From Deltaproteobacteria bacterium (lineage in GTDB: Bacteria > Myxococcota_A > UBA9160 > JAJDAL01): a DNA stretch of 64,000 nt. The stretch lies in NCBI GenBank assembly GCA_029261875.1, contig JAJDAL010000034.1, positions 85,066 to 149,065 on the forward strand. The letters are read 5' to 3'. Below, one piece after another: positions 1 to 64,000 of the stretch. Positions within the stretch are counted from its first letter, which is position 1. Each line of letters opens with the position of its first letter. A program made the translations under genes and the position numbers. The notes beneath the pieces were generated by a model. The model was not told where the DNA came from. It ran no database searches and worked only from the letters and a program-made list of their open reading frames with translations.

Positions 1-1
1 T

Positions 2-553
2 GGACTAGAAACTGCGGACACCGCTGGCAACGGCCACGACGGTGACCTCATCGGTGGCGACACAGTTGCTTCGTGGGGCACCAATCCGCCTGGTTCGGGC
101 GCAGACTCGGATGGTGACGGCATCCTCGATGGTTTCGATAACTGCGTAGATGACGCCAATCCCGGCCAGGAAGACGCCGACTCCGACCAGGTCGGCGACG
201 CGTGTGACGAGTACCCCGACGACCCCGACAATGAGCAAGCACAGTGCGAAGTAGACCTTGATCAGTGCCTGCTGATCCCGCCGTTCGTGGATTCAGACCA
301 GGACGGTGAAGACGACTCCACGGATTCATGCCTCGACACCCCGGAAGCTGAGACTGTCGATGGCAATGGCTGCTCCATCGATCAGTTTTGTTCAGTCATT
401 AGTGCTGCAGATCGCACCGGTAGCCGGACCTGCAAGAAGGCGGATTGGCATAACGACGAACCACTCATGCGAGGTCGCGAGCGAGACTGCACGATAAACA
501 AGCAGGGTCGTGGAAGGGATGACGACCTCTGCGTTCCCAATCCCGAATCGTAG
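2..553 (+). CDS. Secreted TSP3-repeat protein (A-family copy A1), 5'-truncated by the window edge, ending in the conserved Cys-rich C-terminal module (A-CTD)
   Basis: The frame of listed ORF 287..553 stays open back to nt 2. The translation GHDGDLIGGDTVASWGTNPPGSGADSDGDGILDGFDNCVDDANPGQEDADSDQVGDACD is a close paralog of the middle of 6720..7877. D-x-D-x-DG-x-x-D-x-C TSP3-type repeats are present. The tail GCSIDQFC..CKKADWHNDEPLMRGRERDCT..CVPNPES recurs at 4751..5014 and 17414..17683. Confidence 0.8.
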   Translation, partial: GLETADTAGNGHDGDLIGGDTVASWGTNPPGSGADSDGDGILDGFDNCVDDANPGQEDADSDQVGDACDEYPDDPDNEQAQCEVDLDQCLLIPPFVDSDQDGEDDSTDSCLDTPEAETVDGNGCSIDQFCSVISAADRTGSRTCKKADWHNDEPLMRGRERDCTINKQGRGRDDDLCVPNPES

Positions 554-985
554 TTAGGAGTATCGATGCGTTCCTTTAGCAGAGCTGTTCTAGTGGTCGC
601 GACTGGGATCGTTGCAACGAGTGCCAATGCCATTGACCTACCGGTTGCCTACTTGATCGACTTCAAAGAGTTCAAGAAGAACGTCGTCGCTGGCGCACCA
701 TTGTCGTTTGATCTCCACGCCGAATCGGATTGCAGCGGCAGCGCGGTCTATGGCGAGATGAAGTTCGCCGGGGCCACGGATGTAATTGCCGAGAAGGTGA
801 CCCAACAAAGGGCGAAGGGACAAAAACCGTCCCCGCCCAGGGGTATCCGGCTTTCTACTACGCTGGCTCCTTCCTCGGTCGGTGAGCAGCTGTTTCTCAA
901 GGTGACCGGCGACGGCATCGTTCCGCTGGAGAGTGATTGCCAGCCGCAGGTTTCGGCTATCCCGGGACCGCCCGGTGATCCTTCC
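284..985 (+). repeat. Conserved 'hinge' copy 1: A-CTD, 12-nt spacer and B N-domain
   Basis: Long stretches align by eye at nucleotide level with 17414..18085. One example is gtcgcgagcgagactgcacgat in both copies. The start contexts tcgatgcgttcctttagc also match. Confidence 0.8.
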
Positions 986-1390
986 GAAGTGATGCACCTG
1001 TTCGACGGAGATGGAAACGACCTAGGAGTTTCCATAGGTGGAGGGTCGGCATTCTATGACGAATCCATCGATGCGATCGTCGCACTAACCCCAACGACGG
1101 GCGAGTACGGTGGCGGCGGAGGGGTGTGGTTTGAGTCAAATGACTGTACGGGGCAGGCGTACGTCAAAGCGTTTCTAGTCCAACAATTTATATTCTCTGA
1201 AACCGGCAGCGAATGGGTAGGTGATATTTCAGCCATAACAACCCGCCAATTTCAATCGCAGCTCTCAGGGTCTCCTCATGTTTGCATCCTCACTTCAAAC
1301 ATGGAAACCGTTGTTACCGCCACACCTGTGAGTTCGGGCTTTACGTTCCCTTTCCCCCTGCCGCTCTATCTCGCCCCCGGCACCAACTAA
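566..1390 (+). CDS. Secreted B-family protein P1: conserved N-domain, GPPGDP tract and variable Cys-containing head
   Basis: Leader MRSFSRAVLVVATGIVATSANA. The N-domain IDLPVAYLIDFKEFKKN..KGQKPSPPRGIRL..EQLFLKVTGDGIV..DCQPQ is shared with 1404, 7902, 12432(-) and 17696. The head ends in the Pro-rich TFPFPLPLYLAP. The gene starts 12 nt after the A1 stop. Confidence 0.85.
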   Translation: MRSFSRAVLVVATGIVATSANAIDLPVAYLIDFKEFKKNVVAGAPLSFDLHAESDCSGSAVYGEMKFAGATDVIAEKVTQQRAKGQKPSPPRGIRLSTTLAPSSVGEQLFLKVTGDGIVPLESDCQPQVSAIPGPPGDPSEVMHLFDGDGNDLGVSIGGGSAFYDESIDAIVALTPTTGEYGGGGGVWFESNDCTGQAYVKAFLVQQFIFSETGSEWVGDISAITTRQFQSQLSGSPHVCILTSNMETVVTATPVSSGFTFPFPLPLYLAPGTN

Positions 1391-1403
1391 GGAAGGACCT
1401 ACC

Positions 1404-2213
1404 GTGAGATTCCTAATGCTGATTCTGATCTTCGTTCCAGTAGTGGCCGCAGCCGCCGACATCCCCGTCGAGTACCTCGCCGACTTCAAGGAGTTCAAGC
1501 GCAACGCCATCGTGGGCGACTCGCTCTCCTTCGACCTCTACACCGACGCCACCTGCACCGGAGCTGTGGCTCACGCAGAGCTGAAGTTCGTGGGTGGTGC
1601 CGGGCTCACCGTCGAGAAGACGCTCCCCCAGCGGTCCAAAGGCGAGAAACCCTCGCCGACAAAGGGAGTGCGGCTTCACTCCACGCTGTCGCCGTCGGTG
1701 GTTGCCGAGCAGCTCTACCTCAAAGTGGTGGGCACGGGCGTTGTGGCGCTGGGTGGGGAGTGCCAGCCACAAGCCGCTGCGATCCCCGGCCCTCCGGGGG
1801 AGTCTGCGCAGGTGCTCCACCTCTTCGATGCCAACGATCTCGACCTCGGCATTCTGGTGGATCAGGAGCTGGGGTCTTACACGTTTTTTCGCGAGTCTGA
1901 AGGGGTGTTCCGTGTCAAACTTTCGGGGGCGCTGGACAACAAAACCTTCGTCGAGTACGAAACGCCGGACTGTACCGGGCAGGGTTACGTGAAGGAAAAT
2001 CTCACGGGATCGGTCGTAACCACTGGTGGGGCAGACCTGTTCTTGGTACAGGAAGCGCTTGGCGTTTCGATCGAGCGACAGTCCGAAATCGGCGACGGAG
2101 TCTGCTTTCCCCTCAGCATTGGTACGGCCACCGGAATGGTTCCAGCAGACCCGCTCACGACGGATCTCACATTTCCACTTGTGGTTCCATTCCGAATCGA
2201 ACTGGCGCCGTAG
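1404..2213 (+). CDS. Secreted B-family protein P2
   Basis: GTG start preceded by AAGGAAGG; an alternative ATG lies at 1416. Hydrophobic leader. The N-domain DIPVEYLADFKEFKRNAIVGDSLSFDLY..KGEKPSPTKGVRL..EQLYLKVVGTGVVALGGECQPQ is followed by GPPGES. The head carries the YETPDCTGQGY motif and the tail TFPLVVPFRIELAP. Confidence 0.85.
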   Translation: MRFLMLILIFVPVVAAAADIPVEYLADFKEFKRNAIVGDSLSFDLYTDATCTGAVAHAELKFVGGAGLTVEKTLPQRSKGEKPSPTKGVRLHSTLSPSVVAEQLYLKVVGTGVVALGGECQPQAAAIPGPPGESAQVLHLFDANDLDLGILVDQELGSYTFFRESEGVFRVKLSGALDNKTFVEYETPDCTGQGYVKENLTGSVVTTGGADLFLVQEALGVSIERQSEIGDGVCFPLSIGTATGMVPADPLTTDLTFPLVVPFRIELAP

Positions 2214-2242
2214 AGGCACCGCCCCCGGCACCGACTGATGCC

Positions 2243-2542
2243 ATGACGGAGCCCAAGAGTCTCTTCCTCGTCGCTTTGTCATTGTTGGTAGTTGGCTCTT
2301 CCGCCGCCGACACTTCAACGATTGATACATCCCGCTCCTCACTCGACGAAACTGTGCAACTTGCAAGCGGCTCCCCCTCAGCGTCCGTTGTGGAACAGAC
2401 CGCGCAGAATTGCACCCCCCGCGAACGATGCTGCCGCGTGTGTTCCAAAGGCAAAGCCTGCGGCAACAGTTGCATCCGCAGGAGCTACGATTGCCACAAG
2501 GGACGAGGGTGCGCGTGTAACGCGTACGAGGTCTGCCAATAG
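2243..2542 (+). CDS. Small secreted cysteine-rich protein
   Basis: Leader MTEPKSLFLVALSLLVVGSSA. There are 10 Cys in the last 44 aa (CTPRERCCRVCSKGKACGNSCIRRSYDCHKGRGCACNAYEVC). The stop is 3 nt before the next start. Confidence 0.7.
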   Translation: MTEPKSLFLVALSLLVVGSSAADTSTIDTSRSSLDETVQLASGSPSASVVEQTAQNCTPRERCCRVCSKGKACGNSCIRRSYDCHKGRGCACNAYEVCQ

Positions 2543-2545
2543 ACC

Positions 2546-3130
2546 ATGGAGAAACGTTTCCGACTACCGGTTGCCAGTTGTGACGAATGCCAGGCCGACC
2601 TTGAGCTCCGGGTGGTTCTCTCCGGTGTTCGGCTCTCGGCGTTGACCGTTGACTGCACGGCCTGCGAGTCTCACACGGACCTCCTGGAGGGTTCTCGCCA
2701 TCAGGTCGCCCGATCGAAAGAGAGCCTGAAGCGCGCCTCACGAGAGGCCGCTCGATCGATCAGGGAGGCACGTCGGTTCGTGCCGCGTGACCGAGAAGAC
2801 GTGAAGGAGGCGTTGCGGAACCCCAAGCATCCCTTCACGGCAGCCGTTCTAACGGGTCTTGTCATCGTTGCGATGGAACTGTCCGGCTTCGGAATCTACA
2901 TGGCGGTCACGACGCTTCTGGCGGCTTTGGTGCTGAACCCGGTCGGGTGGGTGGTGGTTCCTCTTGTGGTGGCCATTGCCTTCGCCTACAGGGGGAAGCT
3001 CAAGTCAGACCGGCTCGAAAAGTTGAAGGGCCAGATCGACGATCTTGAAAAGCAGAAGGAGGAAGGGCTGCTGACTCCGGAACAGTTCGAGGCGGCTCGC
3101 GACGAGCTTGTGACGAAGCTTCTATCGTGA
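2546..3130 (+). CDS. Membrane protein with a zinc-ribbon-like N-terminus and a SHOCT-like C-terminus
   Basis: CDEC..CTAC Cys pairs; two long hydrophobic helices (AAVLTGLVIVAMELSGFGIYMAVTTLLAALVL, VGWVVVPLVVAIAFA); a C-terminal GLLTPEQFEAARDELVTKLL that matches the SHOCT pattern. Confidence 0.75.
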   Translation: MEKRFRLPVASCDECQADLELRVVLSGVRLSALTVDCTACESHTDLLEGSRHQVARSKESLKRASREAARSIREARRFVPRDREDVKEALRNPKHPFTAAVLTGLVIVAMELSGFGIYMAVTTLLAALVLNPVGWVVVPLVVAIAFAYRGKLKSDRLEKLKGQIDDLEKQKEEGLLTPEQFEAARDELVTKLLS

Positions 3131-3672
3131 GGTTGATGGAGAGGGGTGTAGGTTCATCATCAACCATACTCCTGGTGGCTTTCCTCGCGACGGGCTGCGC
3201 GACAGCCCCTTCCGGGCCATGCCCGCGAACTGAGTGGGGTGGCGTCTTCAAGGCCGCTACTGGCAACGGCCAACCAATGTTCGGTCCCTGCACAGTCCCC
3301 TACGTCGTGGATGGAGACACCGTGGACGTTCGGTGCGGACGTGTGTGTGACCGCGTCCGGCTCCTCAGGATCAACACGCCGGAAAGAGGTGAGGCTGGGT
3401 ACCAGGAGGCCAAGAGTTCGTTAGAAGCGATGGTTCGCGAAGGAAACGTCTACCTCAGCTTTGAAGTCCCGGGCAAACCGAAACAGGGAGGTTACAAGCG
3501 TCTGTTGGCCTACCTGTACGTCGATGGTCGAAACCTCAACGTTGAGATGATTCGGCAAGGGTGGTCACACTTTTGGACCAAGTACGGGAAGGGAAGGCTC
3601 TTCGAGGCCGATCTCCACGAGGCCGAGCAGGAGGCCAGAAGAACCGGTAGAGGACTGTGGGCCAAACAGTAG
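3127..3672 (+). CDS. nuc: Thermonuclease (staphylococcal nuclease family) lipoprotein
   Basis: Lipobox LATGC. SNase motifs VVDGDTVDV, VRLLRINTPE, RLLAYLYVDGRNLNVEMIRQGW and GRGLWA. The GTG start overlaps the upstream stop as GTGA; an alternative ATG lies at 3136. Confidence 0.9.
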   Translation: MRLMERGVGSSSTILLVAFLATGCATAPSGPCPRTEWGGVFKAATGNGQPMFGPCTVPYVVDGDTVDVRCGRVCDRVRLLRINTPERGEAGYQEAKSSLEAMVREGNVYLSFEVPGKPKQGGYKRLLAYLYVDGRNLNVEMIRQGWSHFWTKYGKGRLFEADLHEAEQEARRTGRGLWAKQ

Positions 3673-3832
3673 GAGGCCTCACGGATAGGGAGTTTTCCCG
3701 ACCCTGCGAGCCTCGCGCGAGACATTTCGCCACCACACGGTGAATCATTGCGACATACGTGAGTGAAATGAGGGATGCTGGCGAAGTAACCGAGGCACAT
3801 TCCTTGTTCACGACAAGCCCAGGAGGAGACTC

Positions 3833-5014
3833 ATGCGTCTCGTTGTCTGTCCGGTGTCTGCCCGCGACATCACCATTGTTGTAGCTGCTCACCTCTGTGC
3901 TCTTCTACTTGGACCAGCGGCTTCGGCGCAAGCTCCGATCAACCTCGAATATCTCTTCAGTCAGTCGGACAACCTGCGGGGTTCTTCAAATAATATTCAG
4001 CTCCGGACGAGAGTGGACGGCGTCACCCAGCCGTTCAACAGCATGTCGATTCAGCACGACGACCTACTGGTAACGATCTCAACCGAGATCTCTGCCAACC
4101 GTAGAACAGCTTCATTCTCCTCGATCGAGTTCTTTGCGTCCTACGCGAGTCCTTCCTTTGACGGAGAGTTCGATCTTGGCTTCGACGGCAAGGTTCCCTT
4201 TCGATTGACGGTCAGGGAGCTGGAATTCCACTGCCTGAACATCAACGCAAATCTAGCCATCAACTTGAACTTTGATGAAACCTTTTCATTCTGCGATGGA
4301 ACACTCACCACAGTATTCGAGGTACTCGGAAACACCGAAACAGTAGTGGAGACTCATCAGTCGGGTATCAACTTGCGGGGCACTTTCATTCCGACGCCCG
4401 ATCTGTCTGAGGTCGCAATAGAGATCTATACAGAGGTCGCCGCTACCTTCGACAACGACGCGTTCAATCTCAATGCGCTCGGACACTCTTTGGAGTTGCA
4501 GCCGAATCTCAGGCTGGTGTTGGATCTTCGGGGCTCTGCTGAATCAGACGCTCCACCACCACCGATTCCGGATGCCGATGGGGACGATGTTCCCGATATT
4601 CGAGACAACTGCCCCGACGAGGCCAACTCAGATCAGTTGGATAGAGATTTCGATTTCGTAGGCGACGCTTGCGACCCCTTCCCCGACGACCGCGACAATG
4701 AACAAGCCGAGTGTGAGGCGGATCTCCTCCTCTGCCAGATCAGCCCCGTATTCGTAGACACCGACGGTGACGGCGAAGATGACTCCACGGATTCATGCCC
4801 GGCCACTCCCGCCGCCCAGGAGGTTGATGGCGACGGCTGCTCTCTGGACCAGTTCTGCGGGCTGGTTGATGCCTCAGACCGAACCGGTAGTCGCGTCTGC
4901 AAAAAGAGCGACTGGAAGAACGACGAGCCGATCATGAAGTCGCGCGATAGGGACTGCACTGTGGATCGGGGTGACAGGGGCAGGGAGGACGATCGATGCG
5001 TTCCGTCCGTCTGA
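3833..5014 (+). CDS. Secreted A-family protein A2: unknown N-domain, TSP3 repeats, short Cys-heptad segment and A-CTD
   Basis: Leader with AASAQA. TSP3 repeats DADGDDVPDIRDNCPDEANSDQLDRDFDFVGDACDPFPDD. Then DNEQAECEADLLLC, followed by the tail GCSLDQFC..CKKSDWKNDEPIMKSRDRDCT..CVPSV. Confidence 0.85.
   Translation: MRLVVCPVSARDITIVVAAHLCALLLGPAASAQAPINLEYLFSQSDNLRGSSNNIQLRTRVDGVTQPFNSMSIQHDDLLVTISTEISANRRTASFSSIEFFASYASPSFDGEFDLGFDGKVPFRLTVRELEFHCLNINANLAINLNFDETFSFCDGTLTTVFEVLGNTETVVETHQSGINLRGTFIPTPDLSEVAIEIYTEVAATFDNDAFNLNALGHSLELQPNLRLVLDLRGSAESDAPPPPIPDADGDDVPDIRDNCPDEANSDQLDRDFDFVGDACDPFPDDRDNEQAECEADLLLCQISPVFVDTDGDGEDDSTDSCPATPAAQEVDGDGCSLDQFCGLVDASDRTGSRVCKKSDWKNDEPIMKSRDRDCTVDRGDRGREDDRCVPSV
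4751..5014 (+). repeat. Partial hinge copy (A-CTD only)
   Basis: FVDTDGDGEDDSTDSC..GCSLDQFC..CVPSV is paralogous to 284..553. The start context gatcgatgcgttcc of the following gene resembles the B-gene start context. Confidence 0.7.
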
Positions 5015-6711
5015 GATGCGAGAGTTTCTGTATCTGCCTGGTTGCGACGGCGCTTATGCCGACAATGGCTGCAGGGTTTCCGTTGGTTCCGGGCGATATC
5101 TTGATTTCGCCGACAATTTACATCTCATGTGCCGCGAGCCGACCGATCCTCGTGAATCCTGTAACGGGCGCGCAGCAGCGCTTGGAGAGCATGCCGCCAC
5201 CTACATCAGTCGCGTTTGCGCCCAATGGCGACCTGTTCCTCACTGATGGAGATGTGCAACGCATCGACCCCGCCACTGGCCTGGTCCTTCAGACCTACCA
5301 AGGTGGCAACCTTCATTCGCCGTATGGAATTTCCGTTAGTCCGAATGGCGAGGTCTATGTGATGGATTCGACGGCCAACATCTGCTTTGACGCTGAAAAT
5401 TTGACCTTAGTGAGGATCGATCCTGTGTCAGGCCAACAGACGTTGGTCACGTCATTTGTCTCGACGCTCGTCGTGGACACTGCGGTCGAACCCACCGGCG
5501 ATATCCTGGTCCTAGACTTGAGTACAGGGGTGATACGAGTCGATGCGACAACAGGTGATCAACAACTGTTGGCCAGCATAACCAGCCCCTTTGGCATTAC
5601 AGTTGAAGATACGGGCCAGGCCCTTGTAGCCGGTGAAGCACTGGTTCGCGTTGATCCAGTTAGTGGAAGCCAAAGCACGGTCTGGTCCGATGAGTTTTCG
5701 CTAGCCGTGGCGGTAGAGCCTTCCGAGAACATCGTCGTTTTTGAAGCCAATGGTGCGCTGATTCGCGTCGCACCGTCAGGTGCGTTTAGTTCAGTGATAT
5801 CGTCCGGCGGATTCTTGCCGGACCTAGTGGGGTTCGTTGATCTTGCGATCATGCCGGGAACGGCTCCGGACGCTGACTCTGACGGAATTCGAGACGATTC
5901 GGACAACTGCCCCAATATTGCGAACTTCGACCAGTCCGACCTCGATGGCGATAGCGTGGGCGATGTCTGCGACAACTGTCCCCAAGTGGCGAATTCTATC
6001 CAGACGGACAACGACGCGGACGGTATCGGAGATTTGTGTGATGCCTGCACCACAACCGCCTGGACCAATCCTCCCACGAACCCGCCCGATCAGAATCCAA
6101 TCAAGTCCCAGGTGAGAGTTACTCATCTCAGCCGTGGACCCGGCGAGCAGCGGATATTGGCGAAGGGCTTCACTAACCCAGCCACGTTTCCATCCAGCGG
6201 TTTGGAAGCTATTGGGTTGCACCTCGCAATCGAGGACTCTGATGGACTGCTCTACGAGGCAAACGTTCCCCCCGGCTTGGTAGGTGCCCTCCAGTGTGGA
6301 TCACGGGATGGATGGCGCGTTTCAACCACCAACAGCGGAAGGACGACATCGCGCTACACCAACCGCACCGGGGCGTTTCCGCCAGGCTGTTTGCCTGGGT
6401 CCGCACAGGGCGTGACATCCATTGTGGTCAAGGACCTGACAACGACCAACAAGCAATCGTTCCAGTACATCGTCAAGACGAAGGACCACAGCCTACTTCG
6501 GGTCCCAACACTGCCGTTGAATCTCGTCCAGTTCGACATTTCCCTTGGAGCGCAGACAACGCCAGGGGAAGCAACTCCCGAAGCCATTGAGGGGCAGTGC
6601 GCGGAATCGAAGTTTGAGGGTGACCCGATTCCTTCCAGCTCCCCGAAACCGTTCTGCAAGGTGCGGACAAGAAGCGGTGAGCTTGATCGCATCGATTGCA
6701 AGGGACAGTGA
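4996..6711 (+). CDS. Secreted protein with beta-propeller-like repeats (NHL/YVTN type by eye), TSP3 repeats and an unknown C-domain
   Basis: Leader MRSVRLRCESFCICLVATALMPTMAAG. Repeated motifs SPYGISVSPNGEVYVMDS, VVDTAVEPTGDILVLD and SPFGITVEDTGQALVAG. TSP3 block DADSDGIRDDSDNCPNIANFDQSDLDGDSVGDVCDNCPQVANSIQTDNDADGIGDLCDAC. The start overlaps the A2 stop by 19 nt. Confidence 0.8.
   Translation: MRSVRLRCESFCICLVATALMPTMAAGFPLVPGDILISPTIYISCAASRPILVNPVTGAQQRLESMPPPTSVAFAPNGDLFLTDGDVQRIDPATGLVLQTYQGGNLHSPYGISVSPNGEVYVMDSTANICFDAENLTLVRIDPVSGQQTLVTSFVSTLVVDTAVEPTGDILVLDLSTGVIRVDATTGDQQLLASITSPFGITVEDTGQALVAGEALVRVDPVSGSQSTVWSDEFSLAVAVEPSENIVVFEANGALIRVAPSGAFSSVISSGGFLPDLVGFVDLAIMPGTAPDADSDGIRDDSDNCPNIANFDQSDLDGDSVGDVCDNCPQVANSIQTDNDADGIGDLCDACTTTAWTNPPTNPPDQNPIKSQVRVTHLSRGPGEQRILAKGFTNPATFPSSGLEAIGLHLAIEDSDGLLYEANVPPGLVGALQCGSRDGWRVSTTNSGRTTSRYTNRTGAFPPGCLPGSAQGVTSIVVKDLTTTNKQSFQYIVKTKDHSLLRVPTLPLNLVQFDISLGAQTTPGEATPEAIEGQCAESKFEGDPIPSSSPKPFCKVRTRSGELDRIDCKGQ
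5869..6048 (+). repeat. Thrombospondin type-3-like Ca-binding repeat block (coding)
   Basis: Four consecutive D-x-D-x-D-G-x-x-D-x-C-D-x-C-P units read directly from the translation. Confidence 0.8.
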
Positions 6712-6719
6712 GGGACAAG

Positions 6720-7877
6720 ATGAGGCACTGGATCATCGCCATGTTACTCGGGCTCTCGACCCTTGCAGGAAAATCCAGCGCATTCGACAACGACTTCCAC
6801 GTGGTGCTCAACGGAATTGGCCGAGAGGTGATCGCCAACGACAGTTACACCGGAATCCTGGACACCGATGCCCGCACGATCAGTTGGTGGTACCGGTCGC
6901 ACATAGGGACGTTTCCATCCGTCTGGGGAATCATCTACTGGGGACAGACATGGTCCATTCAGCTGGAAGGTTTTGATGGCGGAAGTATCAACTGCGAGTG
7001 CGGGGGGAACAAGATCGCATGGACAGCGAACAACAACCCTGCGATGGGCTCTCTCCAGAATTGGCAATGGCATCACATAGTGATGACCGCTCCAGCGGGT
7101 GGAACTTACGGCGACATCAGGCTCTACTTGGATGGTGTTTTGCTCCCGACCCCCTCAGTGGTCGGAGGTAGCTTCGCAAACAGCTACGACACGATTCCGT
7201 TCATTCCCTATCGGGCAGGAGCGCGGAACCTCGGCAACCACGCAGACGCCGACATGGACGAAATCGCGCTGTGGGATGCAGAACTTAACGCGTCGGCAGT
7301 AGCGGAGATTTTCAACGGTGGGATTCCAACCGACCTTGAAGTCAACGGTGCTTCCTACACCAACGCGGGAGACCTTCAGCTCTACTGGAGATTCGAGGAA
7401 GGCAGCGGGCTGGAGACAGCTGACGTAACGGAGAGCGGTCACGACGGTGACCTCATCGGCGGTGACACGGTTTCATCCTGGGGAACCAACCCGCCGGGCT
7501 CAGGCTCCGACTCGGACGGCGATGGAATCCTCGACGGTTTCGACAATTGCGTGGACGACGCCAATCCTGGGCAGGAGGACGCTGATTCAGATCTAGTTGG
7601 AGACATCTGCGATCCCTTCCCCAGTGACCCAGACAACGAGCAGGCGCAATGCGAAGTGGACCTGGCTGATGCCGAAGCCGCTGCGAATGCTTGTTTCGGT
7701 GCAGCCCCAGCGTGCAGCGACGGGGTTGACAACGACAACGATGGATTTATCGACTTCTCGGGAAACGACCCCGAGTGTGTCACGGCGTTAGACAACGCCG
7801 AGGGATGCGGACTTGGCGCTGAACTGGTTCTACTAATCCCGCTGTTGCAACGGATACGCCGCAAGCGATCTTTTTAG
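6720..7877 (+). CDS. Secreted LamG (concanavalin-A-like) - TSP3 protein with a GC-TM-RRR (MYXO-CTERM-like) tail
   Basis: Leader MRHWIIAMLLGLSTLAGKSSA. LamG_3-type motifs DARTISWWYRS, WHHIVMTA, GDIRLYLDGVL and DMDEIALWDAELNASAVAEIFNGG. TSP3 repeats. Tail EGCGLGAELVLLIPLLQRIRRKRSF. Confidence 0.85.
   Translation: MRHWIIAMLLGLSTLAGKSSAFDNDFHVVLNGIGREVIANDSYTGILDTDARTISWWYRSHIGTFPSVWGIIYWGQTWSIQLEGFDGGSINCECGGNKIAWTANNNPAMGSLQNWQWHHIVMTAPAGGTYGDIRLYLDGVLLPTPSVVGGSFANSYDTIPFIPYRAGARNLGNHADADMDEIALWDAELNASAVAEIFNGGIPTDLEVNGASYTNAGDLQLYWRFEEGSGLETADVTESGHDGDLIGGDTVSSWGTNPPGSGSDSDGDGILDGFDNCVDDANPGQEDADSDLVGDICDPFPSDPDNEQAQCEVDLADAEAAANACFGAAPACSDGVDNDNDGFIDFSGNDPECVTALDNAEGCGLGAELVLLIPLLQRIRRKRSF
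7797..7874 (+). other. Putative C-terminal sorting signal (Gly-Cys, hydrophobic helix, Arg/Lys cluster)
   Basis: AEGCGLGAELVLLIPLLQRIRRKRSF has the architecture of the MYXO-CTERM / GC_trans_RRR class of exosortase-type tails. This is pattern recognition only. Confidence 0.55.
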
Positions 7878-7901
7878 AAAAGAACGAAGCTGGAGGATCT
7901 G

Positions 7902-8756
7902 ATGCGCAGTCTATTCGCCCTCACTATTTTCTTTCTTTGCCAGTCTGCAGCTGTCGCTATTGACTTGCCGGTTGAGTACCTGGCCGACTTCAAGGAGTTC
8001 AAGCGGAACGCTATTGCGGGTGACTCGCTCTCCTTCGATCTCTTCGACAACGACACCTGCACCGGTCCCGTGACCCACGCGGAGCTTAAGTTCGTAGGCG
8101 GTGCCGGTCTCACCGTTGAGAAAACGCTCCCCCAGAAGGCCAAGGGGCAGAAGCCCTCGCCGACGAAGGGTGTCCGGCTTCACACCTCGCTGTCACCGGC
8201 GGCGGTTGAGGAGCAGCTCTACCTCAAGGTGACGGGTACGGGTGTTGTGGCGCTGCGGGATGAATGCCAGGTACAGATCGCGGGGGTTCCTGGGCCGGAA
8301 GGGCCGGCTGGACCGCCGGGCGACGCTGCGGAAGTGATGCACGTATTTGATGGAAGCGGGAACGACATTGGGATTCGGATGGGATCGCTGAACGACCTTT
8401 CCGCCTATCGACCATCTCTGGACGCCACGCTGCCAATCACGAAATTCGGAACGCTCGACGCAGGTCCCTCGCACGTGTACGAACTACCCGGATGCCTCGG
8501 GCAGGGGTACTACCAGGGCAGCAAGGCCCTTCTGTCCGCGAACGTTGTCTATGAGAGCAGGTTGGTGCCTGGAACTTACGTTATCGGCACCACCACCGTC
8601 GTTTCGAGCACCTACGAATCAGTGGCAGACCCTGGCGGTATTTGCCAAGCGACGGGGCCAGCGAACGATCCGTCCCTCATACCATTCGCTCCCATCGTTA
8701 TCGACCTAACCTTCCCTTTGCCGCTTCCGATGCGGATCGGGCCAGCTTCACCGTAG
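7902..8756 (+). CDS. Secreted B-family protein P3
   Basis: GGAGG RBS. Leader MRSLFALTIFFLCQSAAVA. N-domain IDLPVEYLADFKEFKRNAIAGDSLSFDLF..KGQKPSPTKGVRL..EQLYLKVTGTGVVALRDECQVQ. Five G-X-Y triplets. Head with YELPGCLGQGY and tail TFPLPLPMRIGP. Confidence 0.85.
   Translation: MRSLFALTIFFLCQSAAVAIDLPVEYLADFKEFKRNAIAGDSLSFDLFDNDTCTGPVTHAELKFVGGAGLTVEKTLPQKAKGQKPSPTKGVRLHTSLSPAAVEEQLYLKVTGTGVVALRDECQVQIAGVPGPEGPAGPPGDAAEVMHVFDGSGNDIGIRMGSLNDLSAYRPSLDATLPITKFGTLDAGPSHVYELPGCLGQGYYQGSKALLSANVVYESRLVPGTYVIGTTTVVSSTYESVADPGGICQATGPANDPSLIPFAPIVIDLTFPLPLPMRIGPASP
8283..8327 (+). repeat. Collagen-like G-X-Y tract (5 triplets) in P3
   Basis: GVP GPE GPA GPP GDA read directly. Confidence 0.8.
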
Positions 8757-9045
8757 CCCCACCGTCGATGGCGACCGTTTGCACCCCGTCCCCCGAGTAT
8801 GGGGGATTCCCGGCTATTCATTACTTAATGCCTTGCAGGGGCCTCGCGGACAGCGAGACTCCCAACGGCACCCCCTACCCCCACACACAGCGTCGCCGAC
8901 ATCGAAGTGTGAGCCCTCGCGCCGAGTGAATTCCTCGAAATCAGGGCTCCCGACATAGCGATTCCGTCGTTGGCCCCGACCTCTCGAATGGAAAATCCAC
9001 ATCGGCGCGACCTGATTCGACGCGGCCGCGCGCTACGCCGTGGCG

Positions 9046-9504
9046 ATGCCCACCGAACGCGAGCTGTACGCCCAGGTGCTCGAGCTGCGCCGCCTGCTCC
9101 ACGGCAAGCCGCCCTCCAGCGGAGGTGTCGATCACGCCACCGGCAACGAGCCCGATGAGCAGACACTACTGGGCGCCACTGCACTTGGGGCCCCGAACGC
9201 CGCCGCCCACGAACTTCACGCGAACATCGAGCGCACTCGGAACAACCTCCGCAGCTTCTTGCTTCAGGAGCGCCAACTGCTGAACGTGGCTAAGGGGATA
9301 TTTCGCCTAACCGTCATGCTTTGGATCCTGGGATTCCCAGTGCTGCTCAGCTTCTCAGAGTTAGAGGTTCGAAGCTGGAGCGATCTCGCGTTGGGCTTTT
9401 CCCTGTGGAGCGTAGTCGTGTGGCCGACGTATGGCGTTTCGATTTGGGTAGTAGCTGGATTCCGGTCTTCGGCTACTACTCCGAGAAACGACGATTCCAG
9501 GTAA
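9046..9504 (+). CDS. Hypothetical membrane protein
   Basis: ORF with a helical N-part and 2-3 hydrophobic segments (IFRLTVMLWILGFPVLLSF, LGFSLWSVVVWPTYGVSIWVVAGF). No recognisable family. Coding status is uncertain. Confidence 0.35.
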   Translation: MPTERELYAQVLELRRLLHGKPPSSGGVDHATGNEPDEQTLLGATALGAPNAAAHELHANIERTRNNLRSFLLQERQLLNVAKGIFRLTVMLWILGFPVLLSFSELEVRSWSDLALGFSLWSVVVWPTYGVSIWVVAGFRSSATTPRNDDSR

Positions 9505-9705
9505 AACCCTTGTACCGGAACTCCCCGCAACCGCGTTGGGCCGCACCTCGGACGCTGACTTACTTTTCCAACACTCCTGCTTGCGAGACCAGCCGCATGT
9601 AGATGCCGAGGACGCCGGTTCCTACGTCGGGCGATGCGGGTCCAGCAATGGCTTCGCGAGATGTCTCGCACTGATGGTCGTCGGCTGAAGCCTGTCGTTG
9701 GTCGG

Positions 9706-10713
9706 CTAGACAAGCCCGTTGAATCGCCAATCAACGAACTCGTGATCAGCGACCGGCAGCGGAGCCGAAGAAAAAAATCGCGTCAACCGAGCCAGTATGG
9801 TTTGACGTATCGTGGACTGCCAAAGCCACCAGTCACGTGAAAAATATACGTTCTCCAGGTAACCGAGACAGATCTGCGGAACCAAGCTCGCTATTCGGTC
9901 ATCCGGGCATTCGAGGACCGAACTGACGAACTCCGCTGGCCTCGAGTCGAGAACCCGCCATGCGAAGGCTAGGTATGTGATTTCCTTATTTGGTAGAAGC
10001 GAGACCGCAATTGTTTCGCAAGGTGAAGACTCATCACCTAGGTCTTGAAGCCGGTTGCACTGGAGGTCGAAGTCGGGCGTAAACACCCCGGCAGCGGCAA
10101 TGACTGGTGCACCTGAAAACTCGAGAACGCGATACTCGAGGACGGCGGGGTTGCGTTCCAGAAGAGCACGGTCTACTTCGGCCTTCAGGAGGGCCATATC
10201 TCGCTGGCCCAAATCGGATCCCAGCAGGTTTCCTTCAAGAGATTCTAGATTCGCCAAGGCAATCAGATTCTCGTCTCGACTGACCACCGAGGCAGCGTTC
10301 AGCATGGATCGCGCGTGGGCCGCCTTCCTGTAGATGTCGAACGATATGGCACGGAACGCCAGCAACATGCACTGGGATGGCGACGCAGTGAAGGGCTCAT
10401 TGTCGATTGGTGCGAATTCACGATCGTGAACCTCGCAGATACCTCGAAACGTTGAAGCGACTCTCAGGCCTACCTGCTTGGGTTGCGGGGTATCAACGAA
10501 CGGGTCCACAGGGTGGAAACTCAGCACGTGTCCGGTGTCGTCAGCGATGTGTGACAGGGTGGCCGCTCGGGAAAGACTATGGGCATCGATGATTCGCCCA
10601 CATTTCGATCCCGCTGATGGGTGGCGGCATTCTGGTCGTCGAAATTCGCGTACTAGGTCAGCCGTTAGCTGGCCTCGAGTGCGACGAATTAATCTCTCTC
10701 GGTCTCGGTCCAA
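9706..10713 (-). CDS. Hypothetical protein (orphan, Cys/His motifs)
   Basis: 335-aa ORF in a visibly less GC-rich patch. Motifs ECRHPSAGSKCGRIIDAHSLSR and GICEVHDREFAPIDNEPF. No family recognised. Confidence 0.6.
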   Translation of the reverse strand: MDRDRERLIRRTRGQLTADLVREFRRPECRHPSAGSKCGRIIDAHSLSRAATLSHIADDTGHVLSFHPVDPFVDTPQPKQVGLRVASTFRGICEVHDREFAPIDNEPFTASPSQCMLLAFRAISFDIYRKAAHARSMLNAASVVSRDENLIALANLESLEGNLLGSDLGQRDMALLKAEVDRALLERNPAVLEYRVLEFSGAPVIAAAGVFTPDFDLQCNRLQDLGDESSPCETIAVSLLPNKEITYLAFAWRVLDSRPAEFVSSVLECPDDRIASLVPQICLGYLENVYFSRDWWLWQSTIRQTILARLTRFFSSAPLPVADHEFVDWRFNGLV

Positions 10714-10913
10714 TCTGGCCGCCTAAACGTACTGGGCGCTGCCACAGGCGGGGCGCTCGCCCCCGGTGCGTGAACGCCTCGGACCACTGGAAGGTACCAG
10801 AGCCAGCAATAACCGGAATCGGGGGCATGGCGCGCAACGACGAGACGAGTTTTCGAGAATTCACCGAGTCCTTTTCGTTGAACTCAGTGAAGTCGCATCG
10901 CTGACAAGCGCAC

Positions 10914-11693
10914 CTAATTTTGATTCGTCTTACACGCCTTGCATACACACGCGTTCGGACACTCATCTGATAAGCCGCTTGCGCCTATGTGACAAGGGCC
11001 ACCGATGCCACCGTACGCCGGTCCACCAATTCCTGCATAACATGGCCCCCCGATTCCATCGTATGCCGGCCCACCAATTCCTGCGTAACATCTGTCACGC
11101 TTCCGGCGCCCTGATTGCTCCTCCGACGACCCCGCATCTAGCAACTCTACCAGCGCGCGAACATAATCATCGTTTCCGTAACGCGACATAAGTGTTTTCG
11201 ACATCTTTCGCCTAGTTTGCGAATCTATCTGGCCGGTCAAAGGTATTTGATTTTCGCGCTGGAAGGTCCGTATCGCTGCGATCGTGTTAGGTCCCTTCTT
11301 CCCGTCAATGACTCCGCATTCATATCCCAACAGCTTCAGTCCTACCTGGACCGCACTCGTCAATTCCGAAACAGACCCTTGTCGCACTCTCTCCGGATTC
11401 CGTCGAACTTTGACCCCGCCTGAGACAGGCGTAACTGACAATGATTTTCCGTTGACACGAAGCTCCCCTCGACTCGGGCAAATCACGACTGATGGATAGT
11501 ACTCGTACATGTACTGGTACTCGAACATCACCTTCCACAGCGATCCATCGGCGAGCTTGAATACTTCGTCATTTCCCATAAATGGTACGGGGCTAATAAT
11601 CGAAGATCGGTGGCACCGCTCGGCATACGCATCCGCTGAAACACCAACGGCAAAGAACGACGTAACTAGAAAAAGAAGGCGCGGGAATTCCAT
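10914..11693 (-). CDS. Secreted peptidoglycan-binding-domain protein with GIGGP repeats and a Cys-rich end
   Basis: Leader MEFPRLLFLVTSFFAVGVSADA. PG_binding_1-like LKLLGYECGVIDGKKGPNTIAAIRTFQRENQIPLTGQIDSQT. C-terminal (Y-x-GIGGP-x)x4 followed by CPNACVCKACK. The start overlaps the upstream stop as TAATG. Confidence 0.75.
   Translation of the reverse strand: MEFPRLLFLVTSFFAVGVSADAYAERCHRSSIISPVPFMGNDEVFKLADGSLWKVMFEYQYMYEYYPSVVICPSRGELRVNGKSLSVTPVSGGVKVRRNPERVRQGSVSELTSAVQVGLKLLGYECGVIDGKKGPNTIAAIRTFQRENQIPLTGQIDSQTRRKMSKTLMSRYGNDDYVRALVELLDAGSSEEQSGRRKRDRCYAGIGGPAYDGIGGPCYAGIGGPAYGGIGGPCHIGASGLSDECPNACVCKACKTNQN
10995..11090 (-). repeat. Four tandem 8-aa Y-x-G-I-G-G-P-x coding repeats
   Basis: CYAGIGGP AYDGIGGP CYAGIGGP AYGGIGGP read from the translation. 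Confidence 0.8.
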
Positions 11694-12034
11694 TACGGAT
11701 CGAAGCAACGAATCTTCCCGGTCCAGGGGGAGTAAATATTGATGTAGTACACAGAGGTTAATGCTGTGAGAAAGCCCTGCAGAAAGCTTCGTTCGGTCTC
11801 GATCTCTTGCACGTGACCCATTCCACACACATCACTCGCGTCAATCTCAATATCGCTCGGGACTAGGCCGAAAATCCAGAAGTTCTGCCAATCATTCTTT
11901 GACTCTTCCCGACCGGAGTGAGGCTGAGTCGGCTCAAATTCTTCCGCATAGAGGTTGATGTAGTGAGTACGGAAACAGCCCGACAACATCACACCTGCGA
12001 GAAGAAGACACATTACACATCGTCGCCAACGCAT
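11693..12034 (-). CDS. Bor/Iss-family-like lipoprotein (copy 2)
   Basis: Lipobox MRWRRCVMCLLLAGVMLSGC. FWIFGLVPSDIEIDASDVCG..VQEIETERSFLQGFLTALTSVYYINIYSPWTGKIRC parallels lambda Bor FFVSGIGQKKTVDAAKICGG..VKTETQQTFVNGLLGFITLGIYTPLEARVYC. Confidence 0.7.
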   Translation of the reverse strand: MRWRRCVMCLLLAGVMLSGCFRTHYINLYAEEFEPTQPHSGREESKNDWQNFWIFGLVPSDIEIDASDVCGMGHVQEIETERSFLQGFLTALTSVYYINIYSPWTGKIRCFDP

Positions 12035-12036
12035 CC

Positions 12037-12333
12037 TCAATTCTTCTCGCGACAGTAGTACGTTGATGAGCGCGGTGAATAGATACCTAGTGTCACTAGG
12101 CTCAGCAGAGCGTCCTCGGCCAACGTCGCCTCTTCGATAGAAGCAACTCCATCCGGACAATGCTCGCGAACGTCTACGGTTCTCGTTGGCGTCAGACCCC
12201 AAAAGAAGTAGTCCTTGCGTTCTTGAACTTCCTGAACTCTACCCGTTGGATCTTCTAGTTCAAAGATCATCGAGTTGCACGCCACGCATCCGGAGATAGC
12301 GAGCGCAAAATCTATTTGGTTGCCGATCTTCAC
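12037..12333 (-). CDS. Bor/Iss-family-like lipoprotein (copy 1)
   Basis: GTG start with AGGAGAA upstream. Lipobox LAISGC. FFWGLTPTRTVDVREHCPDGVASIEEATLAEDALLSLVTLGIYSPRSSTYYC. The stop is 2 nt before copy 2. Confidence 0.65.
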   Translation of the reverse strand: MKIGNQIDFALAISGCVACNSMIFELEDPTGRVQEVQERKDYFFWGLTPTRTVDVREHCPDGVASIEEATLAEDALLSLVTLGIYSPRSSTYYCREKN

Positions 12334-12431
12334 TATCAGGTTCTCCTCTTTCTAGCGACGACCCAGTAGTGTCGTGCGTGGCGCGCAACCCTCCGATCGT
12401 TGAGGTAAATCGAAAAGAGAGACACCGTTGC

Positions 12432-13343
12432 CTACTCAGCGCGCGAATGGATCGGCAGAGCGAGAGGTACAGGCATGCCGACCACCGTGCTCAGTACCTC
12501 TCGCGCAGTGACTGCTTCCGGCCTCACTCCGACTGTGTTCATACACCCTGGAGGCGAGAGCAGGTCAATAATCGACTCGAACGGAGCCGATGACACCAGT
12601 TCGTTTCCCCCAACGAAGAAACGGTCAGGTGCGGTAACAGGACCAGTGAAGACGAGCCGAGTTGCGAACTCGAACGGGAGGTACGCGGTCCCGACGCAAT
12701 TCGGAAGCTCAAAGACGATGGCTCCCACCCCGGTGGGTCCGATCAAGAGTCCATTGGACTTGTCGATGAGAACGAATGCATCGAGATCCTCACGGTACGC
12801 CGTAACCGTAGTCAGCGGCGAAAAGATGAGATCCTCTCGGATCAGCAGCCCCAAGTTAACATCGCTGCCGTCGAACACTCGGAGAGTCAGTCCACTCGCT
12901 CCGGGCGGCCCTTTCGCCCCTTCTGGGCCGGACGGCCCCGGTATCGCCGCAGTTTGAACCTGACACTCGCCGCCAATGGGTACGACACCGTCGCCGCTCA
13001 CCTTCAAGTAGAGCTGCTCAACCACAACAGGCGGCCCAAGAGTTGTCCGAAGCCGCACTCCCCTGGGCGGCGACGGCTTTTCCCCCTTGGCTTTCTGCGG
13101 GATGACTTTCTCCACTTGGAGGTCTCCACTCGCCAGAAACTTCAGCTCCGCGTGAAACACCGTCCCGGTGCAGTCCGCGGCCGCGAAGAGGTCAAAGGAA
13201 AGAGAGTTTCCGGCGACGGCCTCTTTCTTGAAGGTCTTAAAGTCCGCGACATACGAAACGGGAAGCTCGACTGCGCTTCCAGAACTTGCGAACGAGAGTA
13301 TGGCGAGTGCAACAATGCACATCCCGAAATCACTGAACTTCAT
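12432..13343 (-). CDS. Secreted B-family protein P4
   Basis: Leader MKFSDFGMCIVALAILSFASSGSA. N-domain VELPVSYVADFKTFKKEAVAGNSLSFDLF..KGEKPSPPRGVRL..EQLYLKVSGDGVVPIGGECQVQ. Six G-X-Y triplets. Head with FELPNCVGTAY and tail MPVPLALPIHS. Confidence 0.85.
   Translation of the reverse strand: MKFSDFGMCIVALAILSFASSGSAVELPVSYVADFKTFKKEAVAGNSLSFDLFAAADCTGTVFHAELKFLASGDLQVEKVIPQKAKGEKPSPPRGVRLRTTLGPPVVVEQLYLKVSGDGVVPIGGECQVQTAAIPGPSGPEGAKGPPGASGLTLRVFDGSDVNLGLLIREDLIFSPLTTVTAYREDLDAFVLIDKSNGLLIGPTGVGAIVFELPNCVGTAYLPFEFATRLVFTGPVTAPDRFFVGGNELVSSAPFESIIDLLSPPGCMNTVGVRPEAVTAREVLSTVVGMPVPLALPIHSRAE
12885..12938 (-). repeat. Collagen-like G-X-Y tract (6 triplets) in P4
   Basis: GPS GPE GAK GPP GAS GLT read directly. 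Confidence 0.8.
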
Positions 13344-13402
13344 CTCTGCTTCTCCTCCGCCGTGCAACAGTCACGGGACGTTTTTCCAGCTGACTTTCCG
13401 GC

Positions 13403-14026
13403 TCAAGAAGGCGGTGCACAGCACGCGATCGAACGGAAGTCATTGCAGTTCCTCAGGTCAAATGCCCCGTTCGATTCCACCATCAGCCCGGACTCGGCGG
13501 TAAGCCGCCTCCATGCGTCACAAGACATGGAACCTGTCGATCCGCTTGATGGCGTGAAAGCCCCGGACACGTCCGCGATAACACTGTTCGTCGTGCCCCT
13601 AGGGAGCACCACAAAAACAGGTCGGACCCATGCCTCGCCCGATAGGGTTGGGACGTTGACTGTTTCGAGTACTTCCTTACTGGTGCACATCCGGCTATTC
13701 GAGAACTCCGCGTGGCAAGCCGACGTATATTCCAGGACACCATCACCTCCTTTAAACGTCGCGGTGGTAAAGCCCACTAGCTCGTATCGCGGCGACACCC
13801 CCGCCTCGCCCTGTGGCCCCTGCGCTCCATCTTGTCCAGCCGACCCAGCCGGTCCAGGTGGGCCTTCCGATTCCCACGAAATCGCAGCCTCGTTCGACTT
13901 GCACTGGCCCGGGATCGCAACGACACGGAGCTTCCCTGACTTTTGGTGCACACAGCCATCGATGGTTTCGCCTGCAGCCGTTCCAGCTAAAAGAACCGCC
14001 GCGCCAATTGCGATTAGTTCACGCAT
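13403..14026 (-). CDS. Secreted Q-family collagen-like protein Q1 with a Cys-rich endostatin/C-lectin-like C-domain
   Basis: GGAGG RBS. Leader MRELIAIGAAVLLAGTAAG. ETIDGCVHQKSGKLRVVAIPGQCKSNEAAISWE. Eight G-X-Y triplets. C-domain ELVGFTTATFKGGDG..ACHAEF..MC..SCDAWRRLTAESGLMVESNGAFDLRNCNDFRSIACCAP. Confidence 0.8.
   Translation of the reverse strand: MRELIAIGAAVLLAGTAAGETIDGCVHQKSGKLRVVAIPGQCKSNEAAISWESEGPPGPAGSAGQDGAQGPQGEAGVSPRYELVGFTTATFKGGDGVLEYTSACHAEFSNSRMCTSKEVLETVNVPTLSGEAWVRPVFVVLPRGTTNSVIADVSGAFTPSSGSTGSMSCDAWRRLTAESGLMVESNGAFDLRNCNDFRSIACCAPPS
13793..13864 (-). repeat. Collagen-like G-X-Y tract (8 triplets) in Q1
   Basis: GPP GPA GSA GQD GAQ GPQ GEA GVS read directly. Confidence 0.8.
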
Positions 14027-14067
14027 TACCTGCCTCCGCTTAGGGGTTCCCTCCGCCACCGGGAAGG

Positions 14068-14367
14068 TCAATAACAGACGGTGTCCCACACCCAATTTCC
14101 GTATGCATCCTGCCGTCGCACCTGCGTGCAATTATCTGTCCCGATGGGCGGAATATTGAGCCGTTCGACCGGTCTCACTGAAGGCGGAACAATGGGCGTA
14201 ATAGACGGTGGTTGCGGTGGCACGATGTTGATAGTTGAATCACAGATCGGAACATTGGCGCAGTCGCCACTCTCGTCACAGATCCATTCCCAGGTGCATG
14301 ATGCCGCCGCCGGGTTGGCAACTACAATGCACCCGATCAAAGCCAAGATCGCGAAAGTTGATCGCAT
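14068..14367 (-). CDS. Small secreted Cys-rich, Pro-rich protein
   Basis: Leader MRSTFAILALIGCIVVANPAAA. Then SCTWEWICDESGDCANVPICD, a Pro-rich PPQPPSITPIVPPSVRP and the C-terminal CTQVRR..WVWDTVCY. Lies 41 nt upstream of Q1 on the same strand. Confidence 0.6.
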   Translation of the reverse strand: MRSTFAILALIGCIVVANPAAASCTWEWICDESGDCANVPICDSTINIVPPQPPSITPIVPPSVRPVERLNIPPIGTDNCTQVRRQDAYGNWVWDTVCY

Positions 14368-14873
14368 GGCACGCCTCCTAGTCACGGAATGCTGCACAAC
14401 CCGTGCCGACAGTCGCGCACTAGGGTTCGTGAGGCGAAGGCTCCTACGACAAGAAGTCACGCGCGGCCAAGATCATGGGTCGAAACGCAGCACCGGGTCG
14501 AGAATCGTTTTCCGCAAAAATGGACCGCTCGATGAATAAGAACCGTCTCGAACTCTCCGCGGTACAGAAGCGAATCATGTCGATACCTAGGGAATTTGAC
14601 CTATTCCTGGGAGGTGGTCGCGAAAGCATCCGCAGCCAACGTGAACGACGCATTTGAGGTCTATGAAACCGTGAAACGAGTTCTCGGGTGGGACGTTTAA
14701 GTCGTCTACTATGCGGCGTGATTCCTACGTAGTATGAAAAGGGAGCATCAGGGCTTCCTCTCTACCAGACTCAGCCTTGCCTGACGGATCGACACCGAGA
14801 CCCCCTCTCTGGTCCGTCTTAAGTGTCGCCGGACGAAAGAGCACAACACGCGGGGAAACAGTTCAGTCGTTCC

Positions 14874-15416
14874 CTAACGATACGTCGGCAGCAGAACGTA
14901 GCCCCCGTTCCACTCGGTACAGATGGTAGTTGCCACCGTCGCCGCCCTTACGCCTCCCTCGACCTCATCACACTTCTTCTTCGAGATGAATGGACCTACT
15001 GTTTCCTCCACATAATTTATGTGCAACCTACGCTTCACCCCTGAAGTCATTTCGTAGACTGTGAACACCCAAAGGTCTCCCATAAGACCGTCGCGGGAAA
15101 GGCTCTCGTTGAGAACGATCTCGCTTTCGGCCGCAGCGCGCTTGTACGCAGAGCACATCGCACGAGATCGTTTAGCCATGCTGGCAAATATCTCGCGGAT
15201 CATCTCATCTGCTTCATCGTCATTGTCATCGATCTTCCTGGCGCACCGCTCCTCCCTCCGGTCAATGTTTGCCGCGTACAGGCGTGCGAACTCAATCGAA
15301 ATAGGCTGCGCCCTCACTTCGGCCGTTGTTCTCTCGATAAATTGATCCAGAGGCTCTTCGCATCCCGAAACCAATATGACGAGAGATACTAGACCGAGGA
15401 AATCTCTAATCACCAC
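14874..15416 (-). CDS. Hypothetical lipoprotein
   Basis: Lipobox LVILVSGC. Visibly AT-richer than its neighbours. No family recognised. Confidence 0.6.
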   Translation of the reverse strand: MVIRDFLGLVSLVILVSGCEEPLDQFIERTTAEVRAQPISIEFARLYAANIDRREERCARKIDDNDDEADEMIREIFASMAKRSRAMCSAYKRAAAESEIVLNESLSRDGLMGDLWVFTVYEMTSGVKRRLHINYVEETVGPFISKKKCDEVEGGVRAATVATTICTEWNGGYVLLPTYR

Positions 15417-15830
15417 ATCCTCCTTTGGTTCCGCTTCCGTGAACTAGTGGACCACTCGAAAGGTTAACTCGCCTACACAAACCTGACTCAGAATCCTTCC
15501 CTAGGTACCCGCAGTCGGCATGTGGTTTGCGTTGTGAAGAAACTAGGGGGTGAGGAACGATGAACGAGTTCGATCGAGTGGCGATTCGCCGCGCCATGCG
15601 GATCGTGGATGGGTGTGACCCAGGACCCCACCCGGGCCTTAGGGTCTCACTGTTGTCAGAGGAAATGCAGGACGAGCTGCGAGGGCTGATAGGGCGCTTG
15701 CCCTATATCACAGGGCTTCCGGTAGCCCAGATAGTCCTCCTAGTCTTCTATAGCTTCGGCTTGCGACCCTGATTCCCACCGCACCGAGTTCCACGCGTAG
15801 AATGGCCTCTGGCTTGCACAGGAGTTGGAC

Positions 15831-16409
15831 ATGTTGAAACAGACTCTTGTTCTCTTGGTCATGTTGGTTCTAGTTCCTGGCATCGCGGCTACCGAGACGA
15901 TCAACGGCTGTGTCCACCAGAAGTCCGGGAAGCTTCGGATCGTCGGTATTCCGGGACAGTGCAAGAGCAGCGAAGCACCGATCTCTTGGGAGGCTGAGGG
16001 ACCGCCCGGTCCCGAAGGGGCGAAGGGAGATAAGGGCGATAAAGGTGACCCCGGTGATCCCGCACCCCAGGCACAGCCGGTGGAACTCGTAGGTTTTACC
16101 GCGGCGCAAATCGCTGGCACGGACTCGTTCTTCGCGCTCAACACAGCCTGCGTCGATGAATTCCCCGGTAGTCACTTCTGCACAGCCACAGACATTGCAC
16201 AAGTATCCGTTCTGCCTGCCGGACTCATAGGCGATGCGTGGTTTACGCCAGCGCCCGGTCCAGATCTCAACTTCTTGAGCAGTTCTCGTGCCTGTAGTGG
16301 CTGGTCGCCTGGTGGCTCAACTGGCCTCCGCATCAATCACATCGGCGTAATAGTTCAGGGTGTGTGTAACCAATCCTTTTCGGCATCGTGCTGCGCACCC
16401 GCACCGTAA
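15831..16409 (+). CDS. Secreted Q-family collagen-like protein Q2
   Basis: CAGGAG lies 7 nt before the ATG. Leader MLKQTLVLLVMLVLVPGIAA. ETINGCVHQKSGKLRIVGIPGQCKSSEAPISWE. Seven G-X-Y triplets. C-domain VELVGFTAAQIAGTD..ACVDEF..FC..ACSGWSPGGSTGLRINHIGVIVQGVCNQSFSASCCAP. Confidence 0.8.
   Translation: MLKQTLVLLVMLVLVPGIAATETINGCVHQKSGKLRIVGIPGQCKSSEAPISWEAEGPPGPEGAKGDKGDKGDPGDPAPQAQPVELVGFTAAQIAGTDSFFALNTACVDEFPGSHFCTATDIAQVSVLPAGLIGDAWFTPAPGPDLNFLSSSRACSGWSPGGSTGLRINHIGVIVQGVCNQSFSASCCAPAP
15999..16061 (+). repeat. Collagen-like G-X-Y tract (7 triplets) in Q2
   Basis: GPP GPE GAK GDK GDK GDP GDP read directly. Confidence 0.8.
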
Positions 16410-16411
16410 CC

Positions 16412-17683
16412 ATGGCGTTTCGATTCAGACTTCCCGAGGCTCCTATGAAATGTGTCCATGTATTCGTTCTCCTCAGTTCCATGTTCCTTCTCGCGCCCCG
16501 AGCTACAGCGGAGATGGTGCCGCTGTTGATTGACCCGGTTTCAATCTCCGTCTCTGTCAGGATCACACAAGGCGAAGGTGCGCCGGTCGAGACAGACAAT
16601 TCAGGTACTGCTTCGGCATCCGCGCAGCTACATAGGAACTTGCTTAGTAATTCTTTCGGCGAGGGCAGTTTAAGCGCAGCCGTAGAAGCCGACCGGATCA
16701 GTTTTGCGGGAGCCGCTAGTGGCTTTAATACCGCAGGGGTCGGTAGTAGCCTAGTTAGGATTGTCTTGAGTAGCGAACTGGAGGTTGCGTTTGATGTCCC
16801 CGATATCGGATTTGCGCTTACGCCGGTCGTCCTGCAGTTCGTCAATGTTTCTCCTCCGAGCGCAACAATATCCATCTCATTCTTCAGCACACTTCTGAAC
16901 GCTGAGCTAACTACCCTCAATCAGACGATAGGTTCTGAAGATGCAGTTGTCCTCGACCTCCTTCCCGGAGATCGGATTATTGTCTCCGGAACCGTACAGG
17001 CTGGTGCCTTGTTCGTTCCCCCTTTCAACGGATCGGGGTCATTCTCAAACTCGTCCCAGTTCCGTTTTCAGGTATCGGACAATCCGAACAACCTTGTCGA
17101 GTGCCAGTCGAACCTCACTCAATGCGTCTCCGATTTGGGGGGTTGTTTGACCAATGCCGCAACCTGCGAGTCCGATCTAAATCTGGCCTTGGGGGATCTC
17201 GCATCGTGTAACGCAACCCTCACCCAACTGGCAACAGATGTTGCTTCATGTAACGACAGCCTTACCGCGTGCTCCACCGACCTCACACAAACGACAACCA
17301 GTCTCTCCCAATGCAGTACCGCTCTCGATTCTACAAGCACGCAGCTATCTGAGGCGCAATCGAGTCTAGACGCAGCCCTCTCCGATTTGGCGCAATGCCT
17401 TTTAGATCCCGGACTACAAGACAGTGATGGTGATGGCGTTCCAGATCCAGGAGATCTATGCCCAAACACAGCCACTACCGATCTCGCCGACGCCCTGGGC
17501 TGTTCACTCCACCAATTTTGCTCGATGGTCAACGCTACGAATCGAGTTGGCAGTCGGGTCTGCAGGAAATCCGATTGGGTCAATGATGAACCTCTGATGA
17601 AGGGTCGCGAGCGAGACTGCACGATCGACAAACGCGGCCGCGGACGAGATGACGATCTCTGCGTGCCCAATCCAGAATTCTAG
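16412..17683 (+). CDS. Secreted A-family protein A3: unknown N-domain, about 100 aa of heptad Cys/Leu coiled-coil-like segment, one TSP3 unit and A-CTD
   Basis: The ATG lies 3 nt after the Q2 stop; an alternative ATG at 16445 gives MKCVHVFVLLSSMFLLAPRATA. Tail DSDGDGVPDPGDLCPNTATTDLADALGCSLHQFC..CRKSDWVNDEPLMKGRERDCTIDKRGRGRDDDLCVPNPEF. Confidence 0.8.
   Translation: MAFRFRLPEAPMKCVHVFVLLSSMFLLAPRATAEMVPLLIDPVSISVSVRITQGEGAPVETDNSGTASASAQLHRNLLSNSFGEGSLSAAVEADRISFAGAASGFNTAGVGSSLVRIVLSSELEVAFDVPDIGFALTPVVLQFVNVSPPSATISISFFSTLLNAELTTLNQTIGSEDAVVLDLLPGDRIIVSGTVQAGALFVPPFNGSGSFSNSSQFRFQVSDNPNNLVECQSNLTQCVSDLGGCLTNAATCESDLNLALGDLASCNATLTQLATDVASCNDSLTACSTDLTQTTTSLSQCSTALDSTSTQLSEAQSSLDAALSDLAQCLLDPGLQDSDGDGVPDPGDLCPNTATTDLADALGCSLHQFCSMVNATNRVGSRVCRKSDWVNDEPLMKGRERDCTIDKRGRGRDDDLCVPNPEF
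17093..17398 (+). repeat. Heptad-periodic Cys/Leu segment (coding)
   Basis: Cys-to-Cys spacings are 7,7,7,14,14,7,14,28 residues. Leu/Val sits 3 residues before each heptad end. Counted directly in LVEC QSNLTQC VSDLGGC LTNAATC ESDLNLALGDLASC NATLTQLATDVASC NDSLTAC STDLTQTTTSLSQC ...LSDLAQC. Confidence 0.85.
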
Positions 17684-18085
17684 ATAGGAAATTCGATGCG
17701 TTCCTTTAGCCGAGTTTCTTTAGTACTAGCCACTGTAACTTTCGCGATGACTGGTCATGCCATTGACCTACCTGTGACCTACCTCGCCGACTTCAAGGAG
17801 TTCAGGCGAAACGCCATCGCTGGCGATTCACTCTCCTTCGACCTCTACACCGACGACGCCTGCACGGGGGTCGTGGCTCACGCGGAACTGAAGTTCGTGG
17901 GCGGTTCCGGGCTCACCGTCGAGAAGACGCTGCCCCAGAAGGCCAAGGGTCAGAAGCCGTCACCGACGAAGGGCGTGCGGCTCCACACGACGCTGTCGCC
18001 CGCGGCGGTGGCCGAGCAGCTCTACTTGAAGGTGACGGGCACCGGCGTCGTCGCGTTGGGAGATGAGTGCCAAGTGCAGGTGGCG
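17414..18085 (+). repeat. Conserved 'hinge' copy 2: A-CTD, 12-nt spacer and B N-domain
   Basis: See 284..985. The flanks (A body upstream, B head downstream) are unrelated between the two copies. Confidence 0.8.
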
Positions 18086-18562
18086 GGGATTCCTGGACCG
18101 GAAGGACCCAAGGGCGATCCCGGACCCTTGCTGGATGTCGCGGCGCGAGTCTATAGCGCGAATGACATAACGGTGGCGCGGTTCTCCAGCCAAGCGCTGA
18201 GTTTTCCAGAGGAGCGATGGGATACGGCTGCCCTGCATGACCCAGCCCAGCCATCAAGAATCGTGATTCCAGCAAGCGGGAACTACCTGATCTATGCGAA
18301 TCTGGCCTGGAGCGCTGCGGACCTGTTTGGAACGGAGCGCTTTGTGATGCAGTTTCGAGTGAATGGGTCACAGATAACCGCCTCACAAACCAACAATGCC
18401 GACGGGCTCCCTTTGAACCCAACCCATTCTCTTAGTACTGCCGCGCTTTTAGTAGCCGGAGACTACTTGGAGGTTGTAGTAGAGCACAGTGCCCCGAGCA
18501 ACCGGCGCATCGTGGCTCTTCCCGACTACTCACCGGACTTCGGAATCGTTCGTCTCCCATAA
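17696..18562 (+). CDS. Secreted B-family protein P5 with a C1q/TNF-like head
   Basis: Leader MRSFSRVSLVLATVTFAMTGHA. Conserved N-domain. Tract GIP GPE GPK GDP GPL. The head motifs IVIPASGNYLIYANLAW..FVMQFRVNGSQI..STAALLVAGDYLEVVVE..SPDFGIVRLP match the C1q jelly-roll pattern. Starts 12 nt after the A3 stop. Confidence 0.85.
   Translation: MRSFSRVSLVLATVTFAMTGHAIDLPVTYLADFKEFRRNAIAGDSLSFDLYTDDACTGVVAHAELKFVGGSGLTVEKTLPQKAKGQKPSPTKGVRLHTTLSPAAVAEQLYLKVTGTGVVALGDECQVQVAGIPGPEGPKGDPGPLLDVAARVYSANDITVARFSSQALSFPEERWDTAALHDPAQPSRIVIPASGNYLIYANLAWSAADLFGTERFVMQFRVNGSQITASQTNNADGLPLNPTHSLSTAALLVAGDYLEVVVEHSAPSNRRIVALPDYSPDFGIVRLP
18086..18130 (+). repeat. Collagen-like G-X-Y tract (5 triplets) in P5
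   Basis: Read directly from the translation. Confidence 0.8.
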
Positions 18563-18668
18563 CTCTCGTCGGTGTGGATTCCATCGAGTTAATTGAGCGC
18601 GGCCGCCGTACCCCAAGGCACGGTACGGATTGGGGATGGTCATCTGAGATCATGGACGGGGTAGGTGA

Positions 18669-19009
18669 ATGGTAGACGAAACGACCGGGCGACTGATCAT
18701 ACTCTCCATTACCTTCGCGTGCGCAATCATCGTACTCGCCTACCGAGACTTTGCGCTCGCTAAGGGGTGGGCGATGGGAGAATGGAATCACTCGGACACA
18801 TCATGGCTGAAACTCCTGGCCGGGCTGTGCTTGCTAGGAGCACCAGTCGTGGGTTCATCGAAGGTCCGTGGTGGCTCGTTCTTCTAGTGCCTGTCTGCGG
18901 GTTCGCCATTGGGCTGCTCACCACGAGTATCCTTCGTAGTCTCATCCAGCCGGTCGCTATCGCCGGACTCGTGATAGGTTGGATTTGGTCTGTCGTTTGG
19001 TTGCCTTAG
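18669..19009 (+). pseudogene. Possible frameshifted small multi-pass membrane protein
   Basis: Two overlapping ORFs in different frames (18669..18887 and 18767..19009) each encode hydrophobic helices. A single +1/-1 shift near 18850 would join them. This is weak evidence. Confidence 0.25.
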
Positions 19010-19159
19010 GCGCTCATCCGGAGTGAGGAGTGGAGGCCCGCACATGCGCTTCATATCCGCTCTCGCGCTGATTCTCGCGCCGGCCTTGGCCGGGTTCTCG
19101 CAAGCGGTGCCCTACCCGTTTTCTCGAAGCGTGAGCTTCTCCGATCCAATGAGTAACGC

Positions 19160-19651
19160 ATGACAAAGGAAGGACGAGTAGTAGCTGGAACGTGTATACG
19201 CACGATTCTGAGAAACGAGCCGTGGCAAGACTTTGGTTATCCGAGGCGGCCTCGCCACGGCACATTCTTTCAAAGGTTGCGACCCCACTGGAAGGTCGAA
19301 CTTGAAAAGACGTTGCTCCAGGAGATGTTGATCGCACTCACTGCTGCGCACGTACGGGCGGGTGCAGTCTCTGCTGACGAAGTCTCAGAGATTATCGGGA
19401 TATACACATCGCACCCGATGGCAATTCAATCCTTTGGCTATGCGTCGCGAGAAGAAGCAGTGAGACACCTCACTGATTCAATCGCGGAATACCTGCAGGC
19501 TCCGTTAGATGAATGGGGCGGTTTGCTTTGCAGGAGAGTGGCCCCGGAATCGATCCCTAACGAAAAGATCTCCGTTCAGATCTTTGTTGGGTGTGCGGAG
19601 TTCGGATTGAACTTGCGCCAAATGGTCGGCGTAATTGGGCGTGGTACCTAG
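19160..19651 (+). CDS. Hypothetical protein
   Basis: 163-aa ORF with non-low-complexity composition and no family recognised. Lies just left of the XRE regulator. Confidence 0.45.
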   Translation: MTKEGRVVAGTCIRTILRNEPWQDFGYPRRPRHGTFFQRLRPHWKVELEKTLLQEMLIALTAAHVRAGAVSADEVSEIIGIYTSHPMAIQSFGYASREEAVRHLTDSIAEYLQAPLDEWGGLLCRRVAPESIPNEKISVQIFVGCAEFGLNLRQMVGVIGRGT

Positions 19652-19782
19652 TCTCGGAGCTAACCGAGGCCAGATGCGTCCCCCGAAAGTAACGATTCCT
19701 CCGGGCCAGCCCCCCTGCCCTAGCGGTTCTAGCGCCGCGTAACGTGCGTGCGCAGTGGGTTTTCTGTAGCAGTGGGTAACAT

Positions 19783-20316
19783 ATGGAGACGATGTCGAAA
19801 GGTGTCCCTTCAGGTTCTAGTGACTGCCGTAGACCTATTGAGCAATGGGAAAGGAGACCATTGGCCGATGTAGGACAGTTGGTCCGGGAACTGCGATCGA
19901 CATCCGGAATGACTCAGGCGCAGCTAGGTGCGGCCGCAAAACTCTCCCGGGTCCAGGTCTGTCGAATCGAGAAGGGAACGAGACGGACGCGGCGTTCGAC
20001 GCTTGAACGAATTTCCGCTGCGATCAGTGCGAAGCGGCCGTGGCTGGGAACACCCGCCCTTCTAACTCAGCGTCTTGTATCAATGGCAGGAGACGCCCTG
20101 GCGCCTGAGTCGAAGTTTCGAGAGCGAATCGAGCGTCGGCGGCTTCGGAGGATTCGGAAATCTCGACGCCAGGTAGAGAGCCGAACACCGCGGCCCGGCG
20201 AAAAGTCGCAGCACTATCTTCGCCGCTTGGATTCGCTCGGCCGATCACCGGCATCGGATGTGCCCTGCCCCACCTGCGGCCAGTTCAAGGCCCGCCGAAC
20301 GATCTGGGCAGATTGA
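19783..20316 (+). CDS. XRE/Cro-C1-type HTH transcriptional regulator
   Basis: LVRELRSTSGMTQAQLGAAAKLSRVQVCRIEKGTRRTRRSTLERISAAI fits the HTH_3 pattern. Basic C-terminal part with CPTCGQ. Confidence 0.75.
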   Translation: METMSKGVPSGSSDCRRPIEQWERRPLADVGQLVRELRSTSGMTQAQLGAAAKLSRVQVCRIEKGTRRTRRSTLERISAAISAKRPWLGTPALLTQRLVSMAGDALAPESKFRERIERRRLRRIRKSRRQVESRTPRPGEKSQHYLRRLDSLGRSPASDVPCPTCGQFKARRTIWAD

Positions 20317-20436
20317 TGCGCGTCCCGAAAGGTTCAGGTTTTGGGACCAATGGTCCGGTGTCGATTGCCGACCCAAGTACGGGAGCTTACGGACTCCCTT
20401 GTCCCGCGAATCGCGCACCCTTTTGGGACATGCAGT

Positions 20437-21036
20437 CTACGACGCAACGTTTGCCGCCTTTGGCTTGCTGACAACACGCCCCACGCTTGCCTTCGAGACG
20501 CCCACTAGGCCGGCGATCTCGCGGATCGTGCGGCCAGACTCACGCAGTCTCACGATTCGGCGCTGTAGCTCGCCGGTGACAGTCTTGGGGCGTCCTATGC
20601 GCGTTCCATTGCGTCGAGCGGCCCGCATACCCATCGCGATTCGATCACGAATCAGGTCACCTTCAAACTCCGCGATAGCCCCGAGAACGTGAAAGAGAAG
20701 CCTCCCCGTTGGCGTCGATGTATCAATCGCTTGATCAAGAACAATGAGGTCAATTCCGAGTGCCTCTAGCTCTCCCGCCAATGTTGTGAGGTGGCGAACG
20801 CTTCGGGCCAATCGATCGAGCTTCCAGACCAAAATAGCGTCAAAACGTCTCCGTCTGCCGTCCGCAATCATCTGATCGATCGCAGGCCTACGCTGAGCGG
20901 AGCCTGACACTCCATTGTCTATGTAGACCTCGACTACCTCAAGGTTTCGTACGGCGGCATATGACGTTAGTTCATCGATCTGGTTCTCGGCATGCTGCTC
21001 CTTCGTCGAAACACGACCGTACACGGCGACTCGCAT
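20437..21036 (-). CDS. Small serine recombinase (resolvase/invertase family)
   Basis: MRVAVYGRVSTKEQ catalytic Ser context, LVWKLDRLARS, GRLLFHVLGAIAEFE, and the C-terminal HTH GRTIREIAGLVGVSKASV. Confidence 0.9.
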   Translation of the reverse strand: MRVAVYGRVSTKEQHAENQIDELTSYAAVRNLEVVEVYIDNGVSGSAQRRPAIDQMIADGRRRRFDAILVWKLDRLARSVRHLTTLAGELEALGIDLIVLDQAIDTSTPTGRLLFHVLGAIAEFEGDLIRDRIAMGMRAARRNGTRIGRPKTVTGELQRRIVRLRESGRTIREIAGLVGVSKASVGRVVSKPKAANVAS

Positions 21037-21424
21037 GGCAATCCCTCCGGCTCTCAAATCTAGATGCAACGGTCTCGTTTGCATAGGAAACGAATTGAGA
21101 AAACGAAAGTACGGTCTTCCACTTTGGAGTCCCCGCCCTGGAGCCCGAAGCACACGTAGGGTCGCGCTTAACAGCCCCACGCAGAACATGCGGGGAGTTG
21201 AGATCGGACAGAGGCCCCCCACCCCCCTTCTGGGTAATGGGTCCCATCTAGCTGTCACTTGGGGCCCCAGCGGCGCTCCCCCAAAAAAAACTGTTCGCGC
21301 GCGAGGGAGCTCCGACTAAACTCTTGTGGGGCGCGGCTCGGCTCGGCCGGCCGAATGTCGGGATCCTGCAACCGACGTGCCGCGCCCTCCTTTTACGCTG
21401 CAGGACGCGCCAGCAGGAGGCGCA

Positions 21425-22216
21425 ATGGCTGTCACTATCGACACATTGCTCGCTCACCTCGAGCCCTTTGACCTTCTTTCGCGTGACGATGCAACGCAAC
21501 GAATCGTACACATCGACGAACACTTTCGACACGCGGTGACGACTGGGCGACCACTCCGATCTTCTGAGATCACGCGCGACCTTGATCTTGTAGTTCGCCG
21601 AGCGTCTGACCTGCGCGATGCGATGAACAACTTGGACCCCCGGATAGTTGTTACTCTTGGTACCCAGGACGGAAGGCGTGACCTTGGCGACCTGCGGACG
21701 CGTGCCGGAATTGATTCCCTTTGGAAGCGTCTCTCCGCGCCTTGGGAGCAAGACCCTTGGGTCGGGCGCTTGTCAGCACTTATCGATCTCTGCTCGTACA
21801 CCAAAGAGACGTTGGTCCCGGACGCAGGTGGCCCCACTGCCGGCCTCGGGTACTCCAAGTTCTGGCTTGCACAAGAATGTGCGTTGTTGTTTGGAATGGC
21901 TGGGCAACCTTTGATTTCTGGAACAGCCAGCGGTCCACTCCATTCCTTCGCGGAGGACATGCTCGAGTTTTGCGGCGAACCACCCGTAGAACCTCGGGAT
22001 CGGATGCACAAAGCGATCAAGCAGGCTGTTAAGCGTCTTCCCCGAAAGTTCATCCAAGAACAAGCCAACGAACTCCGAAGTGGGAAATCAGGCGGACATC
22101 CGGATGATGCGTTCCGGAACCAACTCTTGGATTTCCATACAGCAATCGAGCGCTCGCGACTCTTCCCAAGCGCGGTGATACCCGAGACTCCCACTGAGTC
22201 AGATTTAGGGAAATAA
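21425..22216 (+). CDS. Hypothetical protein (element cargo)
   Basis: 263-aa ORF from the ATG at 21425. No family recognised. Followed by a hairpin. Confidence 0.55.
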   Translation: MAVTIDTLLAHLEPFDLLSRDDATQRIVHIDEHFRHAVTTGRPLRSSEITRDLDLVVRRASDLRDAMNNLDPRIVVTLGTQDGRRDLGDLRTRAGIDSLWKRLSAPWEQDPWVGRLSALIDLCSYTKETLVPDAGGPTAGLGYSKFWLAQECALLFGMAGQPLISGTASGPLHSFAEDMLEFCGEPPVEPRDRMHKAIKQAVKRLPRKFIQEQANELRSGKSGGHPDDAFRNQLLDFHTAIERSRLFPSAVIPETPTESDLGK

Positions 22217-22242
22217 CCCCCCCCATTTTACTCGGGGTTATT
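22212..22242 (+). terminator. Stem-loop overlapping the stop codon of 21425..22216
   Basis: aataacccc (22212..22220) pairs with ggggttatt (22234..22242) across a 13-nt loop. There is no clear T-run, so its function is uncertain. Confidence 0.3.
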
Positions 22243-22323
22243 CCCCTAGTTCCAATGACGACGGCATGCGACCGTTCGCTCTCGAACGCAGTGGTTGCCA
22301 ATACCACGACGGGGGCACATCGA

Positions 22324-22575
22324 ATGCGAACTGAATCTCTTCCTCACCTCTTAACGCAACAAATTGTTGCTGACCTTCTCCACATCTCCGAACGAACGCT
22401 CGAAAGATGGCGGTGCACTGGCGTTGGGCCGCCATTTGCCAAAGTCGGTCGCCGATGCCTCTACCGGGTCAAAGACCTGGAGGAATGGGTCGAGAAATGC
22501 AGCCACACCTCCAGAGAGAGAGCCCTTGCGCCGATGGGCAAGCCGACGCCTGATGGCCAGTTCGGCGGAGCATGA
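22324..22575 (+). CDS. AlpA/excisionase-like HTH DNA-binding protein
   Basis: LLTQQIVADLLHISERTLERWRCTGVGPPFAKVGRRCLYRVKDLEEWV fits the HTH_17/AlpA pattern. The stop overlaps the next start as ATGA. Confidence 0.7.
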   Translation: MRTESLPHLLTQQIVADLLHISERTLERWRCTGVGPPFAKVGRRCLYRVKDLEEWVEKCSHTSRERALAPMGKPTPDGQFGGA

Positions 22576-25166
22576 GGATGGATGCTCACACTGATACCAG
22601 CACCTTCTCAGTCGAAAGTCACGGACCGATGGCAACAGCGATGCGGGGGACCCTCGAACTCCTCGTCCCGCACGGGTCAGTTAGTGAAATACGCATTCTC
22701 AATACTCGACAGGGAACTGTGTCGGGATACTTCGACGACCTCGACCTCATGGCGGCCGCCGCGGCGCAATGGGACGGAAACGCTACCGGTGTGTTCTTTA
22801 CCCTAAATCCCGTTACGTCAGATCTCCTCGCACGGTCGAGCAACAGGTTAAAGCCGTACTCGAGATTCACGACTAGAGACGCCGAAATTACGGGTCGCGT
22901 ATGGCTCCCTATTGATGTCGATCCAATTCGCCCACGTGGAATCTCCTCGAACACCGCGGAGCACCAAGCCGCCCTTGAGCAAGCGAAGAAGATACGGGAT
23001 TACCTGGCCGAACGGGGATGGCCTGCTCCTATATTCGCGGACTCCGGAAATGGGGGGCACCTTCTCTACAGAATCAAGCAAACCAATGACGCCAGCACCA
23101 CGGACTTGATTAACCGCTGCCTAAACTCAATCGCGTTTCGCTTTTCGGATGACGTTGTATCGATCGACACAGCAGTAGGAAATGCAGCTCGAATTTGGAA
23201 GCTGTATGGAACACTCGCCTGCAAAGGAGACAGCCTCCCCGATCGCCCACACCGTCGGTCGCAGGTCCTTTCTGCCCCAGCGTGCCTCGACGAGGTCAAT
23301 GAAGTGCAACTTGAAGCACTCGCTGCAGAAAGCCCGTCTTCGAAGCTATCAGTCGGAAATGGCATCGATGTGGACCGTTGGCTCGAAGACCGTGGGCTTT
23401 CGGGGGTTTTGAAGGTCCCTTGGCAAGGGGGTTTCAAATACGTCTTTGACGAATGCCCGTGGAACGCCGAACACACGAATCGATCAGCCTATATCGTTCA
23501 ATTTTCATCCGGGGCGATCGCCGCTGGGTGTCATCACAACAGTTGCAGCGACAACGATTGGCATGCGCTGAGAGATCAATTCGAGCCAGGATGGAGAGAG
23601 AGACGAAACAACGCCCAGACCCACACCGATGCGCCAGGTCCGTCGGATGATGGATGGCTCGCTCCCGCTCCCTTGCCTGCGCCCCACCCAGCCGTTCCGA
23701 GACTCTCAGTGGATCTCCTACCGGAGCCTTTTCGAGGATGGGTCGCCGACATAGCCGAGCGGGTCAACGTACCCCTTGAGTTCGTAGCAGCTCCCGCAAT
23801 TGTCGCAGCGGGTTCACTGGTGGGACGAGGGGTAGGTATTCGGCCAAAAAGTTGCGACGACTGGACAGTTGTTCCGAATCTTTGGGGGGGTGTCGTCGGT
23901 CCTCCTGGCGTGATGAAGAGTGCCGCGATAGCGGAAGCGACCCGCCCGCTACGTCTGTTGGCTATCGAGGCCGGAAAACAATTCGAACAGTCCCGTGCAA
24001 AACATGAAAACCTTCGCGCCATCTTGGAAATTAGGCTCAAGGCCGCTCATGAGCAGGGGAAGGCTGCGGCGAAATCAAACGACGAGAAGAAACTGGAGTC
24101 GATCCGCGAGGAGATGCTGACGATCCAGCAGGAGATTGAGCAAACAGAGATAACGGAGCGGCGTTTCCAGACACAAGACGCGACAACCGAGAAAATCGCG
24201 GAACTTCTCCGCAAGAACCCTCGCGGAATTCTGATCAACCGCGACGAACTCGCGGGCTGGCTCCGGACCCTCGACAAACCAGGGCGCGAGGGCGATCGGG
24301 AGTTCTATCTCGAAGCCTGGAATGGAAGCGGGGGATTTACTTACGACCGGATAGGACGCGGCACAATTCATGTCCCTGCCGTCACTCTGAGTGTTCTGGG
24401 CGGCATTCAACCTGGAAAGCTTCGTTCCTACATCAACGCCTCACTCGCAGACGACGCGGGGAATGACGGGCTTCTCCAGCGTGTCCAGCTCCTCGTCTGG
24501 CCCGACGACCTAGGAGAATGGCGCAACGTGGACCGATGGCCCGATCAGCTGGCGAAAAAACGAGCCTTCAGCGTCTACTCGGGACTGTCAGTCGTAGACG
24601 CCGAATTGATGGGGGCAGCCAAGGACCAATGCAGCGATGTGCCAGCCTTTCGATTCTCTCCCGAGGCCCAGGAACTATTTGACGAATGGCGGAGCGAGCT
24701 TGAACTGCGACTCCGCAGCCCCGAAGCGGCAGAAACTCCGGCGTTCACGGCTCACCTAGCCAAGTATCGCTCACTAATGCCGTCACTGGCGCTGATCTTC
24801 TCTTTGATCGAGATGCTGGATCGGAACGATGCAACCACGTGCGTTTCGCTTGAGTCTGCCAAGCTCGCGGCTGGGTGGTGTGAGTTTCTAGAGATTCACG
24901 CAAAGAAGGTATACGCGAAAGAGCTTCAGACGGGTGTTTCCGCAGCGCTCGCGTTGGCCGGGAAAATCAAAGGCGGAGCCGCTTCCCATGGCATGTCTAT
25001 ACGTGACATATCACAGCGAGAATGGTCGGGGCTCACCTCTCCGTCACTCGTTCACGAAGGCGTAGATGTTCTTGAGCGACATGGGTGGCTTCGTCGGACC
25101 ACCGTCCCGACCGGCGGTCGCCCATCTGGGATCATCCACATTCACCCGCAGCTGAGAAAACCATGA
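22572..25166 (+). CDS. Replication protein: AEP-type primase-polymerase N-domain, Zn-binding segment and DUF3987-like P-loop domain
   Basis: AEP motifs PIDVDP (DxD) and SGNGGHLLY (sGxGxH). Zn-binding segment CPWNAEH..CHHNSC. GPPGVMKS, and FYLEAWNGSGGFTYDRIGRGTIHVPAVTLSVLGGIQPGKL typical of DUF3987/YfjI-like proteins. Confidence 0.85.
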   Translation: MRMDAHTDTSTFSVESHGPMATAMRGTLELLVPHGSVSEIRILNTRQGTVSGYFDDLDLMAAAAAQWDGNATGVFFTLNPVTSDLLARSSNRLKPYSRFTTRDAEITGRVWLPIDVDPIRPRGISSNTAEHQAALEQAKKIRDYLAERGWPAPIFADSGNGGHLLYRIKQTNDASTTDLINRCLNSIAFRFSDDVVSIDTAVGNAARIWKLYGTLACKGDSLPDRPHRRSQVLSAPACLDEVNEVQLEALAAESPSSKLSVGNGIDVDRWLEDRGLSGVLKVPWQGGFKYVFDECPWNAEHTNRSAYIVQFSSGAIAAGCHHNSCSDNDWHALRDQFEPGWRERRNNAQTHTDAPGPSDDGWLAPAPLPAPHPAVPRLSVDLLPEPFRGWVADIAERVNVPLEFVAAPAIVAAGSLVGRGVGIRPKSCDDWTVVPNLWGGVVGPPGVMKSAAIAEATRPLRLLAIEAGKQFEQSRAKHENLRAILEIRLKAAHEQGKAAAKSNDEKKLESIREEMLTIQQEIEQTEITERRFQTQDATTEKIAELLRKNPRGILINRDELAGWLRTLDKPGREGDREFYLEAWNGSGGFTYDRIGRGTIHVPAVTLSVLGGIQPGKLRSYINASLADDAGNDGLLQRVQLLVWPDDLGEWRNVDRWPDQLAKKRAFSVYSGLSVVDAELMGAAKDQCSDVPAFRFSPEAQELFDEWRSELELRLRSPEAAETPAFTAHLAKYRSLMPSLALIFSLIEMLDRNDATTCVSLESAKLAAGWCEFLEIHAKKVYAKELQTGVSAALALAGKIKGGAASHGMSIRDISQREWSGLTSPSLVHEGVDVLERHGWLRRTTVPTGGRPSGIIHIHPQLRKP

Positions 25167-25543
25167 TGTCGGAGTTCATTTCTCGCTGGGCGACCTGGCG
25201 AGGTAGTCTCCAAACTACAAACGTTCCAGCGTGGGCACCCGCAAAACCTGCAAAAGAATGTTTTGAGGGTTTTGAGGGGCTCAATTCAGCCTCGGATTTG
25301 CTTACAGCGGCCTCCATCGTCGAAATCCGGCGGGACGTATCAGCTGTTCGTTTCCAGAGCAACGACTTCGACAGCTACTGGGTAGTCCGCGACGAAGATG
25401 CAGCGGCCAAGGTCGCCGCCGAAGGAAATGGCCTCCCGGTGTTTACTTTCGAGGAAGTCGCCAAGCTCCACGGAAAGTCACCGGAAATGCTGCGAGCCGT
25501 GCTCAACACCAAGGCCACGTTCCCGACGGCGAGGGTGCTGTAG
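25163..25543 (+). CDS. Hypothetical protein
   Basis: ATGA overlap with the primase stop. 126 aa. No family recognised. Confidence 0.55.
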   Translation: MMSEFISRWATWRGSLQTTNVPAWAPAKPAKECFEGFEGLNSASDLLTAASIVEIRRDVSAVRFQSNDFDSYWVVRDEDAAAKVAAEGNGLPVFTFEEVAKLHGKSPEMLRAVLNTKATFPTARVL

Positions 25544-25731
25544 TGAACGACCTCCGAGAGGCTCTACGGGCCACGATAGAGGCAGCCGACGACCTTCGCG
25601 CGCGACGCGACGCGTTGCGCACCGCGATCGAAGCGGGTAATACGGACGAGATCGTTCGGTCTGCCCGGCGACTACTGGGGTTGACTTATGGAGAGCCTGC
25701 GAAACGCCATCGCCCTGATCCGAGTCTCTAG
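25543..25731 (+). CDS. Small helical protein preceding and overlapping recombinase 1
   Basis: GTG start in a TAGTG overlap. LREALRATIEAADDLRARRDALRTAIEAGNTDEIVRSARRLLG has a paralog at 33009..33203 in the same position relative to recombinase 2. Confidence 0.45.
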   Translation: MNDLREALRATIEAADDLRARRDALRTAIEAGNTDEIVRSARRLLGLTYGEPAKRHRPDPSL

Positions 25732-27214
25732 CGACGCCCAGGCTGGGCCCGACAGACAGGGCCTCGGCGTGCAGCGCACGACCTGTGAGCAGGTGGCGGC
25801 CACCAACGACCTCAACATCATCGAGTGGGTCGAACTCGAAGGCGTCTCGGGCGCCGCCGTACTCGCAGACAGCCGATTCTCCGAATTGCTCCGGAGGCTT
25901 CAGTCCCCGCGGATCGATGCCGTGATCGTGGCCGCCTTCGACCGACTCTTTCGACGTGGTCGATTCTCGGATTACGCAATCCTCGACGCATTCGCCGAAA
26001 CTGGAACTCGGCTCTTCTCCAGCGATGGAGAGTTAGATCTCGCCGCGGAAAGCGGTGGGTTGCTCGGCGTCATCCGTGGTGAGCTAGCTGGCATGGAGCG
26101 GCGGCGGATCATCGAACGAACTACAGCGGGAAGGCGGCGCAAGCGCCGGATGAAGGGCGTTAGGGCAGAGGGACCCGTAGGCATGCCCCGGGGCGTTCAG
26201 TTCGACTACGACACAGAAAAGTGGAAATACGTGTGGCCCGAGGCCGAGAAGGTGCGCGAGGCGTTCCGACTGTTCCTCGCTGGGGTACACAACCTTCGCG
26301 AGATCCATCGACGCACGGGAATCGGGAGCCACAAGGATGCCTCGGCGTCCGTCGGTCGGGTTCTCCGCCAGCCTCTCTATATGGGGATCTATCGCGTTGA
26401 CCGCACCTGGGAGGGAAAGCGTGCGCATCCATTGCCCCCCGAGGAGATTCAGGAGCACGAAGTACTCAATCCCCCGTTGGTCCCGCGCAATCAGTGGGAG
26501 GAAGTCCAGCGGATCCTCGCGGCCCGCCACGCCAGCCGCCCTCCGCGGCGTGACCCCGAAACGCTCGGGGCGACCTATACCGGAAATTTGACCTGCGCTG
26601 CCTGCGGCAAACGAGTCCTAACGGCGCGCGACTCGCGCGAGTACACGGCATACGCCTGCCCGCGGAAGCGCGACCGCTGTGGCGCCGTGCACGTTTCGAC
26701 GCGTCTCGCGGATCCGGTGCTTGATGCCGAACTCGAACGCATCCTCGGTGATTTCGACACGCTCTCGTTGATCTTGGAAGCCAGCCAGAACGAGGAAGTG
26801 CGGGACGCAAGCCCGAGTGCGCGGGAGATCGGTCGGCGCTTGACTCATGTCGAGAACCGGCGGCAGCGAACGATCGAGTCCTACATCGAGGGTGTGATCA
26901 CCCGGGAGGAGCGCGACAAGCTGATCACCTCCATCTCGAACGAGAAGGCTGGACTCGAAGCCCTGATGTCCGCCGAAGACGAAATCGAGCTACCTGAAGG
27001 CTTCGTGGACGACGTGGTCATGGTCTTCGCCTCGTGGCGAGATCTCTCGCGAGAACGCAAGCGTGAGCTTCTGCGTGCGTACCAAGTTGAGATCGTTGTC
27101 GAGAAACGCGGCGCGCGCAAACGTTCCTGGCTCCATGTCGATCGGATTCGGCTCGGACTATTGCCTGCTCATGTGTGGCTGTACAAGAAGATGAAACGGT
27201 TGGGAATCGAGTGA
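25688..27214 (+). CDS. Large serine recombinase 1
   Basis: IALIRVSSDAQ catalytic Ser context, VAAFDRLFRR and GELAGMERRRIIERTTAGRR. Recombinase domain, Cys pairs CAACGKR..YACPRKRDRCG and a coiled-coil C-part. Confidence 0.92.
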   Translation: MESLRNAIALIRVSSDAQAGPDRQGLGVQRTTCEQVAATNDLNIIEWVELEGVSGAAVLADSRFSELLRRLQSPRIDAVIVAAFDRLFRRGRFSDYAILDAFAETGTRLFSSDGELDLAAESGGLLGVIRGELAGMERRRIIERTTAGRRRKRRMKGVRAEGPVGMPRGVQFDYDTEKWKYVWPEAEKVREAFRLFLAGVHNLREIHRRTGIGSHKDASASVGRVLRQPLYMGIYRVDRTWEGKRAHPLPPEEIQEHEVLNPPLVPRNQWEEVQRILAARHASRPPRRDPETLGATYTGNLTCAACGKRVLTARDSREYTAYACPRKRDRCGAVHVSTRLADPVLDAELERILGDFDTLSLILEASQNEEVRDASPSAREIGRRLTHVENRRQRTIESYIEGVITREERDKLITSISNEKAGLEALMSAEDEIELPEGFVDDVVMVFASWRDLSRERKRELLRAYQVEIVVEKRGARKRSWLHVDRIRLGLLPAHVWLYKKMKRLGIE

Positions 27215-27413
27215 ACTTCTCGGGAGTTGGTGCGGAAAGGTCTTGAATCACCACGGACGACTTGCTGGCAAGGATGCGCTTTCGCTGACGCTCTTTAGCA
27301 AGCCTCCTAGCCCTCGAATCGCTGCCGACGATCTTGTGGACGCGAAGAAGCGTTGGAGCTGAGTCTGGGTTGCGTTCCCCAAGCGACGTCCCGAGGCTTT
27401 ACAATTCAGGCGC

Positions 27414-28265
27414 CTACTCGGGGCAAGTGCTCCACTCCCAGCCGCAGTGACCGCTGTCATCACACACGCAGGCTCCGGGGCCGGAGAAACGGATGCCGTC
27501 TGCACAACTCGTAACGGGCGCACCGGGTGCTGGACCGCAAGGGCCCAGGTTCGAAACCGGTCCAGGACAGGTCAACCATTCCCAGCCACAATCGCCGCTG
27601 TCGGAACAAATGCATTCGCCAGGGCCGGAAACGTTCACGCCATCCGGGCACGTCATAATCGGCGCACCGGGTGCTGGCCCGCAAGGGCCAAAATTCGATT
27701 GCGGCCACACGATGTGATTGGCAAAGCCGTGGATGAGCGACTGGATCTTGCGCAGTCGCACATTGTCGGTGCTCGACAGGAAGGAAAAGGTATTGGCACG
27801 CTGGATGTAGCGGGATCGCGCGGACGCGCGCGAGTGCTTCGGTCGGAAAAATGTCATCGTCACGACCCGTGAATCCGTGTTCCAGTTGCGCGGGTTGACG
27901 AGGTCGCCGCCGAAGCGAAGCGCCCGGGCCCGAACAAGGGCTTCCTGAAGCGCCTGGACGTCCTGGCGCGAGACTTGCCCAATGCGGGTCGATGACGTCC
28001 CCGAGCCTTCCGTAAGGTAATCCGGCCCGGACAGGACCAAGCTCGGCGCCTCGGATTCGGTTACGAGGCCGTCGCTGTACACGGTCAGGATCGTCTGGGC
28101 GGTGGCGGGGTAGTTGTTCCCACTCATGTGGACGATCAGGGCGGGTGTTCGAAGAGTGGCGGCCCGTCGAGAATCGTCAGGCGTTTCCTCCGCACTGGCC
28201 GGGCCAGCGAAGCAAACGAACGCCAGGGTAGTTGTCAGACTCAAAATGGCGGAAATTCTATGCAC
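27414..28265 (-). CDS. Secreted protein with two tandem 6-Cys repeats
   Basis: Leader MHRISAILSLTTTLAFVCFAGPASA. The C-terminal units are NFGPCGPAPGAPIMTCPDGVNVSGPGECICSDSGDCGWEWLTCPGP and NLGPCGPAPGAPVTSCADGIRFSGPGACVCDDSGHCGWEWSTCPE. Confidence 0.75.
   Translation of the reverse strand: MHRISAILSLTTTLAFVCFAGPASAEETPDDSRRAATLRTPALIVHMSGNNYPATAQTILTVYSDGLVTESEAPSLVLSGPDYLTEGSGTSSTRIGQVSRQDVQALQEALVRARALRFGGDLVNPRNWNTDSRVVTMTFFRPKHSRASARSRYIQRANTFSFLSSTDNVRLRKIQSLIHGFANHIVWPQSNFGPCGPAPGAPIMTCPDGVNVSGPGECICSDSGDCGWEWLTCPGPVSNLGPCGPAPGAPVTSCADGIRFSGPGACVCDDSGHCGWEWSTCPE
27417..27695 (-). repeat. Two tandem ~45-48-aa Cys-rich coding repeats
   Basis: Read directly from the translation (aa 191-283). 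Confidence 0.85.
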
Positions 28266-28599
28266 TGTTCTTTCTCCAACGGCGGGTTAGTCTGCATCGA
28301 TCGGCCCAAATTTTTGCCGCGGACCCAACGGCCCCCCGGAAGGTGTGTTCAGCAGACAAGGTTCCGCAAACACATCGCTTACAATAGAAGTATCGAAAAC
28401 GGGTCGAATCAGTTGCGATCGTTCTACAACGATTTGACTGGCACGAATCACGGTTCAGGCGAAAAGTCACGGTGCGAGCAGATCGTTGGCTGACTACTTG
28501 CCGACGTTTGAACCTTTCCCCAGGGGCTCCCAAATCGAAGGGCTTTGCTCGTACTCGGCTTGATTGCGCTGCCGTGGCCGACCGCCTCCGACTTTCCCG

Positions 28600-29352
28600 C
28601 TAGGGCGTCGGTTCCTGAAACTGCGGAAAGCCCGGGTCCTCGGGCGGAAGATGGGTGGCACCCCCCAGAGATGCCTCATCGACGCCGCAGCGGGCGCTCG
28701 AGCAAATCCCCCAACACTGCAAACGGTTCGTCCCCAAAGAGACGCCGCATTGGGTGTTGTTGCCGGCGCGAACCAGGAAAGCGCCCCCAGCCTCGGCTAA
28801 GGAGCTCCCCGCGAGCACATCGCCATATCCCCAGCACACGGCGGAGTCGTCCATGCGAATCACACAGGCGCGAGTCGACGTCGATTCGAGGGACTTCACC
28901 GGCTCTCCCTCGAGGCCGTGCACGGTGACGGGAACGAAGGCCTCGCTCCCGCTCGACGGCACGGAGCTGTTTCCCAAGAGGCCCGAGGAATTGCTACCGC
29001 GACACCAGACGGTTCCATCGAGCATCTGGGCACACATGTGACTCTGGGCCGAATGGATGTCGGCAATTCCATCGGCCACCCAGGTGGCAAAGACGTCGCT
29101 GCTGTAATTACCGTTCACGTCGAGGGTGATGTTTCGATCGCGCCCTCCCCAGCACCACAACGAGTCGTCACTGCGAATCGCACAAATTGTCGCGTTTCCA
29201 AAGCCCGTATCGATTTCGACGACATCCGACAGGAACTCGTTCTCCGAAACCCGGATCTGCGTGGGCACCGGCGAGCAAGGAACGCACGGCCCCGTGACAC
29301 ATTCCACAATCCCCATCGTAAAACAAACGGTCGCGTGCGGACCCGGCGGCAT
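28600..29352 (-). CDS. RCC1-like repeat protein, probably 5'-truncated
   Basis: About 4 blades of the RCC1/BLIP-II pattern (ICAIRSDDSLWCWGG, MCAQMLDGTVWCRGSNSSGLLGN, ACVIRMDDSAVCWGYG, QCGVSLGTNRLQCWG). No signal peptide. The 5' 185 nt overlap the 3' end of the HTTM gene out of frame. Confidence 0.55.
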   Translation of the reverse strand: MPPGPHATVCFTMGIVECVTGPCVPCSPVPTQIRVSENEFLSDVVEIDTGFGNATICAIRSDDSLWCWGGRDRNITLDVNGNYSSDVFATWVADGIADIHSAQSHMCAQMLDGTVWCRGSNSSGLLGNSSVPSSGSEAFVPVTVHGLEGEPVKSLESTSTRACVIRMDDSAVCWGYGDVLAGSSLAEAGGAFLVRAGNNTQCGVSLGTNRLQCWGICSSARCGVDEASLGGATHLPPEDPGFPQFQEPTP

Positions 29353-30202
29353 TGGGAAGCGCTCCTCGGAGCCACCCGGGATTGAAGGTAAAGAGGTGGA
29401 GGATCACCATTCCAAAACTCAGGTCCGCAAAGTCGATCAACGCCAGGAGTCCCAGATGCATCGAAAGCAACGCGAGCCAAAGCCAAGGGCGTGCCCGACG
29501 GAAACACGCCAACGGCGCAAAACTGAGCTCCATGGCGAGAGCGGACCAAGTCATTCCCTGTAACAGCGGCCCTGGCAATGCGAGTAGCCATTCGCGCAAG
29601 AAACTCGGACGCGCCAAGGGATTTTCGAGGACATACCGGATGGCGCTTCCATCGACCCACGACGGACTTACGAGCTTCGTGTAACCGCTATAGGAGTATC
29701 CGAGGGCCATGAGGACCCAAGCACCGACGAAGAGAACTTGCGGAAGTTCCCAACCGCCTCCCGGGTCCGTCCGTCCCCGGGCCTGCCAGGCGCCCCATGG
29801 CGAGCGAGGGATGCAGGCGTGCGCCAGCAGAATCCAGCCCACGTAGGGGAGCGAAGGATTCTGAATCAGCGGGTTTCGATTGAACAAGCACGCCAGCACG
29901 AACCATAGACCGACGGCGGCAACGCGATCCCGGTATCCCGCAGCCAGGCAAAGGCTGAGCCCCGCGCCCGCGCTCAGAAAGGCCGCAACCATGAGTGGAG
30001 AATCCACGTAGGCGAGTGGATTCGGAAATACGCCGAACAACGGACTGCGGGCCGCATCCGCGAGCATGCCTTGATTCGAGAACACCTCGGTGCCATAGGG
30101 GAGGAGCTGCAAGAAGTGGACGAGGAGGTAGCCCCCAAGCACCCAGCGGAAGAGACTGTACTGGCCTCCGGTCCAACCGTTCGTTTCCCGTCGTGATCCC
30201 AT
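29168..30202 (-). CDS. HTTM (vitamin-K-dependent gamma-carboxylase-like) membrane protein fused to the start of a DCC-type thiol-disulfide oxidoreductase domain
   Basis: YSLFRWVLGGYLLVHFLQLLP plus multiple TM helices is typical of HTTM. The C-terminal LFYDGDCGMCHGAVRSLL matches the DCC/DUF393 CxxC motif. The remaining ~40 aa do not resemble DCC. The ATG overlaps the upstream stop by 1 nt. Confidence 0.75.
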   Translation of the reverse strand: MGSRRETNGWTGGQYSLFRWVLGGYLLVHFLQLLPYGTEVFSNQGMLADAARSPLFGVFPNPLAYVDSPLMVAAFLSAGAGLSLCLAAGYRDRVAAVGLWFVLACLFNRNPLIQNPSLPYVGWILLAHACIPRSPWGAWQARGRTDPGGGWELPQVLFVGAWVLMALGYSYSGYTKLVSPSWVDGSAIRYVLENPLARPSFLREWLLALPGPLLQGMTWSALAMELSFAPLACFRRARPWLWLALLSMHLGLLALIDFADLSFGMVILHLFTFNPGWLRGALPNAAGSARDRLFYDGDCGMCHGAVRSLLAGAHADPGFGERVPVGCRRNRYGLWKRDNLCDSQ

Positions 30203-30687
30203 CAGGGGCACCCTACTTCGAGAACCAGGGGTAGATCCGGATGGGTCCCCGCGCGCGGCGCGAGGCGAACACGCAGATTTCTTCGGTCTTCGGCTGGATC
30301 CAGCCCGAGTTCCCTCAGCAGCGGGGCCTCCCCGCACAGGGCGTAGCGGGACACGGATTCGAGCATGGGCTGGGTGGCGGGATCGCTGGCGAGCAGCGGA
30401 GCGTAAGCGAGTACCGCGCCATAGGTGTTCCGACGGTTATAGGGCCCCCGAACGCCCGCGTACATCTCGGAATCCAAAAGTTTGCTTTGCTCTCGACCCT
30501 GGGCGTCCGTCCATTCGAGAAAGAACCGCGAGGAATACGTCTCGAGTCCTCGTGAGGCCGAGAACACCTTGGGCGCCGGCGAAGCGCCCGTCGCTGCACC
30601 GAGCCCGCGGAGCGCGGGCACGCCGAGCACGTCCCCCGCCATTTGCAACAAGCCCAGCCCCAGCAGTGCGAACCCCAAAACTCTCAT
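30202..30687 (-). CDS. Hypothetical exported/membrane protein (161 aa)
   Basis: MRVLGFALLGLGLLQMAGDVLG leader. ATGA overlap with the hydroxylase stop, and its own stop overlaps the HTTM start. The longer listed ORF (to 31107) overlaps the hydroxylase and was trimmed. Confidence 0.55.
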   Translation of the reverse strand: MRVLGFALLGLGLLQMAGDVLGVPALRGLGAATGASPAPKVFSASRGLETYSSRFFLEWTDAQGREQSKLLDSEMYAGVRGPYNRRNTYGAVLAYAPLLASDPATQPMLESVSRYALCGEAPLLRELGLDPAEDRRNLRVRLAPRAGTHPDLPLVLEVGCP

Positions 30688-31400
30688 GCCCGGGTTTCCC
30701 GACCGAGCAAAAGCGCCCCAAGCTGCAGCTCCGCATCCTCCGCGAACCCACAACGCCCATCGAATTTTCGAGGATTGTGAAAAGTCCCGAACAAAATGTC
30801 CCACAGTGGAAGATCGCTGAAGTTGTGCGTGTGCGAGCCTTGTTCGTGATGAACGCAATGGCTCTCCGGGCGCTGGAAGATAAATCCAAGCCAATACGGA
30901 GTCTTCACATTCCAGTGATAGACGAGTTCGGCGACGCCGGTAATCCCCACGCTGATACTCGCCGCGAGGGGGCTCACACCGACCAGCGTGAAGAGGATCG
31001 CGCTGGAAAGTAGGCCGTTCAACGCGATCTCCAGCGGGTGTTTGTAGAAGCTCGTCACAATCTCGAGTCGCTGAGGGCTGTGGTGCACTTGGTGGACGAA
31101 ACGCCAAAGCAGCGGCACCTCATGCCGCCATCGATGCCACCAGTAATAGATGAAGGTGATCGCCAAATAGCCGACGAGAACCTGTGCGTTCAAGCCAAGT
31201 TCGGAACCGTTCCAAAGCCGATGCGTATCGAGAAACGGATCCCACAACTTCCCGACGACGAATACGATTGCCACCTGAAAGCCATTCAGCGCAATCACGC
31301 GCGCCCACCAAGTGGGCACGATCGGCCATTCTCGTGCGGCGCGAAGACGCTCGACGCAAAACATAAGAACCGCAAAAGCGAATACGACCGCAGCAACCAT
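30684..31400 (-). CDS. Fatty acid hydroxylase / sterol desaturase family membrane protein
   Basis: His boxes HRWRH, HQVHH and HCVHH with multiple TM segments. ATG at 31400; a TTG alternative lies at 31469. Confidence 0.85.
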   Translation of the reverse strand: MVAAVVFAFAVLMFCVERLRAAREWPIVPTWWARVIALNGFQVAIVFVVGKLWDPFLDTHRLWNGSELGLNAQVLVGYLAITFIYYWWHRWRHEVPLLWRFVHQVHHSPQRLEIVTSFYKHPLEIALNGLLSSAILFTLVGVSPLAASISVGITGVAELVYHWNVKTPYWLGFIFQRPESHCVHHEQGSHTHNFSDLPLWDILFGTFHNPRKFDGRCGFAEDAELQLGALLLGRETRA

Positions 31401-31651
31401 GGATTCTCCTTCGGACAAGTTCCGTGGAACGGTTAAATGCAGGACCGGTGCCAATCGGACACGATCCAAAAAAGACCTGCACCATCAGACACTTAACGGA
31501 TCAAGCAGGAGCAGCCGCCCACACCCCGCGCCAACATTCTCTGCACGCGACCCTCCAAAGAATGCCCATCCAAAGAGGACTGCAGTCACCGCAGTCGAGG
31601 CGGAATCGCCTAACCTTCCAACCCCCGAGAGCGACGAGGAGGACGCGTCCT

Positions 31652-32095
31652 ATGGCTGATTTTCGAGAGATTCCGTGGATCGCAGAGCACATCGCGCTCT
31701 ACCACACCGACCCCGCCAAAGCGCACATGTGGGATTCCACGCCCCTCGGTGGCCCGGGACTTCTTCCGACGCTTCTCCTCACCACAACGGGTCGCAAGTC
31801 CGGAGAACCGCGCGCACTGCCCCTGATCTACGGTGAAGCGGGCGACAGCTACGTCGTCATTGCATCCAAAGGGGGACTCCCGAATCACCCGATCTGGTAC
31901 CTCAACCTTCAGTCAAAGCCCGAGTGCGAACTGAGGGTCGGCGAGAAAGCAGTCTCCGCCCGAAGTCGCTTGGCCGAGGGAGAAGAGCGAACCCGCCTTT
32001 GGGAAGAAATGGTGAAGATCTATCCGCCCTACACGGAGTATCAAGAGCGAGCCGGCGACCGCACCATTCCCGTGGTGGTTCTCGATCCCGTTTAG
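31652..32095 (+). CDS. Deazaflavin (F420)-dependent nitroreductase-family protein (DUF385)
   Basis: LLLTTTGRKSGEPRALPLIYGEAGDSYVVIASKGGLPNHPIWYLNLQSKPECELRVG..GEERTRLWEEMVKIYPPYTEYQERAGDRTIPVVVLDP fits the family pattern closely. Confidence 0.88.
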   Translation: MADFREIPWIAEHIALYHTDPAKAHMWDSTPLGGPGLLPTLLLTTTGRKSGEPRALPLIYGEAGDSYVVIASKGGLPNHPIWYLNLQSKPECELRVGEKAVSARSRLAEGEERTRLWEEMVKIYPPYTEYQERAGDRTIPVVVLDPV

Positions 32096-32145
32096 TCCAC
32101 TCCCGAACACAACCCCCATGGCTCGAAAGGAGCGCAATGCCCCGC

Positions 32146-32193
32146 CTAAGACAAGTGCCCAAAGACGAGGCCCACCCGACGGCGCAAAGGCCA
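32146..32193 (+). pseudogene. 5' stub (16 codons) of a carboxymuconolactone-decarboxylase-family gene
   Basis: MPRLRQVPKDEAHPTA is identical at protein level to the first 16 aa of 50510..51151, with synonymous nucleotide differences. Similarity stops abruptly after codon 16. Confidence 0.6.
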
Positions 32194-32498
32194 ACAACGC
32201 GCCCATCGTTTCCTTTTTTCCCGATTTGTCGTGCCGACTGCATTCCACAGGTAGGCGAGCCATTCTGGCCACACTCGCCGTTGGTATTCAAGTGGACAGG
32301 TGTTTACGTATGGGGCGCGACGAGGCAAAGAGTCACACGCCACGCGGACTCCCGATTCTTCGACCCACAGGTGGTCCGAAACCCCCGGCGCTCTTAGTCC
32401 CAAGAACCCAGGGAAGTCCGCGAAAAAGAGCGAGGCTTCCGACCGTCATTTCGCGCTCCAAGACCGAACGTTTCTGGGGCATCGAGAGGAGACAGGAT

Positions 32499-32978
32499 AT
32501 GGCGTATGAGAAACGTGAGGGCGCGTCAGATGACACGGCTCAGACTAGGCTGATAAGCAGCCGTAGATCAGGGCACGCCGATCATCTGCGCGATTTTCGG
32601 TGGCAGAAGGGTCAGAGTGGGAATCCGGCCGGCCGACCTAAACGACCGAGCTTTGAAGCGCTGGTGCAGAGTGTGCTCGACCAGAAGCTTCCCGAAAGTG
32701 ACGAGTCCAACCGGGAAACGCTCGCCCGTCTCTTCGTCGGCGAACTGCTGGACGGGAATCGGACGCTTATGCGCGAGTTCTTATTGCGTGTGTGGCCAAT
32801 CGTAAACAAACATAACATCGAGACCACCACCGAAACGGCTGATCGGCCCGACTTGTCAAAACTCAGCAACGAAGAGTTGGTGACTCTAAAGCGGATCTTG
32901 ATGAAAGCGCAGGGATTGCAGCAGCCCGAGCACGAGATCTCAATTGGACAAGGGCAGACCGATGCCCACACGACCTAG
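32499..32978 (+). CDS. DUF5681-like protein
   Basis: FRWQKGQSGNPAGRPKRPS matches the signature of DUF5681, a family seen in phage and mobile elements. Confidence 0.7.
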   Translation: MAYEKREGASDDTAQTRLISSRRSGHADHLRDFRWQKGQSGNPAGRPKRPSFEALVQSVLDQKLPESDESNRETLARLFVGELLDGNRTLMREFLLRVWPIVNKHNIETTTETADRPDLSKLSNEELVTLKRILMKAQGLQQPEHEISIGQGQTDAHTT

Positions 32979-33008
32979 GACTATCAGAAAACTGACGACG
33001 CGGTGAAT

Positions 33009-33203
33009 ATGAACGACGGAATACGCGACGCCTTGCGGAGAACGACTCGAATCGCCGAAGATCGGCGCCGGAAGCTGCGTGAAGCCCTTGAATCCGGTAA
33101 CACCGAAGAGCTTTCAAACGCCGTACGGGCGTTTCTTGGAGATGAGCTTGCCGAACGCGATCGCCCTCATCCGAGTCTCGAGCGAAGCACAAGCCGGGTC
33201 TGA
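33009..33203 (+). CDS. Small helical protein preceding and overlapping recombinase 2
   Basis: IRDALRRTTRIAEDRRRKLREALESGNTEELSNAVRAFLG is a paralog of 25543..25731. Confidence 0.45.
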   Translation: MNDGIRDALRRTTRIAEDRRRKLREALESGNTEELSNAVRAFLGDELAERDRPHPSLERSTSRV

Positions 33204-34668
33204 CCGCGAAGGGCTCCCCGTCCAGCGCGAAGCTTGCGAGCGTATCGCACTCGCCCATGGCCTTACGATCGTCGAGTGGGTCGAACTCGACGGTGTGTCG
33301 GGCGCGGCGGTCCTCGCCGATCCGCGGTTCGCCGATCTCCTCGCCCGATTGCAGTCTCCGAACGTCGAGGCCGTCATCGTCGCGGCCTTTGACCGCTTGT
33401 TTCGCCGGGGCCGCTTCGCAGATTACGCGATCCTCGACGCCTTCGCCGAGACCGAAACGCCACTCTATTCAGCCGACGGCGAACTCGATCTTACTGCGGA
33501 GACAGGCGGGCTGCTCGGTGTGCTCCGCGGCGAACTCGCTGGGATGGAACGCCGGGCCATCGCCCGCCGAACAACGGCCGGGCGTCGCCGCAAACGCCGG
33601 GAGAAGGGTGTGCGTGCCGAGGGCCCGGTTGGAATGCCGAGGGGCGTACGTTTCAACTACGATGCCGAATGCTGGGAGTACGTCTGGCCAGAGGCCGAGA
33701 AAGTACGCGAGTGCTTTCGACTCTTTCTCGGCGGTGTCCGAAATTTCCGCGAGATCCACCGGCGGACGGGGATCGGGAAGGTGTCAGACGCGTCAGCTTC
33801 GATTGGGAGACTTCTCCGCCAACCCCTCTATGCTGGGATTTATCGAGTCGATCGGACCTGGGAGGACAAGAAACCTCACCCCCTCCCGGAGTCGGAGGTC
33901 CAAGAACACGCTGTCCTTGATCCGCCCCTCGTTTCACGCGCCGACTTTGACGAAGTCCAGCGGATTCTCGCATCGCGTCGAGCGATGCGTCCCCAGCGCC
34001 GAGACCCGGAACAACTCGACGCCACGTACACAGGTCACGTGGGCTGCGCAAGCTGCAATCGGCCAGTACTCGTCCAGCGGGATTCGCGTAAGTACCTCAG
34101 CTATGCGTGCACACGCCGATCTGCCCACGACCGCTGCGGCTGGAGCGTATCGACCCGATTGGCAGACCCAAGGCTTGACGCCCAATTGGGCCTTCTCCTT
34201 GGAGACGCCGACACACTAGCGATGGTCCTTGAGGCAAGCGTTACGGAGCAGGCTCGCACGGCCAGCCTCTCAGGGCACGAGATCGCGCGGCGACTGACCG
34301 ACCTGGGAAATCGACGTGAGCGCCTGATCGACCTCTACACGCAGGGTGATATCGAGCGGCGTGATTTCGAGAAACGATCGGTCACAATATCCGACGAGCG
34401 GACCGCCCTAGAACTCATGATTGGCCGCGGAGAGCAGATCGAGCTGCCGGACGCACTAATCGAAGCACTGGTAGAAGTTTTCGGCTCCTGGGCCACTCTC
34501 GCGCGTCACCAGAAGCGCGAGCTCCTCGCCGCTTATCGAGTTGAGATTGTAGTCACCAAGCGTGGCCCTGCGCGTGGTTCCTGGCTCCGCGTCGATCGGG
34601 TACGGCTCAACGTGTTGCCCCCCGATGTGTGGCTGTACAAGAAGATGAAGCGTTTGGGGATCGAATGA
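33142..34668 (+). CDS. Large serine recombinase 2 (paralog of 25688..27214)
   Basis: IALIRVSSEAQ, VAAFDRLFRR and GELAGMERRAIARRTTAGRR, with Cys pairs CASCNR..YACTRRSAHDRCG. The C-terminus VWLYKKMKRLGIE is identical to that of recombinase 1. Confidence 0.92.
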   Translation: MSLPNAIALIRVSSEAQAGSDREGLPVQREACERIALAHGLTIVEWVELDGVSGAAVLADPRFADLLARLQSPNVEAVIVAAFDRLFRRGRFADYAILDAFAETETPLYSADGELDLTAETGGLLGVLRGELAGMERRAIARRTTAGRRRKRREKGVRAEGPVGMPRGVRFNYDAECWEYVWPEAEKVRECFRLFLGGVRNFREIHRRTGIGKVSDASASIGRLLRQPLYAGIYRVDRTWEDKKPHPLPESEVQEHAVLDPPLVSRADFDEVQRILASRRAMRPQRRDPEQLDATYTGHVGCASCNRPVLVQRDSRKYLSYACTRRSAHDRCGWSVSTRLADPRLDAQLGLLLGDADTLAMVLEASVTEQARTASLSGHEIARRLTDLGNRRERLIDLYTQGDIERRDFEKRSVTISDERTALELMIGRGEQIELPDALIEALVEVFGSWATLARHQKRELLAAYRVEIVVTKRGPARGSWLRVDRVRLNVLPPDVWLYKKMKRLGIE

Positions 34669-34906
34669 CGACGGGCGCCCGCCAGAGTACGGATCCGCCG
34701 ACGAGCGGCGCAGGTCGAGTGGTTCGTCGACCACCGTTCACAATTTCTCTCCGCATCATCACCAGTCTTTCCGAATCGTTCCCGATCGAGTTTCGGGACC
34801 TTGCGGAGTGAGCGACAAGAATTAGCAACAACGGCCGAACCGAGGCAGAATGATTCATCGCTGGCTGGCGGAGAATGACCGCGGCGCCAGTGGAGAATCG
34901 CCCCCC

Positions 34907-36874
34907 ATGCTGCATACCCGACACCGCCCGGCCCTGTTTCTTGGCATTCTGCTGTCCGTGTTCGTCCAGAGCGGCTGCGCATCCGCGCCGTGGCAACAGG
35001 AATCCAGCAACGAGATCTCCAACGTCGCCCTGATGGGTGTGGACGCGATGGAGCGTCCGACCCATCGCCAAAGCTTCGCGATGGTGGCGTTCACGCCGGA
35101 CCCCTTGGAGGACTTCAATCGCTTCAGTCTTGGCGTCACCCAGGGCTTGCTGGATTGGCTGGTCGTGCCCGTGGCGAAGGCCTGGCGCTTCGTCGCCCCC
35201 ACTCCGCTGCGACGCTCGCTCGATAACTTCGCCTACAACCTGGGTTGGCCCATCCGCTTCACCAGCCTCTTGTTACAAGGCCGCCCGCGGGATTCCGCCG
35301 TAGAGACCGGCCATTTCCTCGTCAACAGCACGCTCGGACTGGCGGGCCTGATGGATGTTGCCAAAGAGTTCGGCATCCCCACCCACCGCGAAGACATCGG
35401 ACAAGCCTTCGGGAGCTGGGGCGTGGGGCCGGGGTTCTATCTCGTCATTCCCCTCTTCGGCCCGAGCAGCGGCCGCGACCTGGTGGGCCGCGTGTTCGAC
35501 ACCGCCCTCAACCCCAGCACGTATTTCCCGGGAACGGGTTTGCTCTTCAACCTCAATGCCCTGAGCGAACGCATCGACGGATACGAGGCGCTGACCGCCA
35601 GCGAAGACGACCTCTACCTGCCGGTGCGGGCCTTTTGGTCGATCCAGCGTGTCATCGAGATCGAGGACTATCGAATCCCGCCGGACGCCTACGCGAACAG
35701 CGACCCCGAACCTTCCCTGGGGGTGCTGTTGTTGCGCGTGAAGGACGAGTCCTTCCCGCGCCAGGCCCGGGAGGATCGCGTGGTTTCCCCCAACACGGGG
35801 AAGAAAGTTCCCTATTCCCTCTGGCTGCAAGAATCCGCAGCGCCGATCGTCTACATCCTCCCCGGCATTGGTGCGCACCGCGGTTCGAGCGGCCCCGTAG
35901 CGTTGGCGGAACTGGCGTTCGATCGCGGTTATTCCGTCGCGGTGGTCAGTAGCCCCTTCCATCGCGAATTCCTGCTGACTGGGCTCTCCAACCTCTACCC
36001 CGGGTACTCTCCCAGCGACGCCGGTGATCTGTACGCGGTTCTGTCGGAAATCCACACGTCCCTGCAAGCGCAACAGCCGGGAAAGATTTCGGGGGCGCAC
36101 TTGTTGGGTTACTCCCTGGGTGGCATCGAGAGCCTGTTCATCGCCGCCCAGCAAGAGGAACGCGCGGCCGAGGGCTTGCGTTTCGACTCCGTGGTCGCCA
36201 TCAACCCGCCCGTGGATCTACGCCACGCCGCCCGAAACTTCGAACGCTATTTCGACGCCCCCCTGCGCTGGCCCTTCTTGGAGCGGGACCGCCGGGTGCT
36301 CGAAGTCGGCCTCAAGTCGTTCATGGTGGGGATCGAGGGACTCGAAAGCGGCAAGCCTCTCCCCTTCGACCGCACCGAGTCCGAGTTCCTCGTGGGCCTG
36401 GCCGCGCGCAACACCATCATCAACACCCTGAGCGCCATCGAAGATCGCACGGGCCAGGGCCTTGGCATCAAGTCCGGGCGCCCCAAGAACCGCGGCCCCT
36501 TGCTCGAGGTGGTCAACCGCAGCTCCCTCGCCCGTTACGGAGAAGAGCTGGCGCTCCCGTACCTTCTCCGCCAGCGGCCCGAGGCGACCCGGGAAATCCT
36601 CGCGGATGAAGCCAACCTGGTGGCCGTCCGTCATGCCCTCGAAAACGACGATCGAATCCGGGTCCTCACCAACGCCAATGACTTCCTATTGGACGAAGGC
36701 GACCTCGAATGGCTCCGCGAAACCCTAGGAAGTCGGCTGACCGTGTTCCCCGACGGCGGTCATCTGGGAAACCTGTACCGACCGGAGGTTCAACAAGCCG
36801 TGTTGGAGGCGTTGGATTCGTTGCGCAACGCAGACTCTAGAACAGCCGCAGCCGGAGCCACCCGCCCACACTGA
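34907..36874 (+). CDS. MlaA/VacJ-like lipoprotein domain fused to an alpha/beta-hydrolase domain
   Basis: Lipobox FVQSGC. MlaA pattern FNRFSLGVTQGLLDWLVVPVAKAW..LDNFAYNLGWPIRFTSLLLQGR..VNSTLGLAGLMDVA..FGSWGVGPGFYLVIPLFGPSSGRD. Hydrolase motifs LLGYSLGG (GxSxG) and DGGHLG near the end. Confidence 0.85.
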   Translation: MLHTRHRPALFLGILLSVFVQSGCASAPWQQESSNEISNVALMGVDAMERPTHRQSFAMVAFTPDPLEDFNRFSLGVTQGLLDWLVVPVAKAWRFVAPTPLRRSLDNFAYNLGWPIRFTSLLLQGRPRDSAVETGHFLVNSTLGLAGLMDVAKEFGIPTHREDIGQAFGSWGVGPGFYLVIPLFGPSSGRDLVGRVFDTALNPSTYFPGTGLLFNLNALSERIDGYEALTASEDDLYLPVRAFWSIQRVIEIEDYRIPPDAYANSDPEPSLGVLLLRVKDESFPRQAREDRVVSPNTGKKVPYSLWLQESAAPIVYILPGIGAHRGSSGPVALAELAFDRGYSVAVVSSPFHREFLLTGLSNLYPGYSPSDAGDLYAVLSEIHTSLQAQQPGKISGAHLLGYSLGGIESLFIAAQQEERAAEGLRFDSVVAINPPVDLRHAARNFERYFDAPLRWPFLERDRRVLEVGLKSFMVGIEGLESGKPLPFDRTESEFLVGLAARNTIINTLSAIEDRTGQGLGIKSGRPKNRGPLLEVVNRSSLARYGEELALPYLLRQRPEATREILADEANLVAVRHALENDDRIRVLTNANDFLLDEGDLEWLRETLGSRLTVFPDGGHLGNLYRPEVQQAVLEALDSLRNADSRTAAAGATRPH

Positions 36875-37484
36875 CCGCGAGGCTTCCCGCGAGCGCGAGC
36901 GCCATGTCTTTCTGGGCGTCCCAGGGGTCCCCTTGGGCCCCCACGAAGGCAACGCCGATCCCCGGGTCCACCATCACCGCGGCCGCCCATTCCATCAGTT
37001 CGTACAGGCACGAGAAGGTGGCCACGTAGCAGAACGGGAGTGTCCAGGTGAGCAGCCGGTTTCCGAAGCGAACGGCGCACAGTTGCCAAAGGGGCCAGGT
37101 CAACAGCAAGCCGAACGCCAAGTGGACCGCGCGGTCGAAATGGTTTCGCTGGGCGGTCGGTTCGAAGCCCAGCAGGTCCCGACTCCAATCCGCCCACGGA
37201 ACGAGGGAATACGTGTAGTGGCTTCCCACTTCGTGCAAGGCGAGAAACGCGAAAATGCACAACCACGAAGCCGAAGAAAAGGGCAGCCGGCGGCGCGCCA
37301 GAAACAGTCCGATCGCGAACGGGATGGCGATCAGGTTCTCGAGCAACCAGTCGCCGCGGTTGTGCGGCGCCCAGGCCAGGACCACGCACTGGATCGCGAA
37401 AGCCACGAATAGCGCCACGGGCAGCTTCGTCGAGAACCCACTGGAATAGCCCGGAACCCCGGAAGCCATAGGACCCCCCTCCAT
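36837..37484 (-). CDS. DUF2238 (YjdF-like) inner-membrane protein
   Basis: FLALHEVGSHYTYSLVPW and RNHFDRAVHLAFGLLLTWPLWQL resemble the YjdF family pattern. Confidence 0.8.
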   Translation of the reverse strand: MEGGPMASGVPGYSSGFSTKLPVALFVAFAIQCVVLAWAPHNRGDWLLENLIAIPFAIGLFLARRRLPFSSASWLCIFAFLALHEVGSHYTYSLVPWADWSRDLLGFEPTAQRNHFDRAVHLAFGLLLTWPLWQLCAVRFGNRLLTWTLPFCYVATFSCLYELMEWAAAVMVDPGIGVAFVGAQGDPWDAQKDMALALAGSLAVSVGGWLRLRLF

Positions 37485-37819
37485 GGGAAGGTATGGGGAA
37501 TGGGCTGGGATTTCGAACTCGAGGCCGGCAGCGGCTGGGAATCGAGCGCTGCTCCCGGAGCCAATCCAGAATTCTCAATTCCTTCCCGATCCAGGGGTCC
37601 ACCTAGCGCGAAGTAGATCATGGATTCCGCGCACCTATCTCATCCCCTGCGGAAACGTTGCTCCACTCCGAACCCGACGCTTCTTGATCCGCCGTGCTGA
37701 CTCACAGACAGCCAGCGAACGCAATTCATGCGACGTCTTTTCCAAGAGAACCGGTCTGGGGCGGTCAACGACGCGGGCCCGATGGCCCATGCCGCGCCCA
37801 CCTCCGATGGAGCTTCCAC

Positions 37820-40800
37820 ATGCGAACGCCTACGCGAAACCGTGCACGCCACCTCTTCTGCCTCCTCGTCGTCCCCCTCCTCCTCGCTCCGCCCGTTAAT
37901 TCAATCGCGCAAACACACGCCACCGAATCGCGACACAAGACGAATGAGTTCATCGTCAAGTTCAAGAGCGAAGGCGATCATGCGCTTCATGAATGCGCGC
38001 ATTGCTTGTTGTCACACACCAATCGCTACAAACAGTTTCGACACGCCTTGGAGAGCGAATCCAAGTCCATCGACAGCCTGAACCGGAAGTGGAAGGTCAA
38101 GGGCGCGAGGAGCGTCTTTGTCGAGCGACATGGTTTGTCATCCCTGGATGCAAATCAACTGCAGAACGAACGGAACGAACAGATCCGATCGAAGTTTCCG
38201 AAACGGGCTGCACGTGGTACGGCTAGGCATTCCACTCCCGACTTGACGAATACGTATGTCTTCGAGGTACCGGAGGGATCCGACATCGAGACGATCGTGG
38301 AGCAATACAAGAACGACCCGCACGTGGAATTCGTTCAACCCAACTACCTCCTCGTTCCGAACGACGAGACCCCGGATGTCAATGCCGCCCCACATACCTG
38401 CCCGCTCACCCAGACGCTAGGGAACCTCTACGGACTCCAATTGGCGAACGTTCCCGCGGCCTGGAATTTCAGCCAGGGAGAGGGCATCGTCGTCGGTGTC
38501 ATCGACACGGGGCTCGACGTGCATCACGATGACCTGGCCGCGAACATCTGGGTGAATCCCGGCGATTCGACCTTCGATGGCATCGACAACGACGGAAACG
38601 GAAAAGTCGATGACGTACACGGTTGGAATTTCCTGGGAAACAACAACGACCTGACGGACAGCACCGGGCACGGCACGCACGTTGCCGGAACCGTGGCCGC
38701 TGCGGACAATGGATTCGGGGTGATCGGCGTTGCGCCCAAAGCCGAGATCATGGGTTTGCGGTGTATCGGAAGCGTCGCGCAGGCGGCGTCCTGCATCTAC
38801 TACGCGGCCCAGAATGGAGCCGACGTCATCAACAACAGCTATTCCCACAGCAGCTCCGTCGTCGTCGACCCCGCCATCGAATTGGCGGTCGCCTATGCGC
38901 ACAGTCAAAACGTCCTGGTGGTTTTCGGCGCGGGCAACACCCAAGACGCGATTTTCGACTTCAGCCCACAGAACATGGGCGAGTCGGTTGCGGTGATTGC
39001 AACCGACCAGAACGATGAGAAAGCGGCCTTCTCCAACTACGGATACCTGGGCGATGTCTCGGCCCCGGGTGTCGATATTCTTTCGACCCATCCAGGCAAT
39101 CTGTGCCGGGCGCTGAGCGGCACCTCCATGGCCGCGCCCCACGTATCCGGGCTGGCCGCATTGTTGGCGAGTCACCGACCGGACCTGACGATCGAGCAGA
39201 TGAAGAGCGCAATCCGAATCGCTTCGACCGACATGGGCCCGTCGGGAACCGACCCCTATACGGGCCACGGCCGGATCGATGCGTACAGTGCATTGACGAT
39301 GCCCGCTCCCTGCGAAGCTCTGATTCGCGGGGATACGCCGAAACTGCTGCCCGACTCCGCGACCGAGATGCGGATCTATGGAACGGCCACCTGTCCGTCC
39401 TTTTCCAACTACCGATTGGAATTCTCCAACGACTTGGAGCAGTGGGATGAATTCGCCTTTTCGAATTCCCCGGTGGCGAGTGGCGAGCTGGGCGTACTGG
39501 GCGGGTTGACCTGGATCGACGGAGGCGTGATTCGATTGACCGTCGAGAGTGCCCATGGCAAACGGTTCGAAACGTACCACGAGTTCGGTTGCGAAAGCGG
39601 AAGCTGCAACGTCCTACCCGATTGCCCGGCGGGTAAGGAGTGCACGTCGGCTCAGCAAAGAAGCTATCGATGCTCCGGAGCGCTGACCCGGGAAACCTGC
39701 ACCCGAAATCCGGGCGCGTCGACGGGTTGGTGTTGGCAACCCGCCCAGGATTGCCCAGCGGATTTTTCCTGTGTCGACAATGGGCGCTGCCAATGTCCCA
39801 CTTCTCTGGAATGCGATGCCGCTTCGGATGATTTTCAATGCGGTGGAGAAAGAACCGTCGAGCAATGTCTTACGGATCCTAATTCCGCATCCGGTGCATG
39901 CTGGTACCCGGTAGCCAGCTGCCCAGATGAGAAGGTATGTACTTTGGGGGCTTGCCAGGAACCCGAGCCCGCGACGTGCCCGGGCGGTTCGACCCGAGTC
40001 TGCAACGGACTGGTCGCCGGGGAATGCGTTGGCAGTAGCGCGTTCAGAGAATGCCAGGTGTTCGACCCGGCGTCGGGCCTGCGCTGCTGGACGGATGTGC
40101 AGAGTTGTCCGGGTGCCGAGGTGTGTGGGGGTTCCGGACAATGTGCCGCACCGGCGATCAACCGTCCGCCTGTGATCACGTGGGTCCAGAATTTCGCAAC
40201 CGGCGAAGACATCACCCACGAGAGCAGCATATCGGTGGACAGCGATTCGTTTTCTGTCGTTCTTGGTGCCACCGACGACAACAACCATCTTCAGTATCCC
40301 TTCTATTGGTTCAATACGACCACCGGGCAATTGGGTCCATTCGATGCCTGCTATGGGGGTTGCGTCGAAACCGGCATCCCGTTGGTGGAAGGCGCGAACG
40401 TGATCTGGTTCATCGTGACAGATGAAAGGCCCGGCCTCGCGGGCTGGGGACTGAAGGCCATGACGGTCGACTATCAACCCCAAGTTGCGGGCCCGCAGCC
40501 CCAATGCTGGGTCTCCAGTGACATGAGTAAGCGACGCGTGGAAGAGCGGTTCCGAGTGGATATCACGTGCACTCCGGAAACGGATCGATTCATCCTGGAG
40601 AAGACCTTCGATTATCCCCCGACCGCAAGCAACGCATTCGTTCCGCAGGGCGCCACTCGTCCGCGCCCATCCGGTTCGACGGGAAACTGGACCCGGGGCT
40701 GGGGGGGAGAGTTGAGAATGGTCAAGGCCTGGGTGGGCCAGCAGTTGAGGATCAAGGCCGAAAACAGTTTCGGTTCGCAATACTTCGACGTGGGCATTCC

Positions 40801-41185
40801 GAGTGCCAGAAAGCCACGGGTCGAGATGCGCGTGGAAACGGACGGTGTTTGGGGCGGTTGGAAAAGCGGAAACGTCCACGGTGTAGAACCCGGTAGCCGA
40901 GTGCAATTCCGGATCATCAACGGAATACCGGAACAGGGTTGCAACGATACCCAGGTGGAGATCAAGTTCATTCGTCCGGGAAACGTGATCGACTGGGCCC
41001 CGTGGAAAGGCGGACAAACAACCAACGCGCTGGGCCAGGCGATGAGCGACGCGTATTCCGCCCGACTGTATGGCTCCTATGATGCGTATGAAGTCAAGCT
41101 GCGGATGCGGAGTAAAGACGGCGAGTGCAACACACCGGTTCGACACGAAATCTTCAGCAGTTCCGTCTTCTACTACAAGGACTAG
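37820..41185 (+). CDS. Secreted subtilisin-like (S8) serine protease with I9-like propeptide, Cys-rich repeat modules and large beta-rich C-region
   Basis: Catalytic triad contexts VIDTGLD, HGTHVAGTVAA and SGTSMAAPHVSGLAALL. Propeptide EFIVKFKSEG. Leader MRTPTRNRARHLFCLLVVPLLLAPPVNS. Confidence 0.9.
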   Translation: MRTPTRNRARHLFCLLVVPLLLAPPVNSIAQTHATESRHKTNEFIVKFKSEGDHALHECAHCLLSHTNRYKQFRHALESESKSIDSLNRKWKVKGARSVFVERHGLSSLDANQLQNERNEQIRSKFPKRAARGTARHSTPDLTNTYVFEVPEGSDIETIVEQYKNDPHVEFVQPNYLLVPNDETPDVNAAPHTCPLTQTLGNLYGLQLANVPAAWNFSQGEGIVVGVIDTGLDVHHDDLAANIWVNPGDSTFDGIDNDGNGKVDDVHGWNFLGNNNDLTDSTGHGTHVAGTVAAADNGFGVIGVAPKAEIMGLRCIGSVAQAASCIYYAAQNGADVINNSYSHSSSVVVDPAIELAVAYAHSQNVLVVFGAGNTQDAIFDFSPQNMGESVAVIATDQNDEKAAFSNYGYLGDVSAPGVDILSTHPGNLCRALSGTSMAAPHVSGLAALLASHRPDLTIEQMKSAIRIASTDMGPSGTDPYTGHGRIDAYSALTMPAPCEALIRGDTPKLLPDSATEMRIYGTATCPSFSNYRLEFSNDLEQWDEFAFSNSPVASGELGVLGGLTWIDGGVIRLTVESAHGKRFETYHEFGCESGSCNVLPDCPAGKECTSAQQRSYRCSGALTRETCTRNPGASTGWCWQPAQDCPADFSCVDNGRCQCPTSLECDAASDDFQCGGERTVEQCLTDPNSASGACWYPVASCPDEKVCTLGACQEPEPATCPGGSTRVCNGLVAGECVGSSAFRECQVFDPASGLRCWTDVQSCPGAEVCGGSGQCAAPAINRPPVITWVQNFATGEDITHESSISVDSDSFSVVLGATDDNNHLQYPFYWFNTTTGQLGPFDACYGGCVETGIPLVEGANVIWFIVTDERPGLAGWGLKAMTVDYQPQVAGPQPQCWVSSDMSKRRVEERFRVDITCTPETDRFILEKTFDYPPTASNAFVPQGATRPRPSGSTGNWTRGWGGELRMVKAWVGQQLRIKAENSFGSQYFDVGIPSARKPRVEMRVETDGVWGGWKSGNVHGVEPGSRVQFRIINGIPEQGCNDTQVEIKFIRPGNVIDWAPWKGGQTTNALGQAMSDAYSARLYGSYDAYEVKLRMRSKDGECNTPVRHEIFSSSVFYYKD

Positions 41186-41393
41186 TGCGCGATGCCTCGT
41201 CTTGCGGCGCAGAGCGCATCCAGAAGTCTCAATTCTGTGCCGGATTCGAGGCCGCGGGAACCAATGAAACACCCGCGATTCCGCCCTCTTGCGCCATACA
41301 CAACACAACCTGGATTCGCGTGGCCCGAATTGGGAACTCGCTATTTCTCGCCCCCGGCGACTACGATTCCACAAGGGAACGGGGTAGACGAAA

Positions 41394-42422
41394 ATGAAGC
41401 GCCGCAACGCACGACATCGGTGGGTGGTTTCAGTCGGATACGGGATCGCCGTCTTGACGCTGCCGGTGTCGAGCGCGCGCGCCGACGCAGTTCATTTCTA
41501 TCATCCCGATGGGCTGGGCACGAATGTCCTTGTGACGGATCGTAGCGGTCAGGTGGTTCGTCGATCCGCACTGGCTCCGTACGGACGGATCGGGAGCTCC
41601 GTGGACGGCGACGGAGCCGCATACATTGCAAGCGCAGACGGCCCGCGCCATCTTTTCGTCGGCGAGGAGCACGACGACGAAAGCGACCTCTCCCACCTCA
41701 ACGCGCGCTACTACGACCCGGCGGTTGGGAAGTTTCTCTCCACCGACCCGGATCTGATCGAAATGGGTGCGAGTTTCGAAGGGATGGTCCGAAACCCGAC
41801 CTACCTGAACCCAACCGCGTATGCGCTCAATCGGCCGACCACGCTAATCGATCCTTCCGGGCGTTCCGCCCATGGGCCCGTCCCTCCCCTCGACTTGACC
41901 TCGCCCCGTCTCCAGGAGCAGATCCAGGAGACGCTCGACAACACCACTTCGGTCGAAGCGGGCTTGAAGATCGGCGTATACGGAGATGCAGGCCCTGTGC
42001 GCGAAGCCTTTTCGTTCCTGCGAGAAACCGAACCCGGTTCCGACAGGATCGACCAGGTCGCCTATGAATCCGGCTTTACGGTAATCCGGCCCGTGGGCGG
42101 CGACGCGCCCAATTTCGCGGTTTCGTTCCAGGTAAACGGAACCTGGGTTTCGGTGATCCAGTGGAATTCCGAGCGGGGCACGGTCAACGAGCGGGGCGAA
42201 GTGATTCCCAGCGCCTTGGCGCTCGCCCATGAGATGCAGCACGCCCTCGATCGTGCGGAAGGCGAATCCCTGCTGGCGCAAGACGCAGGCCCCTACGACA
42301 ACGCCTACGAATACGGCGGAGTCGAGTTCGGGCAGAACCCGATCGCCGTGAGTCACGGCTTGCCAACGCGGAGTTCCCACGAGGGTTTCCCGATCTCGCT
42401 ACCGTGCCCGACCTGCCAATAG
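41394..42422 (+). CDS. Sec-signal - RHS-repeat-associated core - HExxH (metallopeptidase-like) C-terminal domain protein
   Basis: Leader WVVSVGYGIAVLTLPVSSARA. Core pattern FYHPDGLGTNVLVTDRSGQVV..APYGR..FVGEEHDDESDLSHLNARYYDPAVGKFLSTDP. C-domain with ALALAHEMQHALD. Confidence 0.8.
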   Translation: MKRRNARHRWVVSVGYGIAVLTLPVSSARADAVHFYHPDGLGTNVLVTDRSGQVVRRSALAPYGRIGSSVDGDGAAYIASADGPRHLFVGEEHDDESDLSHLNARYYDPAVGKFLSTDPDLIEMGASFEGMVRNPTYLNPTAYALNRPTTLIDPSGRSAHGPVPPLDLTSPRLQEQIQETLDNTTSVEAGLKIGVYGDAGPVREAFSFLRETEPGSDRIDQVAYESGFTVIRPVGGDAPNFAVSFQVNGTWVSVIQWNSERGTVNERGEVIPSALALAHEMQHALDRAEGESLLAQDAGPYDNAYEYGGVEFGQNPIAVSHGLPTRSSHEGFPISLPCPTCQ

Positions 42423-42491
42423 GCGCGCGCGAGAGGAAGCCCCATGCGGGTGCACTCGCCAAGCATCGCCGCTCGAGATCCGGCCGGACCG

Positions 42492-43607
42492 CTATTCGTA
42501 GGTCACTTGCTCGAGGCGCATGTTCTTGAACGCGACCCCCAGATGGGCGTCCGCCGGGGCGGGTTCCAGGGACACGTGAATTTCGTTGTGAAGCACGAAC
42601 TCGACGATCGCGTAGTCCGCCGGGTTCGTCGACAATTCGGCTCCGGCTTCCACCGCGTCGAGCAGCGCTAGCTGTAGCTGCTCATAGGTCATGGTGACTT
42701 CGAAGTGCCGATCACCGGATCCCACGTATTTACTCGCGCGAGCCGATACCGCGTCGTCGAAGGTGACGTAATTCATGCCCGGCAGGAAGCTCGTCGCGAT
42801 GATGGCCTTGTCGCAGGCGTGATCCGGGCAATCCTGCGTCATCCCGTTGAAGCCTTCGGTGAGCTGATAACCGTCGAAGCCCTGAAATCCCCGCGCGTCG
42901 TAGGTTTGGGTGACCAACCAAATCCGTTTGCCCGGGAGTCCCGAGGTACGGTCCCAGAGCTGGGGTGAAACGCCGGAGTACGGAATGAAGCGACGCGTCG
43001 CGTTCTGAACGAACCCCGACATCGAATAGATGCGCTGGTCCACGGAATAGGCCAGCCCCTGGCCGGGTTCGGACCAAACGTCCTCGATCGGTTTCTTGAA
43101 CGCGATCCCGGCTCCAGCCCACGATTGGGCGCCAAGCGGAAAGTCGCCGGTACTGGGCACGTTGAGAACGCCGACGTATTCCCGGTACATCTGCACCGCA
43201 CTCGAGAACTCCGCTTCGCTGATCGCCCGCTCCGCGCGCTTGCGGAATTTCGGGTGATAGATTTCGATCCCGGTGAAATCCGAGAGATCCCAGGCCAGGC
43301 GCTTGCCGAGCTTTCGCCCCTTCACCGGAGCGGGCCAGATCGCGGTATTGAACTTGCCGCGATATCGGCGCTGGGAGCGCAACAGTTTTCGCTCGTCGAA
43401 CGGGACGCTGTCGAATCCCCGATCCACGTTCGTCTGGACGCGGCCCCCCGCTGACTTCGAGAAGGGTTGCTCCCAGAGCAGGCTTCGCCCGGTTTCCTCG
43501 ATCCCCGACGCCGGGAACGCGAGTCCAACCAACAGAAAACCCGAACCGGCCAGGCTCTTGAACCAACTCTTGCAGCGCATCATTCGAGGCGTCTCCTTCG
43601 TCCACAT
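42492..43607 (-). CDS. Hypothetical secreted protein
   Basis: Leader KSLAGSGFLLVGLAFPASG. 371 aa of globular composition. No family recognised. Confidence 0.65.
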   Translation of the reverse strand: MWTKETPRMMRCKSWFKSLAGSGFLLVGLAFPASGIEETGRSLLWEQPFSKSAGGRVQTNVDRGFDSVPFDERKLLRSQRRYRGKFNTAIWPAPVKGRKLGKRLAWDLSDFTGIEIYHPKFRKRAERAISEAEFSSAVQMYREYVGVLNVPSTGDFPLGAQSWAGAGIAFKKPIEDVWSEPGQGLAYSVDQRIYSMSGFVQNATRRFIPYSGVSPQLWDRTSGLPGKRIWLVTQTYDARGFQGFDGYQLTEGFNGMTQDCPDHACDKAIIATSFLPGMNYVTFDDAVSARASKYVGSGDRHFEVTMTYEQLQLALLDAVEAGAELSTNPADYAIVEFVLHNEIHVSLEPAPADAHLGVAFKNMRLEQVTYE

Positions 43608-43778
43608 GGGGGATGCCCCCTATCAATAGGTGCCCGCGCGACGCGATGCGGTTCGAGACTCGAGAAGAATGGACGATTGCGTCGATCGCTGTCACGGCCG
43701 ACGCACGATGAAAGACACCCCTTTTCCGGATCCTGTGGCAGAATCCGTCCGCACCGGACAGGGAGGGCTACGCGTTCC

Positions 43779-44792
43779 ATGACACTCTTCTTGATCGCAT
43801 TGGGCTGCACGGCCACCTGGTGGGCCTGGCAGAGCACGCGCCGCAAGCGCCACTCCGTAACCCCCGGGCTGCACGAAGAAATCGAACTACCCCACGAACA
43901 GGAATTCGAGCTCTATCACAACGTCTTGTCCCTGTGTTCCATGAAGACGCGGTTGTGTCTCGCGGAGCTGCAACTCCCCTACAAGAGCCACCACATCGAT
44001 CTGATCGAAACGGGCGTCTACGAGAACATCCGCCCCCGACTGCTGAAGGTGAATCCCGCGGGCACCGTACCGGTGCTCGTCCATCGCGGGCATCCCATCT
44101 ACGAATCCCACGAACAGATCCGCTACGCCGCAGAGCACGCTCCCGAGACCAGCCCCAAGCTGGTTCCCGACGACCCGGGGCTGCGGACGCAAATGCAAAA
44201 GTGGGTCGACCTCTCGTCCATCACCGAAGATCCGCTCGAACATGGAGACCGGAGCGCCGGAAACGCGGTCCCGGCACTCACGGTTCCGCTGTTCGCGACC
44301 ATGCTCGAAAAAATCGCATATTGGAAGATCGTCGAAGGCCTGCTGTTCCACTTCGACCGGCGCCGACCCCTGGCCTTTCTCGGACTGAAGGCCCGCGGGA
44401 TCGAGAAATTCGCGTCCCTCAAACCCGCGCTGCGAATCGTCGCCCGCGGCCGCGACCAGCTCGCCGTACACATGGACGCCCTCGAGAAACAGCTCACGCG
44501 CAGCGGCGGCCCCTGGATTCTCGGAGCCGAGTTGACGCTGGCGGACGTGGGCTGGCTCGTCATCCTCGAACGATTCCGACAGGCGGATTGCCTGCAGGTC
44601 TTCATCGGGAAGGGGCTGCGTCCCGCGTGCGCCGGTTATTGGGAGCGTTGGCAAAAACGGCCCAGTTATCACGACGCCATCCTCGGCCACCCCCACCCGA
44701 TCATCGACTACGGAACCCGACGCTTGCAGGAGACCAAGGCGGCCGACCCCGCGCTTCGCGAAGCCCTCGAAGGCGCCCCGCGATCCGCCTGA
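43779..44792 (+). CDS. Glutathione S-transferase-family protein with an N-terminal TM helix
   Basis: The thioredoxin-like N-domain ELYHNVLSLCSMKTRLCLAELQLPYKSHHIDL..VNPAGTVPVLVHRGHPIYESHEQIRY is followed by the C-domain LTLADVGWLVILERF. Confidence 0.8.
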   Translation: MTLFLIALGCTATWWAWQSTRRKRHSVTPGLHEEIELPHEQEFELYHNVLSLCSMKTRLCLAELQLPYKSHHIDLIETGVYENIRPRLLKVNPAGTVPVLVHRGHPIYESHEQIRYAAEHAPETSPKLVPDDPGLRTQMQKWVDLSSITEDPLEHGDRSAGNAVPALTVPLFATMLEKIAYWKIVEGLLFHFDRRRPLAFLGLKARGIEKFASLKPALRIVARGRDQLAVHMDALEKQLTRSGGPWILGAELTLADVGWLVILERFRQADCLQVFIGKGLRPACAGYWERWQKRPSYHDAILGHPHPIIDYGTRRLQETKAADPALREALEGAPRSA

Positions 44793-45300
44793 ATTGCGGG
44801 GGCGTCCAGCGCGACTCGGCTGCCCCGAAACGGACCGTCAGCGGCAACCGGGCCCGTCGCATTCGAGCGGAAAGGTGAGGCAGCGCGGCCCCTACGTATC
44901 CCGAATTGAGCGTGCCGATCGGCGAATCCTCGCCCTCGAAGGGCACCACCTGCTCGGGCGTCAGATGGGCGAAAAGGAATCCGCGACTGCACCGCGCGGA
45001 ACACACAGGAGCAACACGGATGCGAGCAGATCGAATCCGCGCCCATCGAAGCGCAACAATCCCACCCTTCCCTGACGGAAGACTAGCGGCACACCGGCAA
45101 TCAGCCGACCGTGCGCCGCCATCACGCCCGAGCGGAGTGCTCCCTCTACTTCGAATCCCCTACGCCCTCGAACTCGCGGCAGCGGAGTTCTCGCCCTACG
45201 CGAAGCCCTAGAGGCCACGAAAGCCGCGCTGGAGGACGCCTGAGAATGGATCAGAATTGTTGAATTGCGTAGCGAGGGCCCAGGGTGAGATGATTCCGCC

Positions 45301-46446
45301 GTGCACCCGGCATTGAAACTCGCTCTCGTGTTCGCTGCGTTGATCTCCATCGGCGGGTCCTGCGATCGCCCTTCGGTCCTCGTCGTTGGCCTCGATGGAG
45401 CGGATTGGCGCGTCATCGACCCGCTGATCGACGCCGGCTACCTCCCCACGCTTCGCGGGCTGGTGATTTCCGGAGCACGCGCGGATCTGTCCTGCGTCGA
45501 GGCCCATCCCGCGTCCGCGTGTTTCTGTCCACCGGTGTGGACTTCCATCGCCACGGGCCAGCCGTTGTCCGTACACGGTATCGGGGGCTTCGGGGCCCCG
45601 AGTACGGCGCGAAAGGCACCGGCGATCTGGGAAGTCCTGGGCACCGCGCGCGCGCAGAAAAGCAACACGCTGATCTCCTATCGCAATACCTGGCCTCCCG
45701 AAGACGTCGCGACCTTCGTCGCGACGGAGCCGGGCCTTCAAGCGCTGACGCTCACCCATTTTCAACCCGGTCCGCCGCCCACCCATCCGGGTATTCCGGA
45801 CGTCGGGACCCACGCGAAACCCGTCCACCTGTTCCGGCGCGCAGGACTCCTTCACCACTCTGGGCCCAGGCCGATTGTCTTCCAGTCCGCGGCACAGGAT
45901 CGCTTTGCCTTCGACGTTTTGAACTGGACCCCGAAGTCGAAACTCACAATGATCCTGCTCCACTCGCCGGACAAGAGTGAGCACTTGACGTGGTGCTCGA
46001 TCCAATCCACACCGGGTGGCCCCATCGACGAAGGCGCCCTGCTCGCACAGGCTGCGGCGTGGGCGGGCCCCATCGAGGGAACCGACTTCGGCACGGTCGC
46101 AAGCCAATACCTCGAAATGGACCACTTGCTCGGCCTGCATCTCGCTGCGCGGAGCTACGACACCATCTTCCTCGTTTCGGACCACGGGATGGACGTTGGC
46201 GGATTCTGTGGTGCCCACGGCGTCTTGAATCCCGCGGCGCACACGGGCGTGTTTCTGGTTTCGGGAGAGGGCGTCGCCGCGGACACGTCGATCGGACGGG
46301 CGACCGTCCTCGACGTGGCCCCCACCCTCGCCTATGCGCTTCGACTTCCCGTAGCCCAGGATCTTCCGGGCCGCGTATTGATCGAGGGGTTCACCGCCGA
46401 TCACCAATCCAATCGCCCGATCCACACGGTCCCCAGCTGGGACTGA
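45301..46446 (+). CDS. Alkaline-phosphatase-superfamily (nucleotide pyrophosphatase/phosphodiesterase-type) lipoprotein
   Basis: GTG start. Lipobox LISIGGSC. VLVVGLDGADWRVIDPLIDAGYLPTL and FLVSDHGMD. Confidence 0.8.
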   Translation: MHPALKLALVFAALISIGGSCDRPSVLVVGLDGADWRVIDPLIDAGYLPTLRGLVISGARADLSCVEAHPASACFCPPVWTSIATGQPLSVHGIGGFGAPSTARKAPAIWEVLGTARAQKSNTLISYRNTWPPEDVATFVATEPGLQALTLTHFQPGPPPTHPGIPDVGTHAKPVHLFRRAGLLHHSGPRPIVFQSAAQDRFAFDVLNWTPKSKLTMILLHSPDKSEHLTWCSIQSTPGGPIDEGALLAQAAAWAGPIEGTDFGTVASQYLEMDHLLGLHLAARSYDTIFLVSDHGMDVGGFCGAHGVLNPAAHTGVFLVSGEGVAADTSIGRATVLDVAPTLAYALRLPVAQDLPGRVLIEGFTADHQSNRPIHTVPSWD

Positions 46447-46641
46447 CCCGCGTGGAAACGCGCGCTGGCTGTCGCCAATGAAACGGGGCTCACGAAGGGA
46501 TTCAGCGCATCCGGTTAAACTTCCAGCGCCCATGGGGTAAACCCCCTAGTCAATCGCGTGCAACCGACGTGCGGAGGTCGAGGCCAGGTCCGCGAGTGAC
46601 GGCGTTAAAGCCCCGCGCGCATCGATCCGAAATCGCAAACG

Positions 46642-47460
46642 ATGAGGAGTGATCCGAGCCAAACGACCGTCGCGTCCTATTCTCGCTGTGCCGCGCACTA
46701 CGAGGACGCCGAGAATCGCGATTTCCTGTACGGCGACGTCACTCGAGAGTTCTTGACCGGAATCGAACTCCATCCCCGAGACGAACAGATCGTCGATCTC
46801 GGTTGCGGAACGGGCTTCGGCTTCGAGGTGCTCCGACACGCGATGGTCCCTTCCGCACGCGGTCTCGGAATCGAGCCGTCCGAGGGCATGATCGAGGTCG
46901 CCCGCCACAAGTTTCGCGACGACCCCCGTTTCGACTTTCGACTCGGTTCCTTCGAGTCGATCCCCGTGGACTCCGGATCCGTCGATCGAATCATCTCCAC
47001 CCTGGCCCTGCATTGGGTCCCTTCCATCGAAGTCGCCGCGGCAGAAGTGCGGCGCGTGCTCAAACCGACGGGGGGGCTCGATATTCTGATGGTGTCGCGC
47101 CGCGACGGGGAGCAATTCAAGAAGGCGGTGCTCCGGGCGCTGCAGCGGCATCTCGGCTTCGGCCAGATCATGCGCGCGACCGCGTTGGTTCAGCGTCTGA
47201 TGCCCAAGGACATCGAGAAGGCGTTCGCGGTCTTCGAATCCGATTTTCAGCTGGAGGTCGAGGAGTTTCGCCGAACGTTCTTCGGCGACTTCCAACAACA
47301 CCTGACCTGGTGGCGCGCACGTTCCGCCGCCATCATCGCCGAGGTCCAGGACCGCGCCGCTTTTCTGTGCGACCTCCAAGAGGAATTGGAGAAACTCTCC
47401 ACCGACCGCGGCATCCCCTTCGATGCCAGCTTTCTGAGGATACGTGCCCATGCCCGTTGA
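46642..47460 (+). CDS. Class I SAM-dependent methyltransferase
   Basis: Motif I IVDLGCGTGFGFEVL, VDRIISTLALHWV and LKPTGGL. Confidence 0.85.
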   Translation: MRSDPSQTTVASYSRCAAHYEDAENRDFLYGDVTREFLTGIELHPRDEQIVDLGCGTGFGFEVLRHAMVPSARGLGIEPSEGMIEVARHKFRDDPRFDFRLGSFESIPVDSGSVDRIISTLALHWVPSIEVAAAEVRRVLKPTGGLDILMVSRRDGEQFKKAVLRALQRHLGFGQIMRATALVQRLMPKDIEKAFAVFESDFQLEVEEFRRTFFGDFQQHLTWWRARSAAIIAEVQDRAAFLCDLQEELEKLSTDRGIPFDASFLRIRAHAR

Positions 47461-47701
47461 ACTGACCCGCGAAGCACTCATCGAACGATTCACGGGCCTG
47501 ATCGAGGAACAGAAAGTGGGCTTCACCCTGACGGACCCCAGTGCCCCCCTCGACCTCGACTCGTTCACCATGATGTTGATTCTCACCGCCGCGAGCGAGA
47601 TGTCCGTCGATCTCGACATGGAACATCTCGACTTCGATGATTTCTATTCCCTGGATGTGTTGGTCGACAAGGTTCTCGCCGAGGCGAAGACCGCCATCTA
47701 G
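47450..47701 (+). CDS. Acyl/peptidyl carrier protein-like (DltC-like)
   Basis: About 83 aa and acidic. LDLDSFTMMLILTAASEM fits the carrier-protein D-S-(L/F) phosphopantetheine site. Overlaps the methyltransferase 3' end and lies 2 nt before the MBOAT gene. Confidence 0.65.
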   Translation: MPVELTREALIERFTGLIEEQKVGFTLTDPSAPLDLDSFTMMLILTAASEMSVDLDMEHLDFDDFYSLDVLVDKVLAEAKTAI

Positions 47702-47703
47702 AC

Positions 47704-49134
47704 ATGCTGTTTCATTCGCTTCAGTTCGCGGTCTTCTTTGCGCTCGTCTACGCGCTGTACCGCATTCTCCCGCACCGCGCGCAGAATCGACTGCTGCTAC
47801 TCGCCAGCTACTTCTTCTACGGGAGCTGGAATTGGCGCTACCTGGCCCTGATCCTGCTTTCCACGGCCGTGGATTACGGCTGCGGCCGGGGCATTGCCGC
47901 GGCCGGCGCCCCGCGTCGACGAAGCGGGCTGCTCGCAATCAGCATCGCGACCAACCTCGCGATTCTCGGCACCTTCAAGTACTACGACTTCTTCGCCGAG
48001 AGCTTCGCGGACCTCGTGGGAAATTTCGGATTCGCCAGCGAGCCCTACTTCCTGAACCTGGCACTTCCCGTCGGCATCTCGTTCTACACCTTCCAAAGCA
48101 TGAGCTACTCCATCGACGTCTATCGCCGAAAGCTCGCCCCGGCGCGAAACTTCTGGGACTTCGCCCTGTTCGTGGCGTTCTTTCCACAACTGATCGCCGG
48201 CCCCATCGAGCGCGGAACGCGGCTCTTGCGGCAGATCGTGGAACCGCGAAACATCGAGCGGGAAAACGTCTTGAAGGGGGCGTACCTGTTTGGTTGGGGT
48301 TTTGTCCTCAAAGTCGTGTTTGCGGACAATCTCGCGCTGGTGGTCGACCCGATCTTCGCCGCGCCCCCCCCTTACGGGTCCCTCGACGTACTCCTGGGCG
48401 TCTACGCCTTCAGCCTTCAGATCTTCTGCGACTTCGCGGGCTATTCCTGCATGGCGATCGGAATCGCCCGCAGCATGGGGATCGAACTCATGGAGAATTT
48501 CCGCCGCCCCTACCTGGCGCCGAACATCGCGGAGTTCTGGCGCCGCTGGCACATTTCGCTTTCGAGCTGGTTTCGCGACTACGTCTTCTCGCCGCTTTTC
48601 CTCGCTCTCAAGAATCGCCGGGGCGTCCGTTCCCTCCCCCTCGCCTGGCGCCACGGGGTCAGCTTCGCCATCACGCTGATCGTTGCCGAGTTCCTGTTGG
48701 GAATGTGGCACGGCGCCGGTTGGAACTACGGCCTGTTCGGTCTCTACCACGCGGGTGCGATCTGGGGCTACTACTACACGCGTCGCGGGTGGGATCGAAT
48801 GCCCCGCTCGATTCAGATCGTGTTGAATTTCCATCTCGTTTGCGGCGGCTGGTTGCTGTTCCGGTCCGAATCACTCCCTCAAGCCGCCGCGATGTTCGCA
48901 GGCTTGCTCTCGGCACCGCTGCCTTCCCCCCCTTCCGTGGCGGCGCTTTCGATTCTGTTGTGCTGTGGGATCGCGATCTTTTCAGTCGAACGGATGCAAG
49001 AAAAGCAGCAACAGGGGCTTTGGCTGTTTCGCTGGCCTTCGCCCGTGCGCTACGCCCTGGTGGTGTTCGCCAGTTGCCTCGTTCTGGCCTTTGGCGAATT
49101 CGGAAATCGGCCGTTCATCTACTTTCAGTTCTGA
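47704..49134 (+). CDS. MBOAT-family membrane O-acyltransferase (AlgI/DltB-like)
   Basis: LLLASYFFYGSWNWRY, ISFYTFQSMSYSIDVYRRK, FFPQLIAGPIERG, FCDFAGYS and NIAEFWRRWHISLSSWFRDYVF. Confidence 0.92.
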   Translation: MLFHSLQFAVFFALVYALYRILPHRAQNRLLLLASYFFYGSWNWRYLALILLSTAVDYGCGRGIAAAGAPRRRSGLLAISIATNLAILGTFKYYDFFAESFADLVGNFGFASEPYFLNLALPVGISFYTFQSMSYSIDVYRRKLAPARNFWDFALFVAFFPQLIAGPIERGTRLLRQIVEPRNIERENVLKGAYLFGWGFVLKVVFADNLALVVDPIFAAPPPYGSLDVLLGVYAFSLQIFCDFAGYSCMAIGIARSMGIELMENFRRPYLAPNIAEFWRRWHISLSSWFRDYVFSPLFLALKNRRGVRSLPLAWRHGVSFAITLIVAEFLLGMWHGAGWNYGLFGLYHAGAIWGYYYTRRGWDRMPRSIQIVLNFHLVCGGWLLFRSESLPQAAAMFAGLLSAPLPSPPSVAALSILLCCGIAIFSVERMQEKQQQGLWLFRWPSPVRYALVVFASCLVLAFGEFGNRPFIYFQF

Positions 49135-50228
49135 TACGCGGACTGGGGCGCTTCGGCCCGGGCGCTGAGACGGGCGGTCAAGGCCTCCGCCATCTTGCGA
49201 TGACCGAGCCGATTGGGGTGCCAATCGTCGGGTAACAGAAAGTGGCTCGCCAGATCGAATTCCGTCTCCGGGAGATCCAGTTCCAACACACGCACGTCGT
49301 GGCGCTCGAGTTCGCGTCGCAGCGCCTGCTTCGTGCGTTGATGGTGGGGATAGAAGGCGACGTAGAATTCCTCGGAGTCGAACTGCTCGCGGTAGAGATC
49401 CGCGATGGCGCGGATTTCCCGAGCGGCGAGACGCAACGTGTCGTCCCCCGTGAGGTCGACGGGAAAATTGTCCGCCATGCGTCGCAGGAGCCGACTCGAA
49501 TTGAGTCCGTCCAGGACCGCGAAGCGACGCGGCCACACATGCTTGAAGATACCGACGTACCGAAGCGCATCGTCGTCCTCCTCCCAGGCGTACATGGGGA
49601 GTAAACCGCGGGACCAGTGAAGCGCGTTGAGGGAACCCGCAACGATTTCCAGATGATCGTCGAGGTAGGTGTAGATCGCGATGCCGTGGGGTTCGGAGAT
49701 CTCCTCGCGAAGGTTGCGGATTTCGAACAGGCGAAGCAGATGGGATGGCCCGTAACCGACGCCGCCGTAGTTGTAGACCCGTGAGTTGGGCATCTTCGAC
49801 TGAACCACCGCAGGCATGCTCTCCTCGGCGCGAACCCCGTGCCCGAGCGTGAAAGACCCGCCCAGAAACATCAGATAGTTGTCGCGGACGCCCGTAGCCG
49901 GGTCGTTCGCATCCGGATCCACCCGGCGCCCGTAGGTATCGAATTCGTAGTCGACGTCGAAGACCACGCGACCGCCCGCAGCGAGGCGACGGTGGTCGAC
50001 ACGGCTCGCCGCGAAATTCCAGCCCAGGTTGCGGGTCCAGGTCGCGCGAAAGGAATGGGGCCGCGCCTCCGCCACCTCGAAGAACTGGCCTCCCATGAAC
50101 CGCTCGACTCCGGCCAGGACCCCTTCGACGGCCGCCAGCATGGGTAGCGCGAGCAAGGTTCCGAACGCCATGGAGCCCAGGCGCTTCCACGCCTTGCGGG
50201 GCTTCGAACGGCTTGCTTCGGATTGCAT
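49125..50228 (-). CDS. SGNH/GDSL-like protein (AlgJ/AlgX/DltD-like partner candidate)
   Basis: TM/leader AFGTLLALPMLAAV. FLGGSFTLGHGV resembles block I. The C-terminal DDWHPNRLGHRKMAEAL resembles SGNH block V (DxxH). Convergent with the MBOAT gene, with a 10-nt overlap. Confidence 0.65.
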   Translation of the reverse strand: MQSEASRSKPRKAWKRLGSMAFGTLLALPMLAAVEGVLAGVERFMGGQFFEVAEARPHSFRATWTRNLGWNFAASRVDHRRLAAGGRVVFDVDYEFDTYGRRVDPDANDPATGVRDNYLMFLGGSFTLGHGVRAEESMPAVVQSKMPNSRVYNYGGVGYGPSHLLRLFEIRNLREEISEPHGIAIYTYLDDHLEIVAGSLNALHWSRGLLPMYAWEEDDDALRYVGIFKHVWPRRFAVLDGLNSSRLLRRMADNFPVDLTGDDTLRLAAREIRAIADLYREQFDSEEFYVAFYPHHQRTKQALRRELERHDVRVLELDLPETEFDLASHFLLPDDWHPNRLGHRKMAEALTARLSARAEAPQSAYQN

Positions 50229-50509
50229 GGCGCTGGGTCTCGATTTCGCCGCCGGGGCGGTTATCACAGGATCGAAATCAAAACAGCAAGCTCCATGCCG
50301 GAGTCGGGCTCCGAGGCAAGCCATGCCCCAGGAGCGCTTTCCAGATTGCAACGCGGCGCTCCGGAGACATTCATTCTGAAATCGCTTCGATCGGGACTCG
50401 CTTGGGCGCAAATCGGCGGTGTGGCCGCCTTTCCCGCCCCGGCATCGACTAACCTCCGATTTCCGAACCGCCCTCGAGCTGACCCCAAAACCGGAGGAAG
50501 AGAGACAGC

Positions 50510-51151
50510 ATGCCCCGCCTACGACAGGTACCGAAGGATGAAGCCCACCCGACCGCACGGACTCTGTATCGAATGCTTTTTGGCGAGCGCGATCCCGTCA
50601 CGTCGCCGGGAACGGCAACGGGCACGCCCGGAGATTGGTGGACGGTATTCGCAGGTGTCCCGGATTGCTTCGACCACGCGGTCCAGGGCTTCGGGTTCTA
50701 TCGCAGCCCCAACCGGAAATTGGATCCCCAGTTGCGCGAACTCGCACAGACCCGCGCCGGCTATGCGCGCGGATCGCGCTTCGTCTTCTCCCAGCACTGC
50801 AAAGCCAGCCGCGACGTGGGCCTCGCCGAGGAGAAGGTCCAAGGCATTCCCGCCTGGTCGACCGCAACCTGCTACTCGCCGAAAGAGCGGGCCGTTCTCG
50901 CCTATACGGATTGCCTGGTGCTCGAGGGCGGAAGGGTTCCCGACGCCCTGTTCGAAGTCTTACGCCGGGACCTCGACGACACGGAAATCCTCGAGCTCAC
51001 CTACATCGCCAGCCTGTACGAGATGCACGCCACCATGTGCCGGGCCCTGCGATTGGAATTCGACGACGTCGACGACCCCATCACCGAAGTCCCGGCGCCC
51101 GAAGGAGCTTCCAGCGACGTCATGGCCGCCGTCGACCGCGTCCAGGAATAG
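50510..51151 (+). CDS. Carboxymuconolactone decarboxylase (AhpD-like) family protein
   Basis: RELAQTRAGYARGSRFVFSQHCKASRDVGL..SPKERAVLAYTDCLV fits the CMD pattern. Confidence 0.85.
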   Translation: MPRLRQVPKDEAHPTARTLYRMLFGERDPVTSPGTATGTPGDWWTVFAGVPDCFDHAVQGFGFYRSPNRKLDPQLRELAQTRAGYARGSRFVFSQHCKASRDVGLAEEKVQGIPAWSTATCYSPKERAVLAYTDCLVLEGGRVPDALFEVLRRDLDDTEILELTYIASLYEMHATMCRALRLEFDDVDDPITEVPAPEGASSDVMAAVDRVQE

Positions 51152-51195
51152 ACCGCGTAGGCATTTACGGGCACGTTTGAGCCCCCCGGAATCGA

Positions 51196-52878
51196 TTGAG
51201 CTGCACCCCAATTGGTGGGATAATTCCGGGCGTGTCGGACGCCGCACCCAGCGCCCCTGATCAAGACATCTCGGACCTCCGCGACGAAATCGAGCGACTT
51301 CGCGGCATCGAGGCGGTTTGCCAGCAGCTCGAGGAAAGCCTCCGCGACAGCGAGCGACGCTTCGAAGAGATTTCCGACCTCACGTCCGACATCTACTTTT
51401 CCTTCCTCGTTCACCCGGACGCCACCGTCACCGCCGAATGGCTCACCGGGGCGCTCACCCGGGTCACGGAATATTCCATCGCCGAACTTGCGGAGGTCGG
51501 TTGGACCCAACTCATCCATCCCGATGAAGTGGAACGGACGGCAAGCTGGTTCATGGCCCTGACCGAGGGCGACCATCGATCGTTCTTGCAGCGGATCATC
51601 AGCAAATCCGGCGAGGCGAAATGGATTCGCGCACACATTCGATTCGATCGGACCGAGGACGGAAACAACCTGCGCTGTTACGGCGCCGGACGCGACATCA
51701 GCAATCAGATTCGGGACGTCGAGGCGCGACGCCTGCTCGAAGCGCGAATGCAGGAAACCCAGCGCTTGGAAAGCCTCGAGTTGCTGGCCCGTGGCGTCGC
51801 CCACGATCTCAACAACCTCCTGACCACGATCCTCGGGAACACGCGTCTCCTCGACGACGGTTTGCCCGAGGGCACACCCGGGCGCGCGCGGTTGAATCGG
51901 GTGCAGAGTGCGGCCCATCACGCTTCCGATCTCGCAAATCAACTGCTCCGCTATTCCGGACAGAGCGACCTCGTGACCGACACGATCGACTTGACGCGCT
52001 TGATCGTGGAGATCCAGGACCTGCTCGAGTCCGCAGTTTCCAATCGAACGCGCGTCGACTACAGCTTCCCCTCCGACCCCGTGGAGATCGAAGGCGACCC
52101 GACTCAGGTTCGCCAGATCGCCGTCAACCTCGTTACCAACGCGTCCGAGGCCCTGGGACAAGGCGGTGGGCGCGTCCACGTTCGAACCGGCTGGGGAGCC
52201 CCCCCGGCCGATCATCTCGCCTACCGCGGTGCCCCCACCTTCGACCCGAACGCAATTCACGCGTACTTGGAAGTTTCGGATACCGGTTGCGGCATCCCTC
52301 CGGAAACCCGCAATCGCATTTTCGATCCGTTCTTCTCCACCAAACTTTCCGGACGCGGCTTGGGGTTGGCCGCGGTCCTGGGAATCGTTCGAAGTCATTC
52401 CGGTGCGATCGCGGTCACAAGCGATTCGGGCGCAGGAACGACGATTCGCGTCTTCTTCCCCGGCCTCGACACCCAGCACCTCACACCCGTACGCGCCTCG
52501 AGCGAGACCCGAACCCCGGGCACCATCCTCGTCGTAGAAGACGATGAAGCCACTGCGAAACGCGCGCGCGCCGCGTTGGAAGGCGCCGGCTTCGATGTGC
52601 TGGTCTCCCGCGCAGGCCCCCCGAGCGCGCAACTGGTTCGGGAAATGGCGACCAAGATCGATCTCGTCTTGTTCGACGCCTCGCTTCCCGACCTACCCGG
52701 CGGGGACACCTTCGCATTGGTCTCCCAGGTGCGCGCGGGGCCCCCCATCCTACTGGCAGCCACCTTCCAGGATCCTCCCCCTCACCTTCCGAAAGCCGAC
52801 GCCTATCTCGCCAAGCCGTATTCCTCCGAGGCCTTGTTGGCATTGGTTCGGCGTCTGCTGGTCGGAACCCGCGAATGA
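51196..52878 (+). CDS. Hybrid sensor histidine kinase (coiled coil/PAS, HisKA, HATPase_c, receiver)
   Basis: H-box LARGVAHDLNNLL. N/G boxes LVTNASEAL, DTGCGIPPE and GRGLGLAAV. Receiver ILVVEDDEA..DLVLFDASLPDL. TTG start; an alternative GTG lies at 51232. Confidence 0.9.
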   Translation: MSCTPIGGIIPGVSDAAPSAPDQDISDLRDEIERLRGIEAVCQQLEESLRDSERRFEEISDLTSDIYFSFLVHPDATVTAEWLTGALTRVTEYSIAELAEVGWTQLIHPDEVERTASWFMALTEGDHRSFLQRIISKSGEAKWIRAHIRFDRTEDGNNLRCYGAGRDISNQIRDVEARRLLEARMQETQRLESLELLARGVAHDLNNLLTTILGNTRLLDDGLPEGTPGRARLNRVQSAAHHASDLANQLLRYSGQSDLVTDTIDLTRLIVEIQDLLESAVSNRTRVDYSFPSDPVEIEGDPTQVRQIAVNLVTNASEALGQGGGRVHVRTGWGAPPADHLAYRGAPTFDPNAIHAYLEVSDTGCGIPPETRNRIFDPFFSTKLSGRGLGLAAVLGIVRSHSGAIAVTSDSGAGTTIRVFFPGLDTQHLTPVRASSETRTPGTILVVEDDEATAKRARAALEGAGFDVLVSRAGPPSAQLVREMATKIDLVLFDASLPDLPGGDTFALVSQVRAGPPILLAATFQDPPPHLPKADAYLAKPYSSEALLALVRRLLVGTRE

Positions 52879-53684
52879 CCCTCCGTGTCGAGTTTCCCGC
52901 CCATCACCCCCATGTCGCCGTACTCACGCTGGACCGACCCGCGCAAGCGAATTCCCTGAACCCCGCAACGCTGACGCAGCTGGCAACCGCGTGGCGCCAG
53001 ATCGCCGCCGATCCGGAGATTCGCTGCGCGGTGCTGACGGGTCGCGGCGAACGTGTCTTCTGCTCGGGCATGGACATGAAGACCACGATCCCCGAGTCCC
53101 AACGTCTGGCGCGCGGCGAACGCGTCGACCCCGAAGTGTTCGAAGCCCTGCGCGACGTCCAAACCGCGCTGCTCGCGGGATTCGACCTCGCCACCCCGCT
53201 CATCTGCGCCATCAACGGCCACGCCCGCGCGGGCGGATTCGACCTGATGCTGGCCTCGGAGATTCGCTTCGCGGTTCCAAGCGCCACCTTTGCTCTGGAA
53301 GAGGTCGCATTGGGCCTGTATCCGACCGGGAATGCCACGGTTCTGTTGCCGCGACAGATTCCCTGGGTACACGCGCAGGCACTGCTGTTGACCGCCCGCC
53401 CGATCGACGCCGAGGAAGCGTTGCGGATTGGATTGATCAATCGGATCGTACCGCCCGAGAAACTCATGGACACTGCGCTGGCCTGTGCGGACGACATCGC
53501 GTCCAACGCGCCGTTGGCGGTGCGCGAAACGCGACGCGGCGTGCGGGAAATCCTCGCGCTCTCGCTACCGGAAGCCTACGAACGTCAAGAAGCCCTGGGC
53601 AGTCCTTTGCGGCGCTCCGAAGACGCGCGCGAGGCTCAACGCGCTTTCGTCGAAAAGCGCCCGGCGAAGTTTCGCGGGCGCTAG
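52875..53684 (+). CDS. Enoyl-CoA hydratase/isomerase (crotonase) family protein
   Basis: VAVLTLDRPAQANSL, VLTGRGERVFCSGMD and ICAINGHARAGGFDLMLASEIRFA. ATGA overlap with the kinase stop. Confidence 0.9.
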   Translation: MTLRVEFPAHHPHVAVLTLDRPAQANSLNPATLTQLATAWRQIAADPEIRCAVLTGRGERVFCSGMDMKTTIPESQRLARGERVDPEVFEALRDVQTALLAGFDLATPLICAINGHARAGGFDLMLASEIRFAVPSATFALEEVALGLYPTGNATVLLPRQIPWVHAQALLLTARPIDAEEALRIGLINRIVPPEKLMDTALACADDIASNAPLAVRETRRGVREILALSLPEAYERQEALGSPLRRSEDAREAQRAFVEKRPAKFRGR

Positions 53685-53701
53685 TTCCAGCCGAATCGAA
53701 A

Positions 53702-54043
53702 CTACTGGGGTCCGGGCGGCAGAACGTCGGGCGGGCCCGGCGGTTGGATGTCCGTGGGCGGTGGCAAGATGAAGCCCCCACCCGCAGCGCCGCCCGGGGC
53801 GCCGCCCAGGGATCCGCTGTCGCAGGCACCCGTTTCGCAGGGCCCGAAGGGGCTGCGAAGCGCTTCGAGCTGCAATTCCGGAAATGCGGGCGGACCTGCC
53901 GCGACGTCGTCGGGCGTAAAGCGGTCGCGAGCCGGGCCGATCACCACGCGATACGGAGGCGGGTCGGATTCCTCGGCCCCTGTTACCACCACACTTCCCA
54001 GCAGCAACGCGGCACCCAGGCCGAGGCACGCGGCCCGCCTCAT
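53702..54043 (-). CDS. Small secreted Pro/Gly-rich protein
   Basis: MRRAACLGLGAALLLGSVVVTGA leader. ATGA overlap with the upstream barrel-gene stop. Only the last 113 codons of listed ORF 53702..55420 are kept. Confidence 0.55.
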   Translation of the reverse strand: MRRAACLGLGAALLLGSVVVTGAEESDPPPYRVVIGPARDRFTPDDVAAGPPAFPELQLEALRSPFGPCETGACDSGSLGGAPGGAAGGGFILPPPTDIQPPGPPDVLPPGPQ

Positions 54044-55668
54044 CGCAGGCCACTTCCGGTTTGCACGTGAGACGCAGAGGAACGCACCGTGATGAACATG
54101 CCTACGGTCTCCCGACGGTAATCGAACGCTTCCACATTCGAGCGATTGTTCCAATGGCCATAGCGGGCGGACAGCTCCAACCAAGAGCGGACCGGGTACA
54201 CGATGGCCGCATCCATCCGCCAGGAATTGTCCGTTCGATCGCCGCCCCGCACCACGTCGCGCACTCCCGAATCCGAAATTCCGAAGGTCGATCCATGGCG
54301 ATAGGATCGATACGTGTAGCCCCCACCCAGGTCGATCTCGAAACCCCAGCCAATGGGCGCGCGCATTCCCGCGCGAACGCCGTGCCCGACGAAAGAGTAT
54401 TCGGATCCGCGCGCACTCAAATACTCGGCCGCGTAGCCCGCCGTGTAGCGCAACCCGCCTTCGAGCTCGCCCTCGTGTTCGAAACCGCCGCGCAAGGACC
54501 AGCTGTCGCGGTTGCGGGCGCTCGATTCGTCGCGCGCGGTCGTGGGGACGTCGTTGCTCGAAACGAAATAATTGCTGCGTTCGCCCGACACGAAGACCCG
54601 CGATGTGCTGCCACCCAACCAACGATGATAGTAAGACGGCGTCACACGCTGGTGGATGCGGAACGGATCGCCGCCCACGAACGAATAGTCCATGTCGTAT
54701 TGCACGCGCGCCGTTCCGTGTTTTCCCAGCCGGCGGTCCAGCCAGACCGATGCCCGCGGAACCTGAACACTGAACGCATGCAGGGTGTCGTGTGAGGTCC
54801 CCAGATACGAAGCCGCCGCGCCCAGGGACCACCCCTCGTTGCGCAACAATTCGCGCCCGACCACCGCAGACCACGAAAAGCGCGTATCGCCCTGGGACGC
54901 GATTTCTCCCGCGAGGGGAAGTCCTCCGCCGCGCAACACGACGTTGTCGTCGTATTCGTAGCCGGCACTCAATTCGTACCAGGGCGTCAAACGCGTGCGC
55001 TCCAGGGCTCGCTCGGCCGCGCGCGACCAGCGCGTATCCGGCGCTTCGCGGATCACGCGTTCGAAGGCTTGCGCCGCGCGCTCCCGCTCGGCGATGGCCG
55101 CCCAAGCGAGCCCCGAATAGTAAGACGCCACGGGCTCCACAGCGTCCGGGTCCACACGCCGCGCTTGTTCGAGACGCAGGGCCGCATCGCGCGACTCCGC
55201 GCTCTGCAACAAGAGCAAGCCGCTGTAGAGCTGCAATTCCGCCCGCGCCAGATTTTGGGCGCGTACGCGGGCCAGGGCTTCCCGCGCGGCATCGAACTCG
55301 CCCAGGTGGTAGCGCGCAATCCCCTGGTAGAGGGGCAGGTGGGGCTGGTCGAAGTCGAGTTGCGCGGCGGCATCGAGAAGCTGGACCGCTTCGGCGTAGC
55401 GATGGCGTTGGATCTCGCATTGTCCCATCAGAACCAGCAGCCGGGCATCGTCGGGCGCCTGGGCGTGCAACCGTTGCAGGTCAGCGGAGGCTTCTTCACA
55501 GCGTTGGGTGTTGGCGAAATCGCGCACCCGCGCCACTTCGTCCTCGAAGTCCGCCGCGTATGCGCGGGTCGCGAGGAGTGGGCTGGCTGCGATCAGGAAG
55601 AGGCCGAGCGCGAAGGCGAGAATGCGCGCGCCAGAGCGAGCGCCAACAACCCCAACCCGACGAACCAC
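54040..55668 (-). CDS. Outer-membrane protein: signal peptide, TPR region and beta-barrel
   Basis: Proposed GTG start gives VRRVGVVGARSGARILAFALGLFLIAASPLLATRAYA. TPR-like helices (YAEAVQLLDAAAQLD, LGEFDAAREALARV, ERERAAQAFERVIREAP). Then alternating amphipathic strands (WYELSAGYEYDDN, LRYTAGYAAEYL, WGFEIDLGGGYTYRSY, WLELSARYGHW). Confidence 0.7.
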   Translation of the reverse strand: MVRRVGVVGARSGARILAFALGLFLIAASPLLATRAYAADFEDEVARVRDFANTQRCEEASADLQRLHAQAPDDARLLVLMGQCEIQRHRYAEAVQLLDAAAQLDFDQPHLPLYQGIARYHLGEFDAAREALARVRAQNLARAELQLYSGLLLLQSAESRDAALRLEQARRVDPDAVEPVASYYSGLAWAAIAERERAAQAFERVIREAPDTRWSRAAERALERTRLTPWYELSAGYEYDDNVVLRGGGLPLAGEIASQGDTRFSWSAVVGRELLRNEGWSLGAAASYLGTSHDTLHAFSVQVPRASVWLDRRLGKHGTARVQYDMDYSFVGGDPFRIHQRVTPSYYHRWLGGSTSRVFVSGERSNYFVSSNDVPTTARDESSARNRDSWSLRGGFEHEGELEGGLRYTAGYAAEYLSARGSEYSFVGHGVRAGMRAPIGWGFEIDLGGGYTYRSYRHGSTFGISDSGVRDVVRGGDRTDNSWRMDAAIVYPVRSWLELSARYGHWNNRSNVEAFDYRRETVGMFITVRSSASHVQTGSGLR

Positions 55669-56345
55669 ACGCTTCGCGGCTCGGGTACGTTGACGAGCAC
55701 CGATACCCCAAACGTGGGAAACAGGAGGTTGTTGCCGATCTGCGGCAGCGTATCGGCCACCAGGTAGCGCACGTCGATCTGCGCCGAAGCTCCCGCGATC
55801 AGCTCCGGCAGGCCATAGGCGGAGAAGAAATAATCCGTACCGCCCGCTTGGTACCGGATGATGTCCACGAATTCTCCGCCGAGCCCCACTTCCTCGCTCG
55901 AAAGCCCCGGGTAGTCGCCACTCGAAAGGTCGGCTGCCGTGAAGACCAGGAAGGGATCCACCAGGGTCTCGCCGGAAATGTTCGTGACCGTGTAGCGGAC
56001 GTCGGCGATCAGGGGATCGACGAAACTCGGAGACGCACCGCGTCGCTGGGGATCTTGATGGACGAAGTTGAGGGTGACGGAAATCGAGAACACCGAGCTC
56101 GCGATGATCCAATCTTCCAACGGCGGCGCGTTGGCGATGATCGGTAGGCCCGCAGCGTCGACAGCTTCCCATGTGTGACCGAATCCCCCCGCCCCCGCGA
56201 AGTAAAGCGGGGATACGTCGTCGATGCCAAGGGCGTTCGCACGCACGGCTCCCGTCCCCACCAGAAGCGGGATTGCGCACGTCAGCACGATCCAATGGAA
56301 ACGTTGTATGGAAGACGACACGCTCACCCCCCGGAGAGCAACCAT
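55593..56345 (-). CDS. PEP-CTERM-tailed secreted protein
   Basis: Leader RFHWIVLTCAIPLLVGTGAVRANA. C-terminal VPEP, then the hydrophobic WFVGLGLLALALA, then R. The 3' end overlaps the proposed barrel-gene start. Confidence 0.75.
   Translation of the reverse strand: MVALRGVSVSSSIQRFHWIVLTCAIPLLVGTGAVRANALGIDDVSPLYFAGAGGFGHTWEAVDAAGLPIIANAPPLEDWIIASSVFSISVTLNFVHQDPQRRGASPSFVDPLIADVRYTVTNISGETLVDPFLVFTAADLSSGDYPGLSSEEVGLGGEFVDIIRYQAGGTDYFFSAYGLPELIAGASAQIDVRYLVADTLPQIGNNLLFPTFGVSVLVNVPEPRSVWFVGLGLLALALARAFSPSRSASS
55596..55688 (-). other. PEP-CTERM sorting signal
   Basis: VPEPRSVWFVGLGLLALALARAFSPSRSASS. Confidence 0.75.
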
Positions 56346-56413
56346 GGGCAATCTCCCCCTTTTTCGGCTCGATCGCAACCCTGAATCGCGATTCCGACGG
56401 TTACACTGCACGA

Positions 56414-57640
56414 ATGACGGAGGATCGAGCCGACGAACCCAAACCTCACCTGCCGAGCCCGGTCCTCGAAATCGTCGCCCGGATCCAATCCGCCGGGCAC
56501 CCAGCCTATGTGGTAGGGGGGTGCATCCGAGACTCCCTGCGCGGCGTGGCGGTGCGCGACTTCGACCTTGCGACCGGCGCGTCGCCCGCCGAGATCCTCG
56601 AACTCTTTCCGCGAGCCGTTCCCACCCATCCGCAGCATGGAACCTCGATGATTCCCAGTTCCGCGGGGCCCGTCGACGTAACGCCCTTTCGCGCCGGACC
56701 CGACATCGCGGCCGATCTGGCGCGGCGCGACTTCACCTTGAATGCCCTCGCCTTCGACCCGATTGCCGGCCGCTTGCTCGACCCCCACGAAGGCCGGGCC
56801 GACCTGGCCGCGGGCTGCCTGCGGGCCGTCGGTTCCGCGCGCGAGCGTTTGGCAGAAGATCCGGTACGTGGGCTGCGCGGCGCCCGCATCGCGGCGGAAC
56901 TGGGTCTCACGCCGGATGCGGAGCTGCTGGACGCCATGGGGTCGAGCGCCGGGCAGATTCGCCAGAGCGCACGCGAGCGCATTCGCATCGAACTCTTGCG
57001 TCTATTGGATTGCGAACAGCCGGGATCGGGCATCGCGCTGCTGCGCGCCACGGGGTTCGAGGCCGAACTGTTGCCCGGCGCCGAGCCCGACTCGGCGTCC
57101 ATCATCGACGCGCTTCCCAAGGGAATGCCAATTCGCCTGACGGCTTGGCTGCGCGGGACCCGCGCCGGTTCGTTGCTCGCACGCCTTCGCGTGCCGCGCC
57201 GCATGAGCGACCGGGTCCTCCGCATGCTGAGCCATCACCCCCTCGACCGACACCTGCCGTCGATCCGCCCCACTCCGCTGCGGCGTCTGTTGCACCGCCT
57301 GGGCGAAGAAGACTTCGCGCTGCTGCTGCGACTTCGACAGGGCGAACTCTTCGAAACGCCGGATCCCGTCGCACTCGAGGCCTTGGCGAAATTGGAAAAA
57401 ACGCTGGAAGTCGTGCGCGCGGACGGTGCCCTCGCGCTCCAGCGGCAGGATCTCGCGCTCCGAGGGGACGACGTCATGGCGATGCTCGATCGGGGCCCCG
57501 GCCCCCACATCGGCCGCGCCCTGGAATTCCTCACCCAGCATATTCTCGAGAACCCCGCCCACAACACCCGCGAGGCGCTGCAAAAGTTGCTGACGGATTG
57601 GCAGGACCCCGGCAAGATCGCTTCCTCCCGGCGCAAGTAG
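56414..57640 (+). CDS. cca: CCA-adding enzyme / poly(A) polymerase-family tRNA nucleotidyltransferase
   Basis: GGCIRDSLRG, DFDLAT, RRDFTLNALAF and ERLAEDPVRGLRGARIAAELG. Confidence 0.88.
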   Translation: MTEDRADEPKPHLPSPVLEIVARIQSAGHPAYVVGGCIRDSLRGVAVRDFDLATGASPAEILELFPRAVPTHPQHGTSMIPSSAGPVDVTPFRAGPDIAADLARRDFTLNALAFDPIAGRLLDPHEGRADLAAGCLRAVGSARERLAEDPVRGLRGARIAAELGLTPDAELLDAMGSSAGQIRQSARERIRIELLRLLDCEQPGSGIALLRATGFEAELLPGAEPDSASIIDALPKGMPIRLTAWLRGTRAGSLLARLRVPRRMSDRVLRMLSHHPLDRHLPSIRPTPLRRLLHRLGEEDFALLLRLRQGELFETPDPVALEALAKLEKTLEVVRADGALALQRQDLALRGDDVMAMLDRGPGPHIGRALEFLTQHILENPAHNTREALQKLLTDWQDPGKIASSRRK

Positions 57641-57943
57641 CTCCAAATAGTTCAACACTTCGACGCTCCCCGAAGGCACTTACCCGTATGGGACTCGCCA
57701 TCACCGCAGTCGGTACCGCCTGCACCCTGTATTTCCTGGGGTCGATCGCGCAGCTCGCGCGCTCCACGGGACAGGCCTCGACCTCCGGCCCCCGTGCCCG
57801 GGATGCGCGCACGGGACGCCCCCTGCGCATGCGCGTCGATCGCCGCGGACAAGCGCGCCGCACCACGGACAAGCGCTCCGCTCGCTGATCTATTTTTTCA
57901 GTTCGAATGGAGTGAGGCTAAACGGCGCGAAACCGCCGTCGCG

Positions 57944-58360
57944 CTAGCACCAGCGTTTGGCGCGTCCATTGGGTCCGACCAGACGGAAGTTCTCAAGGGC
58001 ACCGTAGCCGTGGATTCGTTGGCCGCGGCACCAGGACACCGACAATTCGTCGATCTCCTCCCAGAGGTCGTAGTAGTACTGAAGGTTCTGGTCGCCGGCG
58101 GTGTAGGCGTAGACGCGGACTTCCATCATGTGTTCGCCGTATTCGCAATCGACCAGCGATTGTTCGCCGCGGGCATGGGCGCCGTGCAGCTCGCGACAGG
58201 TCTCCCGGGCGCTGCTCAGCTCCCGACGGGCGTGGTCGCGGTTGGCTTCGATCTGGGCCCGCGCTTCGGTTGCGGGGAGCGTCGGATAACGGTCGAAGGT
58301 GTTTCCGCTGTGTCCGCAGCCCACGGCGATAACCAGCAGGAATGTGCAGAGCAGGCGCAT
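57944..58360 (-). CDS. Hypothetical lipoprotein
   Basis: Lipobox MRLLCTFLLVIAVGC. No family recognised. Confidence 0.6.
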   Translation of the reverse strand: MRLLCTFLLVIAVGCGHSGNTFDRYPTLPATEARAQIEANRDHARRELSSARETCRELHGAHARGEQSLVDCEYGEHMMEVRVYAYTAGDQNLQYYYDLWEEIDELSVSWCRGQRIHGYGALENFRLVGPNGRAKRWC

Positions 58361-58482
58361 CGATACCACGTCGTCTCCAGATCCCCTCCCCCTAGGAGTG
58401 AGTGGACTCGAAAGGCGAAACGTGTCACCGCAGCGACGATTGGAGGCAAATTCGCAATACTCGGCCCCGGGAGGCGCGAGAG

Positions 58483-59565
<1,083 letters not shown>

Positions 59566-59919
59566 AGCCCCGTCCCACTTCCGAGACGTCCCAAATCCGG
59601 GACCAACTCGGGGCCACAGCCCCGCGCTCTGACTCTCCTTGGTACCGGTCCCTGCAAAACCCCACCGGGGGTCCGACCTTGCAGAGCGGGTTGCGCGCGC
59701 CGGCGGACGCCCCCCCGCCGCAAGCCGTACGCAATCTGCGCACGCGCTTCCAAAACGCGCTGCCCGGCGTCTCGAACCCGAGAATTCAGCGGCCTCGCCC
59801 CCTTTCGAAGAAGTCTCCACAAGCATTTGGTTCTGTTCACTTTTCAAAATTTGACCCGCTTGGTACGGGACTTGATAGAGGGATCGGCGGAGCGTTGAGG
59901 GGCGCGCCAGGGGAGATCT

Positions 59920-61047
59920 ATGGCGACCCAGACGGTTCTCTTCGTCGATGACGAAGTCAACATCCTCAAAGCGCTCAAGCGGCTGCTGCGTCAGGAGCCC
60001 ATGAACGTTCAGACCGCTTCCACACCCGCGGAAGCGCTCGAACAACTCGATCGCAGCTCCGTGCAGATCGTCGTGTCCGACCAACGCATGCCGGAGATGA
60101 GCGGTGTGGATCTCCTCGCGGAGATTCGGCGGCGGCATCCCGATGTGGTGCGCATGATGTTGACGGGCTACACGGAGATCAACGTCGCCGTCGATGCCAT
60201 CAACCACGGCGAGATCTACCGCCTGATCACGAAGCCGTGGAACGACGAAGAGCTCAAGGCCACCTTGCGCCAGGCTTTCGATCATCACGCCTTGAAGCAC
60301 GAGGTCAAGCGTCTCAATCACATCACGCGCGACCAGAACCTGCGCTTGCACGACATGAACCGAACCCTCGAAGCCAAGGTCCGCGAGCGGACCAAGCAAT
60401 TGGCCCAGAAGCACGAGGAACTGCGCACCGCCTACGTTCAAACCATCGGGACCCTGGCCGAAGCCGTCGACGCCAAGGACCCCTATACCCGCGGCCACTC
60501 CGAGCGCGTGGGTGTCTACGCGTCGAAAATTGCGCGCGAGATGAGTTTCACCAAGGATCTGATCGAACGGGTCTATATCGCGGGCTTGCTCCACGACGTC
60601 GGCAAGATCGGAATCCGCGACGCCGTGATCCAGAAGCCCGACAAGCTCAACAAAGAAGAGTACGACGAAATCAAGAAGCACCCGGAGATCGGGGCGCGGA
60701 TCCTCGAACCCGTATCCTTTCTATCGGACGTCGTGCCCTGTGTTCGCCACCATCACGAGTGGTACAACGGCGGCGACCGAGGCTACCCCATGCGCTTGAA
60801 GGGCGATCAGATCCCGCTGCCCTCTCGCGTGATCCTGGTGGCCGACACAGTCGAAGCGATGACGAGCGACCGGCCCTATCGCAAGGCCATGCCCCTCGAG
60901 AACGTCGTTCAGCAATTGAACGAATATTCGGGCTCCCAGTTCGACCCCAAATGCGTGACGGCCTTCCTCGACATCCTCGAGCGCGAAGGCGAGACCTTCA
61001 TTCGCAAAGATCAGAAGTTCGACATCTACGAGTTCATTGGCAGCTAG
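59920..61047 (+). CDS. Response regulator with an HD-GYP domain (RpfG-like cyclic-di-GMP phosphodiesterase)
   Basis: Receiver VLFVDDEVNILKAL..VVSDQRMPEMSGVDLL. HD-GYP motifs HSERVGVYA, LLHDVGKIGI and HHEWYNGGDRGYP. Confidence 0.9.
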   Translation: MATQTVLFVDDEVNILKALKRLLRQEPMNVQTASTPAEALEQLDRSSVQIVVSDQRMPEMSGVDLLAEIRRRHPDVVRMMLTGYTEINVAVDAINHGEIYRLITKPWNDEELKATLRQAFDHHALKHEVKRLNHITRDQNLRLHDMNRTLEAKVRERTKQLAQKHEELRTAYVQTIGTLAEAVDAKDPYTRGHSERVGVYASKIAREMSFTKDLIERVYIAGLLHDVGKIGIRDAVIQKPDKLNKEEYDEIKKHPEIGARILEPVSFLSDVVPCVRHHHEWYNGGDRGYPMRLKGDQIPLPSRVILVADTVEAMTSDRPYRKAMPLENVVQQLNEYSGSQFDPKCVTAFLDILEREGETFIRKDQKFDIYEFIGS

Positions 61048-62060
61048 TGACGAACCGACTCACGACCCAGGAACCCCAGGTGTGCCTGACCGAAGAGGAT
61101 CTTTGCCTGCTTCGCGAACGGCGAAACATTACCGACCCGCGCAACATCGCGGCCATCGGAGCGCGCTGGCGAAACGAGCGAGGCGCCCCGGCGGCGGACG
61201 CCTGCTTGCTCCAGTTGGGCTTCGTTCACGGTTATCGCGATGCAACGGAAGTACTCCAGGACCGCTTCCTCAGCCGCCAATCGGACTCGGAGCCGGCCCT
61301 CCCCACGGGCACCTCGATTCGCGTTCTTTTCGGCGCGCTCTCGGTCGCGCCGGCGCCCGGCGGCGTCGAAGTCCCCGGTTCCTGGCCCGACCATCTCGAG
61401 GCCAGCTTGGGGGACAGCCAAGGCGGTGGCTGTCGCGTCAGCGCCGGGTACACCTCGGGCTGGCTTTCGGGGCTACTCGAAGCCGACGTCCTCGCGGTCG
61501 AAAACACCTGTTCCGCCAGTGGCGAGCCGAACTGCGAATTCGTCGCGCGCGAAGCCGACACCTGGTGGGCGCTTCAGGACGAACGCGCCCACGCGTCCCT
61601 CGCCATGTTGCCCTTCGCCCAACTGCGCGATTGGGTGAGTCGTGAATTCGTTCCAGAACCGGCTTCCGCAGACGCCCCCTACCCCGAAGAAGCGCAAGAA
61701 GCCGAAGCGCCGGTGGTTCAGGTCTGGGGCCCGGTGATGATCGTCCCCTTCACCGGCGGGCAGGATGCGGCGGGACTCGTCGACTTGATTGGAACCGACC
61801 CGGAAGCCCACGAGGTTTCCGTCGTCATCGTCGATCTTCAGGGTCAACCGGTCGATGAAACCTACGGCGCCATTGCCCTCGAACACCTTCTCGAAGCCAT
61901 CGAACGTTGGGGAGCCGAGGCGATGCTGGCGGGGGTGTCGCCGCTCGCCGAACGCGCTGTGGCGAGCCTCGAACGCGCCACCCACGTGATCCAGAAAGAC
62001 TTCCCCCAGGCGATCGCCCTCGCGTTCCAGATCGCCGAGGCGCAGAAGTCGACGGCCTGA
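61047..62060 (+). CDS. V4R-domain - STAS-domain protein
   Basis: Proposed GTG start in a TAGTG overlap with the regulator stop. V4R-like SAGYTSGWLSGLLEADVLAVENTCSASGEPNCEF. STAS-like VVQVWGPVMIVPFTGG..VVIVDLQG..AMLAGVSP. The listed ORF from 60237 was trimmed. Confidence 0.7.
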   Translation: MTNRLTTQEPQVCLTEEDLCLLRERRNITDPRNIAAIGARWRNERGAPAADACLLQLGFVHGYRDATEVLQDRFLSRQSDSEPALPTGTSIRVLFGALSVAPAPGGVEVPGSWPDHLEASLGDSQGGGCRVSAGYTSGWLSGLLEADVLAVENTCSASGEPNCEFVAREADTWWALQDERAHASLAMLPFAQLRDWVSREFVPEPASADAPYPEEAQEAEAPVVQVWGPVMIVPFTGGQDAAGLVDLIGTDPEAHEVSVVIVDLQGQPVDETYGAIALEHLLEAIERWGAEAMLAGVSPLAERAVASLERATHVIQKDFPQAIALAFQIAEAQKSTA

Positions 62061-62067
62061 ACGCGGT

Positions 62068-63486
62068 ATGGACTTCGATTTCGACTTCGGCGAACTCGAG
62101 ACCGATGCCACACTTCCCGATCTCCTGGTCGCCCTGTACCAAGGTCGCTTCACGGGATCCCTGCGACTTTCTCGCGATGAAGAGCTGACGCGAATCCGCT
62201 TCGAGCGGGGGTTGCCCACCTGGGTGGACTGCGAACCCGAACTGACGAGTCTCGGCGAAGCGCTGGCCCAGGCCGGGCGCTTCAGCCAACCCGAATTCGA
62301 ATCCCTCTCGAGCTACATGCGCCTGCGACACTGCCGCGAAGAAGTCGCGCTGATTCGCTTGCAAATGCTGTCGCCCAAGGAACTGCTGGTGGCCCTGAGA
62401 GATCGATCCCGGCAGCGAATCCTCGCCTGCTTCGGTTGGACTTCCGGGGACTACGAACTGGAAGGAACCGTTCGGACGGCTCCCGAGCACAAGAGCCCGG
62501 CCCTCGACCCCTTGCCGCTCGTCATCGACGGAATGCGAAAAGAGTGGGGAAGCGAGCGAATTCACGCCGCGCTCAAAGAACACCTCGACCGCTATCCGGT
62601 GCCAACGCCGACCGGTACGGAGTTCCTCCAGAAACGCGCCGACGACGATCCGCTGCGCCTGTTCGCCGAAGCCGTCGACGGCACGCGTTCCCTCGCTTCG
62701 CTCACACAGGAATCCGGCACCGCGGGTGCCCTCGCCAGCGCATGGCTGCTCCAGGCGTTGGGCTGGGTCCGGTTTCGCCCGACCCCGGTCATCGACCTCC
62801 ACGCGGACCCGACGGCGAACCTCGAGTTCGAGATCACCGTTGCCGATGGTTCGGACGCCAACGCACAGGCCCCGCGCGAGAAAGCCGCCGCGGACGACCC
62901 GACGCCCAATCGCGCGGCGGCGCTCGACGCCTTGGGTCAGGAGATTCTCGAGCGACACGCCCAATCCGCGGACGCGAACCACTACCAGGTCCTCGGCATC
63001 GCGAGCGACGCCGACATGCGCAGCGTCAAGCTCGCCTACATCCAGCTCGCCAAGCGCTTTCACCCGGACGCCCTCGCGACGGTCGAACAGCCGGAGATCC
63101 GTCAAGCCGCGAACCAGCTCTTCGCCCGCATCGCCAAAGCGCACAACACGCTCTCGAACGCGGCGCGCCGCAAAGAGTACGATGCGGCGCTCGGCGGATC
63201 CTCGGCGGAAGACGCCGATCGACTGGGCCAGGCGGAACTGGCGTATCGAAAGGCGGAGATTCTGATTCGAGCGGGAAACTTCAACGGGGCCGAAGAACTG
63301 TTGCGACCCGCCGTAGAACTCTGGCCCGACGAGTCGGCGTATTGGGCGGCCCTCGGATGGGTTCTCTACAAGAAGAGCCCGCCCGACCTCGACCAAGCGC
63401 GCGTTCACCTCGAACACGCCCTCGAACTCGATCCCGAGAACGCGGAGGCACGCGAGCACCTCGATCGCGTTCGCGCCTCCCGCTGA
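62068..63486 (+). CDS. DUF4388-like - J-domain - TPR protein
   Basis: LPDLLVALYQGRFTGSLRLS (DUF4388-like). J domain NHYQVLGIASDADMRSVKLAYIQLAKRFHPDA with the HPD motif. C-terminal TPR-like helices. Confidence 0.85.
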   Translation: MDFDFDFGELETDATLPDLLVALYQGRFTGSLRLSRDEELTRIRFERGLPTWVDCEPELTSLGEALAQAGRFSQPEFESLSSYMRLRHCREEVALIRLQMLSPKELLVALRDRSRQRILACFGWTSGDYELEGTVRTAPEHKSPALDPLPLVIDGMRKEWGSERIHAALKEHLDRYPVPTPTGTEFLQKRADDDPLRLFAEAVDGTRSLASLTQESGTAGALASAWLLQALGWVRFRPTPVIDLHADPTANLEFEITVADGSDANAQAPREKAAADDPTPNRAAALDALGQEILERHAQSADANHYQVLGIASDADMRSVKLAYIQLAKRFHPDALATVEQPEIRQAANQLFARIAKAHNTLSNAARRKEYDAALGGSSAEDADRLGQAELAYRKAEILIRAGNFNGAEELLRPAVELWPDESAYWAALGWVLYKKSPPDLDQARVHLEHALELDPENAEAREHLDRVRASR

Positions 63487-63491
63487 CGCGC

Positions 63492-64000
63492 TCAGTCCAG
63501 TTCGCGAACCAGCGCTGCCTGCATGCGGGATTCCGGAACGAAGGCAACCCGCTCCGGGTGACGCAAGGTCTCCTGAAGATTCACGACCTGGATCCCGTAT
63601 TCGCTCTGGCGAACCGTGCGCCAGAAGATGCGCGCCTGCAGGTCCCCCGAACGCACGAAAGGCCCGTCGAGCGCGAAGCGCTCGGCGAGTCGGTCCGCGC
63701 GCTCGGCGACTTTCGTGCGCAGCGTGGGAACTTCGACGCGACGAACGACAACGCCCGAGGGCAAGGCATAGAGGGCCTCGAGGGTTGAATCGGCGAACGG
63801 TTCCCCGGCAAGCACTCGCCGGCCGACGCGTGTGATCTCGCCCGGCTCGCGGCGCATGACGGTCGCTCCGCCCTTCGTATGGCCCGAGAATCCCAGGGCG
63901 TGTCCCATTTCGTGCAGCGCGATGCCCGCAATTTCCTCGGGACTCAGAGCGCGGTCCTGGTTGCGAAAATCCGGCGGCGTCCGGCGCGAGAGCGAGACAC
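63492..64000 (-). CDS. HExxH zinc metallopeptidase-like protein, 5' end outside the window
   Basis: The frame is open to the window edge. It reads ..SPEEIAGIALHEMGHALGFSGH.. . Confidence 0.7.
   Translation of the reverse strand, partial: VSLSRRTPPDFRNQDRALSPEEIAGIALHEMGHALGFSGHTKGGATVMRREPGEITRVGRRVLAGEPFADSTLEALYALPSGVVVRRVEVPTLRTKVAERADRLAERFALDGPFVRSGDLQARIFWRTVRQSEYGIQVVNLQETLRHPERVAFVPESRMQAALVRELD

Follow-up and report, generated by a model that had tools for sequence, protein, structure and literature searches.

What structure is formed by the run of cysteines that lies at multiples of seven residues in A3? A3 is a predicted secreted protein of an uncultured Binatia bacterium, and its gene lies in the window analyzed here, a 64,000-nucleotide stretch of contig JAJDAL010000034.1. 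Residue numbers follow the 431-residue numbering that begins at GTG 16388. The gene itself is read from ATG 16445, which has a GAGG sequence 7 nucleotides upstream. A homologue search matched A3 to its own genome at 100% (C34). The parts of the gene are as follows.

16388..17683, + strand, mechanical ORF with a GTG 16388 start, 431 aa
16445..17683, + strand, A3 gene, 412 aa from ATG 16445 (ORF list)
16445..16510, + strand, predicted Sec signal peptide MKCVHVFVLLSSMFLLAPRATA (n-h-c pattern and A-x-A site, read from sequence)
16511..17089, + strand, beta-rich N-terminal head, residues 42-234 (AF2 strands, low confidence)
17090..17404, + strand, heptad stalk, residues 235-339, 15 heptads (heptad pattern, AF2 helix)
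17417..17482, + strand, single thrombospondin type 3 (TSP3, calcium-binding) repeat DSDGDGVPDPGDLCPNT (Pfam TSP_3, sub-threshold)
17483..17680, + strand, conserved Cys-rich tail (GCSxxQFC ... CKKxDWxNDEPxM ... DC ... C; alignments A1 and A2)

A3 is probably exported via Sec, judging from its signal peptide. Cleavage is predicted before E42, and Cys22 is lost with the peptide. Of the 15 cysteines of the mature protein, nine belong to the ladder and six to the tail; the head is cysteine-free and has no family match in Pfam or NCBIfam. The TSP_3 match scores 17.6 bits against a Pfam cut-off of 25 bits, and the D/G/C columns of the repeat are invariant in 20 of 20 aligned family members. The tail contains five invariant cysteines in addition to that of the TSP3 repeat; it is modeled by AF2 with a pLDDT of 78-96, and Foldseek found no PDB fold match to the modeled tail. 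Membership of A3 in the thrombospondin family was considered and rejected on the sub-threshold TSP_3 score and the lack of a TSP_C match in Pfam, where EGF and vWA domains were likewise not found.

The ladder (17093..17398, in the frame of ORF 16388..17683) translates as LVECQSNLTQCVSDLGGC...DLAQC. Its nine cysteines are residues 239, 246, 253, 260, 274, 288, 295, 309, and 337. The resulting spacings of 7, 7, 7, 14, 14, 7, 14, and 28 are exactly those given in the original prediction, which also described a Leu or Val three residues before each heptad end and hydrophobic residues and cysteines at a/d-type positions over about 14 heptads. The translation has 15 heptads, and the residue three before the heptad end is Leu, Val, or Ala. 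The residues at a are LLLALLLVLLLLLLL (13 Leu, 1 Ala, 1 Val) and those at d are CCCCACLCCTCTAAC (9 Cys, 3 Ala, 2 Thr, 1 Leu), so that a stripe of Leu at a accompanies the cysteines at d and apolar residues occupy a and d over several heptads, as in a coiled coil. The chance of nine randomly phased cysteines falling in one class modulo 7 is approximately 1.7e-7, and the 3.5-residue periodicity of L, I, V, M, F, and C in the ladder exceeds that of all 5000 shuffles. Among the 28,765 stop-to-stop frames of at least 100 aa in its own genome, A3 is the only one with more than six in-phase cysteines. Three of the nine (274, 309, and 337) have no cysteine at +/-7. The stalk contains no Lys or Arg and 12 Asp plus Glu; approximately 47% of it is Ser, Thr, Asn, Gly, or Asp, and a GG pair is present at 251-252. 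A recent origin of the ladder from a 21-bp minisatellite was rejected because Tandem Repeats Finder found no DNA-level tandem repeat in it.

Shorter forms of the pattern had been pointed out in other A-type proteins of the window, and all of them are present.

242..268, + strand, one-heptad neck QCEVDLDQC of paralogue A1 (sequence)
4709..4735, + strand, one-heptad neck ECEADLLLC of paralogue A2 (sequence)
7647..7694, + strand, two-heptad form QCEVDLADAEAAANAC of the tailless LamG protein (sequence)

The TSP3-tail module, with the signature D-x-D-G-D-G..C..GCS..QFC..C-K-K-x-DW-x-NDEP-x-M..DC..C, defines a family whose 15 loci all lie in MAGs labeled Binatia or 'Deltaproteobacteria'. The 20-sequence alignment has 18 invariant columns, and A3 matches every one. 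The necks of these 20 sequences span 1 to 15 heptads, that of A3 included, with the consensus E-L/Q-A-Q-C-x-x-D-L, and lie just before the last TSP3 repeat and the Cys-rich tail; the neck of A3 opens with a Cys at d. The cysteines are in phase at d in 19 of the 20 necks; the exception has a 1-residue insertion. The number of neck cysteines is odd in 12 of the 20 and is one in 6 of the 20. In this family context the A3 stalk is an expanded form of a short neck within a Binatia-specific secreted family that has interchangeable heads. A word-indexed homologue search with the whole of A3 found tail relatives only, the same search with the ladder alone gave no matches, and a search of close relatives found no full-length A3 orthologue.

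The neighborhoods of the family bear on a further suggestion, that the stalk would fit pairing with the trimeric collagen-like B partners. In a tblastn search with five B N-domains over 17 loci, no B N-domain was found beside the 15 tail-family genes elsewhere or the 2 in the same genome. Nothing therefore ties the stalk to the collagen-like B partners, and this part of the original prediction was not sustained.

The stalk is predicted to be helical. With the 20-sequence alignment, AF2 placed helices in the A3 monomer at 234-253 and 260-339 with a pLDDT of 70-93, leaving a break at 254-259, and the stalk is also helical in single-sequence AF2. As one continuous helix it would be approximately 15 nm long. 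Weak profile matches to A3 are all to coiled-coil families (SEC10/PgrA, MCE, HrpB7, SMC, M protein, and Lpp). Foldseek matches to helical hairpins suggest that the monomer model folds back the first three rungs, and one reading of the stalk is a monomeric helical hairpin or bundle with a few intra-chain cysteine pairs or with buried, unpaired cysteines. The split between the two helices fits such a fold, as does the finding that hairpins are the only Foldseek matches of the model, and the pairs Cys253/260 and Cys239/274 would mirror each other around the loop. Those Foldseek matches are, however, non-significant (E > 3), the short first helix covers at most three of the nine rungs, and AF2, when run on a monomer, often folds back helices that are truly oligomeric. 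Antiparallel packing also sets a against d', and a is Leu in A3. We give the hairpin very little probability.

Distances between chains were computed from a Crick model, which describes an ideal coiled coil, for the dimer, trimer, and tetramer. In the parallel dimer, d-d' is 6.0 Å between Cα atoms and 3.5-4.0 Å between Cβ atoms; the model gives 5.5-6.3 Å for position a. In the trimer, d-d' is 4.6-6.5 Å between Cβ atoms and 6.5-8.7 Å between Cα atoms, and the tetramer gives 5.5-6.8 Å. All ladder cysteines of A3 lie at d, where the modeled core geometry allows symmetric inter-chain bonds, and by this model trimers and tetramers would fit the ladder less well than a parallel dimer. Disulfides in coiled coils form between d and d' when the helices are parallel and between a and d' when they are antiparallel (PMC6146289). 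Since position a of A3 is Leu, antiparallel pairing would give no disulfides.

A trimeric coiled coil with three cysteines in each d layer, possibly matching the collagen-like or C1q-headed B neighbors, is unlikely. The Leu at a, the small residues at d, and some Leu or Val at e are compatible with it, B3 lies only 13 nucleotides downstream of A3, and the polar Ser/Thr/Asn-rich stalks of phage needles and Lpp, which are weak PDB matches to A3, are trimers. A layer of three cysteines nevertheless leaves one thiol unpaired, and the modeled trimer distances are those given above. The collagen tracts of the B proteins span only about 5 triplets, and tail-family genes elsewhere lack a B-type neighbor. 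The only working trimeric cysteine zipper required adjacent g-a cysteine pairs (PMC4476739). The original prediction of an oligomerization stalk locked by disulfides stands in its predicted helix, its a/d heptads, and its cysteines at d, but not in its fit to a trimer, since a single Cys at d of each heptad suits two-fold pairing.

The number of ladder cysteines also bears on how they pair. On a single helix, approximately 10 Å separates residue i from residue i+7 and the ladder count is odd, so full intra-chain pairing is not available there; the remainder of the mature chain offers only the six tail cysteines as partners, too few to pair all nine rungs within a single molecule. An in-register alignment of two A3 chains pairs all 9 cysteines, and staggered alignments pair 5 or fewer. 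No second ladder protein was found in the genome, and any partner would therefore be another copy of A3. A covalent cross-linker, whose in-phase cysteines would bond out of register or to other Cys-rich secreted proteins and so build disulfide-linked fibers or a matrix, draws on the fact that all spacings are multiples of 7, so that staggered alignments still pair 3-5 cysteines, and on the many Cys-rich matrix-type secreted proteins encoded in the island. The near doubling of paired cysteines in register and the single ladder protein of the genome both speak against this cross-linker, which is distinctly unlikely.

On the side of cysteine oxidation, the genome, which is 94% complete, encodes three DsbA-like CPFC proteins; DsbB and VKOR were not found in it. 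Layers of cysteine that alternate with Leu in a helical core have the geometry of soft-metal sites, as in designed Cys3 coiled coils and the copper storage protein Csp1. The A3 stalk could by analogy be a thiolate-lined bundle of three or four helices that binds soft metals, with the d cysteines kept reduced by the bound metal. Its layered Cys/Leu core would match such sites, and the failure to detect DsbB or VKOR is consistent with reduced thiols. On the other side, no His or Met accompanies the ladder cysteines, no metal-binding family of Pfam or NCBIfam matches, the family necks with 1-3 cysteines resemble structural staples rather than storage sites, and the adjoining TSP3 repeat and tail are classic disulfide-rich extracellular modules. 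Metal binding is very unlikely on this evidence.

The structure proposed for A3 is instead a disulfide-zipped, parallel, in-register dimer that serves as a spacer, which on balance we consider probable by a modest measure. Residues 235-339 would form one long amphipathic alpha-helix of approximately 15 heptads and approximately 15 nm, in which Leu occupies a and Cys occupies d. After Sec export, two copies of A3 would most likely align in parallel and in register, and each cysteine of the d layer would bond to the matching cysteine of the partner, for a total of up to nine symmetric disulfides and a covalent 'cysteine zipper'. The helix surface would be polar and acidic, with one large hydrophobic core residue per heptad, and because of this surface and sparse core the rod would be held together by its covalent rungs and not by hydrophobic or ionic contacts. 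As a dimerizing spacer, the stalk would then determine how far the head stands from the TSP3/tail module. What the analysis shows is the cysteine pattern and its uniqueness in the genome, the helix prediction, the family setting, and a geometry that suits d-d' pairing; export, oxidation of the thiols, assembly as a dimer, and use as a spacer are inferred.

Several observations run counter to a dimer. A composition rich in Ser, Thr, Asn, Gly, and Asp is poor for a helix. Higher-order bundles would likewise be compatible with the Leu at a and several Leu or Val at e. Each chain carries a net charge of about -12 and is expected to repel its partner unless this charge is screened, for example by calcium. 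The AF2 helix break at 254-259, the hairpin matches from Foldseek, and the failure to find DsbB or VKOR belong here as well.

Other proteins with a heptad cysteine ladder, a search for which had been proposed as a check on the pattern, were sought by exhaustive phmmer; 27 of the 36 matches carry 8-32 in-phase rungs. The ladder class is defined here by at least 8 cysteines in one heptad phase, each with a Leu three residues before it; A3 has 9. In the 27 proteins, a is Leu in 79%, d is Cys in 71%, and g is Asp, Glu, or Asn in 75%. Absent rungs are mostly Ala, Arg, Ser, Thr, Leu, or Val. An N-terminal hydrophobic segment is present in 16 of the 24 complete proteins, and in several members the ladder runs in register into ordinary coiled-coil heptads. 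Some members contain two Gly or one Pro per heptad, a composition that fits poorly with an unbroken helix. A phylum-wide search with a ladder profile matched 23 of 401 genomes. Many of these matches were rejected because they are translations, in an arbitrary frame, of 21-bp DNA minisatellites (for example, CRRRLGR units), and only a handful are genuine (L024, L025, L032, L040, L041, and L044).

The class also bears on a tight non-helical solenoid bisected by Cys(i)-Cys(i+7) disulfides, like the 12-residue coils of beetle antifreeze protein, with an x-[DN]-L-x-x part that would resemble pentapeptide repeats. The Gly/Asn/Asp/Thr-rich composition and a G-x-x-x-G or Pro in every unit of some members are in keeping with such a coil. 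The rungs are not: the counts of the 27 proteins show no preference for even numbers (14 even, 13 odd), 79 of 397 rungs (20%) have no cysteine at +/-7, and Cys 274, 309, and 337 of A3 are isolated in the same way. AF2 also predicts a helix, and the ladder continues in phase into canonical coiled coils. A solenoid is the least probable of the readings weighed here. Two specific candidates were rejected, a beetle-AFP-like beta-solenoid on these rung counts (9 in A3, 3 of them isolated) and a pentapeptide repeat protein on the lack of a Pfam Pentapeptide match and a period of 7, or of 3.5 for apolar residues.

The ladder repeat type has neither a Pfam or NCBIfam model nor a solved structure. Searches of Pfam and NCBIfam with A3 and 10 ladder proteins returned no ladder model and only sub-threshold coiled-coil families, and no solved ladder emerged from sequence and profile searches of the PDB. 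A literature search for natural cysteine heptad ladders yielded nothing beyond engineered zippers and the CX6C motifs of retroviral envelopes, which are unrelated. Tentatively, and at somewhat under an even chance, A3 may belong to a natural L-x-x-C-x-x-D class of 8 to more than 30 rungs without a curated family or structure, in which parallel helix pairs zipped by a disulfide at almost every heptad would form covalent, probably hyperstable rods of adjustable length in exported proteins of bacteria, archaea, and eukaryotes.

To our knowledge, the disulfide-linked coiled coils described so far contain a single bond or at most a few; PLVAP has five. A natural stalk with Cys at d of most heptads would, if true, be a different way to build a rod, with covalent rungs replacing the hydrophobic or ionic interface and allowing a surface that is almost charge-free or acidic and Ser/Thr-rich. 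A3 belongs to a putative modular family of secreted binding proteins, and a confirmed dimer would explain how its head is held approximately 15 nm from the shared TSP3/tail module. It would also give annotation a new repeat family, as ladder proteins are now all 'hypothetical', and provide a natural template for engineered spacers that are covalent, defined in register, and tunable in length.

Parts of this arrangement can be compared with known systems. In thrombospondin, COMP, and matrilin, the coil has 3 or 5 strands and no cysteines, and inter-chain disulfides from a cysteine ring at its end lock the chains. Like these proteins, A3 combines a secreted coiled-coil segment with a calcium-binding TSP3 repeat and a C-terminal module, its disulfides being inferred; it differs in that its cysteines are not confined to an end ring and in having no TSP_C, EGF, or vWA domain. 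The A-repeats of streptococcal M protein (PDB 9mmx) share with A3 polar heptads with a single Leu each (LTTENKN versus LTTCNGD). M protein is a parallel dimeric surface rod with Glu or Gln where A3 has Cys, and it has no disulfides. It is the best profile match to A3, with an E of 0.076 that is non-significant and not evidence of homology.

In CEP135 82-144 and in engineered coils, a cysteine at d forms a homotypic disulfide in a parallel dimer (PMC6146289). This is the same d-position rule as in A3, although the CEP135 bond is a single intracellular rung used as a crystallization aid and not a natural multi-rung ladder. The engineered 'cysteine zipper' of the RSV F trimeric stalk, designed to render the oligomer covalent, needs two adjacent cysteines (g and a) per ring (PMC4476739). 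In A3, too, cysteine layers recur at seven-residue intervals within a predicted coiled coil, but the RSV F zipper is man-made and trimeric with cysteines at g and a, whereas A3 has one cysteine per heptad, at d.

PLVAP shows no sequence similarity to A3 and was absent from the PDB search results. In the crystal structure of PLVAP CC1, two parallel chains are joined by 5 symmetric disulfides over 89 residues, and these disulfides compensate for non-ideal heptads (PMC10083539). PLVAP is an animal membrane protein with irregular cysteine spacing (11, 25, 21, and 25), while A3 is bacterial, predicted to be secreted, and has 9 cysteines in 99 residues, all at d. Like PLVAP CC1, the A3 stalk is proposed to be an extracellular parallel two-stranded coil joined by inter-chain disulfides between core cysteines (PMC10083539).

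A3 is a predicted secreted protein composed of (in order) a signal peptide, a head, a heptad stalk (residues 235-339), one thrombospondin type 3 (TSP3) repeat, and a Cys-rich tail of about 65 residues. Its features and the short ladder versions found in other A proteins are listed below in window positions. Residues are numbered along the 431-residue ORF.

Positions of A3 features and of the short ladder versions
16388..17683, + strand: A3 ORF
16445, + strand: ATG, likely the true start of A3, with GAGG 7 nucleotides upstream; opens a predicted Sec-type signal peptide, MKCVHVFVLLSSMFLLAPRATA, with cleavage before E, as read from the sequence
17093..17398, + strand: nine-Cys ladder of A3
242..268, 4709..4735, and 7647..7694: short ladder versions

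The head is Cys-free and beta-rich by AF2, with no family match in Pfam or NCBIfam. The TSP3 repeat is sub-threshold in Pfam (17.6 bits against a cut-off of 25). Mature A3 has 15 Cys: nine in the stalk, six in the invariant tail, and none in the head. The gene for B3, a neighbor with a C1q-like head, starts 13 nucleotides past the A3 stop (17684-17696), and the two genes are probably co-transcribed.

The stalk Cys are residues 239, 246, 253, 260, 274, 288, 295, 309, and 337, spaced 7, 7, 7, 14, 14, 7, 14, and 28 apart. Sequence and spacings are identical to those of the original prediction, and the short versions it described before the tails of other A-type proteins were located at all three sites. 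The spacing Leu-x-x-Cys-x-x-x places Leu at heptad position a and Cys at position d. The residues at a are LLLALLLVLLLLLLL and those at d are CCCCACLCCTCTAAC, with Cys at d (a rung) in 9 of the 15 heptads; Asp, Asn, and Ser predominate at g. The 105 stalk residues include 12 acidic residues and no Lys or Arg. The chance of nine randomly phased Cys sharing one mod-7 class is approximately 1.7e-7, and the apolar 3.5-residue periodicity exceeds that of every one of 5000 shuffles. Scanned in six frames, the entire 5.68 Mb assembly contains a single frame, out of 28,765, with more than six in-phase Cys, and this frame is A3. No DNA tandem repeat was found under the A3 ladder. In the short-neck paralogues (window 194-550 and 4655-5011, and L004 on C2 of the same genome), successive Cys, running from that of the preceding TSP3 repeat through the neck pair and the next TSP3 repeat to the first of the tail, are spaced 14, 7, 21, and 14 apart. 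These multiples of seven could be a coincidence or a structural constraint.

The original prediction called for a search for other C-x6-C heptad ladders. An exhaustive phmmer search with residues 228-345 against 1.84 billion representative proteins returned 36 matches, 27 of which have between 8 and 32 Cys that share a heptad phase. Pooled, these 27 have Leu at 79% of a positions, Cys at 71% of d, Asp, Glu, or Asn at 75% of g, and small residues at b, c, and f. Missing rungs are replaced by Ala, Ser, Thr, Leu, Val, or Arg. P0018 has the ladder, TSP3 repeat, and tail as in A3, while other members end in an Lcl_C/DUF1566 domain or begin with RTX repeats. The sources are metagenomes, one Micrarchaeota archaeon, and one fish, and all of the proteins are unnamed or "hypothetical". 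An N-terminal hydrophobic segment in 16 of 24 complete members indicates that these are exported or membrane-anchored. The ladder has no counterpart among Pfam or NCBIfam models and nothing similar among PDB sequences; the best PDB matches, none of them significant (M protein, SMC, Lpp, and P22 tail needle), are all coiled coils. P0038 (Dallia pectoralis, 2291 residues) and the metagenomic P0041 have Cys every 14 residues, with 8-23 rungs, in charged coiled-coil repeats (VQNCRVELESSKSELQNC). The P0038 ladder is either a eukaryotic relative of the A3-type ladder or a convergent analogue.

By profile search, genuine ladders are rare within the phylum. Many matches there (L028, L029, L033, L035, L036, L042, L045, L046, L048, and L049, in other genomes) stem from 21-bp DNA minisatellites, translated in an arbitrary frame into artificial heptads such as CRRRLGR, CRSGLGE, and CETSLRR. 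These Cys heptads are probably non-coding or misframed, and such minisatellites are a trap for automatic Cys-ladder surveys.

The abundance of Ser, Thr, Asn, Asp, and Gly in the A3 stalk led to a non-helical fold being considered. AF2 gives a helix from the single sequence (pLDDT 53-67) and two helices, 234-253 and 260-339, from a 20-row alignment (pLDDT 70-93), with a break at LTNAAT, after GG. In P0021, P0023, P0014, L040, L041, and L044, the ladder is continuous in register with canonical charged coiled-coil heptads. The A3 stalk is assigned as alpha-helical with high confidence, and Gly- or Pro-rich members of the class with lower confidence. A solenoid of the beetle antifreeze type, with Cys(i)-Cys(i+7) bonds bisecting it, requires adjacent Cys partners and even counts. 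Three of the nine A3 rungs (274, 309, and 337) lack a Cys at +/-7, 14 class proteins have even rung counts and 13 have odd ones, and 79 of 397 rungs in the class are isolated. This fold is highly improbable on the odd counts, the isolated rungs, the in-register coiled-coil continuation, and the AF2 helix.

The roughly 10 A that separates residues i and i+7 on a single helix means that the stalk Cys have to pair with a second chain. Interchain distances were modeled with an ideal alpha-helix wound by Crick's equations.

Modeled distances between equivalent heptad positions
Parallel dimer (R0 4.9 A), d-d': Ca-Ca 6.0 A, Cb-Cb 3.5-4.0 A
Parallel dimer (R0 4.9 A), a-a': Cb-Cb 5.5-6.3 A
Trimer, d-d': Ca-Ca 6.5-8.7 A, Cb-Cb 4.6-6.5 A
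Tetramer, d-d': Cb-Cb 5.5-6.8 A

Among these assemblies, only d-d' of the parallel dimer lies inside the usual disulfide window. The modeled result agrees with the rule that disulfides join d to d' in parallel coiled coils and a to d' in antiparallel ones (PMC6146289). A monomeric hairpin, in which the stalk folds on itself, is very unlikely: in the AF2 monomer the first three rungs may double back on the long helix, but hairpin or antiparallel packing leaves Cys without a partner because position a is Leu. Binding of metal by the d-layer Cys, as a metal-thiolate bundle, is likewise given little credence.

The A3 stalk is likely a disulfide-stapled coiled coil, and on the modeled geometry a parallel homodimer is likely favored over a trimer. 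Two stalks would lie parallel and in register, each d Cys bonded to its twin. The partner should be a second A3 copy, since the genome encodes no other ladder protein. Nine Cys pairs would form in register and at most five for any shift, so the uneven spacing may be part of what sets the register. The same counts oppose staggered, out-of-register cross-linking into fibers or a matrix, which is quite unlikely. An acidic surface free of Lys and Arg, together with only one Leu per heptad, points to covalent rungs as what would keep an otherwise poor coiled coil stable.

The original prediction of an oligomerization stalk with inter-chain disulfides is thus retained as likely, on the helix prediction, the d-phase Cys, and the geometry, but not as a trimer. 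A trimeric stalk, possibly matching trimeric collagen-like B partners, is unlikely. Its d-d' Cb-Cb distance is outside the disulfide window, and the engineered trimeric "cysteine zipper" of RSV F needs a neighboring pair of Cys, at g and a, in each ring (PMC4476739), whereas A3 has a single Cys per heptad and no adjacent g-a pair. The proposed pairing with B proteins was not borne out: geometry and stoichiometry favor a dimer, the Gly-X-Y tracts of the B proteins are only about five triplets long, and tblastn with five B N-domains gave no match next to tail-family genes, of which 15 were in other genomes and two elsewhere in the same genome. The A tail and B N-domain are neighbors in the window and at none of the other loci examined.

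The A3-type tail (GCSxxQFC...CKKxDWxNDEPxM...DC...C) is present in four further proteins of the same genome and at 15 loci in other genomes, nearly all Candidatus Binatia or "Deltaproteobacteria" MAGs. A3 has all 18 invariant columns of the 20-sequence alignment. The family has interchangeable heads, among them LamG, a C-type-lectin-like domain, a pectate-lyase-like beta-helix, and an unnamed GWGHGLD domain. This last, NGxQGWGHGLD(F/Y)GLIH ... DDP(S/T)D ... RHQTF(T/V)T, is common to many members (L009, L011, L012, L015, L016, and L017, Binatia MAGs), with two such genes in tandem at L015.

In every member, the last TSP3 repeat is preceded by a helix-like neck, which follows the head or earlier TSP3 repeats and opens with ...E-L/Q-A-Q-C-x-x-D-L. 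The neck is one heptad in A1, A2, L004, and L007, and 10-15 heptads in L006, L019, L054, P0018, and A3. Nineteen of the 20 necks keep every Cys in a single phase at d and have Leu at a, and only L019, which carries a one-residue insertion, departs from this. The long L054 neck is mostly without Cys and has ordinary helix-forming residues. With phase and Leu shared across necks of varying length, the A3 ladder is an expansion of a family-wide neck and no isolated oddity. Six of 20 necks have a single Cys and 12 have an odd count, and the counts would fit homotypic staples, from one up to many. The closest architectural counterpart of A3 outside its own genome is a 773-residue Binatia protein (L006, 2183-4501) whose beta-helix head is pectate-lyase-like and Cys-rich and is followed by a ladder of nine rungs and the TSP3/tail module. 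One tail-family match in a related genome (L063, G143 C5:75331-75627) carries an in-frame TGA, which could reflect a pseudogene or an error in sequencing.

Neither DsbB nor VKOR was detected in the 94%-complete MAG. It does encode three DsbA-like proteins of thioredoxin fold (L021-L023) that have CPFC or CKVC motifs, one with a lipobox (lipoprotein) and one membrane-anchored. The genome encodes many Cys-rich secreted proteins despite the non-detection of DsbB and VKOR.

Among the papers searched for natural Cys heptad ladders, only engineered analogues came up, and the class could still be described already. In its proposed working the A3 stalk is like PLVAP, a disulfide-bonded dimeric coiled coil, but without sequence similarity, and in Cys position it is like the single d-d' staple of CEP135. 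Thrombospondin and COMP have the same parts list, a coiled coil with inter-chain disulfides and TSP3 repeats, but A3 lacks the TSP_C domain and the CxxC ring. The A3 stalk belongs to none of these groups. What is new is an uncurated repeat class without a structure, and the density and regularity of its rungs, with Cys at d in 9 of 15 heptads in A3 and up to 32 rungs in relatives.

Follow-up and report, generated by a model that had tools for sequence, protein, structure and literature searches.

The window analysed here, a 64,000-nt stretch of a Deltaproteobacteria contig, encodes five paralogous proteins (hereinafter designated P1 to P5, the B family), and one of them, P5, ends in 143 residues that are unrelated to the C-terminal heads of the other four. 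This raises the question of what the P5 head is, how it came to be joined to the domain that the paralogs share, and what kind of assembly the resulting protein may form.

P5 and its paralogs share a secreted N-terminal domain

The P5 gene (positions 17696–18562, forward strand; 288 aa, ATG start) coincides exactly with an entry of the open reading frame list at the coordinates given in an earlier note, and all four peptides quoted there (IVIPASGNYLIYANLAW, FVMQFRVNGSQI, LLVAGDYLEVVVE and FGIVRLP) are found in its translation. The ATG is preceded at a distance of 5 nt by AGGAA, a motif of Shine-Dalgarno type, and a 12-nt gap separates the start of P5 from the stop of an upstream gene for a secreted thrombospondin-type-3-repeat (TSP3-repeat) protein (16388–17683, forward strand), with which P5 is probably co-transcribed. 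The exact P5 protein occurs once in the public collection, and a tRNA gene search of the window returned none. The protein is composed of a signal peptide, the B-family N-domain, a G-X-Y tract and a C1q/TNF-like head, in that order.

Direct reading of the Sec-type signal peptide (17696–17761, forward strand; residues 1–22, MRSFSRVSLVLATVTFAMTGHA) reveals a basic n-region, a hydrophobic core and a small-x-small site, with likely cleavage after GHA and no lipobox cysteine; an equivalent segment is present in all five paralogs and in all relatives. The N-domain that follows (17765–18079, forward strand; residues 24–128, DLPV...CQVQ, two invariant cysteines) was defined as a signal peptide and then the pattern DLPVxY...F(D/E)LY.D..C...LYLKVTG.G...CQxQ with the two cysteines invariant. 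P5 conforms to this definition and matches the N-domain profile at E 1e-69. A common N-domain and G-X-Y tract had been noticed before in the five paralogs and both are present, the mature domain being 105 aa long from DLPV to CQxQ in all paralogs and not about 115 aa. The N-domain of P5 is 88%, 82%, 63% and 55% identical to those of P3, P2, P4 and P1, respectively, and 32–44% identical to those of all outside relatives. With dN/dS of 0.07–0.23, the domain is, as judged from substitution patterns, under purifying selection. In a model of P3 it is predicted with pLDDT >90 as a β-sandwich plus one helix, for which Foldseek found no significant fold match in the PDB; searches of Pfam and NCBIfam gave no match either.

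The other four paralogs carry a different, "usual" head. P1 (566–1390, forward strand; 274 aa) and P2 (1404–2213, forward strand; 269 aa) have two G-X-Y triplets each, P3 (7902–8756, forward strand; 284 aa), whose N-domain is nearest to that of P5, has five, as does P5 itself, and P4 (12432–13343, reverse strand; 303 aa from the probable start ATG at 13343 within the reading frame 12432–13367) has six, at the same position in all five proteins. P2 lies directly downstream of P1, and the other B genes are followed by unrelated genes. The head motifs previously ascribed to P1–P4 are confirmed as xFDGxGxDxG, (Y/F)ExPxCxGxxY and TFPLPLP, and usual-head motifs (D..G...G, CTG and F-x-P-P-F) recur in 10 metagenomic relatives.

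P5 ends in a C1q/TNF-like jelly roll

The P5 head occupies residues 146–288 (143 residues; 18131–18559, forward strand). The AF2 model of residues 142–288 (pLDDT 94.6, pTM 0.88) contains ten strands arranged as a compact antiparallel jelly-roll β-sandwich, the ten-strand fold of about 130–150 residues that defines the C1q/TNF-like superfamily. A Foldseek search of the PDB with this model returned 398 matches at E ≤ 1e-3, and the best 50 of these are C1q/TNF-superfamily domains, bar a few phage fibre or tail entries. The best fold match is the TNF-like knob on the central spike of Staphylococcus phage 812 (9EUL; E 4e-12, TMq 0.78), and C1QL, Caprin-2 and C1q structures match at E 2e-9 to 6e-8 (C1QL2: E 2e-9, TMt 0.83). 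TM-scores against C1QL, Caprin-2, C1q and TNF-ligand structures are about 0.7–0.84, and the Foldseek probability is 1.00 for C1QL, C1q, Caprin-2, CTRP5, Cbln1 and TNF ligands. Each of the C1q/TNF relatives that top the search is trimeric in its PDB entry. In BFVD, the head matches C1q-like domains of phages and giant viruses (E 7e-14 and weaker, TM ~0.8–0.88), among them tail fibre and minor tail proteins of phages and proteins that combine collagen with C1q.

Sequence profiles lead to the same fold. A word-indexed search with the P5 head alone gave no matches, and a single-sequence search against the PDB gave spurious matches only. Exhaustive HMMER searching with the A2 profile, which we take as the head family and which includes the phage 812 knob, recovered 3,212 cluster representatives, 261 of them at E ≤ 1e-10. 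Members match the profile over its full length and display invariant D35, H40, G54 and Y56 and the motifs ARVY...FDSERWD...NG...GDYVE...SPEFG; P5 does so at E 2e-49 and keeps all invariant and near-invariant residues. E32, D35, H40 and R47 form a cluster that does not vary in the family. The conserved hydrophobic residues of the family include those of strands A, C, F and H, and in C1q/TNF domains, which assemble as homo- or heterotrimers about a three-fold axis, the A'AHCF sheet with these strands is the trimer core. The ERWD...H motif is conserved in, and specific to, the bacterial and phage head family. Against PDB sequences, the head-family profile matches 9EUL/9EUF at E 6e-11, and the matches that follow with weaker scores consist, with few exceptions, of CD40L, C1q, GITRL, Eiger, C1QL, collagen X NC1 and TNF.

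Curated models fall short of the domain. No Pfam or NCBIfam model reaches its threshold on the P5 head, and Pfam C1q (PF00386) and TNF (PF00229) do not match P5 at E ≤ 1; head relatives reach 12–14 bits against Pfam TNF (threshold 23). P5 scores 12.9 bits (E 0.1) against Pfam BclA_C (PF18573), below its threshold of 38 bits, and head relatives match this model down to E 1e-7, the best of them at 32.3 bits, also under 38. On these scores the tie of P5 to BclA_C is a distant relationship and not membership, and the P5 head is, by its profile match, a member of a large uncurated domain family of bacteria and phages.

The C1q/TNF-like jelly roll that the earlier note had read from the strand pattern of P5 is thus borne out by the AF2 model, Foldseek, BFVD and the profile matches, and a C1q/TNF relationship of the head is clearly found. 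A fold search, which that note had proposed for both kinds of head, gave an answer for P5 only. In the full-length P3 model the usual head has a pLDDT of ~40, Foldseek found no significant PDB fold match for the whole P3 model, and a usual-head profile found no match among PDB sequences. The idea that the usual head might be C1q-like but strongly diverged was also considered and rejected: profile–profile comparison by hhalign detects no homology between the P5 and P1–P4 head types (probability 0.1%).

The head was exchanged at the G-X-Y junction

The G-X-Y tract of P5 (18086–18130, forward strand; five triplets, GIP GPE GPK GDP GPL) is where the similarity to P3 ends. DNA identity between P5 and P3 is 79% up to the tract (GPEGP codons) and drops past it to ~36%, the noise level. 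Because an N-domain 88% identical to that of P3 is followed by a similarity that stops within the G-X-Y tract, we conclude that a C1q-like head replaced the usual head of the closest paralogs, as had been proposed. Judged from the sequence relationships, the replacement occurred within the in-genome paralog clade of P2, P3 and P5, with its junction in the tract. No relic of a usual head was found downstream of P5, and no compositional break specific to P5 marks its head as foreign. GC3 is lower in heads than in N-domains in most of the paralogs. P5 thereby offers a clean, datable and new in-genome case of head replacement at a G-X-Y junction.

The G-X-Y tract may act as a short stalk

Runs of at least five G-X-Y triplets occur only five times in the 85,313 residues of the six-frame open reading frames of the window. 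All five lie in the B family (P3, P4 and P5) or in a second collagen-like family, so the long runs are not due to chance. P3, P4 and P5 all have a strict G-X-Y periodicity at this junction, as do the relatives P0047, P0162, P0165, P0174 and P0179. Collagen repeats that pass the Pfam Collagen threshold (PF01391; 27.2 bits) occupy the junction in L012, L013 and P0179, with 49, 56 and 21 triplets and 74, 92 and 37 bits, respectively.

The strongest competing explanation accepts the same fold and the same swap and dispenses with the stalk and the obligate trimer: the Gly/Pro-rich tract would be a flexible linker, and P5 would work as a monomer or in another kind of assembly, its jelly roll acting like a lectin. 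The tract comprises only five triplets in P5 and two in P1 and P2, 15 residues in P5, whereas the collagen-like regions given for Bacillus Bcl proteins start at 27 residues (PMC8968730). None of the window paralogs reaches the PF01391 threshold (P4, 14.2 bits; P5, no match), and the G-X-Y segment has a pLDDT of ~42 in the P3 monomer model. The tract is also dispensable, because P0136, which has the same N-domain and the same head type, and most usual-head relatives lack one. Moreover, tandem arrays of the head domain place 2, 3, 4, 5, 7 or 9 copies in a single chain, and copy numbers divisible by three are not favoured; homotrimerisation is therefore not the sole conceivable assembly. Against this, strict periodicity and the uninterrupted 49–56 triplets of L012 and L013 exceed what a mere linker needs, the top C1q/TNF fold matches and the nearest homologue are all trimeric, and tandem domains fit trimers stacked along a fibre equally well. 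We regard a linker-joined P5 that is monomeric or otherwise assembled as possible and distinctly less probable than a trimeric one.

That P5 trimerises can reasonably be inferred by analogy, since the closest homologue of known structure is a trimeric knob on a trimeric fibre and relatives carry 21–56 triplets at the junction; the conserved hydrophobic residues on strands A, C, F and H lend indirect support. For the B family as a whole, the trimeric stalk-head design put forward in the earlier note is a hypothesis. P5 is a Sec-exported mosaic of N-domain, G-X-Y linker and C1q/TNF head, and we lean towards a protein that probably trimerises through the head. Three P5 chains would join through their heads, as in C1q, TNF, BclA and the phage 812 knob; with the heads associated, the short G-X-Y tracts would wind into a triple helix of ~4 nm, and three N-domains would be gathered at the base of the trimer. 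The head would serve as a variable ligand-binding module, probably for glycans or surfaces, and the N-domain as a constant docking or anchoring module.

One N-domain carries many C-terminal modules

Beyond the window, the same N-domain occurs in some 40 uncharacterised proteins, most of which are encoded in MAGs of Myxococcota or Binatia. They combine it with at least seven types of C-terminal module and with 0–56 intervening G-X-Y triplets; the modules include C1q-like and F-x-P-P-F-type heads, collagen, Cys-rich repeats and YadA-like repeats. P0047 repeats the layout of P5 with eight triplets and a C1q-like head. Heads are thus exchangeable on this N-domain, as the earlier note had suggested, and modules are diverse across the wider family. 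Comparison of the collagen-stalked heads of L012 and L013 with the C1q-like head gave an equivocal hhalign probability of 19–26%. The subgroup to which the window belongs was not found among GTDB representatives. Sequence comparison indicates that the N-domain, with its predicted disulfide, defines a new, undescribed family so far confined to soil MAGs, mostly of Myxococcota or Binatia type.

A constant N-terminus before highly variable C-termini, with several paralogs in one island, could also describe polymorphic effectors or toxins, in which the N-domain would direct trafficking, the C-termini would be payloads and the P5 head would be one variant among them, for delivery or for targeting. 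In line with such a role, an FGE-sulfatase-like domain is present in one relative, and a relative is encoded on a conjugative-element-like contig. The recognisable modules, however, are binding or fibrous folds (C1q-like, collagen, Cys-rich, YadA-like) and not toxins, no toxin Pfam matches were obtained, and no gene resembling a small immunity gene consistently lies 3′ of the B genes, which makes an effector role improbable. Still less credible is P5 as a prophage-derived receptor-binding protein, a tail-fibre or spike remnant on an adjacent integrative element. In its favour, spike, tail-fibre and minor-tail proteins of phages come closest to the head among solved and predicted structures, head relatives match virion and tail families of PHROG, a match at E 2e-4 is a Streptomyces phage protein whose gene is flanked by minor tail genes, and serine recombinases and a DUF3987 protein lie 2–15 kb off. 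Against it, all B proteins bear Sec signal peptides that virion fibres lack, no capsid, tail, portal or terminase genes surround P1–P5, the N-domain and usual head had no match in 50,697 phage genomes, PLSDB plasmids or IMG/VR pattern scans, and the relatives sit in chromosomal-looking MAG contexts.

Returning to P5 as an exported, probably trimeric binding protein, a docking role of the N-domain is suggested by its conservation and position, as the domain has no recognisable relative. TSP3-repeat proteins (among them 6696–7877 and 16388–17683) are encoded immediately upstream of P1, P3 and P5. It is conceivable, though doubtful, that the N-domain is a dedicated docking module through which Myxococcota or Binatia cells fit exchangeable binding heads, most of them trimeric, into a shared extracellular scaffold, and that this scaffold might consist of the TSP3-repeat proteins. 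If so, the B family would do for cells what receptor-binding cassettes do for phages, in the recognition of prey, kin or surfaces, its paralog arrays would constitute a recognition repertoire, and the family would provide a handle on surface-recognition diversity in poorly studied predatory or social bacteria.

Comparison with known stalk-and-head systems

Among solved structures, the phage 812 knob alone resembles the P5 head at the level of sequence (profile E 6e-11), at an identity of only ~18%. It is also the best fold match, and its jelly roll caps the far end of a fibrous, trimeric stalk: in 9EUL the TNF-like domain forms part of a trimer and follows a trimeric coiled coil, and saccharide binding has been proposed for it (PMC13433997). 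The phage stalk is a 22-nm coiled coil where P5 has G-X-Y triplets, the knob is followed by a glycerophosphodiesterase "petal" domain that P5 lacks, and the spike is a virion protein with no signal peptide, unlike P5.

The BclA/Bcl exosporium proteins of Bacillus and Clostridioides share the order of parts with P5, namely an N-terminal domain, a collagen-like region and a C1q/TNF-like C-terminus. In BclA the N-terminal domain attaches the protein and the C-terminal domain drives trimerisation. BclA_C is also the only Pfam family touched by P5 and the head relatives, always below threshold (12.9–32.3 bits against 38). The Bcl collagen region spans 27–1,158 residues compared with 15 in P5 (PMC8968730), and the N-terminal domain of BclA is described as a 38-residue segment that binds BxpB (PMC10470788). 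The N-terminal part of P5, by contrast, is a putatively disulfide-containing fold of 105 aa behind a Sec signal peptide, and the Bcl hosts are Gram-positive spore formers whereas most relatives of the B family are encoded in MAGs of Myxococcota or Binatia.

Eukaryotic C1q proteins (C1q, C1QL1–3, CTRP5, Cbln1, Caprin-2 and collagen X NC1) and TNF ligands have the same ten-strand jelly roll as the P5 head (TMt 0.75–0.84), and the head profile aligns with C1q-C, C1QL and GITRL over 70–85 residues (E 0.02–0.5). The strand C core G-x-Y-x-(F/I), which we take to be part of the C1q signature, is kept in the head family, where G54 and Y56 are invariant. Unlike these eukaryotic proteins, P5 has no significant Pfam C1q or TNF match, a far shorter collagen tract and the ERWD...H motif. 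Phage and giant-virus fibres with collagen and a C1q tip in BFVD (E 7e-14 to 1e-10; annotated as "C1q domain containing protein", "Collagen triple helix repeat" or "tail fiber protein") have the same head fold and share the logic of G-X-Y plus a C1q-like tip; they are virion components, whereas P5 has a signal peptide and an N-domain absent from viral collections.

A C1q/TNF-like tip on a constant base, with or without a collagen-like stalk between them, is well known from C1q, BclA and phage fibres. The design being already known, the head assignment mainly makes the unnamed P5 interpretable. What is new is the C1q-like family itself, which no curated model catches and whose solved anchor is the phage 812 knob, and the N-domain as the constant partner of so many different C-terminal modules. 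P5 thus sets a familiar modular design on an N-terminal domain that had not been described before.

Five paralogs share an N-domain, and P5 differs in the head

P5 is a 288-aa protein encoded at 17696-18562 on the plus strand; its ATG start (ORF list) comes 12 nt past the stop codon of the gene before it, and AGGAA stands 5 nt ahead of the ATG. It has four paralogs, P1 (566-1390, plus strand), P2 (1404-2213, plus strand), P3 (7902-8756, plus strand) and P4 (12432-13367, minus strand, probable start 13343), together designated the B family. A five-way alignment (A1) reveals in all five a Sec-type signal peptide and a 105-aa mature N-domain with the pattern DLPVxY ... CQxQ and two invariant cysteines, directly followed by a G-X-Y tract of five triplets in P5 and P3, six in P4 and two in P1 and P2. 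Among the 85,313 residues of six-frame ORFs in the window, there are five runs of at least five G-X-Y triplets, each belonging either to a B protein or to one of a second pair of collagen-like proteins. Past the tract, P1-P4 remain alignable (xFDGxGxDxG, ExPxCxGxxY, TFPLPLP) and P5 does not. The alignment thus confirms the earlier note, which had described five paralogs with a common N-domain and G-X-Y tract and a different head in P5, and every peptide quoted there for P5 is found in the translation.

The P5 head belongs to a large C1q-like family

Single-sequence PDB and word-indexed searches with the P5 head returned nothing useful, and the sole Pfam match of P5 is to BclA_C, below threshold (E 0.1). 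Searched exhaustively with HMMER, 1.84 billion cluster representatives yielded 3,212 homologues of P5 residues 142-288 at E <= 1e-3, 261 of them at E <= 1e-10. Aligned over 38 members with a single domain (A2), the family is well conserved, with the motifs ARVY, FDSERWDT...H, G-x-Y-x-I, (R/L)-x-NG, AGDYVE and SPEFG, and P5 retains every invariant position. Between strands B and C, at P5 residues 32-47 (window about 18212-18259), lies a polar cluster of E32, D35, H40 and R47 (SERWDT...H...R) that is invariant or nearly so across the family and may serve as a metal site, a ligand site or a structural element.

The AlphaFold2 model of the P5 head built from A2 is all-beta with ten strands (pLDDT 94.6, pTM 0.88). 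Foldseek gave 398 PDB matches at E <= 1e-3, led by the central spike knob and petal of phage 812 (9EUL; E 4e-12, TMq 0.78); the further matches listed include C1QL1-3, Caprin-2 C1q, C1q globular heads, CTRP5, Cbln1, Eiger, CD40L, TL1A, APRIL, EDA and a cyanophage short-tail-fibre domain. In BFVD, the head is matched best by proteins of phages and giant viruses whose annotations read C1q-domain, collagen-repeat, tail-fibre or minor-tail (TM 0.8-0.88). Support independent of structure comes from the A2 sequence profile, which matches the phage 812 protein among PDB sequences at E 6e-11, the weaker matches after it being almost all of the C1q/TNF superfamily. What is matched in 9EUL is the knob, which has a TNF-like fold and, within a trimer, caps a trimeric coiled coil; cell-wall saccharides are its proposed ligands (PMC13433997). 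Relatives of the P5 head match Pfam BclA_C at E 1e-7 and TNF weakly. P5 itself stays below the curated Pfam cut-offs for C1q, TNF, BclA_C and Collagen and is therefore not filed in those families, and no curated Pfam or NCBIfam model matches the head family at threshold. The C1q/TNF-like fold previously proposed for the P5 head is thus correct, and the head is part of a large C1q-like family of its own, not yet curated, for which the phage 812 knob provides the solved anchor.

A C1q-like cassette very probably replaced the usual head

The N-domain of P5 is 88% identical to that of P3, 82% to P2, 63% to P4 and 55% to P1, and 32-44% identical to that of every relative outside this genome, including two distant proteins with a C1q-like head (P0047 and P0136). 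In DNA, P3 and P5 share 79% identity over the stretch that opens with the mature N-domain and closes at the GPEGP codons, with noise-level similarity on either side. P5 therefore nests in a clade whose other members bear the usual head, and the parsimonious reading of these sequences is that, as had been suggested, the usual head was replaced, here by a C1q-like cassette; the junction would lie in the G-X-Y tract. A recent swap is contradicted by a P3-P5 dS of about 1.0; dN/dS for this pair is 0.07 (0.15-0.23 for other pairs), indicating that both genes are maintained by selection. Neither a relic of the old head downstream of P5 nor a P5-specific compositional break was found. The heads closest to that of P5 (40-44% identical; P0022, P0026, P0020) sit on unrelated N-termini.

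Stalk and trimer

Trimers are formed by the phage 812 knob, the nearest homologue of the P5 head, and by every classical C1q/TNF domain. In C1q/TNF proteins the trimer core is built from strands A, C, F and H, the same strands that hold the family-conserved hydrophobic positions of the head (A2 and AlphaFold2 model). Distant B-family members retain the G-X-Y register at this junction, where it expands to 49-56 triplets. P0047 carries eight triplets between its B-family N-domain and C1q-like head, and several single-domain members of the head family have G-X-Y directly upstream of the head (P0036, 6 triplets; P0071, 15; P0085; P0144).

That P5 is the same protein without stalk or trimer is unlikely. 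Against a stalk and trimer stands the length of the tract, 15 residues in P5 and 6 in P1 and P2; for Bacillus Bcl proteins, the smallest collagen-like region listed has 27 residues (PMC8968730). The tract is also missing from P0136, which joins a B-family N-domain to a C1q-like head, and from most usual-head relatives. Among the best 150 of the 3,212 head homologues, 65 carry a single C-terminal copy, 45 a tandem pair and 30 a triple, with up to nine copies in giant proteins; these intrachain arrays follow no multiple-of-three rule. Arrays of up to 9-10 heads occur in proteins of 1,100-3,400 aa (P0006-P0011 and others). In the earlier picture of B proteins as trimeric stalk-head binders, stalk and trimer are putative.

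At least seven kinds of C-terminus on one N-domain

A profile of N-domain plus usual head (A3) retrieved 31 unnamed proteins, and a scan of GTDB species representatives added nine loci with B-family relatives, in MAGs labelled Polyangiaceae, Myxococcota, Deltaproteobacteria and Candidatus Binatia and in one with the doubtful label Enterobacteriaceae. All carry a signal peptide and the N-domain (A4), followed by at least seven kinds of C-terminus: (i) the usual head with its F-x-P-P-F end (P1-P4 and ten others; A7); (ii) the C1q-like head (P5, P0047, P0136); (iii) Cys-rich ETDVDCGG...CPRC repeats; (iv) a small domain of roughly 90 aa, in some proteins with DUF1554-like sequence after it; (v) other beta-rich knobs preceded by G-X-Y (7-8 triplets in P0162 and P0174, 21 in P0179, 49 in L012, 56 in L013); (vi) YadA-like SGGxxN repeats (L010) or beta-helix-like sequence (L005); and (vii) an FGE-sulfatase-like domain (L011). 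Exchangeable heads, proposed earlier for the B proteins, are hence a property of the whole family. A polymorphic effector family would also show such variety on one N-domain; since the recognisable modules are C1q-like heads, collagen, and Cys-rich or YadA-like repeats, we regard an effector family as very improbable.

Scores above the Pfam threshold for Collagen are reached by P0179, L012 and L013, and a true collagen stalk exists at the N-domain/head junction in some family members. The L012 (7794-9116) and L013 (7851-9188) proteins, from Myxococcota MAGs, combine uninterrupted triplets with a 120-124-aa beta-rich knob, whose hhalign probability against C1q-like domains (19-26%) is suggestive only.

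The P3 N-domain is modelled as a beta-sandwich with one helix (residues 21-127, pLDDT >90), and neither a fold search nor Pfam and NCBIfam yielded a significant relative. The usual head models poorly (pLDDT about 40), has no match by fold or profile search and has no detectable relationship to the C1q-like head by profile comparison. This N-domain family, like its repertoire of modules, is undescribed. One relative, P0005 (L001:10001-10660), has a small non-collagen C-terminal domain; its gene lies between relaxase-like and TraG/TrwB-like genes on a contig whose other genes include ParA, ParB and one like Rep_O, and which looks like a plasmid or ICE.

Genomic context

P1, P3 and P5 each begin 12-24 nt past a gene for a secreted thrombospondin type 3 (TSP3) repeat protein (2-550, plus strand; 6696-7877; 16388-17683, plus strand), which suggests operons and perhaps functional pairing. 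Other secreted TSP3-repeat proteins are encoded at 3833-5014 (plus strand) and 4996-6711. Three of these TSP3-repeat proteins have a Cys-rich C-terminal module in common (CS..QFC...SDWxNDEPxMKxRxRDCTxD; 56-64% identical). P2 follows P1, and P4 follows a member of the second collagen-like (A) family at 13403-14131 (minus strand), 41% identical to the other member at 15825-16409 (plus strand). Each A protein combines a signal peptide with a short segment containing Cys (ETIxGCVHQKSGKLR..IPGQCKS), 7-8 G-X-Y triplets and a Cys-rich head that terminates in CCAP; their Pfam Collagen matches are all below threshold.

The first 20 kb (1-20 kb) form an exported-protein cluster of NHL/TSP3, LamG, peptidoglycan-binding and collagen-like proteins; a PG_binding_1 protein (10914-11828, minus strand) has GIGGP(A/C)Y(A/D/G) repeats at its C-terminus. 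G+C is 0.55-0.59 on the cluster side (1-24 kb) and 0.62-0.66 in the right half (44-64 kb). Adjoining the cluster are genes for a resolvase with HTH (20437-21258, minus strand), a DUF3987 protein (22572-25166, plus strand) and two large serine recombinases (25688-27214 and 33079-34668, both plus strand); the window has no tRNA genes. That P5 is a prophage receptor-binding remnant, as its phage-knob match might suggest, is highly improbable, this context holding no virion genes and the N-domain having no match in the phage, plasmid and IMG/VR collections that were searched.

Proposed function

We consider the fold of the P5 head and the swap nearly certain, and the whole chain of fold, swap, trimer and docking a reasonably probable best explanation. 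P5 would be a secreted mosaic whose constant N-domain, probably a docking module, bears a C1q/TNF-like binding head; this head would probably form trimers and zip up the short G-X-Y tract. What is new is the N-domain family with its module repertoire; the architecture of P5 is of a known kind, and P5 would work like BclA, C1q and phage fibre tips.

Follow-up and report, generated by a model that had tools for sequence, protein, structure and literature searches.

A probable integrative replicon pairing a large serine recombinase with a primase-helicase replicase in a deltaproteobacterial genome

The locus lies within a stretch of 64,000 nucleotides from contig JAJDAL010000034.1 of a Deltaproteobacteria bacterium, hereafter the window, and its features are collected in Table 1. 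The core of the putative mobile island spans 21.3-27.3 kb of the window, with a possible leftward extension to 19.2 kb or beyond, and consists of two modules: an AlpA-like HTH protein with an 864-aa replicase, and a 62-aa helical ORF with the 508-aa large serine recombinase LSR1. Every gene of the core is intact, and the genes are translationally coupled. The overlaps given in the initial annotation can be read directly from the sequence, namely ATGA at 22572-22575 and at 25163-25166, TAGTG at 25541-25545, and 44 nt between the 62-aa ORF and the start of LSR1.

Table 1. Features of the locus and of its right-hand surroundings (positions in the window).
Feature	Position	Strand	Length	Remarks
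ORF19160, orphan	19160..19651	+	163 aa	element membership uncertain; GC1/2/3 0.57/0.45/0.57, coding-type
XRE/cI-type HTH regulator	19783..20316	+	177 aa	Pfam HTH_31 E 1.4e-8, HTH_3 E 5.9e-6
Small serine recombinase, resolvase/invertase type	20437..21036	-	199 aa	Resolvase E 1.4e-45, C-terminal HTH_7 E 4.4e-6
Divergent intergenic region, presumed control region	21037..21424	.		read from sequence, between resolvase and ORF21425
ORF21425, near-orphan, predicted all-helical	21425..22216	+	263 aa	first gene of the plus-strand chain
AlpA/excisionase-like HTH_17 protein	22255..22575	+	106 aa	Pfam HTH_17 E 2.8e-12
Replicase	22572..25166	+	864 aa	Pfam DUF3987 E 8.6e-76; weak MarR_2 at 807-850
ORF25163, orphan	25163..25543	+	126 aa	ATGA-coupled to replicase
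Helical protein, conserved partner of the recombinase clade	25543..25731	+	62 aa
LSR1, intact large serine recombinase (integrase)	25688..27214	+	508 aa	Pfam Resolvase and Recombinase
Expected attR zone	27215..27413	.		from position of recombinase in related loci
5' gene stub	32137..32184	+		breakpoint at ~32185; first 16 codons match start of 213-aa gene at 50510
DUF5681 protein, first gene of LSR2 mini-cassette	32499..32978	+	159 aa	Pfam E 3.2e-10
Small helical partner paralogue	33009..33203	+	64 aa	62-nt overlap with LSR2 start
LSR2, second intact large serine recombinase	33142..34668	+	508 aa	68% identical to LSR1

On the left, the product of the XRE gene also matches PHROG families of transcriptional regulators and repressors, and the small resolvase matches the DNA invertase family phrog_125 (E 1.7e-55); the true start of the latter is the ATG at 21036, which is preceded by GGAGGG. 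Both genes had been recognized at the outset, but the resolvase, described as divergently transcribed, is convergent with the XRE gene, tail to tail, and diverges from the chain that runs from ORF21425 to the recombinase. Promoter and terminator scans found no sigma-70-like consensus in the presumed control region, and an AGGAGG is located 6 nt before the ATG of ORF21425 at 21425.

ORFs 19160, 21425 and 25163 share a coding-type GC1>GC2<GC3 pattern (0.65/0.46/0.57 in ORF21425, where the pattern of the antisense ORF is non-coding). The initial annotation had found no recognizable family for them, and indeed each gave zero matches in Pfam, PHROGs, NCBIfam and PADLOC. Homologues of ORF19160 were absent from 400 other genomes of the phylum, and ORF25163 had none in a search of 5.8 billion proteins. 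ORF21425 found just three weak homologues among 1.84 billion representatives (30-33% identity, E 2e-6 to 8e-4), and its single-sequence AF2 model was unusable (pLDDT 39). The suggestion that these ORFs are anti-phage cargo was not upheld, as PADLOC gave no defence-family match; ORFs 21425 and 25163 are members of the core chain with its translational coupling, an unlikely-looking place for cargo, and "cargo" is a guess.

In the replication module, the AlpA-like protein matches phrog_66, "excisionase and transcriptional regulator" (E 2.7e-9), and scores under the cut-off of the TIGR01764 "excise" model. The original label "AlpA" agrees with the HTH_17 match, but the protein does not match the Phage_AlpA family. 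The replicase is laid out as an AEP primase-polymerase domain (residues ~20-260), a zinc-binding region (~280-340) with the invariant set C295/H301/C320/H322/C325, a DUF3987 helicase domain (400-782) and a winged-helix-like C-terminal end. Its N-terminal domain was predicted with a pLDDT of 91.5; among PDB folds, its 32 best matches consist of AEP primases and PrimPols alone, at TM scores of just 0.3-0.5 (best E 1.3e-4). D115 and D117 are invariant and H163 is kept in at least 90% of sequences, and the motif SGNGGH is present. The modelled N-terminus is an AEP superfamily domain by its predicted fold, its DxD and its sGxGxH-type motif. Pfam AEP models did not match the replicase, and a PDB sequence search with the N-terminus returned no matches; of the "primase-DUF3987 gene" first proposed, Pfam sees the DUF3987 part, and the primase part comes to light only in the predicted structure and its fold matches. 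Helicase activity of 5'-3' polarity has been demonstrated for DUF3987, which acts alongside an AEP in a mobile element (PMC11724360).

The replicase is not a housekeeping protein, an identity that would have spoken against a mobile element: it is present in only 3 of 193 genomes of the order. One homologue is named "YfjI family protein" by NCBI. Relatives of the helicase half are found in Acidobacteria, Bdellovibrionota, Myxococcota, Actinomycetota, Chloroflexia and Deinococcota, mostly in elements of 4-6 kb located at a tRNA or tmRNA gene, with an XRE gene and a tyrosine integrase as neighbours. One BLAST cluster, four members of which match Pfam Phage_integrase, is represented in 13 of 18 loci related by the helicase half, and 7 of the 18 have a tRNA or tmRNA gene at a distance of 50-1200 nt past the gene of this cluster. 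Since the integrase here is a large serine recombinase, as had been proposed, and most helicase-half relatives sit beside a tyrosine integrase, the integrase swap is real. It is a clear case of replication and integration modules being exchanged independently, the helicase half travelling elsewhere with tyrosine integrases at tRNA genes.

LSR1 matches the phrog_95 integrase family (E 4.8e-57) and has the RVSS catalytic motif, a four-Cys zinc ribbon (C303/C306/C324/C331) and a long C-terminal region beyond it. It carries both PF00239 and PF07508, which place it in the large serine recombinase family, and its homologues carry PF13408; a coiled coil is presumed, not computed. LSR1-like genes (E below 1e-30) were found in 2 of 40 other genomes. 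Recombinase relatives also end modules with other replicases, AEP-TOTE+AAA_25 in locus L034 and PrimPol+D5_N+DUF5906 in locus L053, the latter together with a type I R-M system. Further relatives lie in phage-like contigs: recombinases of the same clade (43-46% identity), accompanied by the small ORF, occur in predicted viral contigs of 31-40 kb and in contigs of prophage-like character that carry DnaB, AAA_24 or a lysin. The clade is thus found with at least two replicase types besides the present one, and in phage-like genomes.

Another finding is the constancy of the small ORF, which is kept beside the recombinase in every examined locus among the closer relatives. Its homologues are placed directly upstream of the recombinase start or overlap it (LSR2, L033, L034, L035, L051-L054, G036), and its HMM has matches (E 1e-11 to 4e-5) at this position also in the viral contigs L059-L061, L063 and L064. 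A programmed frameshift fusing the small ORF to the recombinase was ruled out, because the overlap is variable (11 to 62 nt) and gives way in L035 to a gap of about 300 nt between the genes. The 62-aa ORF is a candidate recombination directionality factor or recombinase cofactor. It may even be, although we put this forward tentatively, that ~60-aa helical ORFs are the dedicated, co-inherited directionality factors of the whole recombinase clade, across mini-cassettes, replicative islands and temperate phages. The excision factor of the clade would then be predictable from position alone, and the two recombinase/small-ORF pairs, both intact and 7 kb apart, would be cassettes that can be switched independently of each other within a single chromosomal hotspot. 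Directionality factors of large serine integrases lack a common fold and are difficult to predict (PMC11795197); therefore, a rule based on position, if only for one clade, could be tested and would benefit integrase toolkits, and the conserved pairing is a practically useful by-product.

The right end of the element is expected just beyond LSR1, as the recombinase is the last element gene in seven related loci, with unrelated host-like genes 10-110 nt further on in five of them. No att sites were found by alignment of the LSR1 and LSR2 downstream regions, by searches for inverted or direct repeats between candidate ends, or by motif searches across nine recombinase 3' flanks; the matches were at chance level, for example an 11-nt inverted repeat with a single mismatch, expected ~0.7 times by chance. 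A 13-nt exact match, TTCGCTGACGCTC, occurs downstream of both LSR1 and the L035 recombinase and has no left-end partner, and the attR zone revealed neither a shared motif nor a left-end counterpart. The codon-masked right-flank pattern had no matches among metagenome contigs. No circular junction was found, and no empty site is at hand for comparison, the genome having no relative closer than the order level and being the sole member of its family among the genomes compared; in two genomes of the order, the region upstream of the MlaA-hydrolase orthologue is not syntenic. For these reasons, composition and distribution are the grounds for reading the locus as inserted. The idea that the upstream 19 kb is a prophage was discarded: this region encodes secreted fibre, lectin, nuclease and PG-binding proteins and no structural phage families.

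LSR2 lies 5 kb downstream of LSR1 in a 2.5-kb mini-cassette; with its own small ORF (33009-34668), it falls outside the region covered by the initial annotation. In another contig, a DUF5681 gene like that of the mini-cassette follows a related replicase. The stub upstream is identical to the gene at 50510 over 16 of 16 residues, after which the similarity ends, and the remainder of the stub gene is absent from the entire genome.

The composition of the element is foreign to the genome. Its GC content is 58.6%, compared with a genome mean of 63.5 +/- 1.6%, which ranks it among the lowest 1.4% of 8-kb windows. These results support the proposal that the locus is a horizontally acquired, low-GC, rarely distributed integrative replicon with an AlpA-like HTH, primase-helicase and integrase core, the primase part being drawn from structure prediction and fold search. 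As had been stated, capsid, terminase and tail families are absent from the element. It carries neither virus-shell nor transfer genes and has its own insertion and DNA-copying enzymes; a tandem-repeat scan saw no iterons or replication origin.

The locus is probably best explained as an integrated, self-replicating mobile island without its own transfer apparatus, which joins two modules that travel separately elsewhere. The route of integration, excision, replication and transfer that we infer is as follows. LSR1 would integrate the element, as a circle, into the chromosome via attP x attB, which would leave the recombinase at the right end. Excision should require a directionality factor. 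The small ORF that overlaps the recombinase start is the foremost candidate for this role, and the AlpA-like HTH protein may be a second one or else may switch on the operon. Together with the AEP-primase/zinc-domain/DUF3987-helicase/winged-helix replicase, this protein would copy the excised circle. XRE may keep the element silent, and the small resolvase may resolve multimers or be part of a neighbouring insertion. Because the smallest phage satellites known (PICMI) have this gene set as their core, a helper phage could, by analogy, plausibly spread the element.

The label "satellite/PICI-like" in the initial annotation agrees with the gene content, but no packaging or capsid-redirecting gene, cos/pac signal or helper phage was found for the element. 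In a true PICMI/PICI-type satellite, a helper would induce the AlpA-like gene, LSR1 and the small ORF would drive excision, and the replicated element would be packaged in helper capsids. This is possible but doubtful. The PICMI core markers are present and co-oriented, with the integrase (PF00239 and PF07508), AlpA (PF12728) and primase (PF13148) within 5 kb on one strand together with an iolg-like small overlapping gene (PMC10803314); the core of ~6 kb has orphan proteins and no structural genes, as in satellites, and satellites with serine recombinases exist (PMC6002521, PMC9618062). On the other hand, terS, capsid-size and packaging-interference genes are missing from the element, which shares no DNA with the rest of the genome, whether cos-/pac-like or as a second copy. 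HK97 capsid, TerL_ATPase and Terminase_6N families are absent across the whole 94%-complete genome, single-sequence patterns found no replicase relative in IMG/VR, and non-satellite integrative replicons have the same gene set (PMC5862659).

The low composition is not confined to the element: a continuous tract of 55-60% GC runs on ~32 kb further left, from ~72 kb of the contig to the recombinases (window about -13000 to 27000-34700), and no boundary signal is seen between 18.6 and 19.8 kb. The core could thus be the right-hand mobility module of a larger recombinase-integrated island of ~40-47 kb, with a secreted fibre-like and ankyrin-protease cluster to the left as cargo, and the recombinase at the extreme right recalls cargo-carrying relatives such as the R-M locus L053. 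We regard this as unlikely, given that relatives of the replicase module are elements of 4-6 kb, that similar GC can come from separate acquisitions at a hotspot, and that a second recombinase cassette 5 kb off points to repeated insertions. Still more improbable is a decayed prophage that has lost its structural genes by deletion and kept its lysogeny and replication end. The XRE repressor and the occurrence of same-clade recombinases with the small ORF in viral and prophage-like contigs would fit such an origin; however, structural-gene remnants appear on neither side, the core is a compact, fully intact, overlap-coupled operon, and relatives of the replicase make up minimal elements that are complete, with an integrase and a tRNA gene at their borders. 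The self-replicating island without a transfer apparatus, which we prefer, extends a minimal integrative replicon or satellite-like island design to a poorly known uncultured lineage.

Several known systems resemble the element. PICMIs, the phage-inducible chromosomal minimalist islands of Vibrionaceae, likewise combine an integrase, an AlpA-type HTH, a DUF3987-type primase/replicase, a small integrase-overlapping gene and few orphans in ~6 kb without capsid or packaging genes; their overlapping gene, iolg, is needed for excision, and their MacSyFinder/SatelliteFinder model combines an integrase (PF00589/PF00239/PF07508), AlpA (PF05930/PF12728) and primase (PF13148/PF19263) with fis as the fourth mandatory marker (PMC10803314). 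Here, no Fis-type small protein flanks the element, and the sole HTH_8 match is in a sigma-54 activator ~33 kb upstream. The element also differs in its large serine recombinase, its location away from fis, its uncultured non-Vibrio host, its integrase being last and its AEP domain of a family outside Pfam coverage. PICIs place an integrase, an AlpA- or Stl-type regulator and a Pri-Rep replication module between att sites; this gene set is present here, and searches for att sites found none. The packaging-hijack genes terS, ppi, rpp, cpm and cf-PICI capsid have no Pfam or PHROGs match among the ORFs at 19-35 kb. In the CP4-57 cryptic prophage and P4-like elements of E. coli, an AlpA regulator adjoins YfjI (DUF3987), and a tyrosine integrase acts at a tRNA/tmRNA gene; the same neighbours stand side by side here, with a serine recombinase instead. 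The P4 hallmarks psu, delta, sid, cos and an alpha-type primase (D5_N/DUF5906) were not found by PHROGs or Pfam, and the helicase is DUF3987.

PrimPol-PV1-type replicases on integrated elements have the same domain order, AEP, PriCT or zinc domain, P-loop ATPase and winged helix, with DUF3987-type ATPases included, and their elements are small, highly variable and flanked by sites that tyrosine or serine recombinases generated (Kazlauskas et al. 2018, PMC5862659). There, att sites were defined for 25 of 31 elements, in contrast to none here, where the AEP is assigned at the superfamily level. PLE of Vibrio cholerae (~18 kb, RepA_N initiator, directionality factor PexA from the helper phage; PMC6002521) and the marine VEIME module 3 (PMC9618062) are phage satellites that also pair a large serine recombinase integrase with their own replication gene. 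The element here, like PLE, has a large serine recombinase, but has no RepA_N and an unrelated host, and VEIMEs, unlike the present element, were recovered from virus particles. SCC/SCCmec islands of staphylococci join Ccr recombinases to a primase-helicase operon, without transfer genes, and also occur in tandem or composite arrays (PMC7581432). They resemble the element as chromosomal islands of this pairing, but their helicase is Cch (MCM-like), not DUF3987, they target rlmH, none of which is seen here, and the CcrB and CcrC scores are 33.7 and 17.9 bits against NCBIfam cut-offs of 900. In SatelliteFinder and in the PICMI model, a serine integrase can already stand in for a tyrosine integrase and vice versa (PMC10085698, PMC10803314), and serine-recombinase satellites or replicative islands are already published as PLE (PMC6002521), VEIME (PMC9618062), SCC (PMC7581432) and PrimPol-PV1 elements (PMC5862659). 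The novelty implied for a serine-recombinase variant is accordingly weak, and the element, taken as a whole, is of a kind described before.

The element has a GC content of 58.6%, which places it among the lowest 1.4% of the 8-kb windows of its genome (5.68 Mb in 60 contigs, approximately 63.5% GC; the window corresponds to C34:85066-149065). Its replicase, a DUF3987 protein, is present in 3 of the 193 genomes of the order, and 2 of 40 other genomes carry genes similar to that of the large serine recombinase LSR1 (E <1e-30). A primase-like protein with this distribution belongs to no housekeeping family, which removes one of the grounds on which the initial annotation would have been refuted. 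Gene families assigned with Pfam, PHROGs and NCBIfam agree with the genes named in the initial annotation, and the overlaps it reported are exact: ATGA, ATGA, TAGTG, and 44 nt between the 62-aa small ORF and the LSR1 start. The XRE and resolvase genes, described there as divergent, are actually convergent; the resolvase gene diverges instead from the chain that runs from ORF21425 to LSR1.

Features of the element and its right flank (window positions)
Feature	Position	Strand	Source
XRE-type HTH protein	19783-20316	+	Pfam/PHROGs/NCBIfam
Serine recombinase, resolvase/invertase type, 199 aa, with HTH_7	20437-21036	-	Pfam/PHROGs/NCBIfam
HTH_17 'AlpA/excisionase-like' protein	22255-22575	+	Pfam/PHROGs/NCBIfam
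DUF3987 protein (replicase), 864 aa	22572-25166	+	Pfam/PHROGs/NCBIfam
Replicase residues 1-360	22572-23651		
Small ORF, 62 aa	25543-25731		
LSR1, large serine recombinase, 508 aa	25688-27214	+	Pfam/PHROGs/NCBIfam
Expected attR zone	27215-27413		
13-nt match TTCGCTGACGCTC	27281-27293		
ORF right of the expected attR zone	27414-28265	-	
134-nt tandem duplication	27421-27698		
16-codon stub	32137-32184		
Paralogue of the small ORF, 64 aa	33009-33203		
LSR2, second large serine recombinase, 508 aa	33142-34668		

Judged by the company their relatives keep, the replicase and recombinase modules appear to have separate histories. Relatives of the helicase half of the replicase come from six phyla (33-53% identity), and 13 of their 18 loci have a member of one gene cluster within 7 kb, called Phage_integrase from four members checked with Pfam. 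In seven of the 18 the cluster gene is followed, at 50-1200 nt, by a tRNA or tmRNA gene; eight have a divergent XRE gene just upstream, and in a single locus a serine recombinase is close by. These relatives are elements of 4-6 kb comprising XRE, sometimes HTH_17, replicase, tyrosine integrase and tRNA; in the window, LSR1 stands in place of the tyrosine integrase, and no tRNA gene was found in the 64 kb. Homologues of LSR1 (50-74% identity) are the terminal gene of several other module types. They follow an AEP-TOTE+AAA_25 replicase (L034), a PrimPol+D5_N+DUF5906 replicase in a locus with a type I R-M system aboard (L053), or an HTH_17-containing operon (L051); others lie in mini-cassettes of a few small ORFs with a small helical ORF (L033, L054) or in prophage-like contigs (L035, L052). 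More distant relatives (30-46% identity) are found in predicted viral contigs of 20-65 kb. As a separate observation, the conserved C-terminal tail of two independent homologues is interrupted at the identical codon by an in-frame TAG (3' ends, L033:8150-8190 and L034:5385-5425), reading ...WLYK*MKRLGIE against WLYKKMKRLGIE in other homologues, and coding-like conserved sequence runs on past it; this TAG may be a recurrent truncation, an assembly artefact or a site of read-through.

The most useful lead is the small ORF, a conserved companion of the recombinase gene. In each of the eight further non-viral loci examined, a homologue of the 62-aa ORF lies immediately 5' of the recombinase start or overlaps it; the consensus is ALRxT..A..RxRREALRxAV..GD..EVVRCARxLLGME, and a paralogue precedes LSR2. 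The corresponding HMM matches the same position at E 1e-11 to 4e-5 in five viral contigs (L059-L061, L063 and L064) and gives three weaker matches besides. Could the small ORF be a frameshift extension of the recombinase? This is ruled out by an overlap of variable length and a gap of approximately 300 nt at one locus, and the small ORF is therefore a separate protein. We infer a cofactor of the LSR1 recombinase clade, most plausibly a directionality factor. This reading fits the observation that the directionality factors of such recombinases have no common fold (PMC11795197).

In the replicase itself, DUF3987 (residues 400-782) and a weak terminal winged-helix match were all that Pfam recognised. 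Residues 1-360 match over 3,000 homologues at approximately 50% identity, whose fusion partners are at least six different, unrelated helicase/ATPase modules (DUF3987, AAA_25, DUF5906/D5_N/Pox_D5, DnaB_C, VirE and DUF927). In an alignment of 30 sequences, D115 and D117 are invariant and H163, within SGNGGH, is nearly so, together with a Cys/His zinc set. The AlphaFold model of this N-terminus is confident (pLDDT 91.5), and the best 32 matches in a PDB fold search are all archaeo-eukaryotic primases or PrimPols, including the LigD polymerase domain, Prim-PolC, CAPP, PriS and Pri1, with a best E of 1.3e-4 and modest TM scores of 0.3-0.5. Taken with the helicase activity that has been published for a PriCT-DUF3987 protein (PMC11724360), these fold and motif data let the replicase be read as an AEP primase followed by a zinc domain, a DUF3987 helicase and a winged helix, the order described for replicases of integrated mobile elements (PMC5862659). 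No Pfam model matched the predicted AEP and zinc-domain module, and most of its listed homologues had only Pfam families taken as helicase/ATPase domains. It looks like a highly conserved, freely exchanged primase module, for which Pfam coverage may be missing.

LSR2 is intact, is 68% identical to LSR1, and has RVSS and four zinc-ribbon cysteines; it is preceded by a DUF5681 gene and then by its own helical small ORF. To its left, the 16-codon stub matches the first codons of a 213-aa gene (50510), and the rest of the stub's own gene is absent from the genome; this places a breakpoint at approximately 32185 and gives a cassette of approximately 2.5 kb (to approximately 34700), similar to the mini-cassettes of L033 and L054. 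Another contig (that of P0075) carries a tyrosine integrase, HTH_17, a related 931-aa DUF3987 replicase and a DUF5681 gene in order, with a partial serine recombinase 2 kb upstream. DUF5681 thus seems to accompany replicons of this type as an accessory gene, and the LSR2 cassette may be the stump left by a sibling element. Since host-type genes (fatty-acid hydroxylase, HTTM-like protein, RCC1-like protein and F420H2-dependent reductase) separate LSR1 from LSR2, the two represent separate insertions approximately 5 kb apart rather than one unit.

The recombinase is the final element gene in seven related loci, with unrelated host-like genes within approximately 10-110 nt in five of them, and attR is therefore expected directly after LSR1; neither attR nor attL was identified around the element, and no genome close enough to compare for an empty site was found. 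The exact match TTCGCTGACGCTC, shared with L035:11536-11548, sits 67 nt (window) and approximately 36 nt (L035) 3' of two recombinase genes sharing just 54% identity, at a chance expectation of approximately 0.001 per comparison. No inverted partner was found for it at a candidate left end; it may be part of a common attachment-site arm. The 134-nt duplication (copies 71% identical, 144 nt apart) falls within the ORF immediately right of the presumed attR zone, whose protein has no family match. Leftwards, the low-GC tract extends through a secreted-protein cluster to contig position ~72 kb. The whole tract (C34:72000-119700, window about -13000 to 34700) comprises 47 kb at 55-61% GC against 63.5% for the genome, with two trypsin-like proteases of ~860 aa (one behind ankyrin repeats) and an ankyrin-repeat protein in its left part, secreted fibre-like proteins in the middle and the two serine-recombinase cassettes at its right end; either an insertion hotspot or a single large island could account for it. 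The element may measure ~6 kb (21.3-27.3) or ~8 kb, as initially annotated; alternatively, it may form the mobility end of a larger island (at least 40 kb).

ORF19160, ORF21425 and ORF25163 show codon-position GC of coding type and, as annotated, belong to no recognisable family, with no match in four family libraries. A search of 1.84 billion representatives gave three weak homologues of ORF21425, whereas 5.8 billion proteins yielded none for ORF25163 and 400 genomes of the phylum none for ORF19160. Their suggested role as anti-phage cargo is as yet unsupported: PADLOC defence models match none of the three, and ORF21425 and ORF25163 lie within the coupled core chain.

The locus has the three core markers of the published PICMI model and an integrase-overlapping gene, the small ORF being in position the counterpart of PICMI iolg (PMC10803314), but it lacks the fis marker, and the defining packaging genes of PICI and P4-like elements are all missing. 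Neither capsid nor large-terminase families were found in the genome, nor any DNA common to the element and another genomic locus. Because three PICMI markers are present while fis, packaging, capsid, terminase and shared DNA are absent, the satellite or PICI-like status put forward for the element is possible but rather doubtful; the safer statement is a predicted island that integrates and replicates itself but carries no transfer genes of its own. Serine recombinases have been published in PLE (PMC6002521), VEIME module 3 (PMC9618062), SCC (PMC7581432) and PrimPol-PV1 elements (PMC5862659), and detection models already accept serine and tyrosine integrases as exchangeable (PMC10085698). The design of a replicative island or satellite with a serine integrase is thus already known from these systems.
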